Shown: piece by piece, positions 1 to 34,117 of the stretch
Layout of the letters: every line of letters starts with the position of its first letter
Position numbering within the stretch: the first letter of the stretch is position 1
DNA from: a virus
Virus record (IMG/VR): IMGVR_UViG_3300038321_000129
Coordinates: 1 to 34,117 of that record
DNA: 34,117 bases
Direction: 5' to 3' (one strand)
Notes under the pieces: generated by a model
Seen by the model: only the letters and a program-made list of their open reading frames with translations
The model's database searches: none
What the model was told of the DNA's origin: nothing
Made by a program: the position numbers and the translations under genes

Positions 1-99
1 GGAGATTAAAGAAATTATGATTGAGAAACAGAAAACACTTGATAATAGCCAATTGAAAACGCTTGATGATATCGCAAGTTCGTATTGTGAATTAGAGTG
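1..99. repeat. Terminal direct repeat, copy 1 (identical to 34019..34117). Signature of circular closure or terminal redundancy.
   Basis: Bases 1-99 (ggagattaaagaaattatgattgag...gtgaattagagtg) recur verbatim as the last 99 bases of the window. Confidence 0.95.
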
Positions 100-217
100 T
101 TCATTGTGTAATGGGGGGTGTAATGTGTGTAATACTTGTTATTGTGATTATTGTGAAATGGATAACTTTGTGAAATACCTTGCAGATAAGGTAGTAGTTA
201 GAGAGATAATCAAATGA
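17..217 (+). CDS. Small Cys-rich protein (66 aa), putative Zn-binding.
   Basis: GGAG about 10 nt upstream of the ATG. 8 Cys within 24 residues (CELECSLCNGGCNVCNTCYCDYC). ATGA overlap with the next ORF. Confidence 0.6.
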   Translation: MIEKQKTLDNSQLKTLDDIASSYCELECSLCNGGCNVCNTCYCDYCEMDNFVKYLADKVVVREIIK

Positions 218-417
218 TAACATCAATTACAGTACTTACCACGACGTTGATTATCGCACTCGGATTAATCGCCGTGTCAGCTGTGCTTCAAGTGATCGGG
301 TATAACGATAATATCAGTCGTGACATTGACGACATGCTGAGTAAACTGTCCCATGCACTGAATACCTTCGCTATGATGATATTCCTGATAGGGTTCTTGT
401 CTGTGGTCGTGGGGTGA
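214..417 (+). CDS. Small membrane protein (67 aa, two hydrophobic helices). A holin-like role is possible but unproven.
   Basis: Translationally coupled (ATGA) to 17..217. Hydrophobic segments ITSITVLTTTLIIALGLIAVSAVLQVIG and FAMMIFLIGFLSVVVG. Confidence 0.6.
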   Translation: MITSITVLTTTLIIALGLIAVSAVLQVIGYNDNISRDIDDMLSKLSHALNTFAMMIFLIGFLSVVVG

Positions 418-427
418 TAGGATAGGT

Positions 428-442
428 AATAATATATACTTA
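428..442. promoter_or_regulatory. Degenerate copy of the palindromic TATA-like motif (aataatatatactta).
   Basis: Matches 13/15 of the consensus AAGTATATATACTTA. Lies just upstream of the 469..777 noncoding region. Confidence 0.4.
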
Positions 443-683
443 TAGAGATAATAATTATATGGAGTCATGTAAGACGTTCCTGAAACGGATGAGGGTGTAA
501 TGATGCACGCAGGACAAAGTAAGGAACGGGATGGCTCTAAAATTAGATTATCGGTGTAGGTATAAGGACATCGCTAGAAAACAAACCCACTCAGGCGCGC
601 GTAACAAGATGGTGGCGGAAAAATAAGAACCCCTTGTCATGTTCCTTTGTTTGATCAACAGCCTACACTTATAATTTAATCAG

Positions 684-767
684 ACTCCCGTCGACCAATG
701 GAAGGCCGCCGTCGTGCGCATATAATAACAGAAAGACGCTATACAGGTTCGATTCCTGTCGGGAGTA
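684..767 (+). tRNA. tRNA-like element (aberrant tRNA, tRNA pseudogene or tRNA mimic). Anticodon not assignable with confidence.
   Basis: 7-bp acceptor stem: actcccg (684-690) pairs with cgggagt (760-766). Canonical T arm: acagg-TTCGATT-cctgt (743-759). D loop aatGGaa. The anticodon stem is only cgtc/gacg and encloses 21 nt instead of 7. There is one D-stem mismatch and a 3-nt variable loop. Confidence 0.4.
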
Positions 768-777
768 TTGGTAGAAA

Positions 778-954
778 ATGACAGATACAATTGACAAAAA
801 AGAACTTATCTTAAAGATAATGTCTCTCAAAAAGGATATTGAAGAGTGCGCCGAAGAAGTAGACGGGCCACACTGGAGAGCATACAGATCATCATATTAT
901 AGAGGGTATCTGGATGCTGTATCCGATATCATAAACAAGATATATGAAAAATAA
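778..954 (+). CDS. Hypothetical small protein (58 aa; below the ORF-track cutoff).
   Basis: ATG at 778 directly after the tRNA-like element. Open frame MTDTIDKKELILKIMSLKKDIEECAEEVDGPHWRAYRSSYYRGYLDAVSDIINKIYEK. A T5 tract follows the stop. Confidence 0.5.
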   Translation: MTDTIDKKELILKIMSLKKDIEECAEEVDGPHWRAYRSSYYRGYLDAVSDIINKIYEK

Positions 955-1005
955 TCTCTCTTTTTCGACGAAAACATAATACATATATACCGCATATTAG
1001 TATAC

Positions 1006-2004
1006 ATGGGAGAGCCATATCAGCACGTGCTGACGTTACAGCGGTTAGGGACTTATCTCACTAACGACAGTAAACAGGTATTTTACACTCCCGAAGCTTT
1101 TACAAACACCGAATCATGGTCCGGTGTTCCCGTTATTTTCGCTGAGTCTGTCGCAGGTATGCCCATTAAACATCCTGACATGGATTTAGTTTCTACTCGT
1201 TCTCCTTTACCGGACGGATTTAGATATGTTGGCACTATCAACTCTGCCAGTATCGCGCCTACCGGTAATCCGAGGATGGACGGACACATCACATTCACCG
1301 ACGACCAGATCGAACAACTCGCAAAACAGGGTAAACTCGCCCCATCTACCGGGTTCCGGTCTGATATCATGCCGGAAAATGGGAAGAATAGTTGGAAGAT
1401 AACCGGTAACGTTAGACCAAACCATCTCCTTGTTTTTGAACAAGGAGCCTGCCCGAATTGTTACAGTAACGATAACGGCGCGATGTTTTTAAACGTGAAA
1501 CAGGAGCCTATTATGGAACCCGAACCAGCAGATACAGAATCTAAAGGATGGCTCAAAGCCATTTACGAGAAACTCTGTAACACTAAACCAGATACAGAGT
1601 CTATCTCAAAACCAGAGGTAAAAATGGAAAATACCGTTAACCCGGAAATCTCTGCGCTTACCGCACAGATTGAAACCCTCAAAGCCGCGAACGTGGTTAT
1701 TAGTGCCGAATATGAAGCACTGAAAGCCGAGACGCTCAAAGCACAGAGAGACAGTGAATGGACCGCACTTAAGAACACTCTGCCGCCGGCATGGATCGAC
1801 GCAGAACACGAAGCCGAGACTCGCAACCTTGCAGAAACCAATCCGCTCGGATTTGCGCTTAAGCTGACTACGCACAATGCCAAAATCGGCAACGTGAAAT
1901 CTGCCGAAGGGTCGTGCGCGTGCTCCGCTTCCGAGAGGGAAGTTATGATCGCGAACGTGAAAAAGCAGGAAGAAATTATTGGTTACAGACCACTGGAGGA
2001 ATAA
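1006..2004 (+). CDS. Putative scaffolding or prohead-maturation protein.
   Basis: First gene of the head block, immediately upstream of the decoration-like and capsid genes. The C-terminal half is A/E/K-rich and coiled-coil-like (ISALTAQIETLKAANVVISAEYEALKAETLKAQRDSEW). Confidence 0.5.
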   Translation: MGEPYQHVLTLQRLGTYLTNDSKQVFYTPEAFTNTESWSGVPVIFAESVAGMPIKHPDMDLVSTRSPLPDGFRYVGTINSASIAPTGNPRMDGHITFTDDQIEQLAKQGKLAPSTGFRSDIMPENGKNSWKITGNVRPNHLLVFEQGACPNCYSNDNGAMFLNVKQEPIMEPEPADTESKGWLKAIYEKLCNTKPDTESISKPEVKMENTVNPEISALTAQIETLKAANVVISAEYEALKAETLKAQRDSEWTALKNTLPPAWIDAEHEAETRNLAETNPLGFALKLTTHNAKIGNVKSAEGSCACSASEREVMIANVKKQEEIIGYRPLEE

Positions 2005-2008
2005 ATAA

Positions 2009-2413
2009 ATGGCTTATAATTTAGGAGAAATTCAGCCGGGAGCATATGTTATCAAAGCAACAGCCTCCGCGGCAATTACCAAAGGGTATTTCGTCGTTAT
2101 CGCCCCGTCGGGGTCAACCCCAGCGGTTGCACTGTATGCAGGGGCTGAACCAACCGGAGTAATCGGTGTTGCACTCGACGCCGCAACCGCGGCAAATCAG
2201 GTTATCCGTGTTTGTATTGACGGTATGGTGGGTGTCAAATGCGACGCAACCGGAGTAGACGCACTTGACTTCGTTTCAAGTTCCGCAACCGGAACCGCTG
2301 AAGTTGCAGATATTGACGTAGATTATGTTCTCGGAATCGCTCTTGATGCGGGGGCCGCCAACGGTGTCGCACTGGTGAAACTTAATCAGATTACGGGAGT
2401 ACTGAGCGCATAA
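2009..2413 (+). CDS. Head decoration or cement-like protein (Ala/Gly-rich, DUF2190-like by composition).
   Basis: 134 aa, A/G/V-rich. Located between scaffold and capsid genes. GGAGG SD upstream. Confidence 0.45.
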   Translation: MAYNLGEIQPGAYVIKATASAAITKGYFVVIAPSGSTPAVALYAGAEPTGVIGVALDAATAANQVIRVCIDGMVGVKCDATGVDALDFVSSSATGTAEVADIDVDYVLGIALDAGAANGVALVKLNQITGVLSA

Positions 2414-3261
2414 TGGCAGTTAATGGAGTTATTACACAGGATAAACTGAAGGATATCTTGTATCAGCGTCAGATTATCAATGACGTTCTTATCGCATCGC
2501 AGAGCTACGGCTCACTCATGAACCCGGCAATCATTAAACGTGTTGCTGTTAACGGGACTAAAGTCTCTCTCTCCACCATGGACGCGGTCACTATCGCAAC
2601 CGACCTGAAAGAGTTCGAAGCGGCAAGCGTCCAGTCGCCCGACTACGGTTCGGTCGATGTTGACCTTTACGCGGACGAAATGCGCATTGCATTTTCAGAC
2701 GAGGCACTGATGAACCCGACCATCGCTGACCCGATGGCACTCGCAAAGGCCAACGCGGCTGTCGGTTTTGCATACAAACTTGATTACAAGATCGGAACCG
2801 CTCTTAACCTTACCCCGACGGCTGGAACCACATGGGATTATGATGCGGCTTCGTTCCTCGATGCGGTCGCTGATGCAGTCGGTAAACTCGCCCCATACAG
2901 ACTGACGGGTATTGCGTGCGGTGCTACGGCATATGGTCAGATCATGTCCTCCGTCAATTCCAGTGCTTTTAGAGTATCAGGAATGACCGTCCAGAACGGT
3001 ATTAACATACTGCCGGGTTACAACGTCCCGATTATCATGTCCACTGTCCTCGACTCGATTGACTCCGATTCCATCTATTTCGTGTCCAACGAAGCTCCGG
3101 GTGCATATCTGTTCGAAGGTCAGTATAAGGCCCGTGTCTACGATGACCCGGACACCCGGTCGACCGTCCTGCAGGCAAACGTCTGGAACGCGGTTAAATC
3201 TAACATCCGCCAGACGTCGAGTAGCACGAACAAAGGCGTTGTTGAGACCACAATCGGATAA
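2413..3261 (+). CDS. Major capsid protein (probable HK97 fold).
   Basis: 282 aa. Synteny scaffold-decoration-MCP. ATG overlaps the upstream stop codon (TAATG). No motif-level proof. Confidence 0.6.
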   Translation: MAVNGVITQDKLKDILYQRQIINDVLIASQSYGSLMNPAIIKRVAVNGTKVSLSTMDAVTIATDLKEFEAASVQSPDYGSVDVDLYADEMRIAFSDEALMNPTIADPMALAKANAAVGFAYKLDYKIGTALNLTPTAGTTWDYDAASFLDAVADAVGKLAPYRLTGIACGATAYGQIMSSVNSSAFRVSGMTVQNGINILPGYNVPIIMSTVLDSIDSDSIYFVSNEAPGAYLFEGQYKARVYDDPDTRSTVLQANVWNAVKSNIRQTSSSTNKGVVETTIG

Positions 3262-3286
3262 TCTGGTTAAATAGGAGGTCTTTTTA

Positions 3287-3739
3287 ATGGCTAATTTACC
3301 ACGAGACAATATAAAGGGCGTTATGGGGAGTTTAGTGGATGCTATATCCCCTCAAAACGTTTTTCCGTATCGCACTTCGTTATCGCGCACGGTCAACGCC
3401 GGTGTGTTTGCTGTATCGGTAATTACGATACCCGCGGGTAACCCGTGGTTATGTCATGTGTATGGCTCATCTGATGAGGTCACATATGCTATCTACAAAA
3501 CGCCGACGTTTACCGGGGGAACGGACTCGAAGATTTACCACGCAGATCTGTCTAAAACTGGACTGGCCGCGGGGACGCTCAAGAGGGATGTAACTACCAC
3601 GGCTGACGGCACGCTGAAATTTGTCGGGTCGAAGGAGTTCACCGTTATGTTCGAGGCGGGATCTGTCTACCTCATAAAAATAACAAATCCAACCGCTGGA
3701 AACGTAACTATTCTGACCGACGTAAGCATAAGGACGTGA
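3287..3739 (+). CDS. Hypothetical virion-module protein.
   Basis: Strong SD (taggaggt). Lies in the head-to-tail gene block. Confidence 0.65.
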   Translation: MANLPRDNIKGVMGSLVDAISPQNVFPYRTSLSRTVNAGVFAVSVITIPAGNPWLCHVYGSSDEVTYAIYKTPTFTGGTDSKIYHADLSKTGLAAGTLKRDVTTTADGTLKFVGSKEFTVMFEAGSVYLIKITNPTAGNVTILTDVSIRT

Positions 3740-4197
3740 TTATCTTGATTGATTATGACACGGGGTCATATGATGCGGACGGTGTTGTATCGTCAGGATT
3801 CGCTGAAGTAATCCAGTTAATGCCGCTTATCACGCCATATACATTAACCGATGACACCACTAGCGGCGCATATTACGGATATGCACATAATCGTGTGTAT
3901 CTCGACGCTCCGGGTATAACGGGCGATGATGTTACGTTTGCCATCTGTTGGTATATTGCATACATGATGTCTGGTACAACCGGGCTGCGAGCGATCACAT
4001 CCGAAAAAATAGGTAATTCTGCATGGGGTTATGGAGCAACGACTGACCATGACGGGTATCTGGCAGAATATGAGTCAGTAATATCGAAATATACGAACAA
4101 TGATATAGCTTCGGTTTGTGCAACTGGAGTTATCCACGAGGACGCCGAAGAATGTTCTTCTGACGTCATACCCTACTGGGGGTTATGTAATGACTGA
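3736..4197 (+). CDS. Hypothetical virion-module protein with an N-terminal DYDTGSYDADG motif.
   Basis: 4-nt overlap with the upstream gene. The N-terminal motif is shared with ORF 12313..13089. Confidence 0.65.
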   Translation: MIILIDYDTGSYDADGVVSSGFAEVIQLMPLITPYTLTDDTTSGAYYGYAHNRVYLDAPGITGDDVTFAICWYIAYMMSGTTGLRAITSEKIGNSAWGYGATTDHDGYLAEYESVISKYTNNDIASVCATGVIHEDAEECSSDVIPYWGLCND

Positions 4198-4423
4198 TGA
4201 ATATAATACGCAAACCCCTAATAGGTCACGATCGTTTGAAGAGAATGTGATTGACAGATTAGGGCGCATTGAAACGAGGATAGATTATATAGAGTCCAAT
4301 ATCCAGGCCTGTTCGGCGGATAAAAAGCAGGTGAGTAACATATTTGTGGCGGCGGTATGCTCTACATTATCAGCCATCGTTGCCGCATTGGTATGTTATA
4401 TCATCGGGTTTGGACCCCTCTAA
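4190..4423 (+). CDS. Small tail-anchored membrane protein (77 aa).
   Basis: The internal ATG at 4190 overlaps the upstream stop. The track ORF start at 4118 would overlap the upstream gene by 80 nt. C-terminal hydrophobic helix IFVAAVCSTLSAIVAALVCYIIGF. Confidence 0.55.
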   Translation: MTDEYNTQTPNRSRSFEENVIDRLGRIETRIDYIESNIQACSADKKQVSNIFVAAVCSTLSAIVAALVCYIIGFGPL

Positions 4424-4539
4424 AATATGGGTGTGAGTATGATGTTTTACCCCACCAGCCAAATGACAATGGATTATAGACGCGCCACAGAGCCACGCCA
4501 CGCGGTTTTAAGACGCTTTAATCTCATGGAGGTATAAAC

Positions 4540-4848
4540 ATGGCATCATACCCTATTGCCGGGCTCCTGAACCAGTATGTAATTGTGACCCCGTTCGTGT
4601 CTCGTGTAGACGGTGACGCTACATACGGTACACCCGTAACGCATGCATGCCGGATCGATTACACTATCAAACGGACACTTAATGCAACGGGGGCAGAGGT
4701 CACGTCTACCGCCACCGTGTTCATCGCGGCGTTAATCGGCAAAGAGGACAAAATCACGTTCCCCGACGGCACGATAAAAACACCCATTGGTGTAAACTAT
4801 GGTTACGATCGTGCCGGCGTATTTGGGCACTCGGAGGTTATGGTATGA
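4540..4848 (+). CDS. Head-tail connector or head-closure-like protein.
   Basis: 102 aa. GGAGG SD. Position between the capsid and tail genes. Confidence 0.5.
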   Translation: MASYPIAGLLNQYVIVTPFVSRVDGDATYGTPVTHACRIDYTIKRTLNATGAEVTSTATVFIAALIGKEDKITFPDGTIKTPIGVNYGYDRAGVFGHSEVMV

Positions 4849-5294
4849 CTGGACTTACAACCGTTACGAAAAAAGATACCGGGATGTATATCGCGAACGT
4901 TGAGGCTCTCACCGCGAAACTCGATAACTATACTGATGACATGCTTGATAAAGTGATTCAGGGTCTCAAAGAATGCGGTGGGGAACTATCAGCGGAAGCG
5001 GTCAAACTGACCCCGGTAGACGTCGGAGAAATGCGCGCTCGGTCGTTTGTATCTGACGTCTACGTAAACGCAGAAGGAAACCTCGAAATAGCGGTAGGGT
5101 TTGAAAAACACGGAGCCGAAACGGGAACAGTTAACCCCAAATCAAAAGGTGTATTATATGCCGTCCCTCTGCATGAACGCACGAATGTTAGGCATAAGGT
5201 AGGGCAGGCAAAGTTCCTCGAAACCGCTCGGAACAACTTTGAACGTGAGTTTTTAGAGTCGATGAGAGAATACTGCAAAGAGGCAAAGCCATGA
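4845..5294 (+). CDS. HK97 gp10-like head-tail joining protein.
   Basis: Coupled start. The segment KLTPVDVGEMRARSF resembles the gp10-family motif P-x-D-T-G-x-L-R-x-S. Confidence 0.5.
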   Translation: MTGLTTVTKKDTGMYIANVEALTAKLDNYTDDMLDKVIQGLKECGGELSAEAVKLTPVDVGEMRARSFVSDVYVNAEGNLEIAVGFEKHGAETGTVNPKSKGVLYAVPLHERTNVRHKVGQAKFLETARNNFEREFLESMREYCKEAKP

Positions 5295-5683
5295 GCGTAG
5301 GCGACGACATGAAATCATTGCTGACAACTGCGGGAGTGACAGCTAACAAGAACTATCTTGATATGTCGGTTCAGAACGCAGTTGCCGTTATGGAAACCGG
5401 CGGGTTTAGCCCGATAAAATGTCACGGAGGGCCTACAACCACTACAACATTTGACCGTCCATCGTTTCAAATCCTCGTGCACAATGCATCAAAAGCGAGT
5501 GCGAACACGGTTATTGACACCATCGTAACCGCGCTCGATAACCGGGCAAACGAATCAATCAACGGACATTTCTATCAGTCCGTTCGGATGAGCACGCCGC
5601 CGTATTATTTAGGTCTGGTTCAGACTGCGGCTGGCGAAACAAACGAGTATTCAATTAATTTTGTTACTCAGAAAAACAGGTAA
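5291..5683 (+). CDS. Tail completion or terminator-like protein.
   Basis: 130 aa. Coupled start. Immediately precedes the major tail gene. Confidence 0.4.
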   Translation: MSVGDDMKSLLTTAGVTANKNYLDMSVQNAVAVMETGGFSPIKCHGGPTTTTTFDRPSFQILVHNASKASANTVIDTIVTALDNRANESINGHFYQSVRMSTPPYYLGLVQTAAGETNEYSINFVTQKNR

Positions 5684-5689
5684 TTTATC

Positions 5690-6097
5690 ATGGGAAGCAT
5701 TGGAAAAACTAGTACATTACTGAGCACAACCGTTTCAGCTCTCGGAACTGTGCTCACGATTGGCGACTATTCGTTTAGTCGCGGCGACATCGAAGATACC
5801 GCATACGGGTCTGGACTCTGGAGAACATTCATCGCCGGTCTTATCGACGGCGGGTCTATCCCGTTTACCATCGCGCAGGCAAAAGCAGAGACAGGTATTG
5901 AAACTCTTGAAGGTCTGTTTGCGGCTGGCACGTCGGAGACATGGACGCTTACATTCCCCGACGCATCCAAATGGGTGTTCACCGGGTTTGTCAACAGCAT
6001 CGGCGGAAGTCAGCCTATTGATGGACTTGTGACTATATCATTCGGAATCCGTATCGACGGTAAGACTCCACCCGCATACACGGCAGGAACCCCATAA
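5690..6097 (+). CDS. Major tail (tube) protein.
   Basis: 135 aa. Located directly upstream of the G/GT chaperone pair and the tape measure gene. Confidence 0.55.
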   Translation: MGSIGKTSTLLSTTVSALGTVLTIGDYSFSRGDIEDTAYGSGLWRTFIAGLIDGGSIPFTIAQAKAETGIETLEGLFAAGTSETWTLTFPDASKWVFTGFVNSIGGSQPIDGLVTISFGIRIDGKTPPAYTAGTP

Positions 6098-6405
6098 TGA
6101 AACTTGTGACAATTAAGGATGTGGAGTATAAAATACTCCCCTCTTTAAAAAATATGTGTCTTATCGAAGATGATATGCCGGGCTATAATCTGGCGTTAGG
6201 TGTGCCGGCCGATAAAGCAAATCTGCACTTTATGACGTCGTGTATTAAACGGTGTATTGTGACGATGGACGGCAAACCACTGCCGAAAGAGGTTTTTGAG
6301 GACCTTTACACCCGTGATACCGACGAGGAATTTAACCAGATTTTCCTTTCGGTGTTTACTGAGATGTATAAACTTCCTCCGAAGGACGAAACGGCAAAAA
6401 ACTAA
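6097..6405 (+). CDS. Tail assembly chaperone (G-like, zero-frame product).
   Basis: 102 aa between the tail tube and tape measure genes. Ends with the slippery heptamer A_AAA_AAC followed by TAA. Confidence 0.75.
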   Translation: MKLVTIKDVEYKILPSLKNMCLIEDDMPGYNLALGVPADKANLHFMTSCIKRCIVTMDGKPLPKEVFEDLYTRDTDEEFNQIFLSVFTEMYKLPPKDETAKN

Positions 6406-6743
6406 AACCGTTTTCCGGCGGTAATTTACATGATTACTGGGACACACTTGTTACGAGCGGACTATTTGACGACCCCATACAGGTAGGTAGATACACATTA
6501 TATCAGATATCTTTGATTGTCAGAGGCAAACACGCGAGAGACCGCCGGAATGATATGTATCACGGGAACATTGTAGCTATGCTGTATAATATCAATCGCG
6601 CAAAAGGTAAAGACCCGATAACGTGGAAAGATGTCTACCCAGAGGAAGTTCAGGAAATCCGGGAACAGTCGGTAAATGAAATGCAGGAAATAGCCAAAGC
6701 AATCACAAAAGCATTAGGGGGCACGATTACGGAATGTCGTTAG
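6097..6743 (+). CDS. Tail assembly chaperone, predicted -1 frameshift fusion (GT-like). Join 6097..6402 with 6402..6743.
   Basis: The -1 frame is open without stops from 6396 to 6743 (KKLKPFSGGNLHDYWDTLVTSGLFDDPIQVGRYTLYQISLIVRGKH...). It ends overlapping the tape measure start. Confidence 0.65.
6396..6402 (+). promoter_or_regulatory. Programmed -1 ribosomal frameshift slippery site A_AAA_AAC.
   Basis: Zero-frame codons gcA AAA AAC TAA. This is an X_XXY_YYZ heptamer one codon before the stop. Confidence 0.65.
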
Positions 6744-9361
6744 ACGTTGGTACATTAAACGCATATTTAAAACTGGACTCGACCCAGTTCACCGCGGCAT
6801 TACTCGCGGCACAAGCTAAAACTCAAGAGTTTTCAGCGAGTATCGTTGCATCCGGCAAAGTAGTTTCATCGTTCGGGTCTAAGTTGATGATAGGCGTTAC
6901 CGCCCCTCTAACTATCATGGGAGCGCTTGCTGTTAAGACCGCGGCGTCATTCGATGACTCGATGAGACAGGTTCAAGCCGTCACAGGTGCGACCGGCGAA
7001 CAGTTCGACATGCTCAGGCAACAGGCTATAGATCTGGGTGCGTCTACTGCTTGGTCTGCGTCAGAGTCCGCAGATGCAATGCGGTATCTTGGTATGGCAG
7101 GGCTTACCGTCAATGAAGTTTACGAAGCCACACCGCAGATGTTATCTCTTGCATCCGCCGGTATGCTTGATCTTGGAACAGCCGCCGATATAGCAACCAA
7201 TGTATTATCCGGGTTCGGTCTGACAGTTGCAGATTTAGCGCACGTATCCGATATACTCGCGCAAGCATCTTCAACGTCTAATACATCTGTGGAACAGTTA
7301 GGATCCGCAATGGCTTATGTGGGTCCAGTGGCATCCTCCGCCAGTCAATCCATTGAGATGACGACCGCCGCGATCCAGATTATGAGCAACGCCGGTATTC
7401 AAGGCACGATGGCAGGAACGGCGTTACGAGGCGCACTGACCGGGTTGTTATCTCCCACGAAAGAAGCCACGGATATCCTTGCTTCATACGGCATAACCGC
7501 CGCAGAAGTCAATCCAGAAGTGCACTCATTGTCTGAAATTGTAGACGTTCTCGGCACTGCTGGATTATCAACTGCAGACGCTATGGTTATCTTTGGAGAC
7601 CGTGCGGGCCCGGGTATGTTGACACTGCTTGCCGCTGGGAGTCAGACGATCGACGAATACACCGCCGCGCTTGAAGATTGTGACGGTGCCGCCCAGACAG
7701 CGGCGGAAACCATGGAAGGCGGTTTAGGGGCTTCGTTTAGAGAGTTAGAAGGGAAAATTGAAACATTATCTATTACATTTGGTGACCTGTTAGCCGATGC
7801 TCTTATGCCGGTTATTGTGGCAATAGGGGATATGGCGGATTGGTTATCCAGTCTCGACGAAGGCACACAGCGGGTTATTGTGGTTACTGCTCTATTCGCC
7901 GCGGGGTTAGGTCCCGCGTTATGGGCGGTGGGTTCCTTGGCGTCGGGAGTAGGCGCGCTGATTACTGTGTATGGAGCATATCAAGCGTCAACGATCGCCG
8001 CAACCATTGCGACAAAAGGCTTAACCGTCGCGATAATGACAAACCCTGTTGGGCTTGCGGTTGTCGGTGTTGCGGCACTTGCCGCCGCGTTATTGCCTCT
8101 GATATTACGCACGGATGACGCGAAAGTATCTCAGGTGGAGTATAATAAAGCACTTACCGATACACCGAACGTCACCAAAGTTGCAGACGATGAGTTAAAT
8201 ACCTATATTGAGACCCTCATCAAGGCACGGGATGAAACACAGGCTATTATTGATGTCCTTGAAGGTAATAAAACAGCAAATGACAATTTAACCCATTCAG
8301 TCCGTGAGCAAACCGACGCGCTTAGATATCTTAGTGATAATCAGAAAGCCGTGGTTGCGTCAAACCTTGAGTTAAAACTCGCCGAAGAGGACGCCGCTAT
8401 TGCCATATACATGACGGAGCAGGCGACAAGGTCTCTCGCGTCCGGGGCAAAAACCGCATACGACGAAGCGACTAAATCAGTCACTGCCCACAAAAAAGAG
8501 GTGTCTAATTTACAGTCTGAATACGACGACCTTAAAGACACCATCGACCGTGCGCTTGGCATCGACAAAGAAATCGAAGTGGCAGACCGTTCTGTAGAAC
8601 GTGCCGATATCAGTCTGATACGAGCGAAACGGGATTTAGACAATATCCGCAAAGAGATTGAAGAAGCGCGTAGTTCGGGGTCTACCGATGATATTGCGGG
8701 CTTGCTCCTCCGTGAACGGTCGGCAGTACTCGATGTAGCCGATGCAGAAGATCGTTACGAAGAAGCACTCGCCAAAGCGTCAACAGTGCAGGCGGACAAG
8801 GTAGATATCGAAAAGAAACTTAACGGGGAAAGTATCAGCAGTGCTCAGGACAGATTAGAGAGTCTCGCCACTCAGCTCAAAACCGAACAGATTGACCTTG
8901 AGAACGCACTCGCGGCGCAGGAAGAAGCGCAGGTAGCCCATGAGAATCTGATGAATCAGATAGATACTGATGCGCTCGCTACAAAGTCCGCAAACTGGGC
9001 GACGTATGTGAAGTATGTCGCCGATAATCCCGCGATAGCCGCGACGTATCATGTGGAATACGACGCTAACGGCAATGCTATTGGCGGATTACCTCAGATA
9101 CCTACTGTCACGGAAGTAACGACACCAACATATGCATCATTACCAACATATAACACGTTACCTACAGACGGATTGCCGAGTATTACACAGGGGTCTATGT
9201 CGGGTGTAATAGGGGGAGAGACCGCACAGACAGGTCAGCCAGTAGTAACCAACAATCCGACGGTTATAGTTAACGCGCAGACCAACGCAGACCCGAACGA
9301 GATTGCTATAGTGGCAACTCGGGAAGCGCGCAGGTTATACACTGGGGGGTATGGTATATGA
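6734..9361 (+). CDS. Tail tape measure protein.
   Basis: 875 aa. TP901-type core (AFDDSMRQVQAVTGATGEQFDMLRQQAIDLGASTAWSASESADAMRYLGMAGL). Central hydrophobic segments. Coiled-coil C-terminal half. Confidence 0.9.
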   Translation: MSLDVGTLNAYLKLDSTQFTAALLAAQAKTQEFSASIVASGKVVSSFGSKLMIGVTAPLTIMGALAVKTAASFDDSMRQVQAVTGATGEQFDMLRQQAIDLGASTAWSASESADAMRYLGMAGLTVNEVYEATPQMLSLASAGMLDLGTAADIATNVLSGFGLTVADLAHVSDILAQASSTSNTSVEQLGSAMAYVGPVASSASQSIEMTTAAIQIMSNAGIQGTMAGTALRGALTGLLSPTKEATDILASYGITAAEVNPEVHSLSEIVDVLGTAGLSTADAMVIFGDRAGPGMLTLLAAGSQTIDEYTAALEDCDGAAQTAAETMEGGLGASFRELEGKIETLSITFGDLLADALMPVIVAIGDMADWLSSLDEGTQRVIVVTALFAAGLGPALWAVGSLASGVGALITVYGAYQASTIAATIATKGLTVAIMTNPVGLAVVGVAALAAALLPLILRTDDAKVSQVEYNKALTDTPNVTKVADDELNTYIETLIKARDETQAIIDVLEGNKTANDNLTHSVREQTDALRYLSDNQKAVVASNLELKLAEEDAAIAIYMTEQATRSLASGAKTAYDEATKSVTAHKKEVSNLQSEYDDLKDTIDRALGIDKEIEVADRSVERADISLIRAKRDLDNIRKEIEEARSSGSTDDIAGLLLRERSAVLDVADAEDRYEEALAKASTVQADKVDIEKKLNGESISSAQDRLESLATQLKTEQIDLENALAAQEEAQVAHENLMNQIDTDALATKSANWATYVKYVADNPAIAATYHVEYDANGNAIGGLPQIPTVTEVTTPTYASLPTYNTLPTDGLPSITQGSMSGVIGGETAQTGQPVVTNNPTVIVNAQTNADPNEIAIVATREARRLYTGGYGI

Positions 9362-10239
9362 CCACTTTAAACCAACCATACGGTATGATAGGTTCAAACG
9401 GCAAACTGTTACAGTTTGACGGGGTTAAATATAGTCTACTCGTTGACGGGTTAACTGGATTATCTCATTATCCCGTGTCCCACGACTCTACCGCGACCCC
9501 TGGGATGATAGGCGAATTGTATCATACCTCGACGATAGGCAAGCGATTATTGTCGTTTGTTCTGATGGTTTACGGTGCAAATCGTGCCGAACTTGAGACT
9601 AACAGAAGCGCGTTTATCACGGCAATTAATCCTATTTACGGCAAAAGCGCATTGCTTTGGAAACGCGCTGATGGAATTATCGTTAAGCTTGAGGTTATTC
9701 CTGATGATGGGACCCCGTCGTTTAGAAACGATGTCTTAGATAATGCCACGTCATGGAAGGGATACTGCGATTTTATCGCGTTTGACCCGTGTTATTATGA
9801 TGAAAATGAGGTGGAAGCCAATGTAATGGGGTATATTGGCGGGTTTACGTTACCGTTTACCGTGCCGTTTACTCTCGGAACCGCTGACGACCTCGCGTCA
9901 CTCTACAACACTGGCGATACTCCGACGCCATGTATCATTACGCTGACCGGGATGATGGAGAACCCGATCGTTACGAACATTACCACGGGCGAATTTATCT
10001 CGGTGAAACAGACGGTAGCGGACACGGAAACGCTTATTATCAATACGAAGTATGGTAGTAAATCAGTTACTTTGATTGATTCGGACGACGTAGAAACAAA
10101 CGCGTTAAACTATGTGACAAGCACGAGCAAGTTTTTCCAGCTTGTTCCGGGACTTAACACAATTAGGTTTACCGCAACAACTCAGGGGATTAATGCGAGT
10201 GGTAAACTTGTGTATAATCCTAGGTGGATATCATTATGA
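9358..10239 (+). CDS. Distal tail protein (Dit)-like.
   Basis: 293 aa. Coupled directly to the tape measure stop. Canonical siphovirus position. Confidence 0.5.
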   Translation: MTTLNQPYGMIGSNGKLLQFDGVKYSLLVDGLTGLSHYPVSHDSTATPGMIGELYHTSTIGKRLLSFVLMVYGANRAELETNRSAFITAINPIYGKSALLWKRADGIIVKLEVIPDDGTPSFRNDVLDNATSWKGYCDFIAFDPCYYDENEVEANVMGYIGGFTLPFTVPFTLGTADDLASLYNTGDTPTPCIITLTGMMENPIVTNITTGEFISVKQTVADTETLIINTKYGSKSVTLIDSDDVETNALNYVTSTSKFFQLVPGLNTIRFTATTQGINASGKLVYNPRWISL

Positions 10240-12017
10240 CAACACTTAAAACAATGTATGATGGCGTGGCCGGTTCGCCAGAAACTATTATAACCGTCCA
10301 GTATGTAGCGGGGGTATCTCCAACCATCACGGTTGAAGACGCATCCGTTTTACCGGACGCCCCTAACCGGGTTGTATTGCAGAGATCATCGGATTCGGCG
10401 TTTGTAACCGTCTTTTACGGCACTCGTGTGGCTAATATATTGGGTTCCCTGACACCCGAAGCAGGTTTTACTGGGACTTTCCCGGTAGGCTCAACCGCGG
10501 CGCGCAGGTTTACCGAAGGAGACCATAAAGAACTTAGAGATAATATCACTACTCTCAACTCTGATAAATTAGACATCGCACAAGGCGCAGGCAATGCATC
10601 TAAGATAGTTGTAACCAATGCATCTGGGAATGTGACCACTCTCGCGAAAAAGACCGCGTTTAATTCCGACCTTGCCACTGAAAAGCCTCTTATGGATGGT
10701 AATGCGGAAGTAGGAACGTCTATCAAGGTTGCGAAAGAGGACCACAGACACCCAAGAGATTCTGTATTGCAGAGTCAGATTGACTTTATAAACACCCTTA
10801 ATTCACCGATCATCGGCGTGCAGTGGGATACCACTTCGACCAATCCTGTTCTGACCCGCATAGATGTTGCTGGAAATGCTCTTGGATCAATGACAACTGC
10901 CGATTTTGACAAGCACATCTTGTTTGGCGGTCGGTGGCGGTGCGTGAGGAATAGGACAACGGGAAAATACACGTTTGGTACAAATGCTCGTGGAGATGGT
11001 CTCACGCTTGATGGGACAGCTGGCGATGTAACAGTCAGAGAACCCGTCGCCTATGTGAAAGCAGATTATGATGTTGCCGGGACAGGAATTGCCAGGTATT
11101 GGGTGTCTCCGCGTCCGGCAGCAGGATTTGTCGTCCACCCATTCTGGATGCAACGCAACAACGGTATTGCATCTCCGGTTGCCTATTCTGGCGCGTATGA
11201 ATCGTATGGATATCTCGACGGGAGCACATTTAAAATCGGCTCAGCATCTGGGAAACAGCCGATTACGGGCGGGGTTGCATACCCAGACCTGCCGAACTCT
11301 GGTAGGTTTAACATATCGGATGCGGAAACCTATGCCAATAATATCACAGGGACAATTCGGAGCGGCATCGAAAACATCTGGAATTATTCTGCATCTCAGT
11401 TGCTGATGTACATCGAGTTTGGCACGTTCGATCTTCAGACGGCACTCGGGAAAGGCATTGTTGACCTTGAGTCTGGAACTGATTTCGCCGGGAAGCTTAC
11501 CGGCGCGGATGACATAGACTCGCGCCTGGCGGAAAATGGGACCGGCACGGGGTCAGGTGTAGATGGGCAGACTCCTATCTGCTGGCGTGGAAAAGAAAAT
11601 CCGTGGGGCAACTGTTACAAGTTTAATATCGGTGCGAACGTTTACGTAGACGGCTCGGTCAGACTGCTTAAGCGTGATGGTACTGGCACTCCCGCGGCGA
11701 CACTTGCGGCAGGGTCGTATGATACTGTTACTGGTCCAATTGCATTGACGTCAGGATATATCTCGGCAACATTGCAGGACGATGTGTCCAACATCGCATT
11801 TTTGCCGGCATCGGTTGCGGGGGGTGGGTCAGCGTATTATCTCTGTGATTATTATTCTGTAGTAACGGCAAACGGAAACATCCTGCGTGCGGGGGGCTAT
11901 TGGAACGCTGGGCTGGCTGCGGGTCCCGGTTATCGTTCTGCGGATAGCGCGCCTTCGGCTTCCTATCGTACTATCTCCGCCCGCCTCGAGTTTTATCCAG
12001 AAGGAGGTGAAGTGTAA
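10236..12017 (+). CDS. Tail-associated or receptor-binding protein with a lectin/FGE-like C-terminus.
   Basis: Start chosen at the ATGA overlap with an aggtgg SD (the track start 10224 is also possible). Fibre-type motif AKEDHRHPRD. The C-terminal GGYWNAGLAAGPGYRSADSAPSASYRTISARLEF resembles C-type-lectin/FGE-fold tips. Confidence 0.5.
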   Translation: MTTLKTMYDGVAGSPETIITVQYVAGVSPTITVEDASVLPDAPNRVVLQRSSDSAFVTVFYGTRVANILGSLTPEAGFTGTFPVGSTAARRFTEGDHKELRDNITTLNSDKLDIAQGAGNASKIVVTNASGNVTTLAKKTAFNSDLATEKPLMDGNAEVGTSIKVAKEDHRHPRDSVLQSQIDFINTLNSPIIGVQWDTTSTNPVLTRIDVAGNALGSMTTADFDKHILFGGRWRCVRNRTTGKYTFGTNARGDGLTLDGTAGDVTVREPVAYVKADYDVAGTGIARYWVSPRPAAGFVVHPFWMQRNNGIASPVAYSGAYESYGYLDGSTFKIGSASGKQPITGGVAYPDLPNSGRFNISDAETYANNITGTIRSGIENIWNYSASQLLMYIEFGTFDLQTALGKGIVDLESGTDFAGKLTGADDIDSRLAENGTGTGSGVDGQTPICWRGKENPWGNCYKFNIGANVYVDGSVRLLKRDGTGTPAATLAAGSYDTVTGPIALTSGYISATLQDDVSNIAFLPASVAGGGSAYYLCDYYSVVTANGNILRAGGYWNAGLAAGPGYRSADSAPSASYRTISARLEFYPEGGEV

Positions 12018-12304
12018 TGATAGTCCAATCGTGCGAATACCCCGAAACAATACGGATTGATGTCATCAAAAACGGAGCCGCCAGATTATTATGTAGGTGG
12101 GACGTCCGAGAGATTGAGGTAAAAACAGACGATGAATCGCACACAGAATACGCGTATCAGGAAGAAGTCATTTGGTGGGCGTTGCCACTCAGAGAACACG
12201 TTGAGCGGGTCAATGGTCGGCAGGTCATCACTGATGTAGGACGTCAGTATATCGCAGACCACGCGGACGAGATCACTGAGTGGGCTATGACGGCGGGAGT
12301 TTGA
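12017..12304 (+). CDS. Hypothetical tail-module protein.
   Basis: 95 aa. Start overlaps the upstream stop (TAATG). Confidence 0.6.
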   Translation: MIVQSCEYPETIRIDVIKNGAARLLCRWDVREIEVKTDDESHTEYAYQEEVIWWALPLREHVERVNGRQVITDVGRQYIADHADEITEWAMTAGV

Positions 12305-12312
12305 CACCCTAA

Positions 12313-13089
12313 ATGCCTCTTGATTACGATACTGATAGATACGATGTTGGTGGATTTTCCACCACCCGCACATTACCTATACCACACCTTCTCGATTACG
12401 ATACGGATAGTTATGATGCTGGTGGATTTTCCACCACGCCGACCCCTATATTACCCTCATCATATCTAATCACCGCGCCAGAAATCCGTATATGTGACGA
12501 GAATTATATCCCGCGGATTGTCCTTGACGGATACAAAAATCTAACTTATACAGAACGACACAGAAACAGGGATTCATGGAGCTTTGAAGTATCCCGGCAA
12601 TCTAACTATGCACAATACCTCATCAAAGGACGAATTATACATTACGTTACTGGTGATTCTGTATATGCTTTGATTATCAAACAGATAGACGCAACCAAGG
12701 ATACTATCACGGTATCCGGCAACGAATACGCAGACGATTTATTATCCGCGAGGATTGCGCTTGTAGGCGTCCATGCCGGAGATGGCACGGACACAATACA
12801 GGATACCGCGGAAACCGCGTTTCGGCACTATGTCAACGGCAATATCATAGAAGCTACAGACACATATAGGCGTGACCCATTTCTGACTCTGGAACCTATA
12901 GATTATGGACGCGGCGAAACCGTGACGATATCAGCAAGATTCGATAATTTGCTTGACCTTTGCGAATCCATCGGGTCACTTGGAGGTATCGGGTGGCGGT
13001 CTGTAGTTGTAGACGACGACACAAAAGCGTGGGGTTGGTCTATCGTTATGTCCGTCGTTGAAGGAACCGATAAAGGGGAGGTAGTATAA
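12313..13089 (+). CDS. Baseplate or tail protein with a duplicated N-terminal LDYDTDxYDxGGFSTT module.
   Basis: 258 aa. The 24-aa module occurs twice (nt 12319-12366 and 12391-12438). Confidence 0.6.
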   Translation: MPLDYDTDRYDVGGFSTTRTLPIPHLLDYDTDSYDAGGFSTTPTPILPSSYLITAPEIRICDENYIPRIVLDGYKNLTYTERHRNRDSWSFEVSRQSNYAQYLIKGRIIHYVTGDSVYALIIKQIDATKDTITVSGNEYADDLLSARIALVGVHAGDGTDTIQDTAETAFRHYVNGNIIEATDTYRRDPFLTLEPIDYGRGETVTISARFDNLLDLCESIGSLGGIGWRSVVVDDDTKAWGWSIVMSVVEGTDKGEVV

Positions 13090-13580
13090 TGAGCTGGGTT
13101 ATTTTAAGTGAAGAGATGGGCACTGCGGTATTATCCCGGTTCGTTGATACTATCCCGGAATGCACGGTGGCGGTCGTTGGAGGTCAGGGAGAAGCCGCGT
13201 TACGAACCATACAGTATGTTGGTGATACAACCCTAACCGGGATTGGACGGCGGGAAGTATTCGTAGACGCGAGACACGCCAATACGCCAGACCTTCTGAC
13301 GACAGCGGGAGAAAAAGAGATCGCGGCGAATGTAGGGACCGTTATCGAAATGCGGTTTGCGGACTCATTAGGATGTGTCTACGGTGAAGATTTTAATCTT
13401 GGAGATATCGTCACGGTCGACGCGGATATATATGGGAAATATGATATCGAAGTTGTTTCAGCCGAAATCTACTATACTGCAAACAAGAGAGATATTATTA
13501 TAGTCCTTGGGAGTGAATCTACTAATATAGTCCGAATGATTAAGGACGTATCAAAGAACAATCCAGTATTACGGGTGTAA
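13089..13580 (+). CDS. Baseplate or tail protein.
   Basis: 163 aa. Coupled (TAATG) to the upstream gene. Confidence 0.55.
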   Translation: MSWVILSEEMGTAVLSRFVDTIPECTVAVVGGQGEAALRTIQYVGDTTLTGIGRREVFVDARHANTPDLLTTAGEKEIAANVGTVIEMRFADSLGCVYGEDFNLGDIVTVDADIYGKYDIEVVSAEIYYTANKRDIIIVLGSESTNIVRMIKDVSKNNPVLRV

Positions 13581-13583
13581 ATT

Positions 13584-14732
13584 ATGGTAGTTAAATCAGG
13601 ATTTTTTAGTGATGGATCAAGTTATAATCAAGCAGATTTTAACGCGTTCCTTCTCGATTCGATTGGATCGGGGTATGTATTAGGATATGGAAATGAGTTA
13701 AGAGTATCGGCAAACACACCGGCTAATATGGGTGTGCATGTTAAGACCGGACGGTGTTACATACAAGGGTATTACGGGTGGATTACTGCCAACGAAGCGT
13801 TGACCGTGCCGACTGCTGACGCCACAAACCCGCGTATTGATAGGGTAGTTGCACGGCTGAGTGTATCCGTCAATCAGTCCGTTACGTTCGCTGTATTGAC
13901 CGGCACTCCAGCGACGACACCGACAGCGCCGGCACTTACCCGGACGTCCGAGACTTATGAGATATCATTAGCACAGATAGCCGTTGGCGCAGGGGTAACA
14001 TCTATCGGCGCGGGAGATATCACCGACGAACGCGCGGACGCTACTGTATGTGGTGTTGCAGGCGTAAAACATTCGTGGAGTTATTTAAATAATGTTGTAA
14101 TAGACGTTTCAGGGATGACGGTGGACGCCGGTGTAAATGACCGTGACCCCGTCTATTTCAACGGAACAAAATGGGTTGTTGCCACATCTGGCGCGGTTGG
14201 ATTTTACGACGAAGCAAACGCCGCTGTAATCACTGCGGGATATTTAGATGGGTTTACGGGACTAACACCGGGCGCGATTGTCGGGAATAGAGGTGTGGCA
14301 CTTACAACGACTGAAATCGTGGTTTTGGATTCGCCAATTAATAATAGCGGGGTTAAGCAAGTTGGCGCGATTACAGGGACATTAACTGGGAGCGCATCTA
14401 AATTTAATGGGGATACACCCGCGGAATATGCCGCAAAACTCAAATGTGTAATAAACTCCACTCAACCATCAACAGATTATTATACATATCATACAACTAA
14501 CATAAACCCACTACTATTTCCAGCCCCATTAAAAAGCAATACTAGTGTTAATGTATATAGTCAAACAAATAGTAATTCTGTAGGGTATATTGATGCTACT
14601 GGTTTACACCACTCACTGTTATCATGGGATGTTGGGCCGCGTACTGTAACTATACCTGCGGGAGCTATAGGTATTGTGGGAATGACCGGCAACGGTGTTT
14701 ATCTCAACATGTATTTTACATTCACGGTATGA
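13584..14732 (+). CDS. Tail fibre or receptor-binding protein.
   Basis: 382 aa. Last gene of the structural block. A/G/T/V-rich body with an AT-rich C-terminal tip. Confidence 0.55.
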   Translation: MVVKSGFFSDGSSYNQADFNAFLLDSIGSGYVLGYGNELRVSANTPANMGVHVKTGRCYIQGYYGWITANEALTVPTADATNPRIDRVVARLSVSVNQSVTFAVLTGTPATTPTAPALTRTSETYEISLAQIAVGAGVTSIGAGDITDERADATVCGVAGVKHSWSYLNNVVIDVSGMTVDAGVNDRDPVYFNGTKWVVATSGAVGFYDEANAAVITAGYLDGFTGLTPGAIVGNRGVALTTTEIVVLDSPINNSGVKQVGAITGTLTGSASKFNGDTPAEYAAKLKCVINSTQPSTDYYTYHTTNINPLLFPAPLKSNTSVNVYSQTNSNSVGYIDATGLHHSLLSWDVGPRTVTIPAGAIGIVGMTGNGVYLNMYFTFTV

Positions 14733-14750
14733 TGATGTCAAATATCTAAT

Positions 14751-14756
14751 AAAAAA
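14751..14756 (-). terminator. Oligo-T tract (T6 on the minus strand) after the last minus-strand gene.
   Basis: The plus strand reads aaaaaa 12 nt beyond the stop of 14768..15220. It lies between the two convergent blocks. Confidence 0.35.
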
Positions 14757-14767
14757 GATTTAGAGGA

Positions 14768-15220
14768 TTATTCCTCTATTTTTTCAACTGAGTATGTCAC
14801 GGTCTCTTTTACGTCGATGTCAACGTATGGCAACGAGTTTGATTTGCTACCAGTCATAACATCGAGTTCGGTCAACCCAACCTCGTAGTGGTTCAGTGCA
14901 TCCTGTTTATACCGGTCTTTGTCACAGTCTGGGATATCAACTGATTTATAAACAAACTTCCCGCCTGTAAATATGAGGTCCGGGTTAAGCTCAATGATAC
15001 GGTCGATGATAACCCTCCGCATTTCCCTGGTCTTGCGGTTAACCTGTAACCGGTATTCCCCGATACTCTGCGCTCCGTTCGCTGACTTGATATACGCCTC
15101 CTTCTGGATTTCAAGGGAACTGATTTTCGCGGTAATGGTCTTAAGCTGGTCGTTGAGCTGGGTTAGTTGTGAGTCTATCTTGTAGACTCGCTCGTATGGG
15201 TTTTCTTCAAGTTCAATCAT
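14768..15220 (-). CDS. Hypothetical protein with an N-terminal coiled coil.
   Basis: 150 aa. Heptad-like N-terminus (SQLTQLNDQLKTITAKISSLEIQKEAY). Confidence 0.6.
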   Translation of the reverse strand: MIELEENPYERVYKIDSQLTQLNDQLKTITAKISSLEIQKEAYIKSANGAQSIGEYRLQVNRKTREMRRVIIDRIIELNPDLIFTGGKFVYKSVDIPDCDKDRYKQDALNHYEVGLTELDVMTGSKSNSLPYVDIDVKETVTYSVEKIEE

Positions 15221-15318
15221 TCTTCTTTTTCCTCCGCGATAATAATATCTGGTTGTGCTTTTGCTCTCATCTCGTTTCGTTTTGCTTGTTCGGTGTCTGC
15301 GTCTATGATTTGGTTCAT
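15217..15318 (-). CDS. Hypothetical micro-protein (33 aa; below the ORF-track cutoff).
   Basis: MNQIIDADTEQAKRNEMRAKAQPDIIIAEEKEE. ATGA overlap with the downstream gene. Starts 4 nt after the stop of the upstream gene. Confidence 0.4.
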   Translation of the reverse strand: MNQIIDADTEQAKRNEMRAKAQPDIIIAEEKEE

Positions 15319-15322
15319 GGTT

Positions 15323-15577
15323 TTAGTCCTCGTGCTGTTTTTTTGAGAGGTTTTTAACAATTTGGATATATTTGGTAAAGCTCGCATCTAAATTAACTAT
15401 TACAGAAAATACCGATTCAACTTCTTTAAGATCGTCGGTGTTCATATGCCCACAAATACGCGCCCCGTTGATAAGACCTATCATATATGAGTATTCCTCA
15501 TCACTCATTGGTCGTGTTGCTCGTCCAACAGTGCGCATTTCGGCTTCAAATCCTTTTGCAAATGTTTCAGATATCAT
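15323..15577 (-). CDS. Hypothetical protein (84 aa from ATG 15577; alternative start 15616).
   Basis: A ggag SD sits 6 nt upstream of ATG 15577. ATG 15616 has no SD and abuts a hairpin. Confidence 0.5.
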   Translation of the reverse strand: MISETFAKGFEAEMRTVGRATRPMSDEEYSYMIGLINGARICGHMNTDDLKEVESVFSVIVNLDASFTKYIQIVKNLSKKQHED

Positions 15578-15618
15578 TGTTTTCTCCGTGCTCCTGTCAC
15601 GCATGACGGGGAGCATTC

Positions 15619-15649
15619 CGGGAAAATATAAAAAATTTAGAATTTCCCG
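15619..15649 (-). terminator. Intergenic hairpin (cgggaaa-N17-tttcccg) with T6 in the loop. Possible attenuator or terminator.
   Basis: 7-bp GC-containing stem spanning the stop codon of 15637..15879. Confidence 0.3.
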
Positions 15650-15879
15650 AGTTCTATACTTTCCCAGTTCCCCTGATCGATAACTCTATTTACATTGAAT
15701 GAATGGTATCTTACTACAATGTAGATTTTTTGTTCTCCAAGTTCTGGGTGTTCGTTGTCAATACCAGTAACATCTAAAGAAACCATTGTATTATCATAAC
15801 TTGTGTTCTTTACTGTGAATCCTTTTGCCGAGTATTTTTCTGCAAGTTCTTTCCCTTTTTCCTGTTGAAGTTTTGTCAT
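15637..15879 (-). CDS. Hypothetical protein (80 aa). First gene downstream of IR-A.
   Basis: Preceded by the conserved leader hairpin and SD (aggagaaactaaaATG-type). Confidence 0.65.
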   Translation of the reverse strand: MTKLQQEKGKELAEKYSAKGFTVKNTSYDNTMVSLDVTGIDNEHPELGEQKIYIVVRYHSFNVNRVIDQGNWESIELGKF

Positions 15880-15911
15880 TTTAGTTTCTCCATGTAGTTT
15901 GTCTTACTACA
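15880..15911 (-). promoter_or_regulatory. Conserved 5' leader hairpin plus SD, copy A.
   Basis: mRNA sense tgtagtaagacaaactacatggagaaactaaaATG. 6-bp stem tgtagt/actaca. Confidence 0.55.
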
Positions 15912-15930
15912 TATACTCTATTAGCTCTTA

Positions 15931-15945
15931 AAGTATATATACTTA
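15931..15945. promoter_or_regulatory. Palindromic TATA-like motif AAGTATATATACTTA.
   Basis: Exact consensus. Centre lies 59 nt upstream of ATG 15879. Confidence 0.55.
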
Positions 15946-16095
15946 TCTAAATCAATGGATTAAATTATAAGATTTTAATATTTGTTTATAATCAAGAGTT
16001 AGAAAGTATTCTGCGCTCAAATTGAGCCGCGTTTGTCTAAATACCTTAGTATATCTATTATATTATATATATATATATTATTATATATAATAATA

Positions 16096-16191
16096 AGAGT
16101 GTGTATTACTGTGGGGTTGTGAGGTGTCCGAACCACTCGTGCACAGTCCCACAGACGCGGGTGTAGTAAAAAGTTAGAATTTAATATTTTT
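16096..16191 (+). ncRNA. Candidate small RNA, or protein-binding cassette, in IR-A (strand uncertain).
   Basis: Conserved 5' agagtgtgt. Copy-specific GC-rich core with inverted ctgtggg (16109-16115) and cccacag (16148-16154). Conserved 3' ttagaatttaatattttt ending in T5. The AT-rich block lies immediately upstream. Confidence 0.3.
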
Positions 16192-16329
16192 GGAAAAAAT
16201 CTAAGGCTATACTAAACTCCAATCGTCCAACGGAGCTTAGTATGGGCTTGCCTTATTTTCTAATACCCTATTGTTTTTTATTATTTTTTATTATAATTAA
16301 ATAATTTAAGAGGATGGGTGAAAATGGGA

Positions 16330-16623
16330 TTATTTTTTGATCGTGCGCCTTGATAGTTCCTCCGTGATATTATTGTATGTCTTTTTCCATACCGGGGCGT
16401 CTATGGCTGGATTTCCTAAGTTATCGTTTTCCATATGCTCCTCGATGTCCTGTTTAATTACTGCCAGTGTATTATTTGATAAGTGTTTTATATGCTCATT
16501 GATAATCCCGCATACAGTATGCGGCGCATAGGTCATACGCCCTATCGCATACCGTTCTGCGTAAGTCAAAACCTCCTCGAAGTCAAACTTTGAGAGGGTT
16601 ACAGTTTCGCCAGTGGTTTTCAT
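16330..16623 (-). CDS. Hypothetical protein (97 aa).
   Basis: ATGA-coupled start at 16623 with a ggtggag SD. The track start 16635 lies inside the upstream gene. Confidence 0.6.
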   Translation of the reverse strand: MKTTGETVTLSKFDFEEVLTYAERYAIGRMTYAPHTVCGIINEHIKHLSNNTLAVIKQDIEEHMENDNLGNPAIDAPVWKKTYNNITEELSRRTIKK

Positions 16624-17075
16624 TTCTCCACCCACATCTTACACTTCGCCCCCGCGGATACGCTCATAGGCACGCTGGCGCGTTTTACGACACTTTGGTT
16701 GTTAGATGACTCTCTGATACGACAGCCGCCATAAAACGCGCTGTAGTGCTTACACGTGGCGCACGTGTCACTATAGATATACACGCCGCTTTCTGATATG
16801 TACTGCTTGCGTTTAGGGTTGACCCTCAGCGGATCGTTTGGGTATGGTAATGATGTCGCCGTAACCGCCTCTTGACGTGCTATACTAGCCGCGTTGCGGT
16901 TAGCTCGGGCATTTACTTTGGTCTCTTTTGCCCGTTTGTTGTAACATGCTTTACAAATCTTTCTATATCCAAGTTTCGTGTATGAGTCCCTCGGAAATTC
17001 GTTAAGCGGTTTCAGTTCGCCGCATTTGATACAGCGGTGTAGGGTCTTGAGGTTTGGTATGGTTGGTTCTGTCAT
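16620..17075 (-). CDS. Zn-ribbon protein (phage-type CxxC...LNEF...CKAC module).
   Basis: HRCIKCGELKPLNEFPRDSYTKLGYRKICKACYNKRAKE, plus C-terminal Cys pairs. Confidence 0.6.
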   Translation of the reverse strand: MTEPTIPNLKTLHRCIKCGELKPLNEFPRDSYTKLGYRKICKACYNKRAKETKVNARANRNAASIARQEAVTATSLPYPNDPLRVNPKRKQYISESGVYIYSDTCATCKHYSAFYGGCRIRESSNNQSVVKRASVPMSVSAGAKCKMWVEK

Positions 17076-17077
17076 GA

Positions 17078-17524
17078 TTATGTCTCCTTCTTGATACGTT
17101 CTATTTCTTTTTCATACTTCGATTTATGGGTTTTTCGTTGAGATTCATACATACATTCTTTCGAACAAAATCTTGGTAACCATCCCCGGTGATCATAATC
17201 ATAGTCTACCTGCGATTTACGACGCCTAAACTCGGTTCCGCATATCTCACAAGTAAATAATTCAAACTGTGCACCATATCCACCAACTCTAGGACAAGTT
17301 GGTTTGATTACACAGTCCCAATATTTCCTATAGGTATCTATACATTCCGTTCGGTGTAATCTATAATATGATTTGCAGTATTCTCCACGGCATGATTTAC
17401 AATAAAATTGTAATCCATCTTTCCTTGATTTATCAGCATAAAATTCGCTCAGCGGCAATTCTCGCCCGCATTTAGTGCATACTTTCGTTAACTCGTCTGT
17501 CATTTTTTGTTTGCTCCATGTCAT
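17078..17524 (-). CDS. Zn-ribbon protein (paralogous N-terminal module).
   Basis: CTKCGRELPLSEFYADKSRKDGLQFYCKSCRGEY. Further CxxC pairs (CEICGTEF, CSKEC). Confidence 0.6.
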   Translation of the reverse strand: MTWSKQKMTDELTKVCTKCGRELPLSEFYADKSRKDGLQFYCKSCRGEYCKSYYRLHRTECIDTYRKYWDCVIKPTCPRVGGYGAQFELFTCEICGTEFRRRKSQVDYDYDHRGWLPRFCSKECMYESQRKTHKSKYEKEIERIKKET

Positions 17525-17560
17525 CTTAACTAAAAGATAACATACTATAGTTATACCCTT

Positions 17561-17575
17561 AAGTATATATACTTT
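17561..17575. promoter_or_regulatory. Palindromic TATA-like motif (aagtatatatacttt).
   Basis: 14/15 match. Centre lies 44 nt upstream of ATG 17524. Confidence 0.5.
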
Positions 17576-17596
17576 ACTTAATTATATTACTGATTT

Positions 17597-17602
17597 AAAA
17601 AA
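17597..17602 (-). terminator. Oligo-T tract (ccTTTTTT on the minus strand) after 17634..18131.
   Basis: A-run on the plus strand about 30 nt beyond the stop codon. No strong hairpin. Confidence 0.35.
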
Positions 17603-17633
17603 GGAGAGTTGTGTTAGTCAGCATCTAAATCTA

Positions 17634-18131
17634 TCATACCATACCCTCCGCTCGTTTCGTGAGCCATGTGTAATATTTCCGTTGCCAGTATGGGATGTCT
17701 ACCGGCATACTAAACAGTTTGCAGAGATACCACCATAGGATGCGTTCGGTCGGTGTCTGCCATTCTGCCGCAAGGATACTCATATCGTCCGCCGGCTGAC
17801 CTACCGCGTGCAGGAGTTCGTGCCAGATACGGAGGAAGATAACCTCGTCTGTGTCCTCTTCTCTTACTCTGATACTCGCACGCATATAATATGCGCCACC
17901 GAGAGCCAGAGCGGGGATGATATCATCAAAGATATAAACATCTCCTTCGTGTATCGGCATGGGAAACCCGTTCCAATTCGGATCTGATGCATCGCCTATT
18001 GATACGTCGGGAGTAACCCACGCCGTTCTAGAATCAGTGCGTAAATCAAAAAACGAGGGGATGTTTGGTTTAATCCTAACTACCATTTTCCAGAGTTCCG
18101 CTGTTTTACAATAGACGCTAAAGGCTGGCAT
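17634..18131 (-). CDS. Small metzincin-like zinc metallopeptidase (HExxH).
   Basis: 165 aa. WHELLHAVGQPAD, that is HExxHxxG followed by Asp (compare snapalysin-type HExxHxxGxxD). Confidence 0.5.
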   Translation of the reverse strand: MPAFSVYCKTAELWKMVVRIKPNIPSFFDLRTDSRTAWVTPDVSIGDASDPNWNGFPMPIHEGDVYIFDDIIPALALGGAYYMRASIRVREEDTDEVIFLRIWHELLHAVGQPADDMSILAAEWQTPTERILWWYLCKLFSMPVDIPYWQRKYYTWLTKRAEGMV

Positions 18132-18134
18132 AGT

Positions 18135-18665
18135 TTAGTTTGCTATGGCAATGACCGGCGCGCCGACTGCGTGATTACATGCGGCATATACACTCGCGGC
18201 CGACATGAGTGAGAATCTACCGTATGACACGAACACACATTTACAGTTGGTCTGCGGGTTTCTGTCGTGATCTTCAAAGATAAATCCGTATTCGGGGATC
18301 TTTTGAGATTCCAGAATATCCACATTATACCTAACCCCGCGCTCATTAAAAACTGCCCCACCTTCTTTGAGCTGTTTGACCATCTCATTGTATGTGGCGT
18401 CGTCCATCTTCCAAGTCTTTGCAGGCACTATCTCATTTGTAATAAGTGCTTCCTGTTCCTTATCCATGGGGACGTCGGATGAATAAAATTTAATAATGTT
18501 CTTCGTAAGGTCAATACCCGCAGTAATTGCAGTTTCGCTGGCGGCAATGGTCTTATCTTTGTTTTTCTTCTGATATTCCTGAATAACATTCCCGATAGCG
18601 AGAATTAATGCAATAATACCAGCGGCGATAGTAGACATCGTCGTCGGGTCAAAAAGTGTTTCCAT
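18135..18665 (-). CDS. Membrane-anchored protein (N-terminal TM helix).
   Basis: 176 aa. MSTIAAGIIALILAIGNVI hydrophobic segment. ggaggt SD. Confidence 0.6.
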   Translation of the reverse strand: METLFDPTTMSTIAAGIIALILAIGNVIQEYQKKNKDKTIAASETAITAGIDLTKNIIKFYSSDVPMDKEQEALITNEIVPAKTWKMDDATYNEMVKQLKEGGAVFNERGVRYNVDILESQKIPEYGFIFEDHDRNPQTNCKCVFVSYGRFSLMSAASVYAACNHAVGAPVIAIAN

Positions 18666-18690
18666 GAAGGTATATTACCTCCGTGGATGC

Positions 18691-18858
18691 TTAATAGTTT
18701 CGTCCGTGATTTACAATGTGGGACAATACGAACCGGTAATCTTTTGGCATCTCGTGCCGTGGTAACGTCACATCGACGTTTAACCCGTAGATGTAAAATC
18801 GTTTGGTTACATCATTCTCAATCGGATATGCTCCGTTGGGTTCGGTGGAATAAATCAT
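18691..18858 (-). CDS. Hypothetical small protein (55 aa).
   Basis: Start reassigned to ATG 18858, which has an aggaggtg SD. The longer track ORF (to 18996) overlaps the upstream gene. Confidence 0.5.
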   Translation of the reverse strand: MIYSTEPNGAYPIENDVTKRFYIYGLNVDVTLPRHEMPKDYRFVLSHIVNHGRNY

Positions 18859-18872
18859 TTGGTCACCTCCTA

Positions 18873-20258
18873 TCATTTTTTCAATTGTTTTTGTTCTCCG
18901 GTTCTTACCATGACCGTAGGGTCTGTCAACGGTATCTGGTAGACGTTTAGCGGGTGTCCGCGCTTCGAGTTGTCTTGCACACATTCGACCCCGCAATCTT
19001 CCAAATAATCATTTATCATCTTCCAATCGTTAGAACTTACGTTAATACCATTGCGCTTAATCTCTTCCCGTGTTACGGACATGTTCCCTCCAACGTGAAG
19101 TAAATTGTATATCGCTTCTCCCTGCCGAACTATCCGCGGTGGATACGTCTGGCGTTCGGCCTCATATTTTTTCATGACCTTATTAGACTTGCCAGCGATC
19201 TCAAGAGCATCTGACATGGCATCTTGGGTTATAATAACTCCGTTGTTTTTGATACTGGATACCGTCTGCATGGATTTATACGGTTGGTTTAGTAAGGATA
19301 ACACAATAGCCAATCGTTTTGCTTTGTCAAGGTGACGGGTCTGCAGAGTTTTTTCAATGATATCCTCACACTCAAGGGTTTTCTTTTGCTGTCCGCGGTC
19401 AAGTTCTCTGAGATTGAGCTTTCCGGGTTCCAGACTGCATTTAACCGGTGTCTTAAGTGGTGCGTTATAATCGCTTAACTTGATATGCTCCGCGCCTTCC
19501 ATTCGGTTAACAAAGTTCCCCCCGAGAAATAGCACGTCAGCGATACGATCAAACACACGGTAAGGGAGTTTAGTATCCTTAAGCTGATAATCCACTATCG
19601 CTTCCGGGATATAAAAAAACATATACCGGGACATATCGCCAGACTCAAAGTTTTCTTCGCAAAGTATTTCGCTCATCTGGTTGTGTGTTCCAAAGCCTAA
19701 CAAGGTCAACGCCGGGCGGATAATTATCTGTTCCCGGTCAGTTTCATTTTTGGGTGTGTTGCGTTTGTCCTTGGAGTACTTTTTGGGTCTCATCGACATA
19801 TCAGACAGGGTATAAGCTTTTGTCAGCGCGACAAGAGCAGTTTTCCCGATGATGTCAGATGCGAGGTTGGCGAGTGTCCTTCCAAACTCGTCCACGCACA
19901 TAATAGCTTGTGGTTGCGACACAATCGCCGAATGCACACCAGCATCAGACGAAAAACTCGACCCGTTCATAATCAACTCGGGACAGTGGATATCATCACC
20001 CCATCGTGTGATGATCTTTTCAAGGTCAGCTTTCCCAGACCCTGACGCGCCGAACACAACGACATACACATTCGAATATGACCCGTCAAACACAAAGTTC
20101 CTTGAACATATTCCAGCTCCAAACACAAGTGCCGATAAATACGCGCTGATACGATGCGGGCGGTATGCGTTCTCTAAGAAATTGTTAGCGAGGTCTGCAA
20201 GGACGCCGTGTAATACTGGTAACCCCTCCAAAACAAACTCGTCATTCTGGGTTGCCAT
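18873..20258 (-). CDS. P-loop NTPase. Candidate replication initiator or helicase-like protein.
   Basis: 461 aa. Walker A VVVFGASGSGKAD. Walker B-like AIMCVDEFG. Basic C-terminal region. Family not assignable by eye. Confidence 0.45.
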   Translation of the reverse strand: MATQNDEFVLEGLPVLHGVLADLANNFLENAYRPHRISAYLSALVFGAGICSRNFVFDGSYSNVYVVVFGASGSGKADLEKIITRWGDDIHCPELIMNGSSFSSDAGVHSAIVSQPQAIMCVDEFGRTLANLASDIIGKTALVALTKAYTLSDMSMRPKKYSKDKRNTPKNETDREQIIIRPALTLLGFGTHNQMSEILCEENFESGDMSRYMFFYIPEAIVDYQLKDTKLPYRVFDRIADVLFLGGNFVNRMEGAEHIKLSDYNAPLKTPVKCSLEPGKLNLRELDRGQQKKTLECEDIIEKTLQTRHLDKAKRLAIVLSLLNQPYKSMQTVSSIKNNGVIITQDAMSDALEIAGKSNKVMKKYEAERQTYPPRIVRQGEAIYNLLHVGGNMSVTREEIKRNGINVSSNDWKMINDYLEDCGVECVQDNSKRGHPLNVYQIPLTDPTVMVRTGEQKQLKK

Positions 20259-20261
20259 AGT

Positions 20262-20408
20262 TTATTTCTCCGTCTTTTTAGATTTGAAATATTCCCAAAG
20301 ACAGGTTTCAATACAAGCAGACCGGGAATAAATACCGCGCTCTGCATCTATCATCTCAATGATCTCGTCACTGAGCGATACCGAATAGTTATCTTTCCTA
20401 CTACCCAT
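20262..20408 (-). CDS. Ribbon-helix-helix (CopG/Arc-like) transcription regulator (48 aa; below the ORF-track cutoff).
   Basis: MGSRKDNYSVSLSDEIIEMIDAERGIYSRSACIETCLWEYFKSKKTEK has the beta-strand (YSVSLSD) then helix-helix pattern of RHH proteins. No SD. A TATA-like palindrome is centred 28 nt upstream. Confidence 0.6.
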   Translation of the reverse strand: MGSRKDNYSVSLSDEIIEMIDAERGIYSRSACIETCLWEYFKSKKTEK

Positions 20409-20427
20409 AACATAGTATTAGGTTCTA

Positions 20428-20444
20428 ATAGTATATAATACTAG
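20428..20444. promoter_or_regulatory. TATA-like near-palindrome (atagtatataatactag) upstream of the RHH gene.
   Basis: Centre lies about 28 nt from ATG 20408. The gene lacks an SD. Confidence 0.45.
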
Positions 20445-20450
20445 TTATTA

Positions 20451-20472
20451 GTAAAAAAGGTTAAAAAAGGTG
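20451..20472 (-). terminator. Two hairpin-less T6 tracts (caccTTTTTTaaccTTTTTT on the minus strand) after 20486..20746.
   Basis: A-runs at 20453-20458 and 20463-20468 on the plus strand. Confidence 0.4.
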
Positions 20473-20485
20473 TTATCTATTTGGA

Positions 20486-20746
20486 TTACCAGTTTTCACC
20501 GTATAGACTATCCATTTTCTCCCAAAATTTCTTATCAATGCCAGCGAGATCGGAATACTTAGAATATTTGTTGTAAATCATAAGACCTTCTTCAGCATTT
20601 AAGATACTTTCTGCGGCATCTAACATCCCTTCAATTTTGAAGGAATGCCATCTAAAGTTTTTACGGTCTAGGTTCTCTACTGCTCTTTTGAGTCCGTTAA
20701 TTCGCTCATCAAAGAGTTCACAGAATTTATCATAGTTTCGTGTCAT
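20486..20746 (-). CDS. Hypothetical protein (86 aa) with the conserved leader.
   Basis: Preceded by the third copy of the promoter-leader module. Confidence 0.65.
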   Translation of the reverse strand: MTRNYDKFCELFDERINGLKRAVENLDRKNFRWHSFKIEGMLDAAESILNAEEGLMIYNKYSKYSDLAGIDKKFWEKMDSLYGENW

Positions 20747-20778
20747 TTTAGTTTCTCCTTGTAGTTCGTCTTACTACA
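20747..20778 (-). promoter_or_regulatory. Conserved 5' leader hairpin plus SD, copy C.
   Basis: mRNA sense tgtagtaagacgaactacaaggagaaactaaaATG. Confidence 0.55.
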
Positions 20779-20796
20779 ATAATATATATGTCGTAT

Positions 20797-20811
20797 AAGT
20801 ATATATACTTA
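20797..20811. promoter_or_regulatory. Palindromic TATA-like motif AAGTATATATACTTA.
   Basis: Exact consensus. Centre lies 58 nt upstream of ATG 20746. Confidence 0.55.
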
Positions 20812-21051
20812 ACTATTATAATACAAGCAATCTAAAAGAAGGTTGAGGATTTCAGGGCAGAAGAAAGACCCTTGCGAGGTATGGCAACGTGATATTAGGT
20901 ATCCTTAAGGTGTGTGGTATCTATGGCAAAGTGGAGATGTCCCGTTATACGTGTCATTATGGTTAGGAGGTTGTGTAAGAAGTTCCCCATAATCCTCAAC
21001 AAAGATAACTTGGTGTATTGGATATTAATGCTTTCGGTGAAAAAAAGAGGG

Positions 21052-22701
21052 TTAGCAGAATTTTGAGAGCATCCAGTCTTTTGTATCTGGTATCTCCTTT
21101 TTAGGTTTGGCGTCGATTGGGACGTCAATTCCCAAAACTCTCCAGAATTTGCCGTCTCTTTGTGCCTTGATTCGTGTCGGGAGTTTCCACGTATAGGCAT
21201 ATTCTTTAAGCGCTTCGTCTATGCTGGTGGCGTATCCCCCTAGCGCGGTCACAAATTCAATGGCTTTTTTATACGGAAATGAATCACGCGGGTGATCTAA
21301 ACATATCCATTGTGATATGGGGCGGAATGATATGTCAGTGAGATAGTCTACTCGTAATGTATCGGTCTTGCCGTTCTTCCCATGATGACGGGAAAACATT
21401 ACATCCTCTACCTCTATCCATTCCGGCTCACTCTGTATCATTTCCCCATCATATGCTGATGGGTCGTGTGGGGCGGGCGCGGGAAACTCATGGCCGCATT
21501 CCGGGCACGTGCGAACTGAGATCGGTAAGATACTATGACATTTTAGGCACTCTTTAGCTGGCGCTTCTCCCGTTCCATCTTTCCGGGACCGTGACTTTTT
21601 AGGTGGTTGGATATTGTCGATAGTCCCTAACCGTTCGGTGTTCCCGCCGAAGTCCAATACTAAACAATCCCTCTTCCCTTCACATACCCGCATACCACGT
21701 CCTACAGCCTGAACAAATTTAGACGGGCTTTTAGTTGCCATTAACAAAACTACCATATCAGTTTGCGGCGCATTGAATCCTTCCGTCAGGATATTGACAT
21801 TGACAATACACCGGAGATTCCCAGCCTTGAACTGCTGGAGGGTAAGATCTCTTTCTTCCTGCGGACTCTCAGATGTAACAACATGATTCACTATACCCCG
21901 CGCTGTTATCTCATCGGATACATGTAGGGCGTGCTGGATAGACGTCGTGAACACCATCCATGATTTACGATCGTGCCCGTAAGCTATCATCTCGTCTACC
22001 GCTCGCCGGGTTAGGATAGTTGAGTCCGCGGCAACTTCCAAATCTTTGGTGTTATAATCTCCCGCCGTTGTTCTGACGTCTGACAAGTCAATCTTATCTA
22101 CCCCGCCTTTAGATACGACCGGGCACAAATACCCGTCGTTGATTAGCCGGACGATATCAATCTCATAATATAGCGTGTCAAACAACCGACCCTCACCCTC
22201 GTATAACAGCCCGCTATCGAGTCTATACGGCGATGCAGACAGGCCCAGTATGACAATGTTAGGGTTCGTGGTTTTGAGGTCTTGTATGAGTCTGGCGTAG
22301 CTCGTTCCGTCCTCGCTATTGACCTTATGCGCCTCGTCTATGATAAGGAGGTCCACTTTTCCAAACAAAAATCCCTTAGTGGTAATGCTTTGGATACCTG
22401 CAAAGATAACCCGGTTTTTCGTGTTGCGGGATGATAACCCGGACGAATAGATCCCCGTGTCCGCTTCAGGGTAATGCCGGAGTAACTCTTGTCTATCCTG
22501 CTCTATCAACTCGTATCGGTGCGTGCATACAATGATTTTGGTATTGTCCCAGAGAGTTAGCAAGGTCTTGCAGATGTCCGCCAGTATGGCTGACTTACCC
22601 GAACCGGTCGGGGCTGAGATAATCCCCGAATACTCTTTGAGTTTGACATGGGCGAAGAATGCATCTATCGCGTCCTGCTGGTATGGTCGGAGAGTTAGCA
22701 T
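21052..22701 (-). CDS. SF2 DEAH-box DNA helicase with a C-terminal Zn ribbon.
   Basis: Motif I ISAPTGSGKS. Motif II LLIIDEAH. Motif III LGLSASPYR. Motif VI QAVGRGMR. CLKCHSILPISVRTCPECGHEF. Confidence 0.85.
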   Translation of the reverse strand: MLTLRPYQQDAIDAFFAHVKLKEYSGIISAPTGSGKSAILADICKTLLTLWDNTKIIVCTHRYELIEQDRQELLRHYPEADTGIYSSGLSSRNTKNRVIFAGIQSITTKGFLFGKVDLLIIDEAHKVNSEDGTSYARLIQDLKTTNPNIVILGLSASPYRLDSGLLYEGEGRLFDTLYYEIDIVRLINDGYLCPVVSKGGVDKIDLSDVRTTAGDYNTKDLEVAADSTILTRRAVDEMIAYGHDRKSWMVFTTSIQHALHVSDEITARGIVNHVVTSESPQEERDLTLQQFKAGNLRCIVNVNILTEGFNAPQTDMVVLLMATKSPSKFVQAVGRGMRVCEGKRDCLVLDFGGNTERLGTIDNIQPPKKSRSRKDGTGEAPAKECLKCHSILPISVRTCPECGHEFPAPAPHDPSAYDGEMIQSEPEWIEVEDVMFSRHHGKNGKTDTLRVDYLTDISFRPISQWICLDHPRDSFPYKKAIEFVTALGGYATSIDEALKEYAYTWKLPTRIKAQRDGKFWRVLGIDVPIDAKPKKEIPDTKDWMLSKFC

Positions 22702-23349
22702 TTAGAACCACTCCGCTAATTTGCCTTGTGCCTGTGCTTTTCTGACTCGCTCAACACCAATCTTATAAAACTCCTCGTCCTTCTCGACGCAGATGAATTT
22801 ACGCCCAGTATTAATACACGCGACCGCGGTTGTATGTGATCCTGCGAACGGATCAAATATTATTTGATCTTCGGAAGAATATTCTTTTAAAATCCATTCT
22901 ATTAATTCGAGTGGTTTTTGAGTAGGGTGCATCTTCAAATTATTTTTATTTAGAACAAAACCACCATTACTACAAAATCTAAATATTTTTGAAACCCTGT
23001 CAAAAGACGTCCATATATATTCAGCTTGAGAGTAATTGGTTGCGCTTTTTATTTTGTCCCACACAATAAAGCCCCTTGTAGGAGGGAGATAAAAATAATT
23101 ACCTCCTGATATAACTTGGTTCTTCGAAATCCTGAATATTTCATCAAAATATTCTTTGGAAGGAACTTCGTCAATCCAATCTGAATTATTATATAATTCC
23201 TGCATTCGGTTAGGTTTGGTGCAACCTCCAATAGATAATTTATCTCCAATACCATACGGCGGATCAGTCAGCACAAGGTCAACGCATTTATCCGGCATGT
23301 CTCGCATGATATCAAGACAGTCACCAAGATAACATTTATTCAGTTCCAT
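22702..23349 (-). CDS. DNA methyltransferase (beta-class; N6-adenine or N4-cytosine).
   Basis: Motif IV LVLTDPPYGIG precedes motif I IIFDPFAGSHTTAVA. Confidence 0.85.
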   Translation of the reverse strand: MELNKCYLGDCLDIMRDMPDKCVDLVLTDPPYGIGDKLSIGGCTKPNRMQELYNNSDWIDEVPSKEYFDEIFRISKNQVISGGNYFYLPPTRGFIVWDKIKSATNYSQAEYIWTSFDRVSKIFRFCSNGGFVLNKNNLKMHPTQKPLELIEWILKEYSSEDQIIFDPFAGSHTTAVACINTGRKFICVEKDEEFYKIGVERVRKAQAQGKLAEWF

Positions 23350-23549
23350 CTGTCACACCACTCGATATCCACTAAATAAATTACCGTGCCCTTATCAGTT
23401 ATCATAACCGTCATACCTCCTTCTCCATAATAACTAATGTGCTTGTGCGCGGTCTCTCTGTCAAGATGGTTGCTCCGCAGACATCCATTCGGGTGTTTAT
23501 ACTCGCATCCTCGGCACTTTGATTCCAAAACTGCTATTAAGTTACACAT
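23340..23549 (-). CDS. Hypothetical small Cys-containing protein.
   Basis: 69 aa (CRGCEYKHPNGC). Overlaps both neighbouring genes by 8-10 nt. Confidence 0.5.
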   Translation of the reverse strand: MCNLIAVLESKCRGCEYKHPNGCLRSNHLDRETAHKHISYYGEGGMTVMITDKGTVIYLVDIEWCDRWN

Positions 23550-23838
23550 AATTCACCTCTAATTGTTCCCGGGAAACAATCAAATCATAATCTAAATTGT
23601 TGGCTTTGTGCGCGTTGCATCTATGACACAGCGCGCAAACATTATCCCGAGTATCTTTTCCGCCTTTTGATAATGGGATGACATGATCCCGGGTCGGTCG
23701 TTCTTCCTCCGTAAACTCCTTCCCGCATTTCAGACACTTATTACCTTGAGCTTTTACGATACGTTCGAATGCTTCGTTTGTTAGTCGGTCGGTTCGTTTT
23801 GTGTTGCGTATGGCGTTTTCTCTTTTTTTCTTTTTCAT
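23542..23838 (-). CDS. HNH endonuclease.
   Basis: CLKCGKEF...RDHVIPLSKGGKDTRDNVCALCHRCNAHK. Confidence 0.85.
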   Translation of the reverse strand: MKKKKRENAIRNTKRTDRLTNEAFERIVKAQGNKCLKCGKEFTEEERPTRDHVIPLSKGGKDTRDNVCALCHRCNAHKANNLDYDLIVSREQLEVNYV

Positions 23839-23861
23839 ACATTCACCTCTAAAAATGTGGG

Positions 23862-24857
23862 TTATGGTTTTAATCTTAGGTCCACATAGTCTTTAAAATC
23901 CGAACTATAAAACCCAGAGAATCCTTCAAAACCGTTTGTAACCAATACATCACCTAAGAGATATGTTACAGATGGTTCATCACCCACATTAACTCCATAC
24001 ACAGGTAAGGGGATTAACGCGGGATTATACAGATGGTCGGCGCAATATTTACAATCATAGTCATCATGTCCCAAAGCACAATCAAACATACCTGTTTTAA
24101 GGTTCGGCGTTGAGTGCGCACACGTCCGGCATGACACGTTAGGGATACATTTCCCGTGACAAATATCCTTAAAATCACAATATCGGCACTGATAATAATC
24201 AGGATTATCATTCAGTCGGACAGGCGGCACGGTCGCAGTCGTAACGATACGGGCCTTTTCTCTGAGTTGTTCGGTGTATGCCTTGTTAAACTTGACCCGT
24301 TCGCCGTAGATGTCGTCAGTGTCTTTCAGGACGGCGAAGTAATACGCACGATCTAACCCGGACCATAACATATACAGTTGCATCTGTGCGTAATGTTGGG
24401 GTTTGGATTTCATGACACCCGCGGTTTTCATGGCCTTGAAGTTCGCGGTGTTCATCGTCTTGACTTCGATGACGTGTTTTGTTTTCGGAGCTTCAATAAA
24501 CCCCCGCCCTATTCCGTCAACACTTCCCGATAGGAACTTGTTATCTTCATCGACATAATGGAACTGTCTGCCGTTTGTATCCCGCGTCTGGATGTCGATA
24601 CCGATATCAGACAAGTTCTTTAACAGTCTGTCCTCTTCCCGGTTGCCGGTCTCAAACAGCCGAAGCATACGACCATCGAACGAGGTCTTAGATTCTGCAC
24701 ACCATCTAAACTGATACCAAAGATATCTCAGACATGGATGTCCTATCTGGGACGCTCCTAAGTGTTTACGGGGTTGCATGACGTTCGCAGATTTAACGTA
24801 ATGCTCGTAAATCTGTTTTACTGTGGGGGTCTCGGTTTCAATAAAAATATCTACCAT
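23862..24857 (-). CDS. Cas4-like PD-(D/E)XK exonuclease with Cys clusters.
   Basis: GSVDGIG...HVIEVKT (D...ExK). QHYAQMQLY (QxxxY). N-terminal C (HPCLRY) plus CRYCDFKDIC, matching a Cas4-type 4-Cys pattern. Extra C-terminal CxxC pairs. Confidence 0.7.
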   Translation of the reverse strand: MVDIFIETETPTVKQIYEHYVKSANVMQPRKHLGASQIGHPCLRYLWYQFRWCAESKTSFDGRMLRLFETGNREEDRLLKNLSDIGIDIQTRDTNGRQFHYVDEDNKFLSGSVDGIGRGFIEAPKTKHVIEVKTMNTANFKAMKTAGVMKSKPQHYAQMQLYMLWSGLDRAYYFAVLKDTDDIYGERVKFNKAYTEQLREKARIVTTATVPPVRLNDNPDYYQCRYCDFKDICHGKCIPNVSCRTCAHSTPNLKTGMFDCALGHDDYDCKYCADHLYNPALIPLPVYGVNVGDEPSVTYLLGDVLVTNGFEGFSGFYSSDFKDYVDLRLKP

Positions 24858-24879
24858 AATAACAACCTAAAAAAAGAGG

Positions 24880-25341
24880 TTAGTTCCCGAATGGGAGCCC
24901 GGCTTTCTGGTCGTCTACTGGCAGTGTGTGCCCGCCGTTGATACTGTGATGTTTCCTAACCTCATTGTTAGCGGAATAGATGCCGACAGCCGGCTTAATC
25001 ACAACGTCAATACACATGATTTTGTTGTGCAGTTCCTCAGTTCGTTTAATACGAAGCACGCCACACGCTTCACAGATTTCTGCAAGCCTGATGTTTGCGA
25101 TCTTCATGGTTTTCACATCGTTCTCTGATGTGGTAGCCCGCCAGAGGTTGAGGGTTTCAAAGATGACGCGGTTCTTGTATTCGCCGTCTACAATGTTCCA
25201 ACGGATGCTAAGATACTTGTTTCCGGGTGTTTTCGCATCTTTGATTTCGGTTGATGCAATCAGTGCTTTGTAAGTCCCTGCCGGGATAGGGTCATACGAC
25301 GAGTCTTTTTCTACGGTTGTGCTGTCAAAGTTAAATTCCAT
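24880..25341 (-). CDS. DUF669-like protein (putative ssDNA-binding partner of the Sak4-type ATPase).
   Basis: Start reassigned to ATG 25341 (aaggaga SD). MEFNFDSTTVEKDSSYDPIPAGTYKALI...GEYKNRVIFETLNL matches my recollection of the DUF669 N-terminal pattern. Confidence 0.7.
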   Translation of the reverse strand: MEFNFDSTTVEKDSSYDPIPAGTYKALIASTEIKDAKTPGNKYLSIRWNIVDGEYKNRVIFETLNLWRATTSENDVKTMKIANIRLAEICEACGVLRIKRTEELHNKIMCIDVVIKPAVGIYSANNEVRKHHSINGGHTLPVDDQKAGLPFGN

Positions 25342-25345
25342 GGTT

Positions 25346-26110
25346 TCAGTTCTCCTTGTTTGTCTTTTTTGTAGTCGTCTGCGGTTCGGTTGGATACAGG
25401 TATTTGGCAATCTCAGACCATACCATAGGTATCTCATCCGGCATTTCGTAACGGGTCTTTGCCGTGTATGCCGGGTTGCTGTGGGTAAATATCACATGCT
25501 CACCGGCCGTGGTAGCGAGGTTGCGTTTCCCGTCGTTTGTGGTATAGACCTTTACAAGTGCATACCCGACGACGTCACACCATTCAACGACCCTAAGAGA
25601 TTCTGTCTTATACAAGTGGATACTCTGTTTGTCGTATTCCGGGAGGAGTGGGTCTGCCACCTTGACAACAGCCGCGTGGGCAATTAAGATAATAGTCATA
25701 CCCTTATCTCGTAACAAGTCAAGGCACTTAAACCAGTTCGCCCATACTGCCGTTCGTGCCTGATACCCCGCGCCGTATGCGCCTTTACTGATATCGGTGT
25801 ATCGGTTCTCAGCGCACACTTTAAGAGTGATCAATTCCTCCACGACATCAAGCGAATCAACGACGATCGTTTTAAAGTCGTGTTCCTGCGTGTAAAGAGC
25901 TTCTAAGATGTCCATACATTCCGCGTATGTTTTAGCGCGGACGTTTGGGACACTTGCGAGTGCTGGCGGGATGCCGTCCTCAAGGTTAAGCACAAAGGGT
26001 TTATTTGCCTTGCATGCAAAAGTTGTCTTTCCAACCCCTTCCCCACCATAGATACAAATCCGCGGGGGTTTAGCGAGGTTAGTTTTCAGTTCAGCCAAGT
26101 TATAAGCCAT
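25346..26110 (-). CDS. Sak4-like RecA-fold ATPase (AAA_24-type).
   Basis: Walker A ICIYGGEGVGKTTFA. Walker B TIVVDSLD. First gene of the minus-strand block. Confidence 0.7.
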   Translation of the reverse strand: MAYNLAELKTNLAKPPRICIYGGEGVGKTTFACKANKPFVLNLEDGIPPALASVPNVRAKTYAECMDILEALYTQEHDFKTIVVDSLDVVEELITLKVCAENRYTDISKGAYGAGYQARTAVWANWFKCLDLLRDKGMTIILIAHAAVVKVADPLLPEYDKQSIHLYKTESLRVVEWCDVVGYALVKVYTTNDGKRNLATTAGEHVIFTHSNPAYTAKTRYEMPDEIPMVWSEIAKYLYPTEPQTTTKKTNKEN

Positions 26111-26180
26111 GTTTTTGTTCCTTTTTTGTTTCGTTTCGTTTGTAACAACATCTCTGCTGTTACTTGTCTATTAGATGTAT

Positions 26181-26195
26181 AGGTATATATACTTA
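26181..26195. promoter_or_regulatory. Palindromic TATA-like motif (aggtatatatactta).
   Basis: 14/15 match. Centre lies 78 nt from ATG 26110. Confidence 0.5.
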
Positions 26196-26216
26196 ACCAT
26201 TACCACGTTAACATAT

Positions 26217-26231
26217 TAGTATATATACTCA
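26217..26231. promoter_or_regulatory. Palindromic TATA-like motif (tagtatatatactca).
   Basis: 13/15 match. Centre lies 26 nt from ATG 26250, which has no SD. Confidence 0.5.
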
Positions 26232-26249
26232 TACATCTAATTAATAATC

Positions 26250-26480
26250 ATGAAGGTAGAAATAGTGTGCCCGTATTGCGGTCATGTATGGATGAGAAAC
26301 ACCGATACAAAAAGCAGAGCGTGTCCGAAATGTCACCGGATAGTAGTCCCAAGAATACCGCGGGATATGCTGACCTGTAACCGGTGCGGCAATGTCTGGG
26401 AGCCGAGAGCGTCCGGTAAGATACCCGGCACGTGTCCTAAATGTAAGAGCCCATACTGGAATAAGGAGCGGGTGAGGTGA
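26250..26480 (+). CDS. Double Zn-ribbon protein (76 aa). Candidate early regulator.
   Basis: CPYCGH...CPKCH and CNRCGN...CPKCKSPYW. Confidence 0.65.
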   Translation: MKVEIVCPYCGHVWMRNTDTKSRACPKCHRIVVPRIPRDMLTCNRCGNVWEPRASGKIPGTCPKCKSPYWNKERVR

Positions 26481-26668
26481 CAGCCTCACAATCCGAGGAA
26501 TCACAGACGAACATGAAAACGGCGTATGTGTGCTATACATGCACACACGCGATACTCCCGGAAGAGTATTGGTGGAACCCTGCGCATATGGTGACGTGTG
26601 CGAGAGGGAAAACCCCCACGATCATTCAGGCGAAAAAGAAATGTAAGATGTATATACCAACACTATAA
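26477..26668 (+). CDS. Hypothetical small protein (63 aa).
   Basis: Start codon overlaps the upstream stop (GTGA, as placed in the ORF track). Contains CYTCTH...C. Confidence 0.5.
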   Translation: MTASQSEESQTNMKTAYVCYTCTHAILPEEYWWNPAHMVTCARGKTPTIIQAKKKCKMYIPTL

Positions 26669-26680
26669 ATCATATGTTGG
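26657..26680. terminator. Hairpin (ccaaca-N12-tgttgg) flanked by T-rich or A-rich tracts between convergent genes.
   Basis: 6-bp stem overlapping the stop of 26477..26668. The minus strand shows tttttcttttttttt after the stop of 26717..27076. Confidence 0.35.
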
Positions 26681-26716
26681 TTTATAGATTTTAAAATAAT
26701 AAAAAAAAAGAAAAAT

Positions 26717-27076
26717 TTACTCTTTTTCAACGAATGGTATTACAATCTCAACAAAGATTTTTGTTTCTCCACGCGCCTTTGCGGAAGCTAATCTTCTGTG
26801 ACCGTTGTAGAGCCGGTATTTTCCAGACTCTTCAATCGTAACATCTACCGGGGGGGCTTGGGTTGTAAGTTTCTGGTAGACTGGGACTTTCACACTCATA
26901 TCCTCGGATGTGGTCTCTATATCTGAGATGTTTATTTCTGTGAGGATATGATACATGAGTTTGCTGGCTCGATTCCATGCCAGGAAGTGTTTTCCAATTA
27001 AGTGGTATGCGTCTCCACCATCATACTCTTCTGCAATGGTTGCGTTCTCCCAAAGTTCGTTTATTGTAAGATTCAT
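26717..27076 (-). CDS. ParB N-terminal (ParB/Srx nuclease-like) domain protein.
   Basis: 119 aa. YRLYNGHRRLASAKARGETKIFVEIV matches the ParB-box DGHHRxxAA pattern. Confidence 0.6.
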   Translation of the reverse strand: MNLTINELWENATIAEEYDGGDAYHLIGKHFLAWNRASKLMYHILTEINISDIETTSEDMSVKVPVYQKLTTQAPPVDVTIEESGKYRLYNGHRRLASAKARGETKIFVEIVIPFVEKE

Positions 27077-27109
27077 TTCACTTTCCTCTACTTATAATAT
27101 TGGACTCGA

Positions 27110-27124
27110 AAGTATATATACTTA
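27110..27124. promoter_or_regulatory. Palindromic TATA-like motif AAGTATATATACTTA.
   Basis: Exact consensus. Centre lies 41 nt from ATG 27076. Confidence 0.55.
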
Positions 27125-27144
27125 TCTATTATAACACTAGGGAT

Positions 27145-27159
27145 AAGTGTATATACTTA
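27145..27159. promoter_or_regulatory. Palindromic TATA-like motif (aagtgtatatactta).
   Basis: 14/15 match. Faces the plus-strand packaging operon (ATG 27255). Confidence 0.45.
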
Positions 27160-27254
27160 TAACACCAATATATTACTATGTTAATGATAACTGGCGTCGA
27201 AGAGTTTTTATGTTTTGTAGACAATAAGAGTATATCGGATATGGGGGTTTAATT

Positions 27255-27869
27255 ATGGAAGATCAATTATCTTTACTTGGGCCCAATTTTGATTTGTTTG
27301 ATGATATGGATGATGCGGAATCTACAAAAATAGTATCGTCTCGCATTCTCAAGCGTAAATCTAAAGACCGGTTTATTAACGGGATGAAAAAAGAGGAGCT
27401 TTCACAGCTTCTCGACGTCCTCCCCGAAGATGGGGAATCGTTCCATCTAATTTCAAACGGAAAATATGATTATTATACGTTTATTCCGACCATCTTAAAC
27501 CACGTGGGACATATTGATGAGTTTTGGGGGTCGACGTGGACGATGAACCGCGCGAATCTAGAAGATTTGTTTAACTTATTTGATACCGGGAAAATCGACA
27601 CGATGAACATTATCACCGGTTTATTTTTCAAACGCCGGGAAACATCAGTATATGCCACCCTTGTAGATGGGATGTCCCGCAGAAAACAAAAAGTAAAATC
27701 GTGCGAGAATCACGCGAAAATACTTTTGATTCGGTCAGGTGAAAAATACTATGTAGTGGAGGGGTCTGCCAACTGGACGGCGAACCCGAGGATTGAGCAG
27801 AATATGATTACTCAAAGCAAAGAATTATACAATTTTCATAAGGGCTGGATGCAGGAATATATCGGATGA
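27255..27869 (+). CDS. PLD-superfamily (HKD-like) nuclease-domain protein.
   Basis: C-terminal NHAKILLIRSGEKYYVVEGSANWTANPR resembles HxK(x)4D(x)6GSxN, with the Asp position replaced by Arg. Confidence 0.55.
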   Translation: MEDQLSLLGPNFDLFDDMDDAESTKIVSSRILKRKSKDRFINGMKKEELSQLLDVLPEDGESFHLISNGKYDYYTFIPTILNHVGHIDEFWGSTWTMNRANLEDLFNLFDTGKIDTMNIITGLFFKRRETSVYATLVDGMSRRKQKVKSCENHAKILLIRSGEKYYVVEGSANWTANPRIEQNMITQSKELYNFHKGWMQEYIG

Positions 27870-28321
27870 CGCGAAAACAGAAATATACACCTAAATGCAC
27901 GTCTGCCGAAAAGGCCGTTAGAATAGCCACGATTTACCGGTTACTCCTCAGCGGAATGCGTCGGCGCGAGGTGTTACAATATGTAACAGAGAAAACCGAT
28001 TGGGGGATAGAAACATCTGCCATTGACAAATACATAGCGGAAGCGACGAAAGAGATCAAGGAAGTCACCGCCGAAGAGATTGAAACCGCGCGGGGAATGG
28101 CATACAAACGACTCGACACGCTTTATTATAAATCGCTTTTAATCAACGATTATAAAACCGCACTTGCTGTCCAAAAAGAGATGAATGAACTGTTTGGACT
28201 GAAAATTATTAAACAGGAAATATCTGGGAATATGGGTGTCCAGTTTGTCGACGACGTGCCGAAAGACGCTGCCAAACCAGACCATACGGCTGACGACATA
28301 GATGTAGATGAAGGGTATTAA
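27866..28321 (+). CDS. terS: Putative terminase small subunit.
   Basis: 151 aa. Overlaps and immediately precedes TerL. No diagnostic motif. Confidence 0.45.
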   Translation: MTRKQKYTPKCTSAEKAVRIATIYRLLLSGMRRREVLQYVTEKTDWGIETSAIDKYIAEATKEIKEVTAEEIETARGMAYKRLDTLYYKSLLINDYKTALAVQKEMNELFGLKIIKQEISGNMGVQFVDDVPKDAAKPDHTADDIDVDEGY

Positions 28322-29981
28322 AGACCTCTTAACCCCTGCGTTTTATCACGCATGGAACGCTTTATTCAATCCCCTCTATACCTATTACATTTTCAAGGGC
28401 GGTAGGAACTCGGGGAAAAGCACGTTTGTATCTCGGTGTATTATCCTCCTCATGATGAAGTTCCCGGTTAACGCGCTCGTTGTCCGTAAAGTGGCGAATA
28501 CCCTGTCTGAATCCGTCTATGAACAGTTGATAGACTCCATCGAATCGTTAGGCGTAAACGATTACTGGAAACGGTCTAAGAGTCCGCTGGGACTGATGTA
28601 TATTCCGAGAGGGAACCGTATCATATTCAGGGGTGCAGACGATCCAGTTAAACTCAAATCCATCAAGTCTCACAAATTCCCCATTGCTATTTTATGGATT
28701 GAGGAGGTATCCGAGTTTAAAAATGAGGATGAAGTTAGCACGATCGTTAACTCCGTTATCCGGGCTGAGTTGCCGGAAGGGTTAAAATATTATATCTTTT
28801 ACAGTTATAACCCGCCCCGCGCGCTTAACTCATGGGTCAATGTCAAATACAATACTTCGCTGATACCTTCTGATACCTACGTTCACCATTCGACGGTCAA
28901 TGATAACCCATACCTCAGTAAACAGCTCAAAGCCACGCTCATAGAGCTTCAAGCCAAGAAACCCGATCGGTATAGATGGGAGTTCCTCGGTGAAGCTGTA
29001 GGCTCTGGAGTCATGCCGTTCGATAATCTTGTATTCCGCGAGATCACAGATGAGGAGATACGGACCTTTGATAATTATCGGTGTGGTATCGACTGGGGAT
29101 ATGCTAACGATGCGTTTGCGTATGTCCGCTGGCATTATGATCGAACACGCCGGAAGATATATGCAGTCGATGAACGGTATGGTGTGCGGCTCACTGACCG
29201 GTCAAACGCAGATTGGCTCAAGGCTAGGAGGTATGCGAACGACCATACGTATATCAAAGCCGATTCCGCCGAACCTAAGACGATAGACTTGTATCGGAAC
29301 GATTACAACGTGACGAATATAATTGCGGCTACTAAGGGACCCGGGAGTGTAGAGACTGGGGAGAAGTGGCTGAATGATGAGATATTAGAGATCGTTATTG
29401 ACGAGAGACGCACGCCGAATATCGGAAGGGAGTTTAGGACTATCGACTATGCCCGAACCAAGGACGGCACGATATTAAGCCGATTGGTGGATTTGGATAA
29501 TCATTGTATTGCTGAAGGGACTCTGATTACAACCGATAAAGGACAAAGACCGATCGAAACGTTAAGTATTGGTGATTGGGTCTTAACTAGAGACGGATTT
29601 AAACGAGTATTGAAGGTATGGGATAATGGGGTTAGGGACGTTGTTTCGGTTAAATTATCTAATGGTTATTCACTGACAGCAACCCACGATCATAAACTTT
29701 TCGTTAACTTAGAAAGGTTTGTGCCGATAGATGAAATAAGTTATACCGACACGCTATATTGTTTAAATAAATCGGTCGCAGAGGATGCGCAAATCGTATC
29801 AGTGCAAGACGCCGGAAAGATGCAGGTTTATGATTTAACCGTTGAAGATTCTCATGAATATTTTGCCAATGGAATCTTAGTCCACAATTGCATCGACGCC
29901 ACACGCTACGCATTCGAGGACGATATAGGCGTTGGAACTTACGAGGATTACGGGTTTATGTCCGGTGGTGGATTGATTTAA
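28308..29981 (+). CDS. terL: Terminase large subunit (PBSX/Terminase_3-like) interrupted by a mini-intein.
   Basis: Walker A FKGGRNSGKST. Walker B ILWIEEVSE. Nuclease Asp GIDWGYANDAF. The C-terminal nuclease motif DNH|CIDATRYAFED is split by 128 aa. Confidence 0.9.
   Translation: MKGIKDLLTPAFYHAWNALFNPLYTYYIFKGGRNSGKSTFVSRCIILLMMKFPVNALVVRKVANTLSESVYEQLIDSIESLGVNDYWKRSKSPLGLMYIPRGNRIIFRGADDPVKLKSIKSHKFPIAILWIEEVSEFKNEDEVSTIVNSVIRAELPEGLKYYIFYSYNPPRALNSWVNVKYNTSLIPSDTYVHHSTVNDNPYLSKQLKATLIELQAKKPDRYRWEFLGEAVGSGVMPFDNLVFREITDEEIRTFDNYRCGIDWGYANDAFAYVRWHYDRTRRKIYAVDERYGVRLTDRSNADWLKARRYANDHTYIKADSAEPKTIDLYRNDYNVTNIIAATKGPGSVETGEKWLNDEILEIVIDERRTPNIGREFRTIDYARTKDGTILSRLVDLDNHCIAEGTLITTDKGQRPIETLSIGDWVLTRDGFKRVLKVWDNGVRDVVSVKLSNGYSLTATHDHKLFVNLERFVPIDEISYTDTLYCLNKSVAEDAQIVSVQDAGKMQVYDLTVEDSHEYFANGILVHNCIDATRYAFEDDIGVGTYEDYGFMSGGGLI
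29505..29888 (+). mobile_element. Class-1 mini-intein (128 aa, no homing-endonuclease domain) in TerL.
   Basis: Block A CIAEGTLI. Block B LTATHDHKLF. Block F VYDLTVEDSHEYFANG. Block G ILVHN followed by +1 Cys. In frame (384 nt). AT-richer than the flanking extein. Confidence 0.85.
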
Positions 29982-29983
29982 AA

Positions 29984-30006
29984 AAAGAGAGTTAAACCAA
30001 CTCTAA
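29984..30006 (-). terminator. Weak hairpin (agagtt-ggttt-aactct) followed by T7 on the minus strand.
   Basis: Overlaps the stop of 29992..30384. Lies between that gene and the convergent TerL end. Confidence 0.4.
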
Positions 30007-30384
30007 AATTACTTCTTTGTTGGATAATATTGATTTTGCTTTTTGCCTAGAGCGGGGGGACGCTATACACGTCTCAAGAATACAAGAATCACATCCTATA
30101 CCTATATCACTACAGACTGGGCATCTGTCCTCACCAACCATATTAAGATACATCCAAGCCATACGCTCTTGTGGTGTTGCGTCCCGGATAGTCTCGGTGC
30201 GGAACAAGACATTTTCTGAACCGAAACGTCTTATCAGACCTAACATATCCATTCGTTTTTCAATCTCGTCTCTAATTTCTTGGGAATAATGCATATCAGT
30301 TGATAACAAAAACATACACTTTTCTTCAAGTGTGATGGGTCTCCACTCCACCTTAACTTCCTTAATCCTAATTTTCAGTTCCAT
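29992..30384 (-). CDS. Hypothetical protein (130 aa) with a CPVC...C..C cluster. Distal gene of the antisense cassette.
   Basis: DRCPVCSDIGIGCDSCILETC. Opposite strand to the flanking packaging genes. Confidence 0.6.
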   Translation of the reverse strand: MELKIRIKEVKVEWRPITLEEKCMFLLSTDMHYSQEIRDEIEKRMDMLGLIRRFGSENVLFRTETIRDATPQERMAWMYLNMVGEDRCPVCSDIGIGCDSCILETCIASPRSRQKAKSILSNKEVILELV

Positions 30385-30671
30385 TTTTCCTCCAAATCAA
30401 TTAAAGCACGGTTAATAAACTCTTCCACAGTGTCATAAAACGCTTCGTAACTCGCATTACTCCATCTGTCAAAATAATCTGAATCTTCAGCGCGTAACAT
30501 CCACCGGTTCTTATTGCCGTCGTGCGGTTCGGTTAATGCGTAAAAGCAATACTTGTTATTAATCATGTTACTAAAATACACAGTTGATAAATCAACATCG
30601 TCTTCATAACGATACCCGTTATCCTCCATGTACTTTACTAACTTTTTCATGTCTTCTTTGTTTTGTTTCAT
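30375..30671 (-). CDS. Hypothetical acidic protein (98 aa). Proximal gene of the antisense cassette.
   Basis: 10-nt overlap with the downstream gene. Own palindromic promoter motif 46 nt upstream. Confidence 0.6.
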   Translation of the reverse strand: MKQNKEDMKKLVKYMEDNGYRYEDDVDLSTVYFSNMINNKYCFYALTEPHDGNKNRWMLRAEDSDYFDRWSNASYEAFYDTVEEFINRALIDLEEKWN

Positions 30672-30709
30672 TTCATCCCCAATTCTTGGATACTAATAAT
30701 ATGTTATCT

Positions 30710-30724
30710 AAGTATATATACTTA
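30710..30724. promoter_or_regulatory. Palindromic TATA-like motif AAGTATATATACTTA.
   Basis: Exact consensus between divergent genes 30671(-) and 30825(+). Confidence 0.55.
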
Positions 30725-30824
30725 ATCATATATATAAACTAATACCCATACAAACAATAATCATTTATAAACGTCTATATACCTAGTATATGCGCATGAG
30801 ACGTCATGTGCCGGAAATATTGAC

Positions 30825-32183
30825 ATGCCAGTAGCAAAACAGCCAAAGAAAACCGAGTCCGAAGGGCTTGTATCAGGTGGAGTTCGCAACCTCCCGAAAA
30901 AAGTTACCGTGGAGACCGTAAGAGAGTGGACGAACAGCGTATATCTTGCCAAGAATATCAAAGATTTTGGCGTGCAGATTTACCCGGAACCGCCAGTAAT
31001 TACCGTTACCAACGATGATAAAGGCGAGGAAGTCCCGGAATTGTCGAAAGAGATCGCGCAGAATTTTAAAGATGTTCGCGCGTGGTCGGCAATTCAGAAT
31101 GTATATTCTGATGTAGGGTTCTGGGGGGCGTCTCTAAATAGTATCGGCCGCGCTCAGGTTAATGGCAAATGGACGATAACAGAGATAAGACACCTTCCGG
31201 CTGAATCGTTCACCGGATACCAGACCGGAACTATCATCAACCCACTACTACCCGGTATTACTCTCGATTCTGACGGCAAACCGCTGTTTTTCCAGACGGA
31301 TTATGAAACATATCAGACGAAACTATTAACCAACGTAACCTCTATCACCGATCTCTCCACCCCGAAATATGCGGGGAAGGCAATTTGTTATCCGTTATAC
31401 CGCTTGATGGCAACAATTGAGATGGTAGATACTGCATTATGCCAGCAGGTAAACCGTATTGGCGCGCCTACTATCATGCCGCAGATCGACCCGACATATA
31501 CACCTAGACCTTCAGATAAGGATGTAAAAACGTGGTTTGCCGCGTTCGCTAAACGATGGGGTAAGGATAGTGCGTTTGTCATCCCCCCGTGGGCAACATT
31601 CCCCGACCTGAAAATCAGAGAGGGCACGACTGCCGCCGACCTAAAAGCCGTGCTTGTTAAGTATATCGACGATTACTTTAACCCGTTATCAGTTTTCCAG
31701 TCAGAGACATCAACCCTTGGAAGTTCAGACTCGACCCGCGGGCAGATATACGCGGATTATATCCGAAGCTTACAGGAAATGTCCGTGGAATGGCTTGAAC
31801 ACGAGTATAACATTATCCTCGAGATGAACGGGTATGTGAACCATTCATGTCATATCAAACTGAAACGCCCGGTCGTCGATAAATCATCAGCAATTTTAGA
31901 ACAAATCAAGGTAGGTATCGCCGGCAAGAGCCTGACAAAAGCCGAGATACGCAACAACTTAACCGAACTTGAATTAGAGGATACCACCCCGGAACTTGAG
32001 CAGGCTCTGGAAAAGGAGTATCAGAACGCCGGAGGAGGGTTTAGTTTTGGAAACGTCGCTGACGTTGAGAACTTTACATCACCCGAGGAACGGATAATGT
32101 CCGATACCGAGAAGCGTATTATCGAGCTGAATAAAAAAGCAATGGACGGGATATACGGAATAATGAACTTGCCGACGGAGTAA
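30825..32183 (+). CDS. Portal protein.
   Basis: 452 aa. Lies between TerL and the MuF-like gene. Size and synteny only. Confidence 0.6.
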   Translation: MPVAKQPKKTESEGLVSGGVRNLPKKVTVETVREWTNSVYLAKNIKDFGVQIYPEPPVITVTNDDKGEEVPELSKEIAQNFKDVRAWSAIQNVYSDVGFWGASLNSIGRAQVNGKWTITEIRHLPAESFTGYQTGTIINPLLPGITLDSDGKPLFFQTDYETYQTKLLTNVTSITDLSTPKYAGKAICYPLYRLMATIEMVDTALCQQVNRIGAPTIMPQIDPTYTPRPSDKDVKTWFAAFAKRWGKDSAFVIPPWATFPDLKIREGTTAADLKAVLVKYIDDYFNPLSVFQSETSTLGSSDSTRGQIYADYIRSLQEMSVEWLEHEYNIILEMNGYVNHSCHIKLKRPVVDKSSAILEQIKVGIAGKSLTKAEIRNNLTELELEDTTPELEQALEKEYQNAGGGFSFGNVADVENFTSPEERIMSDTEKRIIELNKKAMDGIYGIMNLPTE

Positions 32184-32189
32184 TAAACC

Positions 32190-32921
32190 GTGGTATCGAA
32201 ACAGCAACAGACCCAGATAGATAGACTCATGCGGTTGCGTCAGACCGCTATGGCCACCATTTTTGCTCAGGCCGCACGAGAGATGTCAATGGTTGCATCT
32301 AAAGAAGCGTTGTCAGGGTTGGCAAAGACCGGATATACGGTAGCATCAGCAGAAGGCATCACAGATAAGATCATAGCGGATTATACTAGGAATATTTTAA
32401 ACGGCGGCACAGACTGTATAGAGCGTGTTCTAACGCCTGTAAAGGGTGGGATGTATAAAGCCACCACCCGGCAGGTGTTCGTGCCTTGGCTGGCTGATAT
32501 GAGCGTCAGAGACACATCCAACATTATCACCCTGATAGGTGATGCGGAACAGGCTGGAGTTCACCCGCGACAGATAGCCAAAGAACTTGAGGCATACTTC
32601 GAAGGCACAAAACACAACGCTATGACAGCCGCCAGAACGGAAGCATCTAAGATACGCAATGATGCCCGGTCCGCATCGTTTGAAGAGTCGGGAGTCAAGT
32701 ATGTAGAGTATGTGACGGCCGGAGATGAGCTGGTAAGACCCGAACACGCGATGCGGAACGGGAAGATATATCCACATAATAGTAGTCCAATGGTGGGCGA
32801 GTTTAACTGCCGCTGTCTGCTTGTCCCGGCTGACTGGAAAGTAAACCGAAAGGGGGCCATAGTAACAAAAAGCGATGCAGAATATCTTACCAAGGAACAA
32901 GTAGGGATGGTGTCAGCATGA
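32190..32921 (+). CDS. Head morphogenesis protein (SPP1 gp7 / Mu F-like).
   Basis: ELVRPEHAMRNGKIY...EFNCRCLLVP matches the family hallmark (R-P-x-H...G...N-C-R-C). The track start is GTG. Confidence 0.75.
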   Translation: MVSKQQQTQIDRLMRLRQTAMATIFAQAAREMSMVASKEALSGLAKTGYTVASAEGITDKIIADYTRNILNGGTDCIERVLTPVKGGMYKATTRQVFVPWLADMSVRDTSNIITLIGDAEQAGVHPRQIAKELEAYFEGTKHNAMTAARTEASKIRNDARSASFEESGVKYVEYVTAGDELVRPEHAMRNGKIYPHNSSPMVGEFNCRCLLVPADWKVNRKGAIVTKSDAEYLTKEQVGMVSA

Positions 32922-33088
32922 GCCACACGAAACGAGTTTATAATAATCCACGAAGCGGGTTCTATGTTCACCCCTACCATATGGTATGTTGTGGGAACTG
33001 TGATTCGTGTAAAGATACTTCACTCGGTAAAAAATGGAGAATGGACCGTAAAAAAGAACTACTCAACGAATTTCACGAGGTATTATGA
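32918..33088 (+). CDS. Hypothetical small Cys-rich protein (56 aa; below the ORF-track cutoff).
   Basis: ATGA overlaps at both ends. MSHTKRVYNNPRSGFYVHPYHMVCCGNCDSCKDTSLGKKWRMDRKKELLNEFHEVL. Confidence 0.5.
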   Translation: MSHTKRVYNNPRSGFYVHPYHMVCCGNCDSCKDTSLGKKWRMDRKKELLNEFHEVL

Positions 33089-33363
33089 GCCGCCTGCCCG
33101 CACTCACACCCGACCAGAAACAGACGATCGCTGAGAACTTATACCTATTCCCAGCTGATATTATGCGCATTTCCGGGATGGAAACAGCTTCCAAAGGCCA
33201 AATAATCGCCGAGCAGAAGCGGATCCGGGAGGTAGACAACACCCCTGATTCCGAGTACCTATATTATATTTTAATAAATTATATCGAAAAACACGGATTA
33301 AAGGTTATTTACTCAAACGGAGTCTTTGGATGGCTTGAATCACTCAAACCACCCAAAAAATAA
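33085..33363 (+). CDS. Hypothetical protein (92 aa).
   Basis: Coupled start. Last gene before IR-B. Confidence 0.6.
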   Translation: MSRLPALTPDQKQTIAENLYLFPADIMRISGMETASKGQIIAEQKRIREVDNTPDSEYLYYILINYIEKHGLKVIYSNGVFGWLESLKPPKK

Positions 33364-33477
33364 TCTATTTGTTACTATACTTATCCGATTTATTTCTAAT
33401 ACCTATTAGAAAATAAGGCGAGCCATTTCTGAACCCCGTTCGCCGAATGCGCTTTTGTATGAACGTAGATTTTTTTT

Positions 33478-33565
33478 AAAAATATTAAATTCTTAAATTC
33501 TAATACCCCTCGTCCGTGGGGCCGCCCACCCGGCCCGGTGAGTCCCACAGGAACACACACACTCT
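33478..33565 (-). ncRNA. Candidate small RNA, or protein-binding cassette, in IR-B (strand uncertain).
   Basis: Minus strand reads agagtgtgt, then a GC-rich core (cctgtgggactcaccgggccgggtgggcggccccacgg), then ttagaatttaagaatttaatattttt. Same flanks as the IR-A cassette but a different core. Confidence 0.3.
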
Positions 33566-33714
33566 ATTATTATATATAATAATATATATATATATAATAT
33601 AATAGATATACTAGAGTAGATTGGCAAATCGCGCCCAAATTCAGCCCCGAATACTTTCTAACTTTTGATTATAAACAAATATTAAATTATAAGATTTTAA
33701 TATTATTGATAGAT

Positions 33715-33729
33715 AAGTATATATACTTA
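33715..33729. promoter_or_regulatory. Palindromic TATA-like motif AAGTATATATACTTA.
   Basis: Exact consensus. Centre lies 57 nt upstream of ATG 33779. Confidence 0.55.
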
Positions 33730-33746
33730 TACAACATATATAGTAT

Positions 33747-33778
33747 TGTAGTAATACAAACTACAAGGAGAAACTAAA
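33747..33778 (+). promoter_or_regulatory. Conserved 5' leader hairpin plus SD, copy B.
   Basis: tgtagtaatacaaactacaaggagaaactaaaATG. 6-bp stem tgtagt/actaca. Confidence 0.55.
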
Positions 33779-33973
33779 ATGAAATTCTACGAAAACTCAG
33801 AACTTGTAGCGACACTGAACAATGATGATGCAATTGAGCACTGTCTCAAATGCCCATATTGTTACCACAACGAGGATGGATCACACACATGCACTATAGG
33901 TGTTGAAGATTTTAACCTCGAAGAAAGGTTAGAATACGAAGATGACAACCAGCTTGAATGCTGGATGTCCTAA
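33779..33973 (+). CDS. Small acidic Cys-containing protein (64 aa). First gene downstream of IR-B.
   Basis: CLKCPYCYHNEDGSHTC. A T5 tract follows the stop. Confidence 0.6.
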   Translation: MKFYENSELVATLNNDDAIEHCLKCPYCYHNEDGSHTCTIGVEDFNLEERLEYEDDNQLECWMS

Positions 33974-34018
33974 CCCCATTTTTCCCGGACTGCCCAACCT
34001 GATGTGTTAGGGGGGCAC

Positions 34019-34117
34019 GGAGATTAAAGAAATTATGATTGAGAAACAGAAAACACTTGATAATAGCCAATTGAAAACGCTTGATGATATCGCAAGTTCG
34101 TATTGTGAATTAGAGTG
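34019..34117. repeat. Terminal direct repeat, copy 2 (identical to 1..99).
   Basis: Verbatim duplicate of the window start. It contains the SD and the first 83 nt of ORF 17..217. Confidence 0.95.

Follow-up and report, generated by a model that had tools for sequence, protein, structure and literature searches.

Two inverted intergenic modules in the genome of a tailed virus contain a base-paired core: a candidate structured non-coding RNA

Two inverted modules at operon boundaries

The window, meaning the whole 34,117-nt stretch of viral DNA that was analysed, represents a 34,018-bp circle; its ends (1-99 and 34019-34117) are a circularisation overlap. It contains two inverted, gene-free modules of ~380 bp, IR-A (15877-16265) and IR-B (33404-33781), spaced 17.5 kb and 16.5 kb apart on the circle. 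A self-repeat search and MAFFT alignment confirmed the claim of an earlier note on this DNA that IR-A is collinear with the reverse complement of IR-B, and that the pair is the only large repeat in the genome. The self-repeat segments are I1 (15959-16095 / 33565-33701, 137 nt, 85%), I2 (16160-16265 / 33404-33509, 106 nt, 75%) and, at the promoter-proximal end of the pair, I4 and I6. Mean column identity was 85% when 15860-16310 (plus strand) was aligned with 33370-33800 (minus strand) using MAFFT. In the alignment, extended AT-rich blocks are identical, and three GC-rich segments (cassettes 1-3) have diverged. Identical stretches reach about 60 nt, and the similarity is far beyond that expected by chance. 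On one side, the repeat runs to the CAT/ATG of a small gene (15877-15879 and 33779-33781), as previously described. The shared block GCCTTATTTTCTAATA forms the other boundary, ending at 16265 and 33404. Both copies do lie at operon boundaries, upstream of small genes, and the module is longer than a promoter requires. The features of IR-A, of a third partial copy and of IR-B are as follows.

15637-15879, minus strand: 80-aa gene (ORF list), with its promoter at the left end of IR-A
15884-15911, minus strand: SD sequence GGAGAAAC and 5'-UTR hairpin TGTAGT-N7-ACTACA (15893-15911) of the 80-aa gene
15931-15944, no strand assigned: palindrome AAGTATATATACTT, comprising a BRE-proximal AAG and a TATATATA box; putative promoter of the 80-aa gene
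15959-15970, plus strand: 5' arm of helix P1, ATTAAATTATAA, the left half of a near-palindrome (15959-15979)
15977-16010, plus strand: helix P2, 15977-15983 with 16004-16010, joining blocks TTTAATATTTGTTTA and GTTAGAAAGTATTC
16012-16047, plus strand: cassette 1, type-specific, with the 13-nt dyad GCTCAAATTGAGC (16015-16027)
16049-16104, plus strand: P4, a long AU-rich hairpin over the AT-only block 16056-16096 and GU-rich flanks (GTATAT... / ...GTGTGT)
16105-16170, plus strand: cassette 2 with the GC-rich hairpin P5, CTGTGGGGTTGTG (16109-16121) with CACAGTCCCACAG (16142-16154), after the conserved GTGTATTACTGTGGGG
16174-16191, plus strand: 3' arm of P1, TTAGAATTTAAT (16174-16185), then directly ATTTTT
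16194-16254, minus strand: putative terminator of the upstream replication-gene operon; cassette 3 hairpin (16203-16254), then GATTTTTT (plus-strand A-run 16194-16199)
16233-16265, plus strand: hairpin GAGCT-N7-GGCTT, then GCC-TTATTTTCT, inside the shared boundary block; candidate second RNA 3' end
16330-16635, minus strand: last gene of the operon upstream of IR-A, phrog_11947 (ORF list, PHROG)
20741-20816, minus strand: third, partial copy, promoter/5'-UTR block only (segments D10, 95%, and I3, 93%, to 33709-33782)
33085-33363, plus strand: 92-aa gene that closes the portal / Mu-F operon upstream of IR-B
33404-33477, plus strand: cassette 3 of IR-B, gene-sense hairpins, then TAGATTTTTTTT (T-run 33470-33477)
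33478-33495, minus strand: 3' arm of P1, TAAGAATTTAAT (33495-33484), then ATTTTT (33483-33478)
33499-33554, minus strand: cassette 2 of IR-B, G-rich, with a GC-rich hairpin region (CTGTGGG ... CCCACGG)
33555-33611, minus strand: P4 of IR-B, an AU-rich hairpin over the AT-only block 33565-33604
33613-33648, minus strand: cassette 1 of IR-B, with dyad GCTGAATTTGGGC
33681-33701, minus strand: near-palindrome of IR-B; 5' arm of P1, ATTAAAATCTTA, is 33701-33690
33715-33728, no strand assigned: palindromic BRE/TATA motif AAGTATATATACTT, putative promoter of the 64-aa gene
33747-33973, plus strand: 5'-UTR hairpin (33747-33765), SD sequence GGAGAAAC (33767-33774) and 64-aa gene (33779-33973)

An assembly artefact is excluded. 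The identical circle was assembled independently in ERZ27283065 (34,137-bp contig) and ERZ724037 (34,073-bp contig), with like flanks. Furthermore, a relative of 37.7 kb, ~83% identical, has orthologous A and B copies, spaced about 20.0 and 17.7 kb apart. Small ORFs inside the modules are not conserved between A and B, and a 54-aa ORF (33396-33560) has no counterpart in A. Hence, we regard the core of the module as non-coding.

The host of this tailed virus is probably a methanogenic archaeon, judging from its genes. Its capsid and portal proteins matched solely a Methanomicrobiales-assigned virus, and the virus encodes an ORF with a TFIIB-type zinc ribbon. Relatives at ~41% capsid identity contain Pfam family PF27228 (MTBMA_p00010_2nd), a name that we take to come from a plasmid locus tag of Methanothermobacter marburgensis. 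Since the large terminase is 58% identical to those of Bacillota phages, a bacterial host is also possible. The virus has no detected DNA similarity to known phages, and ARAGORN found no tRNA or tmRNA.

Promoter and terminator signals

Because the host is probably a methanogenic archaeon, we read AAGTATATATACTT as a BRE/TATA promoter. In archaea, the TATA box lies about 25 nt upstream of the transcription start site (TSS) and is accompanied by a purine-rich BRE. AAG-TATATATA-CTT recurs here at about nine operon starts, located 35-55 nt before the ATG, and carries the extension (A)GATAAG. The viral element differs from archaeal promoters in being a perfect palindrome of 14 nt that recurs with hardly any change at these sites. 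The methanogen BRE/TATA is located about 19-22 nt from the TSS (PMC5378194). The motif-to-ATG distance fits this spacing, the host assignment being indirect, and counts as a further point in favour of an archaeal host. For the 80-aa gene, we infer that the TSS, about 20 nt from the palindrome, is at the base of the 5'-UTR hairpin. The palindrome at 15931-15944 is possibly bidirectional. Divergent genes elsewhere in the genome each have their own TATA palindrome, so strong bidirectionality of a single palindrome is disfavoured.

The promoter/5'-UTR block occurs three times in the genome. The third copy, with its TATA palindrome at 20797-20810, is upstream of an 86-aa gene (20486-20746) and lacks the ~300-bp core. 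The 80-aa protein belongs to no Pfam or PHROG family and is identical in 9 other contigs. In two contigs (L039 and L040), a further promoter lies back-to-back with the TATA promoter of the identical 80-aa gene, and the core is missing; thus, the core is separable from the promoter. Signals of bacterial type were also considered. Scans for σ70-like promoters and intrinsic terminators did no better than with shuffled sequences. A position-conserved site, TTGTCT/TTGCCA-17-TATTAT, was dropped once the host evidence pointed to archaea.

By its sequence and the strand asymmetry of its predicted fold, cassette 3 is a terminator, a hairpin followed by a run of 6-8 T residues, that ends the upstream operon. 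In IR-A, the gene-sense hairpin has a predicted energy of −24.3 kcal/mol (z = −3.3). For the A-type copies, the consensus fold is −22.4 kcal/mol in the sense direction versus −15.2 kcal/mol antisense, and the sense strand folds better in 11/12 copies. As at archaeal oligo-T terminators, operons here end in hairpins with T5-T8 runs after them. Cassette 3 was missed by a generic scan for bacterial terminators because its loop and stem exceed the limits of that scan. The sense T6-T8 run precedes P1, so sense transcripts should stop before the core.

The antisense strand has two candidate RNA 3' ends. Directly after P1 there is an ATTTTT, invariant in 12/12 copies; it faces the sense T-run, giving the arrangement ATTTTT-GG-AAAAAA. 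The second candidate is the GAGCT-N7-GGCTT hairpin, which coincides, together with its TTATTTT, with the right boundary of the repeat. On our reading of the aligned copies this hairpin pairs in 11 of 12, many of them using G.U; in copy c15, a compensated change has turned A-U into G-C. The same strand of IR-B has the hairpin GGGTT-N7-GGCTC (33436-33420), followed by GCC-TTATTTT.

A base-paired core shared by two paralogous lineages

The core, ~205 nt in length, is bracketed by the 12-nt inverted repeat P1, which is kept complementary by compensatory changes. Within the 21-nt near-palindrome, the asymmetric core is flipped between the A and B types. For P1 (A4 columns 13-24 with 229-240), 96.5% of cells are paired, compared with 28-50% for slid-partner controls, and its covariation score was reached by 0/500 shuffles. 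Three of its pairs have changed on both sides: A-U to or from C-G, A-U to or from U-A, and an independent U-A to A-U in copy c15. P2 is paired in 100% of cells, three of them U.G cells valid on the plus strand only. For P2, P3 and P4 together, 95.1% of cells are paired (slid controls 30-60%) and four pairs have changed on both sides; in P4, three pairs have such changes. For cassette 2 and P5 we sought a single hairpin register common to all copies and rejected it; registers differ between lineages. AT-only runs of at least 25 nt are very rare in the genome; the blocks 16056-16096 and 33565-33604 are two of them. A pure A/U tract of 45 nt is unusual for a functional RNA.

From these substitutions, we consider the base pairing of the core helices to be under selection. 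Compensatory substitutions of the kind expected for a new structured RNA are present, with power from about four lineages. The 17 distinct copies come from five or more sample series and represent about four effectively independent lineages (window-A-like, A1, B1 and B2). The power of the covariation analysis is low for this reason. AT-rich sequence also forms pairs readily.

The pairing differs between strands. With G.U counted, the outer stem of P4 is 88.9% paired in the antisense direction versus 58.3% in the sense direction, and the corresponding values for P2b are 95.8% and 62.5%; this G.U advantage is inflated, since the antisense strand was the one used to derive the structure. In cassette 2, the antisense strand (plus at IR-A) folds better in 11/12 copies. 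Conversely, RNAalifold gives the two strands of the whole core similar energies (−17.0 versus −16.1). The z-scores of single sequences reach significance on either strand (−2.4 to −3.9), as expected for any inverted-repeat DNA. Hence, choosing a strand by folding energy alone was abandoned.

A search of relatives showed that the scaffold is kept in related viruses. It did not bear out the suggestion that the cassettes are unrelated or swapped. All three are homologous but diverged, and each is type-specific, kept within one or other of two old lineages of paralogs, A and B, as judged by sequence. Identity is 50-59% between types and 81-89% within type; for cassette 1, the values are 59% and 86-89%. 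Internal orientation is the same in 12/12 full copies. The AT block behaves differently, being 93% identical between A and B of the window and 84% and 78% identical to the respective orthologs. It is closer to its paralog than to either ortholog, a sign of concerted evolution.

The element also occurs in other gene contexts (L021 and L026), and its interior is the break point of many contigs. One contig, L024, has a complete B-type element joined to genes which in the window come after IR-A; another, L023, has the appearance of a B-left/A-right hybrid. Together, these suggest past exchange between copies in relatives. The repeated promoter block appears to be a junction for gene-cassette exchange within the clade. 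The comparison reaches no deeper than the ~83% clade. In more distant relatives (L003, L004, L007, vir524 and L030-L032) the element is absent, and so is the TATA palindrome, except for one match with 2 mismatches in L004. A scan of viral sequences with a 32-nt block gave no match. The scan of a genome collection, made with a block-6 pattern that fits the B type and the window's A copy only, gave a single match in a Bacilli MAG (L006); this lies inside a coding sequence and was rejected as chance. A further viral scan returned 22 low-complexity matches, also rejected as chance. Among them, L056 and L057 are AT-rich contigs with unrelated (TA)n promoter regions.

A candidate RNA and competing explanations

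The earlier note could assign the module to no known element class. For the core this stands: a cmscan of the whole window against Rfam 15 (E ≤ 1) found no match in 15877-16265 or 33404-33781. The module as a whole does parse, as a terminator, a candidate structured-RNA gene (or origin) and an archaeal-type promoter. Elsewhere in the window, Rfam matches were DUF3800-X (463-536) and a sub-threshold miRNA (26170-26241). Like the module, DUF3800-X is a GC-rich structured island in AT-rich intergenic viral DNA; its sequence is unrelated.

Our preferred interpretation, to which we give a probability of about 0.45, is that the core specifies a structured non-coding RNA of ~215-300 nt, transcribed divergently from the small gene. 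The module would then be a composite boundary between two transcription units. The cassette 3 hairpin and T-run would end, and stabilise, the transcript of the upstream operon. The BRE/TATA promoter and 5'-UTR hairpin, given their recurrence across the genome, would serve the downstream small gene. Transcription would begin at the symmetric AAG-TATATATA-CTT promoter or slightly past it. The RNA would have its 3' end either at the ATTTTT that immediately follows P1 or at the GCC-TTATTTT hairpin on the right boundary of the repeat. Its body would be about 215-230 nt, or about 300 nt if the first T-run is read through. The sole candidate promoter for this RNA is the symmetric TATA palindrome, and the divergent TSS predicted from the standard TATA-to-TSS distance is about 3-7 nt inside the 5' arm of P1. 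Consequently, only 6-9 bp of P1 would be present in the RNA; all three covarying pairs would be retained. The predicted fold has P1 as closing helix, the AU helix P2, a small hairpin in cassette 1, the AU-rich P4 and the GC-rich, type-specific P5. In such a molecule, the conserved scaffold would correspond to helices and junctions plus promoter and terminator signals, and the cassettes to hairpins free to diverge while still folding. Gene conversion between copies within a genome may keep the AT block nearly identical. The RNA might serve as a decoy for a host factor, have a regulatory role, or be a transcript by which replication is activated or primed. An antisense-guide role was rejected; no stretch of 13 nt or more in the cassettes is complementary to another part of the virus.

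Adenovirus VA RNA I/II and Epstein-Barr virus EBER1/2 are eukaryotic RNA polymerase III transcripts encoded in tandem. The candidate would resemble them in being a pair of paralogous viral non-coding RNAs, of roughly 160-250 nt, each with a promoter to itself and ending in oligo-U. The 5' and 3' regions would be joined by a closing helix, and a conserved scaffold would carry paralog-specific stem-loops. Unlike VA and EBER RNAs, those proposed here are predicted from sequence, the host is probably archaeal and the copies are inverted, about 17 kb apart. Each copy lies between a terminator and the promoter of a protein gene, and much of the RNA would be AU-only. Somewhat more tentatively, the modules may represent an undescribed family of virus-borne structured RNAs in a methanogen-infecting tailed virus. 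Its members would share an AU-rich scaffold and a co-varying terminal helix, with paralog-specific, partly G-quadruplex-prone, GC-rich hairpins. Such RNAs would be an archaeal-virus counterpart of VA and EBER, possibly also opening the AT palindrome for replication.

Alternatively, the modules could be a duplicated replication origin, in which the AT-only palindrome is the DNA unwinding element (DUE), TTTAAT(ATTT) sites bind an initiator, such as the DUF3987 protein, and GC-rich hairpins act as clamps. We think this unlikely. In its favour, each copy has an AT-only tract of the kind expected for an AT-rich unwinding element (16056-16096, 41 nt, and 33565-33604), three TTTAAT(ATTT) sites inverted across the AT block, and inverted 12-nt sites about 100 bp either side of the tract. 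The copies are inverted and nearly opposite on the circle, here and in the 37.7-kb relative. The virus encodes a primase/helicase-like protein (DUF3987), Sak4, SSB and an exonuclease, with no identified origin. Precedents are HSV-1 oriS, SPP1 oriL/oriR and P4 ori/crr. In HSV-1, oriS is an AT-rich palindrome between inverted UL9 boxes, present in two inverted copies, between divergent promoters. The module shares with HSV-1 oriS/oriL and SPP1 oriL/oriR an AT-rich palindrome, inverted sites, a regulatory region and presence in two copies (inverted for oriS). Unlike those origins, it has no recognisable initiator boxes: there is no iteron array or ORB-like box, only the three TTTAAT half-sites per copy. 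Neither Orc1/Cdc6 nor Rep was found, and no initiator gene is adjacent; the DUF3987 gene is separated by 2.6 kb from IR-A and by about 13 kb from IR-B. GC skew tracks gene orientation, with no independent origin signal. A DUE requires AT-richness, not the near-invariant sequence observed. Type-specific compensatory changes in the P1 arms are unexpected for sites that share one initiator within a genome, and G.U-dependent helices make no sense in duplex DNA.

The covariation of P1 and P4 would be left unexplained by protein binding, were the module cis-acting regulatory DNA only: a long control region for two co-regulated (e.g. late) promoters plus a bidirectional insulator/terminator, with no functional RNA. 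Both copies are directly upstream of TATA promoters, one at the head of the capsid/tail cluster, the other heading four small genes with which the leftward arm ends. The conserved AT-rich blocks contain dyads (the 21-nt near-palindrome and the 13-nt dyad of cassette 1), and the face-to-face T-runs would stop transcription from both sides. Yet L039, L040 and the third promoter copy (20741-20816) manage without the core, and A/B-specific differences would call for different regulators at two sites in one genome. We regard this explanation as improbable. Genome isomerisation or module shuffling, in which Sak4/exonuclease recombination flips the ~17-kb halves or swaps cassettes (cf. 2-micron and chloroplast repeats), is more doubtful still. 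It would account for inverted, nearly opposite repeats with long identical stretches, for the contexts in L021, L023, L024 and L026, and for contigs that break inside the element. As with the 2-micron FRT repeats, large inverted repeats divide the circle into near-equal halves. Against this, three independent assemblies of the genome have one arrangement, no site-specific recombinase was found in the scanned ORFs, and neither internal helices, covariation nor type-specific cassettes would be needed in a recombination substrate. More probably, recombination results from the repeat rather than being what the repeat is for. L024, from a relative, is the one possible indication of exchange.

An invertible promoter, similar to the fimS inverton, or a MITE-like element with P1 as terminal inverted repeats, is hardly tenable. 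Certainly, 12-nt repeats with co-varying arms bracket a ~205-bp AT-rich, possibly promoter-holding segment, as short inverted repeats bracket the promoter-bearing segment of fimS, and the element occurs in several gene contexts. Unlike at fimS and 2-micron, all 12 full copies have a single internal orientation, and no serine or tyrosine recombinase, nor a transposase, was found in the scanned ORFs. Similarity between A and B continues past both P1 arms, to the ATG and to GCCTTATTTTCTAATA, so the arms are not the ends of an element. Neither P1 boundary showed a target-site duplication. Each genome has just two copies, and the block-6 scan of the genome collection yielded just its single chance match. 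Retron, CRISPR and recombinase explanations were rejected, since no RT, Cas, integrase, invertase or Par protein was found among the scanned ORFs (Pfam, PHROG). A diversity-generating retroelement was likewise rejected; there is no RT, and the differences, rather than being confined to adenines of one copy, include every type of change and concentrate in the GC-rich segments.

We know of no structured non-coding RNA from methanogen viruses, and a literature search found none. To our knowledge, the promoters, terminators and origins of these viruses are almost unmapped. The locus offers a compact, testable case, combining a reused palindromic promoter, a terminator, a compensated core and paralogs that evolve partly in concert. 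If the RNA interpretation is true, the modules would specify two specificity variants of a new viral RNA family. If the modules are instead origins, an archaeal tailed virus would have a candidate pair of mapped origins. In either case, the result would be useful for genetic tools in methanogen viruses.

A conserved inverted repeat pair

IR-A (15877-16265) and IR-B (33404-33781), the inverted repeats of ~380 bp claimed in the earlier note, are a real, ancient and conserved pair. Both a self-repeat search and direct alignment recovered the collinear blocks. In the search, inverted collinear segments I1, I2, I4 and I6 span 15876-16265 versus 33404-33782. In the direct alignment, where mean column identity was 85%, long AT-rich blocks are identical and three GC-rich segments (cassettes 1-3) have diverged. 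The ends had also been placed correctly. One end is at the small-gene start codons, 15879 (-) and 33779 (+), and the far end is the common GCCTTATTTTCTAATA block. Small ORFs within the repeats are not common to IR-A and IR-B, and no tRNA or Rfam family matched inside either copy. The self-repeat search found one further partial copy:

20741-20816: third copy, promoter/5′-UTR block only

Bases 1-99 are identical to 34019-34117 in the same search. Hence, the genome in the window is circular, with a length of 34,018 bp. The possibility of assembly chimerism, raised previously, is excluded because two other datasets assembled the identical genome with the identical arrangement. The contigs of these two ENA assemblies, of 34,137 and 34,073 bp, are consistent with this circle and differ in k-mer overlap.

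Relatives were gathered by protein-guided and pattern-guided searches. A syntenic circular virus of 37.7 kb, ~83% identical, has both copies (contigs L001, L008 and L012). With further contigs, from several sample series, there were 17 distinct copies, which sort cleanly into A and B types. Cassette identity is 81-89% among copies of one type and 50-59% across types. Hence, the A/B split is older than the divergence of these viruses. The cassettes, previously described as swapped or unrelated, are instead diverged homologues. At the AT block, the copies that share a genome are 93% identical to each other, which exceeds their identity to their own orthologs (84% and 78%). The two copies thus exchange sequence within this block, which indicates gene conversion between them. 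More distant relatives have neither the TATA palindrome nor the element, which is therefore limited to a narrow clade.

The virus and its host

The genome is that of a tailed virus. It encodes a large terminase with an intein, a tape-measure protein, a Mu-F-like head protein, Dit, a helicase, Sak4, SSB, an exonuclease, a methyltransferase and several HNH endonucleases. Features outside the repeats are as follows:

463-536 (+): match to the Rfam DUF3800-X RNA (54.1 bits, gathering score 38.2, E = 3e-9), within the stretch of small genes that follows IR-B
12313-13089 (+): ORF matching Sipho_Gp37 profile positions 1-203
13089-13580 (+): adjacent ORF matching Sipho_Gp37 profile positions 213-369
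16620-17075 and 17078-17524 (-): adjoining HNH/endonuclease VII-like paralogs, directly upstream of IR-A
23542-23838 (-): third HNH gene, within the replication module
26250-26480 (+): 76-aa ORF with a TFIIB-type zinc ribbon (PF08271, 33.7 bits against a cutoff of 29), in a divergent control region
28308-29981 (+): large terminase, with Hint/Intein_splicing domains of the intein at residues ~400-527

Over its N-terminal 397 aa, the terminase shares 58% identity with those of Brevibacillus and Geobacillus phages. Conversely, a search of 50,697 phage genomes with capsid and portal gave a single matching record, that of a virus assigned to Methanomicrobiales. This difference suggests that the packaging gene may be of mosaic origin. 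The zinc ribbon is an archaeal signature, and its ORF may encode a modulator of host TFB or RNA polymerase. Relatives with the same gene order, and ~41% capsid identity, carry PF27228 (MTBMA_p00010_2nd), a name that we take to come from a plasmid locus tag of Methanothermobacter marburgensis. Record names of the samples include "fermentation metagenome"; from such names, and the JGI sample series, the samples are presumably landfill, digester and fermentation metagenomes. The capsid and portal match, the zinc ribbon, the PF27228 relatives and the sample types point to a methanogenic archaeon as host. Since these observations favour such a host, we read the signals of the window by archaeal rules, a choice in which we have good confidence.

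The Sipho_Gp37 ORFs are either a split tail gene or a frameshift, and the first contains a 48-nt repeat (12318-12365 and 12390-12437, 90% identical). The density of homing-type nucleases is unusual for a 34-kb genome. No DUF3800 protein was found among the ORFs scanned.

Promoter motif, terminator and helices of the module

In the plus-strand orientation of IR-A, which is antisense to the flanking genes, the module contains, in order:

CAT of the small gene, SD and 5′-UTR hairpin
TATA palindrome
21-nt near-palindrome ATTAAA-N9-TTTAAT, its 9-nt core in opposite orientations in the A and B types, without exception
conserved blocks TTTAATATTTGTTTA and GTTAGAAARTATTC
cassette 1, which holds a 13-nt dyad
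AT-rich quasi-palindrome of ~57 nt
conserved GTGTATTACTGTGGGG, then GC-rich cassette 2
block 6, (T)TA(T/G)AATTTAAT in A and TAAGAATTTAAT in B, then ATTTTT-RR-AAAAAA
cassette 3, then GCCTTATTTTCTAATA

The TATA palindrome recurs elsewhere in the genome:

15931, 17561, 20797, 26181, 26217, 27110, 27145, 30710 and 33715 (weaker at 428): 14-nt palindrome AAGTATATATACTT

Mostly in the form (A)GATAAG-TATATATA-CTT, this motif precedes the ATG by 35-55 nt at about nine operon starts. It is nearly unchanged upstream of almost every operon start, and forms back-to-back pairs at both divergent control regions (26181/26217 and 27110/27145). We suggest that it is probably the BRE/TATA promoter of the virus. 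In methanogens, the distance from BRE/TATA to the transcription start site (TSS) is about 19-22 nt (PMC5378194). Applying this spacing, the small-gene TSS is predicted at the base of the conserved 5′-UTR hairpin TGTAGT-N7-ACTACA. The module thus contains the recurring promoter motif and a 5′-UTR hairpin.

It also contains a sense-strand terminator, in cassette 3, which we predict to be that of the upstream operon. On the gene-sense strand, a strong hairpin is followed by T6-T8; in IR-A, the hairpin has an energy of -24.3 kcal/mol (z = -3.3). The A-type consensus gives -22.4 kcal/mol for the sense strand and -15.2 for the antisense strand. In 11 of 12 copies the better fold is that of the sense strand, and three G.U pairs in L012 form on this strand only.

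RNAalifold revealed complementarity, across ~205 nt, between block 6 and the promoter-proximal half of the near-palindrome. In the 12 full copies, 96.5% of cells in this helix, P1, are paired, compared with 28-50% when the partners are slid by 1-3 columns. Its covariation score, which draws on only about four independent lineages, was reached by none of 500 shuffles. Three P1 positions have changed on both sides: A-U to or from C-G and A-U to or from U-A distinguish A from B, and an independent U-A to A-U change occurs in one copy (c15). Hence, where the near-palindrome core is flipped, block 6 carries the matching changes. The segment bracketed by P1, the core, contains further helices. P2, joining blocks 2 and 3, is 100% paired. 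P4, across the AT block, shows changes to both partners of three pairs when lineages are compared. Combined, P2-P4 are 95.1% paired versus 30-60% in slid controls. Cassette 2 has no single conserved register across copies. The core is thus bracketed and filled by helices kept through compensatory change. Protein binding does not readily account for such change over 205 nt, with different solutions in two paralogs of one genome and protein set. The pattern suggests a core that would act as a folded single-stranded nucleic acid.

Although the repeats are inverted, the 24-nt sequence ATTAAATTATAAGATTTTAATATT reads identically on one strand in both (15959-15982 and 33681-33704, +). It is here that the flip of the near-palindrome core, co-varying with block 6, becomes visible. 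In our own reading of the aligned sequences, cassette 2 often has a canonical G-quadruplex motif. This is GGG-N7-GGG-N2-GGG-N1-GGG at 33512-33547 (-) in IR-B, and G5-N4-G6-N1-G3-N5-G3 in B1-type copies such as L001. The motif is on the sense strand in A1-type copies, such as L012, and missing from IR-A. It is therefore not conserved in all copies.

Possible roles of the core

We read the core as a candidate structured non-coding RNA of ~215-230 nt, or ~300 nt to a second terminator, divergent from the small gene. We give this reading a probability of about 0.45. The RNA would span ~15960-16191 (+) and 33700-33478 (-), and its copies would carry paralog-specific GC-rich hairpins. For the structure, itself derived on the antisense strand, pairing was higher on that strand than on the sense strand for the P4 outer stem (88.9% versus 58.3%) and P2b (95.8% versus 62.5%), in both cases through G.U pairs. 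For cassette 2, the antisense strand gives the better fold in 11 of 12 copies. G.U pairing always benefits G-rich strands. Whole-core folding energies were alike on both strands, and single-sequence z-scores were significant on both. The antisense ATTTTT after P1 is invariant. Conversely, the sense-strand T-run precedes P1, so operon transcripts should stop short of the core. At the right boundary of the repeat there is a second antisense hairpin, GAGCT-N7-GGCTY, then GCC-TTATTTT. The hairpin is kept in 11 of 12 copies, many via G.U, with one compensated A-U to G-C change. Counting against an RNA, the predicted divergent TSS lies a few nucleotides inside P1, and divergent genes elsewhere in the genome have two TATA palindromes, not one. 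No antisense target was found within the virus.

The main rival, a duplicated replication origin, is unlikely. It draws on the AT-only palindrome between inverted sites, the nearly opposite positions of the two inverted copies on the circle and the precedents of HSV oriS and SPP1 oriL/oriR. The RNA and origin models can be combined, with a transcript activating or priming the origin. Purely cis-regulatory DNA is less probable still. Two contigs (L039 and L040) carry the small 80-aa gene of the IR-A side unchanged, with its TATA promoter back-to-back with the promoter of another gene, and lack the core; so does the third promoter copy of the window. Hence, the core is dispensable for the promoter and a module of its own. 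An inverton or MITE is the most remote of the alternatives. No gene for an integrase, invertase, RT or partition protein turned up in the virus.

A primary role as a recombination substrate is improbable. The element does occur in other contexts: a complete B-type element is joined to the genes found after IR-A in the window (L024), B is joined to a 27110-like promoter (L026), an A-type element lies upstream of the Sak4 operon (L021) and L023 looks like a B-left/A-right hybrid. These contexts mark the promoter and AT blocks as recombination junctions, yet the window genome has a single arrangement in all three assemblies.

Promoters, terminators, viral non-coding RNAs and origins are known kinds of element; this specific family matches nothing in Rfam and, to our knowledge and in the literature searched on the topic, nothing comparable is described for methanogen viruses. 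Judged from the arrangements compared here, the repeated blocks look like junctions for gene-cassette exchange among related viruses.

Follow-up and report, generated by a model that had tools for sequence, protein, structure and literature searches.

Two intergenic modules of the genome, IR-A and IR-B, are inverted copies of one element of about 400 bp. In the explanation that we favour, at a probability of roughly 0.45, they form a pair of recombination and inversion sites, and the GC-rich cassette present in each of them would be a flank constrained in its composition. This reading was derived from sequence comparison. Self-comparison of the window, i.e. the whole stretch of 34,117 nt that was analysed, revealed that bases 1-99 recur at 34019-34117, and the window thus represents the complete circular genome of a tailed virus of 34,018 bp. 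Two other, independent assemblies of this virus (34,073 and 34,137 bp) agree with it in the proteins around both IRs and in their order. The two inverted copies divide the circle as is expected of a flip-flop genome: their A/T cores are located about 17.5 kb from each other, leaving arcs of about 17.5 and 16.5 kb, i.e. near halves. The same inverted arrangement of two modules was found in UViG_3300028601_000010.

Each module is flanked by the stop of an incoming operon on one side and by the start of an outgoing one on the other, and transcription runs through IR-A on the minus strand and through IR-B on the plus strand. The order of elements is the same in both: the terminator of the incoming operon, an AU-rich block, the GC-rich cassette, an A/T core of 40-41 nt, the left block and the promoter of the outgoing operon (Table 1). 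IR-A closes the operon of the replication genes, while IR-B lies among small genes, with the genes for portal and MuF ahead of it and the head genes behind it. The conserved flanks noticed in the preliminary description are real, consisting of inverted-repeat arms, one pair 137 nt long with 85% complementarity and the other 106 nt long with 75%, between which the cassettes do not match. The sequence quoted there for IR-A was recovered by direct reading at 16096-16191, and for the core quoted for IR-B an exact match was found at 33506-33556 of the minus strand, whereas shuffled sequences gave 0 chance matches.

Table 1. Coordinates of the features of modules IR-A and IR-B in the window.
Feature	Position	Strand	Remark
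IR-A module	15880-16329
IR-A promoter and 5'UTR module	15876-15958	-	outgoing operon, gene 15879<-15637
14-bp palindrome AAGTATATATACTT	15931-15944		in IR-A promoter module
21-mer ATTAAA-TTATAAGAT-TTTAAT	15959-15979		9-nt centre inverted between A-type and B-type left halves
First TTTAATATTT of IR-A	15974-15983
IR-A conserved left block	15980-16055	+
AGTTAGAAAGTATTC	15997-16011		in IR-A left block
Dyad GCTCAAATTGAGC	16015-16027		in IR-A left block
Sigma-70-like TTGTCT-17-TATTAT, IR-A	16033-16061		aimed at core
IR-A A/T core	16056-16096		41 nt of A and T only, with (TA)n; proposed as crossover point and as unwinding element
Perfect 20-nt palindrome TATTATTATATATAATAATA	16076-16095		in IR-A core
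IR-A boundary motif GAGTGTGTATTA and GC-rich cassette A1	16097-16166	+
Cassette A1	16109-16166		62% GC
IR-A AU-rich conserved block	16167-16201		invariant columns in 15 copies
Second TTTAATATTT of IR-A	16180-16189
T5, IR-A	16187-16191
A6, IR-A	16194-16199		U-tract of gene-sense (opposite-strand) terminator
IR-A bidirectional terminator	16203-16265		AAGGC...13-bp hairpin...GCCTT, then ATTTTCT
Invariant GCCTTATTTTCTAATA, IR-A	16250-16265
IR-B module	33364-33778	-
IR-B promoter and 5'UTR module	33702-33782	+	gene 33779->33973; palindrome 33715-33728
IR-B left block	33605-33701	-	21-mer 33681-33701
TTGCCA-17-TATTAT, IR-B	33627-33599
IR-B A/T core	33565-33604		40 nt, pure A/T; palindrome TATTATTATATATAATAATA 33565-33584
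IR-B boundary motif and GC-rich cassette B1	33503-33564	-
Cassette B1	33503-33550		75% GC
IR-B AU-rich block and terminator region	33404-33502		T5 and A8 33468-33485; ends in GCCTTATTTTCTAATA 33404-33419
Inverted-repeat arms, 137 nt	15959-16095 / 33565-33701
Inverted-repeat arms, 106 nt	16160-16265 / 33404-33509

Several short elements accompany this architecture. The repeat TTTAATATTT occurs four times in the genome, always within the IRs, as two direct copies per IR that are about 200 bp apart and bracket core and cassette; repeats of the TTAGAA type are not kept in B2 copies. The boundary GT(A/G)TT(A/C)CTGTG between core and cassette has a fixed length and is near-invariant, and ATATTTTT is invariant in the AU-rich block. 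At the far end of the module, in the orientation of the preliminary description, six to eight A residues and hairpins are followed by the invariant GCCTTATTTT(C/A)TAATA. The 21-mer at the edge of the left block reads alike on the plus strand at 15959 and 33681 despite the inverted surroundings, and its orientation follows the type of the left half in 12 copies. Its centre represents a minute loop inversion between arms of 6-9 bp.

For comparison, 22 copies of the module were assembled, 15 of which are distinct over the cassette region. Four of them (L001-L004) were obtained from IMG/VR, including both copies of the 37.7-kb UViG_3300028601_000010, and contigs from ENA, JGI and Logan were reached through two flanking small genes. 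The only match of one GTDB genome scan was L087, a 4.2-kb contig in a Fermentimonas MAG. Scans of IMG/VR with exact and degenerate motifs delivered nothing beyond the three contigs already known, and no DNA match of the IR region was obtained in GenBank phages or PLSDB plasmids. Using the 97-aa neighbour gene as a route to further copies led to homologues (63-64%) located in unrelated viruses without the module. In the distant relatives, neither long-range inverted repeats, nor an IR homologue (nhmmer), nor the pair of A/T run and GC-rich DNA were detected.

The two A/T cores are the longest pure A/T runs of the genome, and 49 nt are exactly common to IR-A (16047-16095) and IR-B. Comparison of IR-A and IR-B by segment gave an identity of 80% for the promoter, 75% for the left block, 98% for the core, 49% for the cassette and 76% for the right block. 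Orthologous left blocks are 82-97% identical, while the cores of the window are only 78-84% identical to most orthologous cores. Similarly, the two cores of UViG_3300028601_000010 are 92% alike and 78-84% identical to those of the window. Outside the core the pattern is reversed, orthologues being closer than paralogues. Since the two cores of the genome agree to 98%, whereas orthologous flanks are closer than paralogous ones, homogenisation is confined to about 50 nt, and concerted evolution within the genome was found for this core only. The co-variation of the cores could, however, reflect co-evolution with a binding protein and not gene conversion.

Chimeric junctions were observed in two or three contigs from other strains or samples (L099, L106 and probably L110). 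Contig L099 displays an A-right/B-left junction, with a cassette 94% identical to that of IR-A and a left block 97% identical to that of IR-B. Its cassette adjoins a homologue of the gene next to IR-A, and its left half runs into homologues of the two genes following IR-B. Contig L106 shows the B-right/A-left configuration: its B2 cassette is 100% identical to that of the B-type contig L105, and the neighbouring 92-aa protein is likewise the same in both, but the left block of L106 is of the A-type (92-93% identity). To the right, L105 and L106 are 96-100% identical per 50-nt window (mostly 100%) over about 650 nt, in contrast to about 75% left of the core, and the switch point lies inside the (TA)n run. 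L110 appears to have a configuration like that of L106. An intramolecular crossover between the inverted cores of a circular genome would invert one arc and give exactly these junctions, and the sequences support an exchange at the core.

An assembly artefact, or a bipartite genome with shared termini, was considered and rejected, as the same 34-kb circle was obtained in three independent assemblies, and the exact repeat of 49 nt is shorter than the k-mer length of 119 with which the chimeric contigs were assembled without Ns. For the last of these reasons, the junctions of L105 and L106 are backed by real k-mers. Many contigs of the clade stop in or beside the (TA)n run; as this core breaks many metagenome assemblies of the clade, the chimeric junctions should not be read as different viruses. 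Against inversion, however, the three independent full assemblies of the virus are all in one and the same isomer (3/3), and the chimeric contigs are few and come from a mosaic clade, in which exchange between different viruses could have made some of the junctions.

This mosaicism is also the starting point of a plainer explanation, which we regard as quite unlikely: the module could be mere punctuation, a duplicated spacer of terminator and promoter with an AT-rich upstream element, in which the cassette would be neutral GC filler and the chimeras would be products of ordinary mosaicism, with relatives in co-infection exchanging DNA at conserved intergenic linkers. Both modules indeed sit exactly between operon end and operon start, and the clade shows the same small genes and promoter modules in other contexts, such as an 80-aa gene behind a plain divergent promoter pair (L127, L128). 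The promoter module is common to seven other sites; it recurs at 20743-20816 and 33709-33782, and its palindrome was found at 9 operon starts, where 0.07 were expected. The terminators are convincing as well. The minus-strand fold of the IR-A terminator has a z-score of -3.3, and the 13-bp hairpin in the consensus of the A copies reaches -15.5 kcal/mol on the gene-sense strand compared with -11.2 kcal/mol on the other strand; together, A-tract, hairpin and T-tract make up a bidirectional terminator. What punctuation leaves unexplained is the core of 50 nt homogenised within genomes, unlike its flanks, the GC-richness that persists through rapid sequence turnover, and the presence of the IR-specific blocks at just two of the nine promoter sites.

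The cassettes were classified as types A1, A2, a partial A3, B1, B2 and B3. Within one type they are 94-97% identical at orthologous positions. Overall, orthologous cassettes are 66-71% identical compared with 81-91% for the flanks, and the cassette thus evolves faster than any other part of the module except the tail adjoining the upstream gene. Cassettes A and B align through the motifs CTGTG(G/T)GG, a central GTG..C.G, CCC..G and G.GGT, with 9 extra nt in A. Because they can still be aligned at an identity of 49%, they are diverged homologues and not unrelated inserts. The picture of identical flanks around a different core has thus to be adjusted: the flanks are conserved at 75-76% identity, and the cores differ as diverged relatives do. 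All cassette variants have a GC content of 62-78%, and the cassettes are the GC-richest intergenic 50-nt windows of the genome. It is the composition that persists in the cassette, and not its sequence or its fold.

The cassette had been described as a structured unit, with an inverted ctgtggg / cccac(a/g)g pair and an inner ggccg-N6-cggcc hairpin. Both are present, and the ctgtggg stem of IR-A extends to 13 pairs, two of them G-T. However, GC-rich hairpin-like inserts between conserved AT-rich flanks can arise from composition alone, so that shuffle and covariation controls are needed. DNA folding of seven natural variants gave z-scores of +0.18, -1.41, -0.23, +0.32, -0.88, -1.92 and -0.07 relative to dinucleotide shuffles, i.e. 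folds no more stable than those of shuffled sequences, and variant B3 has essentially no hairpin. With flanks included, folding of the IR-A and IR-B units on the proposed strand gave z-scores of -0.95 and -0.63, compared with -1.4 and -1.6 for the opposite strand. RNAalifold analysis of the 15 distinct copies revealed neither a consensus fold nor covariation in the cassette (-7.3 kcal/mol, covariation term -0.1). The consensus folds of A copies only and B copies only were weak and non-covarying on both strands. A long-range helix of CUGUGGGG with CCCAUAC is compatible in 94% of the cells, but its covariation is not significant.

A number of other roles for the cassette were discarded. None of the cassette variants showed complementarity longer than 10 nt to other parts of the genome, which speaks against the guide or decoy function suggested earlier and against an antisense role. 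The canonical G-quadruplex motif is found in B1, B2 and B3 on the strand opposite to that in A2, and A1 lacks it; it is therefore not a shared feature. Rho utilisation would need a C-rich gene-sense RNA, which fits B2 but not A2, where G equals C. No U-tract follows the cassette on either strand, as an intrinsic terminator would require. An attP core or a mimic of CRISPR repeats was dismissed because neither integrase nor array is present and the only repeat-like match, on the (TA)n run, is sub-threshold. No small ORF in the IRs is common to A and B.

The preliminary description had proposed that the two cassettes belong to paired non-coding RNA genes. In the form considered here, a short transcript through the cassette would be driven by a promoter located within the A/T core or at its edge, which would be sigma-70-like or, in an archaeal host, TATA-like. 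The transcript would measure about 80-90 nt if it ended at the invariant T5, and about 200 nt if it ended at the bidirectional terminator. The products would be two related regulatory or primer RNAs with a variable GC-rich 5' part and a conserved AU-rich 3' part. Part of the proposed layout holds, since the order of core, boundary, cassette and T5 is conserved in all copies. The fixed length of the boundary motif, the invariant ATATTTTT and the conservation of cassette types at orthologous positions argue in the same direction. The promoter-like TTGnCn/TTACCA-17-TA(T/G)TAT is kept in all copies with its spacing of 17 nt; sigma-70-like matches in the region, however, occur at chance frequency. 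A small hairpin in plus orientation just before the invariant GCCUUAUUUU is 88.9% paired, contains U-G pairs whose counterparts on the other strand would be A-C, and shows double changes in 8 cells, compared with 0 of 500 shuffles. This strand-specific hairpin and a U-tract are located 60-70 nt beyond T5 on the same strand, which makes some transcription in the proposed direction plausible.

The oligo-T run was not confirmed as a bacterial-type terminator: T5 is invariant, but no hairpin precedes it, and it stands back-to-back with the A6 that forms the U-tract of the incoming operon's terminator on the opposite strand. The host matters here, as a TATA-like or A/T core followed by oligo-T is the normal layout of archaeal genes. 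Oligo-T termination may apply in this virus, because several of its operons end in T6-T8 runs without hairpin and its head proteins resemble those of a methanogen virus, while a classical hairpin terminator is found at the main convergent point. The portal and the major head protein have their sole matches in a Methanomicrobiales virus (24-31% identity), while TerL is 59% identical to that of Brevibacillus phages and contigs of the clade were binned in MAGs of Fermentimonas and Dysgonomonadaceae. Apart from the lack of structure, covariation and targets, no IR match was obtained in Rfam 15 at the gathering threshold, and permissive scans of both IRs returned sub-threshold chance matches only. 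Altogether, paired non-coding RNAs are considered unlikely. The cassettes receive no positive support as structured small RNAs. The earlier interpretation as a whole is partly supported, and a short transcript through the cassette may exist, given the conserved layout, the hairpin and U-tract downstream, and an arrangement that would be normal if the host is archaeal. The other possibility raised in the preliminary description, binding sites for an origin or regulatory protein, comes closer to what the comparative data favour.

Candidates for proteins acting on such sites are the AAA_24, DUF669, PD-(D/E)XK and endonuclease VII/HNH-like proteins of the genome. The structural genes comprise those for portal, a MuF-like protein, head and tail proteins and the tape measure, and the terminase large subunit (TerL) displays a C-terminal Hint/intein domain. 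A recombination and replication block encodes an AAA_24 ATPase, a DUF669 protein, a PD-(D/E)XK nuclease, an N6 methylase, a SNF2-type helicase and a DUF3987 primase-type protein. Three endonuclease VII/HNH-like proteins are also encoded, two of them adjoining IR-A. Pfam and PHROGs scans of 30 ORFs identified no serine or tyrosine recombinase, invertase or integrase, and this lack of a dedicated recombinase counts against inversion.

If the modules are recombination and inversion sites, the two A/T cores would act as the site pair, and exchange between them would invert one genome half relative to the other. The substrate would be the easily melted, cruciform-prone palindromic core, probably processed by the annealing ATPase, the SSB-like protein, the exonuclease and the endonuclease-VII-like proteins of the virus. 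The cassette, as the first copy-specific DNA beside the exchanged tract, could serve as a GC clamp that bounds melting or branch migration, which is argued from its composition. Such a limit would explain why homogenisation stops there and why composition alone is conserved. The cassette would then be neither a sequence-specific nor a structure-specific RNA. More speculatively, and by analogy with oriL and oriR of phage SPP1, the core may double as the unwinding element of a duplicated origin.

Replication could, conversely, be the primary function, and recombination between the copies a by-product. The core would then be the unwinding element of a duplicated origin, and an initiator would bind to the TTTAATATTT repeats on either side and perhaps also to the G-rich beginning of the cassette. 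One copy would fire while the other would stall forks, leading from theta to concatemer synthesis as proposed for SPP1. The two longest A/T runs of the genome, as expected for AT-rich unwinding elements, fall in the two modules, each flanked by GC-rich DNA, and the TTTAATATTT repeats are confined to the IRs. IR-A ends the replication operon, IR-B occupies a slot like that of SPP1 oriR, and restart proteins of the SPP1 kind are present (exonuclease, annealing ATPase, SSB-like and resolvase-like proteins). We nevertheless judge this alternative improbable. There are no clear iterons, with only two 10-mers per copy, and no initiator protein was identified; the GC skew follows transcription only, and other AT-rich intergenic regions are closer to the primase gene. 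Moreover, the more distant relatives are devoid of the pair of A/T core and GC-rich DNA, which also weakens the idea that the core of a recombination site doubles as an origin.

In Bacillus phage SPP1, the two origins oriL and oriR have AT-rich unwinding regions, and gp38 binds to their defined direct repeats; oriL is located within a gene, while oriR occupies an intergenic slot in the late genes, bracketed by terminator and promoter, after a MuF-like gene and among small genes (PMC6316719, PMC3485210). The second origin has been proposed to stall forks, resulting in recombination-dependent concatemers made by exonuclease, annealing protein, SSB and resolvase (PMC6316719, PMC3485210). The likeness to the present virus consists in one element located with the replication genes and the other in an intergenic region of the head genes after a MuF-like gene. 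In contrast to the gp38-bound repeats of SPP1, neither initiator nor iterons were identified here, and inversion isomers have not been described at the SPP1 origins. No sequence similarity between the two viruses was detected, and no SPP1-like record was matched by portal and head protein.

A bolder combination of both functions, which we consider very unlikely, is a built-in flip-flop switch, in which the cores would be origin-like unwinding sites that recombine during replication and turn theta replication into concatemers for headful packaging without dedicated recombinase. Recombination would either reverse one fork, as in the 2-micron plasmid, or restart a stalled fork, as proposed for SPP1. 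Inversion would also alter which upstream operon reads into the late genes, and the copy-specific GC cassettes would confine exchange to the core; they could, in addition, yield short G-rich RNAs that open or prime it. If the cores do mediate inversion of half the genome, as in the favoured explanation, the virus would represent a compact case (34 kb, with an exchange tract of 50 nt) of recombinase-independent genome isomerism in a tailed virus, a phenomenon for which the first report, on cyanophages, is very recent. Such inversion would also link intergenic A/T palindromes, virus-encoded annealing and resolvase proteins and the switch to concatemeric replication.

Besides SPP1, the closest mechanistic models are the inverted repeats of the 2-micron plasmid, plastid genomes and HSV, which divide a genome and where recombination inverts the unique regions. 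In HSV, the A/T-centred palindromic origin oriS is present twice because it lies inside the repeats. In the 2-micron plasmid, the flip turns theta replication into a double rolling circle and depends on the dedicated tyrosine recombinase Flp and its FRT site. Here, neither a Flp-like recombinase nor an FRT-like site was found, and unlike in these three systems the repeats are only about 75-85% identical outside the 50-nt core. Phages Mu (G segment, Gin) and P1 (C segment, Cin) invert tail-fibre segments of about 3-4 kb between inverted repeats, using crossover sites of 26-34 bp, an adjacent serine invertase gene and an enhancer. The present module likewise involves phage DNA between inverted repeats, but no invertase was detected with Pfam and PHROGs. 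Since no recombinase is present, the module does not count among the Gin/Cin invertase systems; nor does it belong to any Rfam family. Phage HK022 contains two oppositely oriented non-coding RNA elements, putL and putR, which form part of the transcribed leader behind promoters and fold into conserved structures of two stems. They resemble the modules as two related elements of opposite orientation in one phage genome, but on the gene-sense strand the cassette precedes the promoter module, and it displays no conserved structure.

Among the phenomena described so far, the one that comes closest is the region of about 30 kb flanked by inverted repeats in the Anabaena cyanophages A-1(L), N-1, A-Lf14, A-Alj1 and A-Hlh1, which is invertible; both isomers coexist, as shown by PCR and reads, and the recombinase is not known (bioRxiv 10.64898/2026.02.14.705889). 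Both cases involve a tailed virus with two inverted repeats of 400-700 nt in analogous positions that keep just short conserved motifs, a large segment that occurs, or here would occur, in both orientations, and no identified dedicated recombinase. While the isomers are demonstrated in the cyanophages, in the present virus they were deduced from chimeric metagenome contigs. Here, moreover, the repeats split the genome into near halves, and the exchanged tract would be an A/T palindromic core of 50 nt with copy-specific GC flanks. The cyanophages and the present virus have no sequence similarity.

With regard to the remaining genome features, ARAGORN detected no tRNA or tmRNA in the window. Ribosome-binding sites of the GGAG type precede 26 of the 46 genes, and the sole Rfam family identified in the window is DUF3800-X at 463-536.

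A 14-bp perfect palindrome, AAGTATATATACTT, was found at every operon start of the virus genome, in total at nine sites where 0.07 would be expected. Divergent regions contain it in pairs with a spacing of 36 nt. The palindrome was also detected in a relative, L009 (17499-17628), whose AAA_24 protein, the predicted ATPase of the recombination/replication block, is 53% identical. This element may be TATA-like or may act as a promoter or operator specific to the virus.

Features of the virus genome with their positions
Feature	Position	Strand	Details
Palindrome AAGTATATATACTT	15931, 17561, 20797, 26182, 26218, 27110, 27146, 30710, 33715
Rfam DUF3800-X RNA	463-536	+	54.1 bits, E 3e-9
Second inverted shared element	15583-15626 and 33980-34023		44 nt, 75%
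In-frame tandem duplication	12318-12365 and 12390-12437		72-nt period
Endonuclease VII/HNH-like proteins (three)	16620-17075, 17078-17524, 23542-23838	-
Terminase large subunit (TerL)	28308-29981	+	C-terminal Hint/intein domain, about aa 400-527

The DUF3800-X RNA is located directly 3' of a promoter-type palindrome (428-449) and 5' of the head genes. Two promoter palindromes also lie, together with a GC-rich island (0.66 near 26380), in a 606-nt gap devoid of any convincing ORF (26111-26716). This gap matched no Rfam family and could correspond to an unannotated gene or RNA.

Beyond IR-A and IR-B, the inverted copies of one intergenic module, a second inverted element is shared on both sides, where it forms a hairpin 5' of the ribosome-binding site of the next gene. 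Since this element lies one small gene outside both IRs, the ancestral duplication must have covered at least 700 nt, and the first gene slot inside it has been replaced since. Within the IRs, a 21-mer (15959-15979 and 33681-33701) reads the same on the plus strand in both copies, unlike the inverted DNA around it; its 9-nt loop has been flipped between arms of 6-9 bp. Among the relatives, this minute inversion follows the left-half type, i.e. the A- or B-type side between the A/T core and the outgoing-operon promoter. Many metagenome contigs of the clade (L103, L107-L114, L120, L122-L125) end within or directly beside the (TA)n core of the module, which is compatible with coverage falling, or the graph forking, at the repeat.

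Homologues (64%) of the 97-aa gene adjoining IR-A were found in unrelated viruses (L094, L095) from which the repeat module is absent. These viruses encode MCM helicase, ERCC4 nuclease, thymidylate synthase, dCTP deaminase and Tad2-like proteins. Two of the endonuclease VII/HNH-like proteins are paralogous Zn-ribbon proteins encoded immediately upstream of IR-A. The tandem duplication (90% identity over 48 aligned nt) is situated at the start of a tail-region gene (12313-13089).

The alignment of a Brevibacillus phage TerL is confined to aa 1-401 of the protein, and close relatives display 695-aa and 743-aa versions. The host signals of the clade are in conflict. TerL is closest to Firmicutes phages, whereas the head proteins show similarity to a Methanomicrobiales virus only (BK063669.1 is listed among the host-signal records), and clade contigs were binned with Fermentimonas and Dysgonamonadaceae MAGs (L087, the Fermentimonas MAG contig JAQUIZ010000184.1; cluster members MDD3901830.1 and MDD2245354.1). 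GGAG ribosome-binding sites are frequent, and oligo-T runs are located 3' of operons.

Follow-up and report, generated by a model that had tools for sequence, protein, structure and literature searches.

Our preferred reading, to which we assign a probability of roughly one half, is that the two inverted-repeat copies in this virus genome are old paralogues, A and B, of a composite intergenic boundary module carrying paired replication elements, and that they do not undergo regular flip-flop inversion, the genome being kept in one stable arrangement. Along the local direction of transcription each module consists of a T-run terminator ending the upstream operon, an origin-like core, a promoter palindrome with leader and ribosome-binding site, and a slot for a cargo gene. 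The preliminary description had left the choice between flip-flop inversion and twin origins; twin origins are the better of the two. We infer that proteins bind, DNA melts and replication initiates at these modules.

The window, i.e. the whole stretch of 34,117 nucleotides that was analysed, carries a terminal direct repeat of 99 nt (1–99 = 34019–34117), which closes a circle of 34,018 bp and confirms the circle proposed before. Two independent assemblies in ENA match the window at 100% identity and differ in their closing overlaps, being 34,073 bp (34,018 + 55) and 34,137 bp (34,018 + 119) long. With these two further datasets the genome closed as one circular contig with the same arrangement at k = 55, 99 and 119, with 254x coverage in one dataset, ERZ724037, as seen by assemblies that are blind to an isomer below roughly 5–10%.

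A profile of the two-copy part gave exactly two strong matches in the window, and their E values place the inverted repeat far beyond chance. Copy A (A-type, ~390 bp; 15876–16265, minus strand; E 1e-81) lies between a gene at 16330–16635 and the cargo gene of slot A (15637–15879, minus; 80 aa). Copy B (B-type; 33404–33782, plus strand; E 1e-85) lies between a gene at 33085–33363 and the cargo gene of slot B (33779–33973, plus; 64 aa), a position that is hypervariable among relatives. The two copies align in colinear blocks of 36 nt (94%), 37 nt (81%), 137 nt (85%) and 106 nt (75%), and are 71% identical in a gapped alignment from the left end to the promoter palindrome. The longest exact run common to both, 49 nt, is the AT core.

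The arcs between the copies measure 16,112 and 17,139 bp, in agreement with the ~16.1 and ~17.1 kb given earlier, and the A–B centre-to-centre separation is 0.515 of the circle. By our own calculation two random points fall this near to antipodal with a chance of ~3%, and in the sole complete relative the copies are separated by 0.53/0.47; hence the near-antipodal placement is real, but statistically not compelling and not tightly conserved. Both leader ends do face the 16.1-kb arc, as had been stated, with start codons ATG 15879 (minus) and ATG 33779 (plus). The gene layout accounts for this orientation and for the inversion of the copies: transcription in the window diverges at 26.1–27.25 kb and the two arms meet at 14,732/14,768, the site of a two-way hairpin with T-runs (14761–14778); on both arms the module points the same way as local transcription.

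About 20 copies from relatives were compared, and A-type copies cluster with A-type, B-type with B-type. Identity between A and B is 63–72% (window 71%, relative 70%), and copies of the same type are 79–96% identical between genomes. A 21-nt insert and four variable cassettes are type-specific and linked in the 13 full copies. The complete relative, a 37,593-bp circle colinear with the window, carries both types; at the quartet sites of window and relative 43 group by type, 10 by genome and 1 otherwise. All 11 copies with both flanks visible have the parental arrangement, and recombinant junctions were seen neither in these nor in the 8 A-type and 9 B-type copies whose downstream flank is informative. 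As the relatives stem from a small number of similar anaerobic-digester or fermentation samples, they are not fully independent. A search with PHROGs, Pfam and NCBIfam for Ser/Tyr recombinases found none among the ORFs scanned, which comprised part of the structural ones.

Exchange between the copies is confined to short patches and to the swapping of downstream cargo genes. A 12-nt patch to the right of the core follows the genome, not the type, and in contig L026 an A-type left part is followed by promoter-proximal sequence of B-type and by a cargo gene known otherwise from B slots. Since the outer flanks of L026 are still A-type, the contig shows a patch rather than an inversion; it may also be an assembly chimera. 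The suggestion that exchange would swap cassettes and genes thus gains limited support from the L026 patch, which does not extend to inversion. The Sak4-like ATPase (25346–26110), DUF669 single-strand-binding-like protein (24880–25437) and Cas4-like exonuclease (23862–24857) named previously are indeed encoded, all on the minus strand.

The origin-like core is made up of a 40-bp pure-AT tract surrounded by an inverted pair of the motif F2 (TTAGAAARTA) and by the motif F1 (AATATTAAATT), with variable GC-rich spacers. The AT core of copy B (33565–33604) is 40 bp of pure A/T and contains the 24-nt stretch TATATAATAATATATATATATATA; that of copy A (16056–16096) has 41 bp of pure A/T. The 24-nt stretch is unchanged in all closely related copies, whose flanks are 20–30% different. 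Of all 50-bp windows in the genome, the two with the lowest duplex stability are the AT cores (z = 4.8; next 3.8), and the easily melted AT-rich unwinding element expected of an iteron-type origin is present in both copies.

In copy B the F2 motif occurs in the left flank as TTAGAAAATA (33406–33415, plus), paired with an inverted F2, TTAGAAAGTA, to the right of the AT core (33652–33661, minus) within the invariant block GAATACTTTCTAAC. Copy A has F2 in its left flank (16254–16263, minus) and, inverted with respect to it, to the right of its core (15999–16008, plus). These are the 4 matches in the genome, against 0.09 expected, all inside the two copies and forming inverted pairs around the core; the left site varies among relatives. 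F1 (box 1) directly follows the T-run in copy B (33481–33491, plus) and is found at 16178–16188 (minus) in copy A. Box 2 of copy B is a 27-bp near-palindrome of two inverted F1 half-sites, AATATTAAATT-ATAAG-ATTTTAATATT (33678–33704), and box 2 of copy A comprises F1 with one mismatch and a partial inverted half-site (15959–15982, minus). The 9-nt loop of the latter is flipped relative to copy B, so that, along the genome, a ~22-nt piece is repeated in direct orientation. Exact F1 matches all fall within the two copies; with one mismatch allowed there are 6 against 2.0 expected, a moderate enrichment reached by 2 of 100 shuffles.

On the upstream side copy B has a T8 run (33470–33477, plus), a likely stop for the upstream operon, and the hairpin preceding it is weak in B-type copies. 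The terminator of copy A (16194–16252, minus) is a 17-bp sense-strand hairpin with G.U-compatible changes, followed by a T6 run. Its consensus fold has −21.8 kcal/mol in sense versus −12.5 in antisense, and the A-type terminator hairpin is the sole convincing fold among those computed per cassette. An inversion of the module centre between the types was considered and rejected, since the blocks to the left and right of the core both give forward alignments. Most A-type copies have G-quadruplex motifs on the sense strand and B-type copies have them on the antisense strand, i.e. on the same physical strand. These motifs were dropped as evidence, as the forward alignment accounts for them by an A-type insertion of a G-rich hairpin arm and A_win has none.

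The downstream end of the module belongs to a multi-copy promoter/leader family. In copy B it comprises the promoter palindrome AAGTATATATACTT, a leader hairpin, a GGAG ribosome-binding site and the ATG (33715–33781, plus), and in copy A promoter palindrome, leader, ribosome-binding site and ATG lie at 15877–15944 (minus). A third cassette without the origin-like part (20743–20816, minus; 74 nt, 93%) stands alone, and the last ~75 nt of the repeat are therefore a separate multi-copy unit. This ~75-nt cassette was found at no fewer than 8 sites; the family has the centre TATATATA, and six other promoters belonging to it are without the upstream origin-like core. The first gene 3' of each copy is hypervariable, at least 8 different genes occurring there across relatives. 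The AT core is conserved whatever gene lies downstream, and that gene changes freely.

A candidate initiator or self-loading helicase is the DUF3987 protein, an AAA+ ATPase with a C-terminal winged helix (18873–20258, minus). Its predicted structure (pLDDT 75) matched Orc1/Cdc6, MCM and archaeal Cdc6–DNA structures with a probability of 0.97–1.0, the TM-scores to the PDB entries being low (0.2–0.38); against the helicase modules of phage primase-helicases TM-scores of up to 0.60 were obtained. Winged-helix topology was seen at residues 374–441 of the model. By sequence, neither the protein alone nor a profile of it matched a PDB entry. In the more distant relative L042, whose DUF3987 protein is 62% identical, a homologous element (E 1e-20) begins 45 nt after the DUF3987 gene; in the window this gene is 2.6 kb and five genes away from copy A. 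L041 (27.7% GC; DUF3987 protein 39% identical) gave no match to the element profile.

Twin origins are thus supported only indirectly, namely by the AT core and its motifs, the AAA+ winged-helix protein, the adjacency in L042 and a position like that of SPP1 oriR. According to this model the cores would be paired cis-acting replication elements recognised by the DUF3987 protein. The pair might act as two origins, or as one origin and a second binding site that stalls forks, like oriL and oriR of SPP1.

In Bacillus phage SPP1, oriL and oriR are the two binding regions for the initiator G38P, and the recombination proteins process forks stalled at oriR. As read here, the spacer holding SPP1 oriR consists of a terminator, repeats, an AT-rich tract, a promoter, a ribosome-binding site and gene 8. 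oriL lies in the replication module and oriR between the minor-head gene 7 and the scaffold gene 11, accompanied by three moron genes that are bracketed by transcription signals (PMC6316719). Gene order was compared with SPP1 coordinates 3802–7558. Copy B follows a gp7-like Phage_Mu_F gene (32190–32921) and two small genes, and precedes the scaffold gene (2009–2413), from which it is separated by small genes (33779–417). Copy B therefore has an oriR-type placement, with the minor-head/scaffold interval, moron genes, terminator and promoter.

The likeness goes further. As in SPP1 there are two origin-like regions per genome, with repeats adjoining an AT-rich unwinding element (PMC6316719, PMC5737612, PMC3485210), one situated in the replication module and the other interrupting the head-gene order. 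Again like SPP1, the virus possesses genes for an exonuclease, an annealing or RecA-like protein, a single-strand-binding protein and a resolvase-like protein. However, the SPP1 copies have ~48 nt in common (87%) in direct orientation, whereas those of the virus span ~390 bp and are inverted. Moreover, SPP1 oriL lies inside the initiator gene while both virus copies are intergenic, G38P is DnaD-like while the candidate of the virus is an AAA+ winged-helix DUF3987 protein, and the spacing is 30:70 in SPP1 but 49:51 in the virus. The element profile found no match in SPP1, nor was a DnaD-like or G38P-like protein found among the virus ORFs scanned.

The origins of staphylococcal pathogenicity islands (SaPI) carry iterons to either side of a central AT-rich region and adjoin the rep gene (PMC9371898). 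The module resembles these origins, whose Rep is a self-loading helicase, and archaeal orc1/cdc6 origins in having opposed short repeats around an AT-rich centre, here the inverted F2 pair, and in the adjacency of the L042 element to an AAA+ winged-helix gene. It differs in that its repeats are fewer and longer (10–11 nt versus 5–6 nt) and in that it occurs twice per genome, both times fused to a terminator and a cargo promoter; the initiator sites of the virus are candidates from sequence.

A reading that goes beyond paired elements, and that we regard as rather unlikely in its full extent, takes the two copies as a working replication-element pair of a tailed virus with a possibly archaeal (methanogen) host, composed of an origin, a second origin or fork trap, and replication-coupled cargo promoters. 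The AAA+ winged-helix protein would then fire one copy, and the other, nearly 180 degrees off and of opposite polarity, would serve as a second origin or as a fork trap. A trap of this kind might trigger a switch to concatemer synthesis by way of the Sak4, Cas4-like and resolvase genes. Each origin would in addition be a replication-coupled promoter for a fast-changing accessory slot, perhaps for anti-defence genes.

Among the alternatives, pure transcription control is the one to be taken most seriously, even if we consider it doubtful. It holds that the ~300 bp from T-run to palindrome are an upstream regulatory region for a temporal class comprising two transcription units, with no role in replication; regulators would then bind at F1 and F2, and the AT tract would serve as a two-way promoter or as a TATA-rich or UP-like element. 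The placement between terminator and promoter, co-oriented on both arms, suits this explanation, and a purely regulatory element would look alike. The AT core is moreover invariant in sequence, beyond mere AT-richness. Such strictness exceeds the needs of an unwinding element and could reflect use as a TATA-type promoter or another sequence-specific binder. With the promoter centre TATATATA, the transcription machinery may read TATA-like DNA, especially in an archaeal host, and a sigma-70-like antisense site overlaps the right core edge in both copies. On the other hand, the six further promoters of the family do without this region, the core is conserved independently of the freely changing downstream gene, and in L042 the element lies directly 3' of the initiator-like gene. 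Sigma-70-like sites exceed shuffled sequences nowhere in the genome, which also argues against transcription control.

The hypervariable slots invite a second alternative, in which the conserved modules are homology arms by which co-infecting relatives swap cargo between or within the two slots. We deem it improbable as an explanation of the modules. Besides the diversity of first genes, its strength lies in genes that change slot: the MLPVMRDRSTEKTM-gene and the MKLGDL-gene occupy slot A or slot B depending on the genome, and the MKV(S/N)DYV-gene is found in the B slots of L014 and L019 as well as in the chimeric A slot of L026. However, in L038 and L039 the slot-A cargo gene stands behind a promoter outside the module, so that the shuffling unit is the ~75-nt promoter/leader cassette and not the two-copy core. 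Recombination of this kind also leaves the invariant AT core and the F1 and F2 motifs unexplained, and some of the mosaics could be assembly chimeras formed via shared blocks.

Still less probable is a structured non-coding RNA, sense or antisense, of which A and B would be two diverged gene copies. The GC-rich cassettes of A-type copies are able to form hairpins, T-runs near box 1 could end an antisense transcript, and the consensus fold pairs box 1 with box 2 over a long range, with two covarying columns. That fold is weak, however (−15 kcal/mol over 336 columns, covariation term −0.75), and the covariation amounts to a single A-versus-B difference, broken in A_win and L026, that arises because both boxes copy one DNA motif. 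For the B-type GC cassettes neither strand gave a conserved fold, and indels distinguish the cassettes from one another. Rfam yielded nothing for the module, either with the whole window at the gathering threshold or with copy B at E <= 1, and no match came near threshold; tRNA and tmRNA genes were not found.

Regular inversion of the 16.1-kb arc through recombination of the two copies with each other, of the kind known from the 2-micron plasmid, plastid genomes or herpesviruses, could appeal to repeats that nearly bisect the circle, to the 49-nt identical tract together with the Sak4-like, DUF669 and Cas4-like recombination genes, and to the exchange traces in the 12-nt patch and L026, but it is hardly credible given copies that are only ~71% identical and form separate lineages (43 versus 10 sites) without overall homogenisation, parental flanks in 11 of 11 copies, recombinant junctions lacking there and in the 8 A-type and 9 B-type downstream flanks, circles of a single arrangement at every k and at 254x, and no site-specific recombinase among the scanned ORFs. 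In the 2-micron plasmid (FLP/FRT), plastids and herpesviruses the repeats are identical or nearly so through ongoing recombination, and both isomers coexist. HSV-1 has an AT-rich palindromic origin within an inverted repeat and hence in two copies (oriS, in the repeats flanking the short unique region). The virus shares with these systems the splitting of the replicon into two arcs by inverted repeats. It is unlike them in that its copies are 71% identical and evolve separately and one isomer is seen, and unlike the 2-micron plasmid in having no FLP-like recombinase among the ORFs scanned. Neither near-identical copies, nor both isomers in populations, nor long identical tracts, nor, among the ORFs scanned, a dedicated recombinase were observed.

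To our knowledge, the replication origins of uncultivated tailed viruses have almost never been identified, and they are least known for replication modules of the Sak4/DUF669/PD-(D/E)XK nuclease/DUF3987 kind and for viruses of methanogens. The present modules are two concrete candidate origins open to testing; their motifs are defined, and there is a candidate for the protein that binds them. If our preferred reading of paired replication elements is true, an unrelated lineage would share the two-origin logic of SPP1 in an inverted, near-antipodal geometry, and a hypervariable accessory-gene slot would have its expression tied to origin function. A viral circle bisected by inverted repeats need not isomerise, and a comparison of copies between genomes suffices to show so.

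A 38-mer pattern and a protein probe from gene 16330 found no match in IMG/VR, and neither megablast with 25 kb nor sensitive blastn with copy B found any among cultured phages. The element is absent from the more distant relatives L003 and L004 and from provirus vir524. L017, picked up as an element copy in the metagenome scan, proved to be a false positive consisting of unrelated AT-rich DNA, and Methanoculleus virus Blf4 is unrelated (63% GC, all genes on one strand). As to the host, the portal and capsid proteins have matches only to a Methanomicrobiales provirus, sites resembling sigma-70 promoters or intrinsic terminators are not enriched in the genome, the large terminase subunit (TerL) has its closest counterparts in Firmicutes phages, and one 4-kb relative contig was binned in a Fermentimonas MAG.

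The two copies of the ~390-bp intergenic module, copy A at 15876–16265 (−) and copy B at 33404–33782 (+), form a genuine inverted repeat: colinear blocks of 36, 37, 137 and 106 nt at 75–94% identity link the two intervals. A profile of the element gave exactly two strong matches in the window and two in the complete relative. A 99-nt direct repeat at the window ends closes the sequence into a circle of 34,018 bp, and two independent ENA assemblies, 100% identical to the window, close with other overlaps at 34,073 bp (254x) and 34,137 bp. As the preliminary description had stated, the copies lie almost opposite each other, delimiting arcs of 16,112 and 17,139 bp (centre separation 0.515 of the circle), with the leader ends of both pointing toward the shorter arc. 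Since near-antipodality this tight is expected by chance at about 3% by our own calculation, and the copies of the relative are separated by 0.47/0.53, it was not taken as a product of selection. That both leaders face the same way follows from the gene layout, because genes diverge at 26.1–27.25 kb and converge at 14,732/14,768 and both modules are co-oriented with local transcription. A hairpin with a perfect 7-bp stem and T-runs on both strands (14761–14778) is located exactly where the transcription directions converge and is likely a two-way terminator.

The plus-strand arm extends from 27255 through the coordinate origin to 14732. It comprises, in order, a small-terminase candidate, the large terminase subunit (TerL, 28308–29981) with an apparent intein, the portal gene (30825–32183), a gp7-like minor head protein (Phage_Mu_F, 32190–32921), two small genes and copy B. 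Between copy B and the head genes lie three or four small genes, and a DUF3800-X RNA (463–536, +; Rfam, 54.1 bits, E 3e-9, above the gathering score) is placed between the cargo of slot B, the gene position downstream of copy B, and the head genes; scaffold, capsid (2413–3261) and tail genes follow. The minus-strand arm (26110 to 16330) encodes a Sak4-like ATPase, a DUF669 protein and a Cas4-like exonuclease, as had been noted earlier, then an HNH endonuclease, a methyltransferase, a RadD-like helicase, the DUF3987 protein, two unknown genes, two endonuclease-VII/HNH-like genes and one small gene, followed by copy A and three small genes. The two endonuclease-VII/HNH-like genes, at 16620–17075 and 17078–17524 (−) just upstream of copy A, are neighbours with the same family matches, both of the Zn-ribbon kind, and are candidate junction-resolving enzymes.

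About 20 copies of the element were recovered by protein and DNA-pattern scans. They derive from a complete 37,593-bp relative (~83% nucleotide identity), two 11–12-kb contigs, about a dozen short contigs and one MAG contig, the relatives' samples belonging to several anaerobic-digester and fermentation datasets. A 21-nt insert is common to all A-type copies, which also have type-specific versions of the four variable cassettes; the alternative versions are found in every B-type copy. Identity is 79–96% within a type and 63–72% across types. Within one genome, copies A and B are no closer to each other than copies from different genomes, and in the window/relative quartet 43 variable sites group by type, 10 by genome and 1 by neither. 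This grouping by type means that the duplication is older than the split of these viruses and that the copies have not been homogenised since. Flanks are constant: A-type copies are in every case preceded by the homologue of gene 16330, with gene 14768 and the tail-fibre gene further downstream, and B-type copies are in every case preceded by the homologue of gene 33085, with genes 17, 214 and 1006 further downstream.

In the direction of transcription, the module contains first the F2 motif TTAGAAAATA and then a hairpin with a T6–T8 run. The A-type hairpin has 17 bp with G.U-compatible substitutions (−21.8 kcal/mol sense vs −12.5 antisense), and the hairpin before the T-run is weak in B-type copies. 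Next are box 1, which is the F1 motif AATATTAAATT, a variable GC-rich cassette followed by the conserved block CACAGTAATACAC, a pure A/T tract of 40–41 bp, a third variable cassette, and GAATACTTTCTAAC, holding F2 in inverted sense. Box 2, a forward F1 with an inverted half-site (a 27-bp near-palindrome in B-type), precedes the palindrome AAGTATATATACTT, a leader hairpin, GGAG and ATG. A ~22-nt piece inside the inverted repeat, ATTAAATTATAAGATTTTAATA, has the same plus-strand reading at 15955–15980 and 33677–33702, because the box-2 hairpin loop is flipped between types; the relatives keep each loop orientation, with the exception of L026 (JAQUIZ010000184.1), a contig of 4.2 kb from a virus closely related to this one.

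The preliminary description had proposed twin origins as one meaning of the repeat, and this is the best available explanation, a predicted function to which we assign a probability of about 0.5. The AT cores are the genome's two least stable 50-bp windows (z = 4.8 vs 3.8 for the next), and a 24-nt core stretch is invariant across all closely related copies. All four genomic occurrences of F2 lie within the two copies, in inverted pairs around the core (0.09 expected), and all exact F1 matches are inside the copies. In the relative L042, which encodes a 62% identical DUF3987 protein, a homologous element (E 1e-20) starts 45 nt after that gene and has palindromic F2 sites at both ends. SaPI origins have iterons either side of an AT-rich centre and adjoin rep (PMC9371898). 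The L042 element, with its terminal F2 sites next to the DUF3987 gene, resembles this arrangement. Archaeal origins beside orc1/cdc6 are organised in the same way. The AlphaFold model (pLDDT 75) of the DUF3987 protein, the candidate initiator, combines a Walker-type ATPase with a C-terminal winged helix; among PDB entries it best matches Orc1/Cdc6, MCM subunits and an archaeal Cdc6/Orc1–DNA complex, with probabilities of 0.97–1.0 at TM-scores of only 0.2–0.38, and its best viral matches are helicase modules of primase-helicases (TM-score up to 0.60). The PHROGs label "primase" for this protein is imprecise.

The position of copy B also argues for twin origins. Phage SPP1 has two origin-like regions bound by its own initiator, oriL within the replication module and oriR between minor-head gene 7 and scaffold gene 11, where three moron genes are bracketed by transcription signals; forks are proposed to stall at the oriR-bound initiator, which would set off recombination-dependent synthesis of concatemers (PMC6316719, PMC3485210, PMC5737612). 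We read SPP1 spacer 4729–5063 as terminator, repeats, AT-rich tract, promoter, ribosome-binding site and gene 8, and copy B shares both the position and the part order of oriR. SPP1 differs in that its copies share 48 nt only, in direct orientation, its oriL is inside a gene and its initiator is DnaD-like. Paired origin-like elements are already known; here they are inverted, fully intergenic and divided into two stable types, and each copy is joined to the promoter of a cargo gene.

The main rival, a purely regulatory module, appears less likely to us. The final ~75 nt are a separate unit: the upstream ~300 nt occur only twice in the genome, and palindrome plus leader are found a third time at 20743–20816. 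The 14-bp palindrome AAGTATATATACTT has a TATA-like centre and represents a promoter or operator motif spread across the genome. It occurs eight times (15931, 17561, 20797, 26181, 27110, 27145, 30710 and 33715; variant at ~26216), always intergenic and with none expected by chance, and is paired in the two divergent control regions (26.2 and 27.1 kb). The core is conserved regardless of the downstream gene, and putative promoters of the same family elsewhere lack it.

Exchange between the copies, proposed to swap the cassettes upstream of each gene, finds limited support. Of the 10 genome-consistent sites, 7 fall in a 12-nt patch immediately to the right of the AT core, where the two copies of a genome agree with each other and genomes differ. 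L026 combines an A-type left part with a B-type box 2/promoter and a cargo gene otherwise found in B slots, while its outer flanks remain A-type. The first gene downstream of each copy is hypervariable (at least eight different genes), and several cargo genes are found either in slot A, downstream of copy A, or in slot B, depending on the genome. One also stands behind a promoter outside the module (L038, L039), which points to the multi-copy promoter/leader cassette, rather than the two-copy core, as the mobile unit. Some of these mosaics could be assembly chimeras via shared blocks. Regular flip-flop isomerisation, the other meaning proposed for the repeat, is not supported, since constant flanks and identical circular assemblies argue against it; all 11 copies with both flanks visible have the parental arrangement, and the scan turned up no site-specific recombinase in the ORFs that it covered, although assemblies could miss a minor isomer of a few percent.

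The small genes in the slots (33779–417 and 14768–15879; loci L014–L026, L033–L039) change fast and have no known function, and several are Cys-rich; the only member to recur (214–417) is a protein of 67 aa with two segments that span the membrane. The scanned genes included no recognisable endolysin or holin. At the start of gene 15323–15616 (N-terminus MLPVMRDRSTEKTM), 53 nt (15574–15626, −) are 98% identical in relatives, with flanks at ~80%, and this stretch is present in both cargo slots (loci L016, L024, L026, L020). Genes carrying this stretch have variable lengths and repeated peptide modules IIDADTEQA.RNE.R.RAQPEIIIAEE.

An archaeal host is plausible and may be a methanogen; if true, this alters the names of promoters and terminators, not the main argument. 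TerL shares 59% identity with the TerL of Brevibacillus phages. Portal and capsid proteins fall into no PHROG family, and their sole match among 50,697 phage records is the Methanomicrobiales provirus vir524 (24% identity); the best match of the minor head protein is also in this provirus. Sigma-70-like promoter sites showed no enrichment, and shuffled sequences contain more hairpin terminators than the genome does; T-runs seem to be what terminates transcription. In the recurrent promoter motif, the centre is TATATATA and the upstream flank is conserved and rich in purines. The only cellular-genome hit, L026, is binned in a Fermentimonas (Bacteroidota) MAG, probably an artefact. The Brevibacillus phage terminase matches span TerL residues 1–401 only, and the precomputed Pfam hits behind its apparent intein are Intein_splicing and weak Hint domains. 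The minor tail gene 12313–13089 (+) contains a 48-nt direct repeat (12318–12365/12390–12437, 90% identical, 72-nt spacing).
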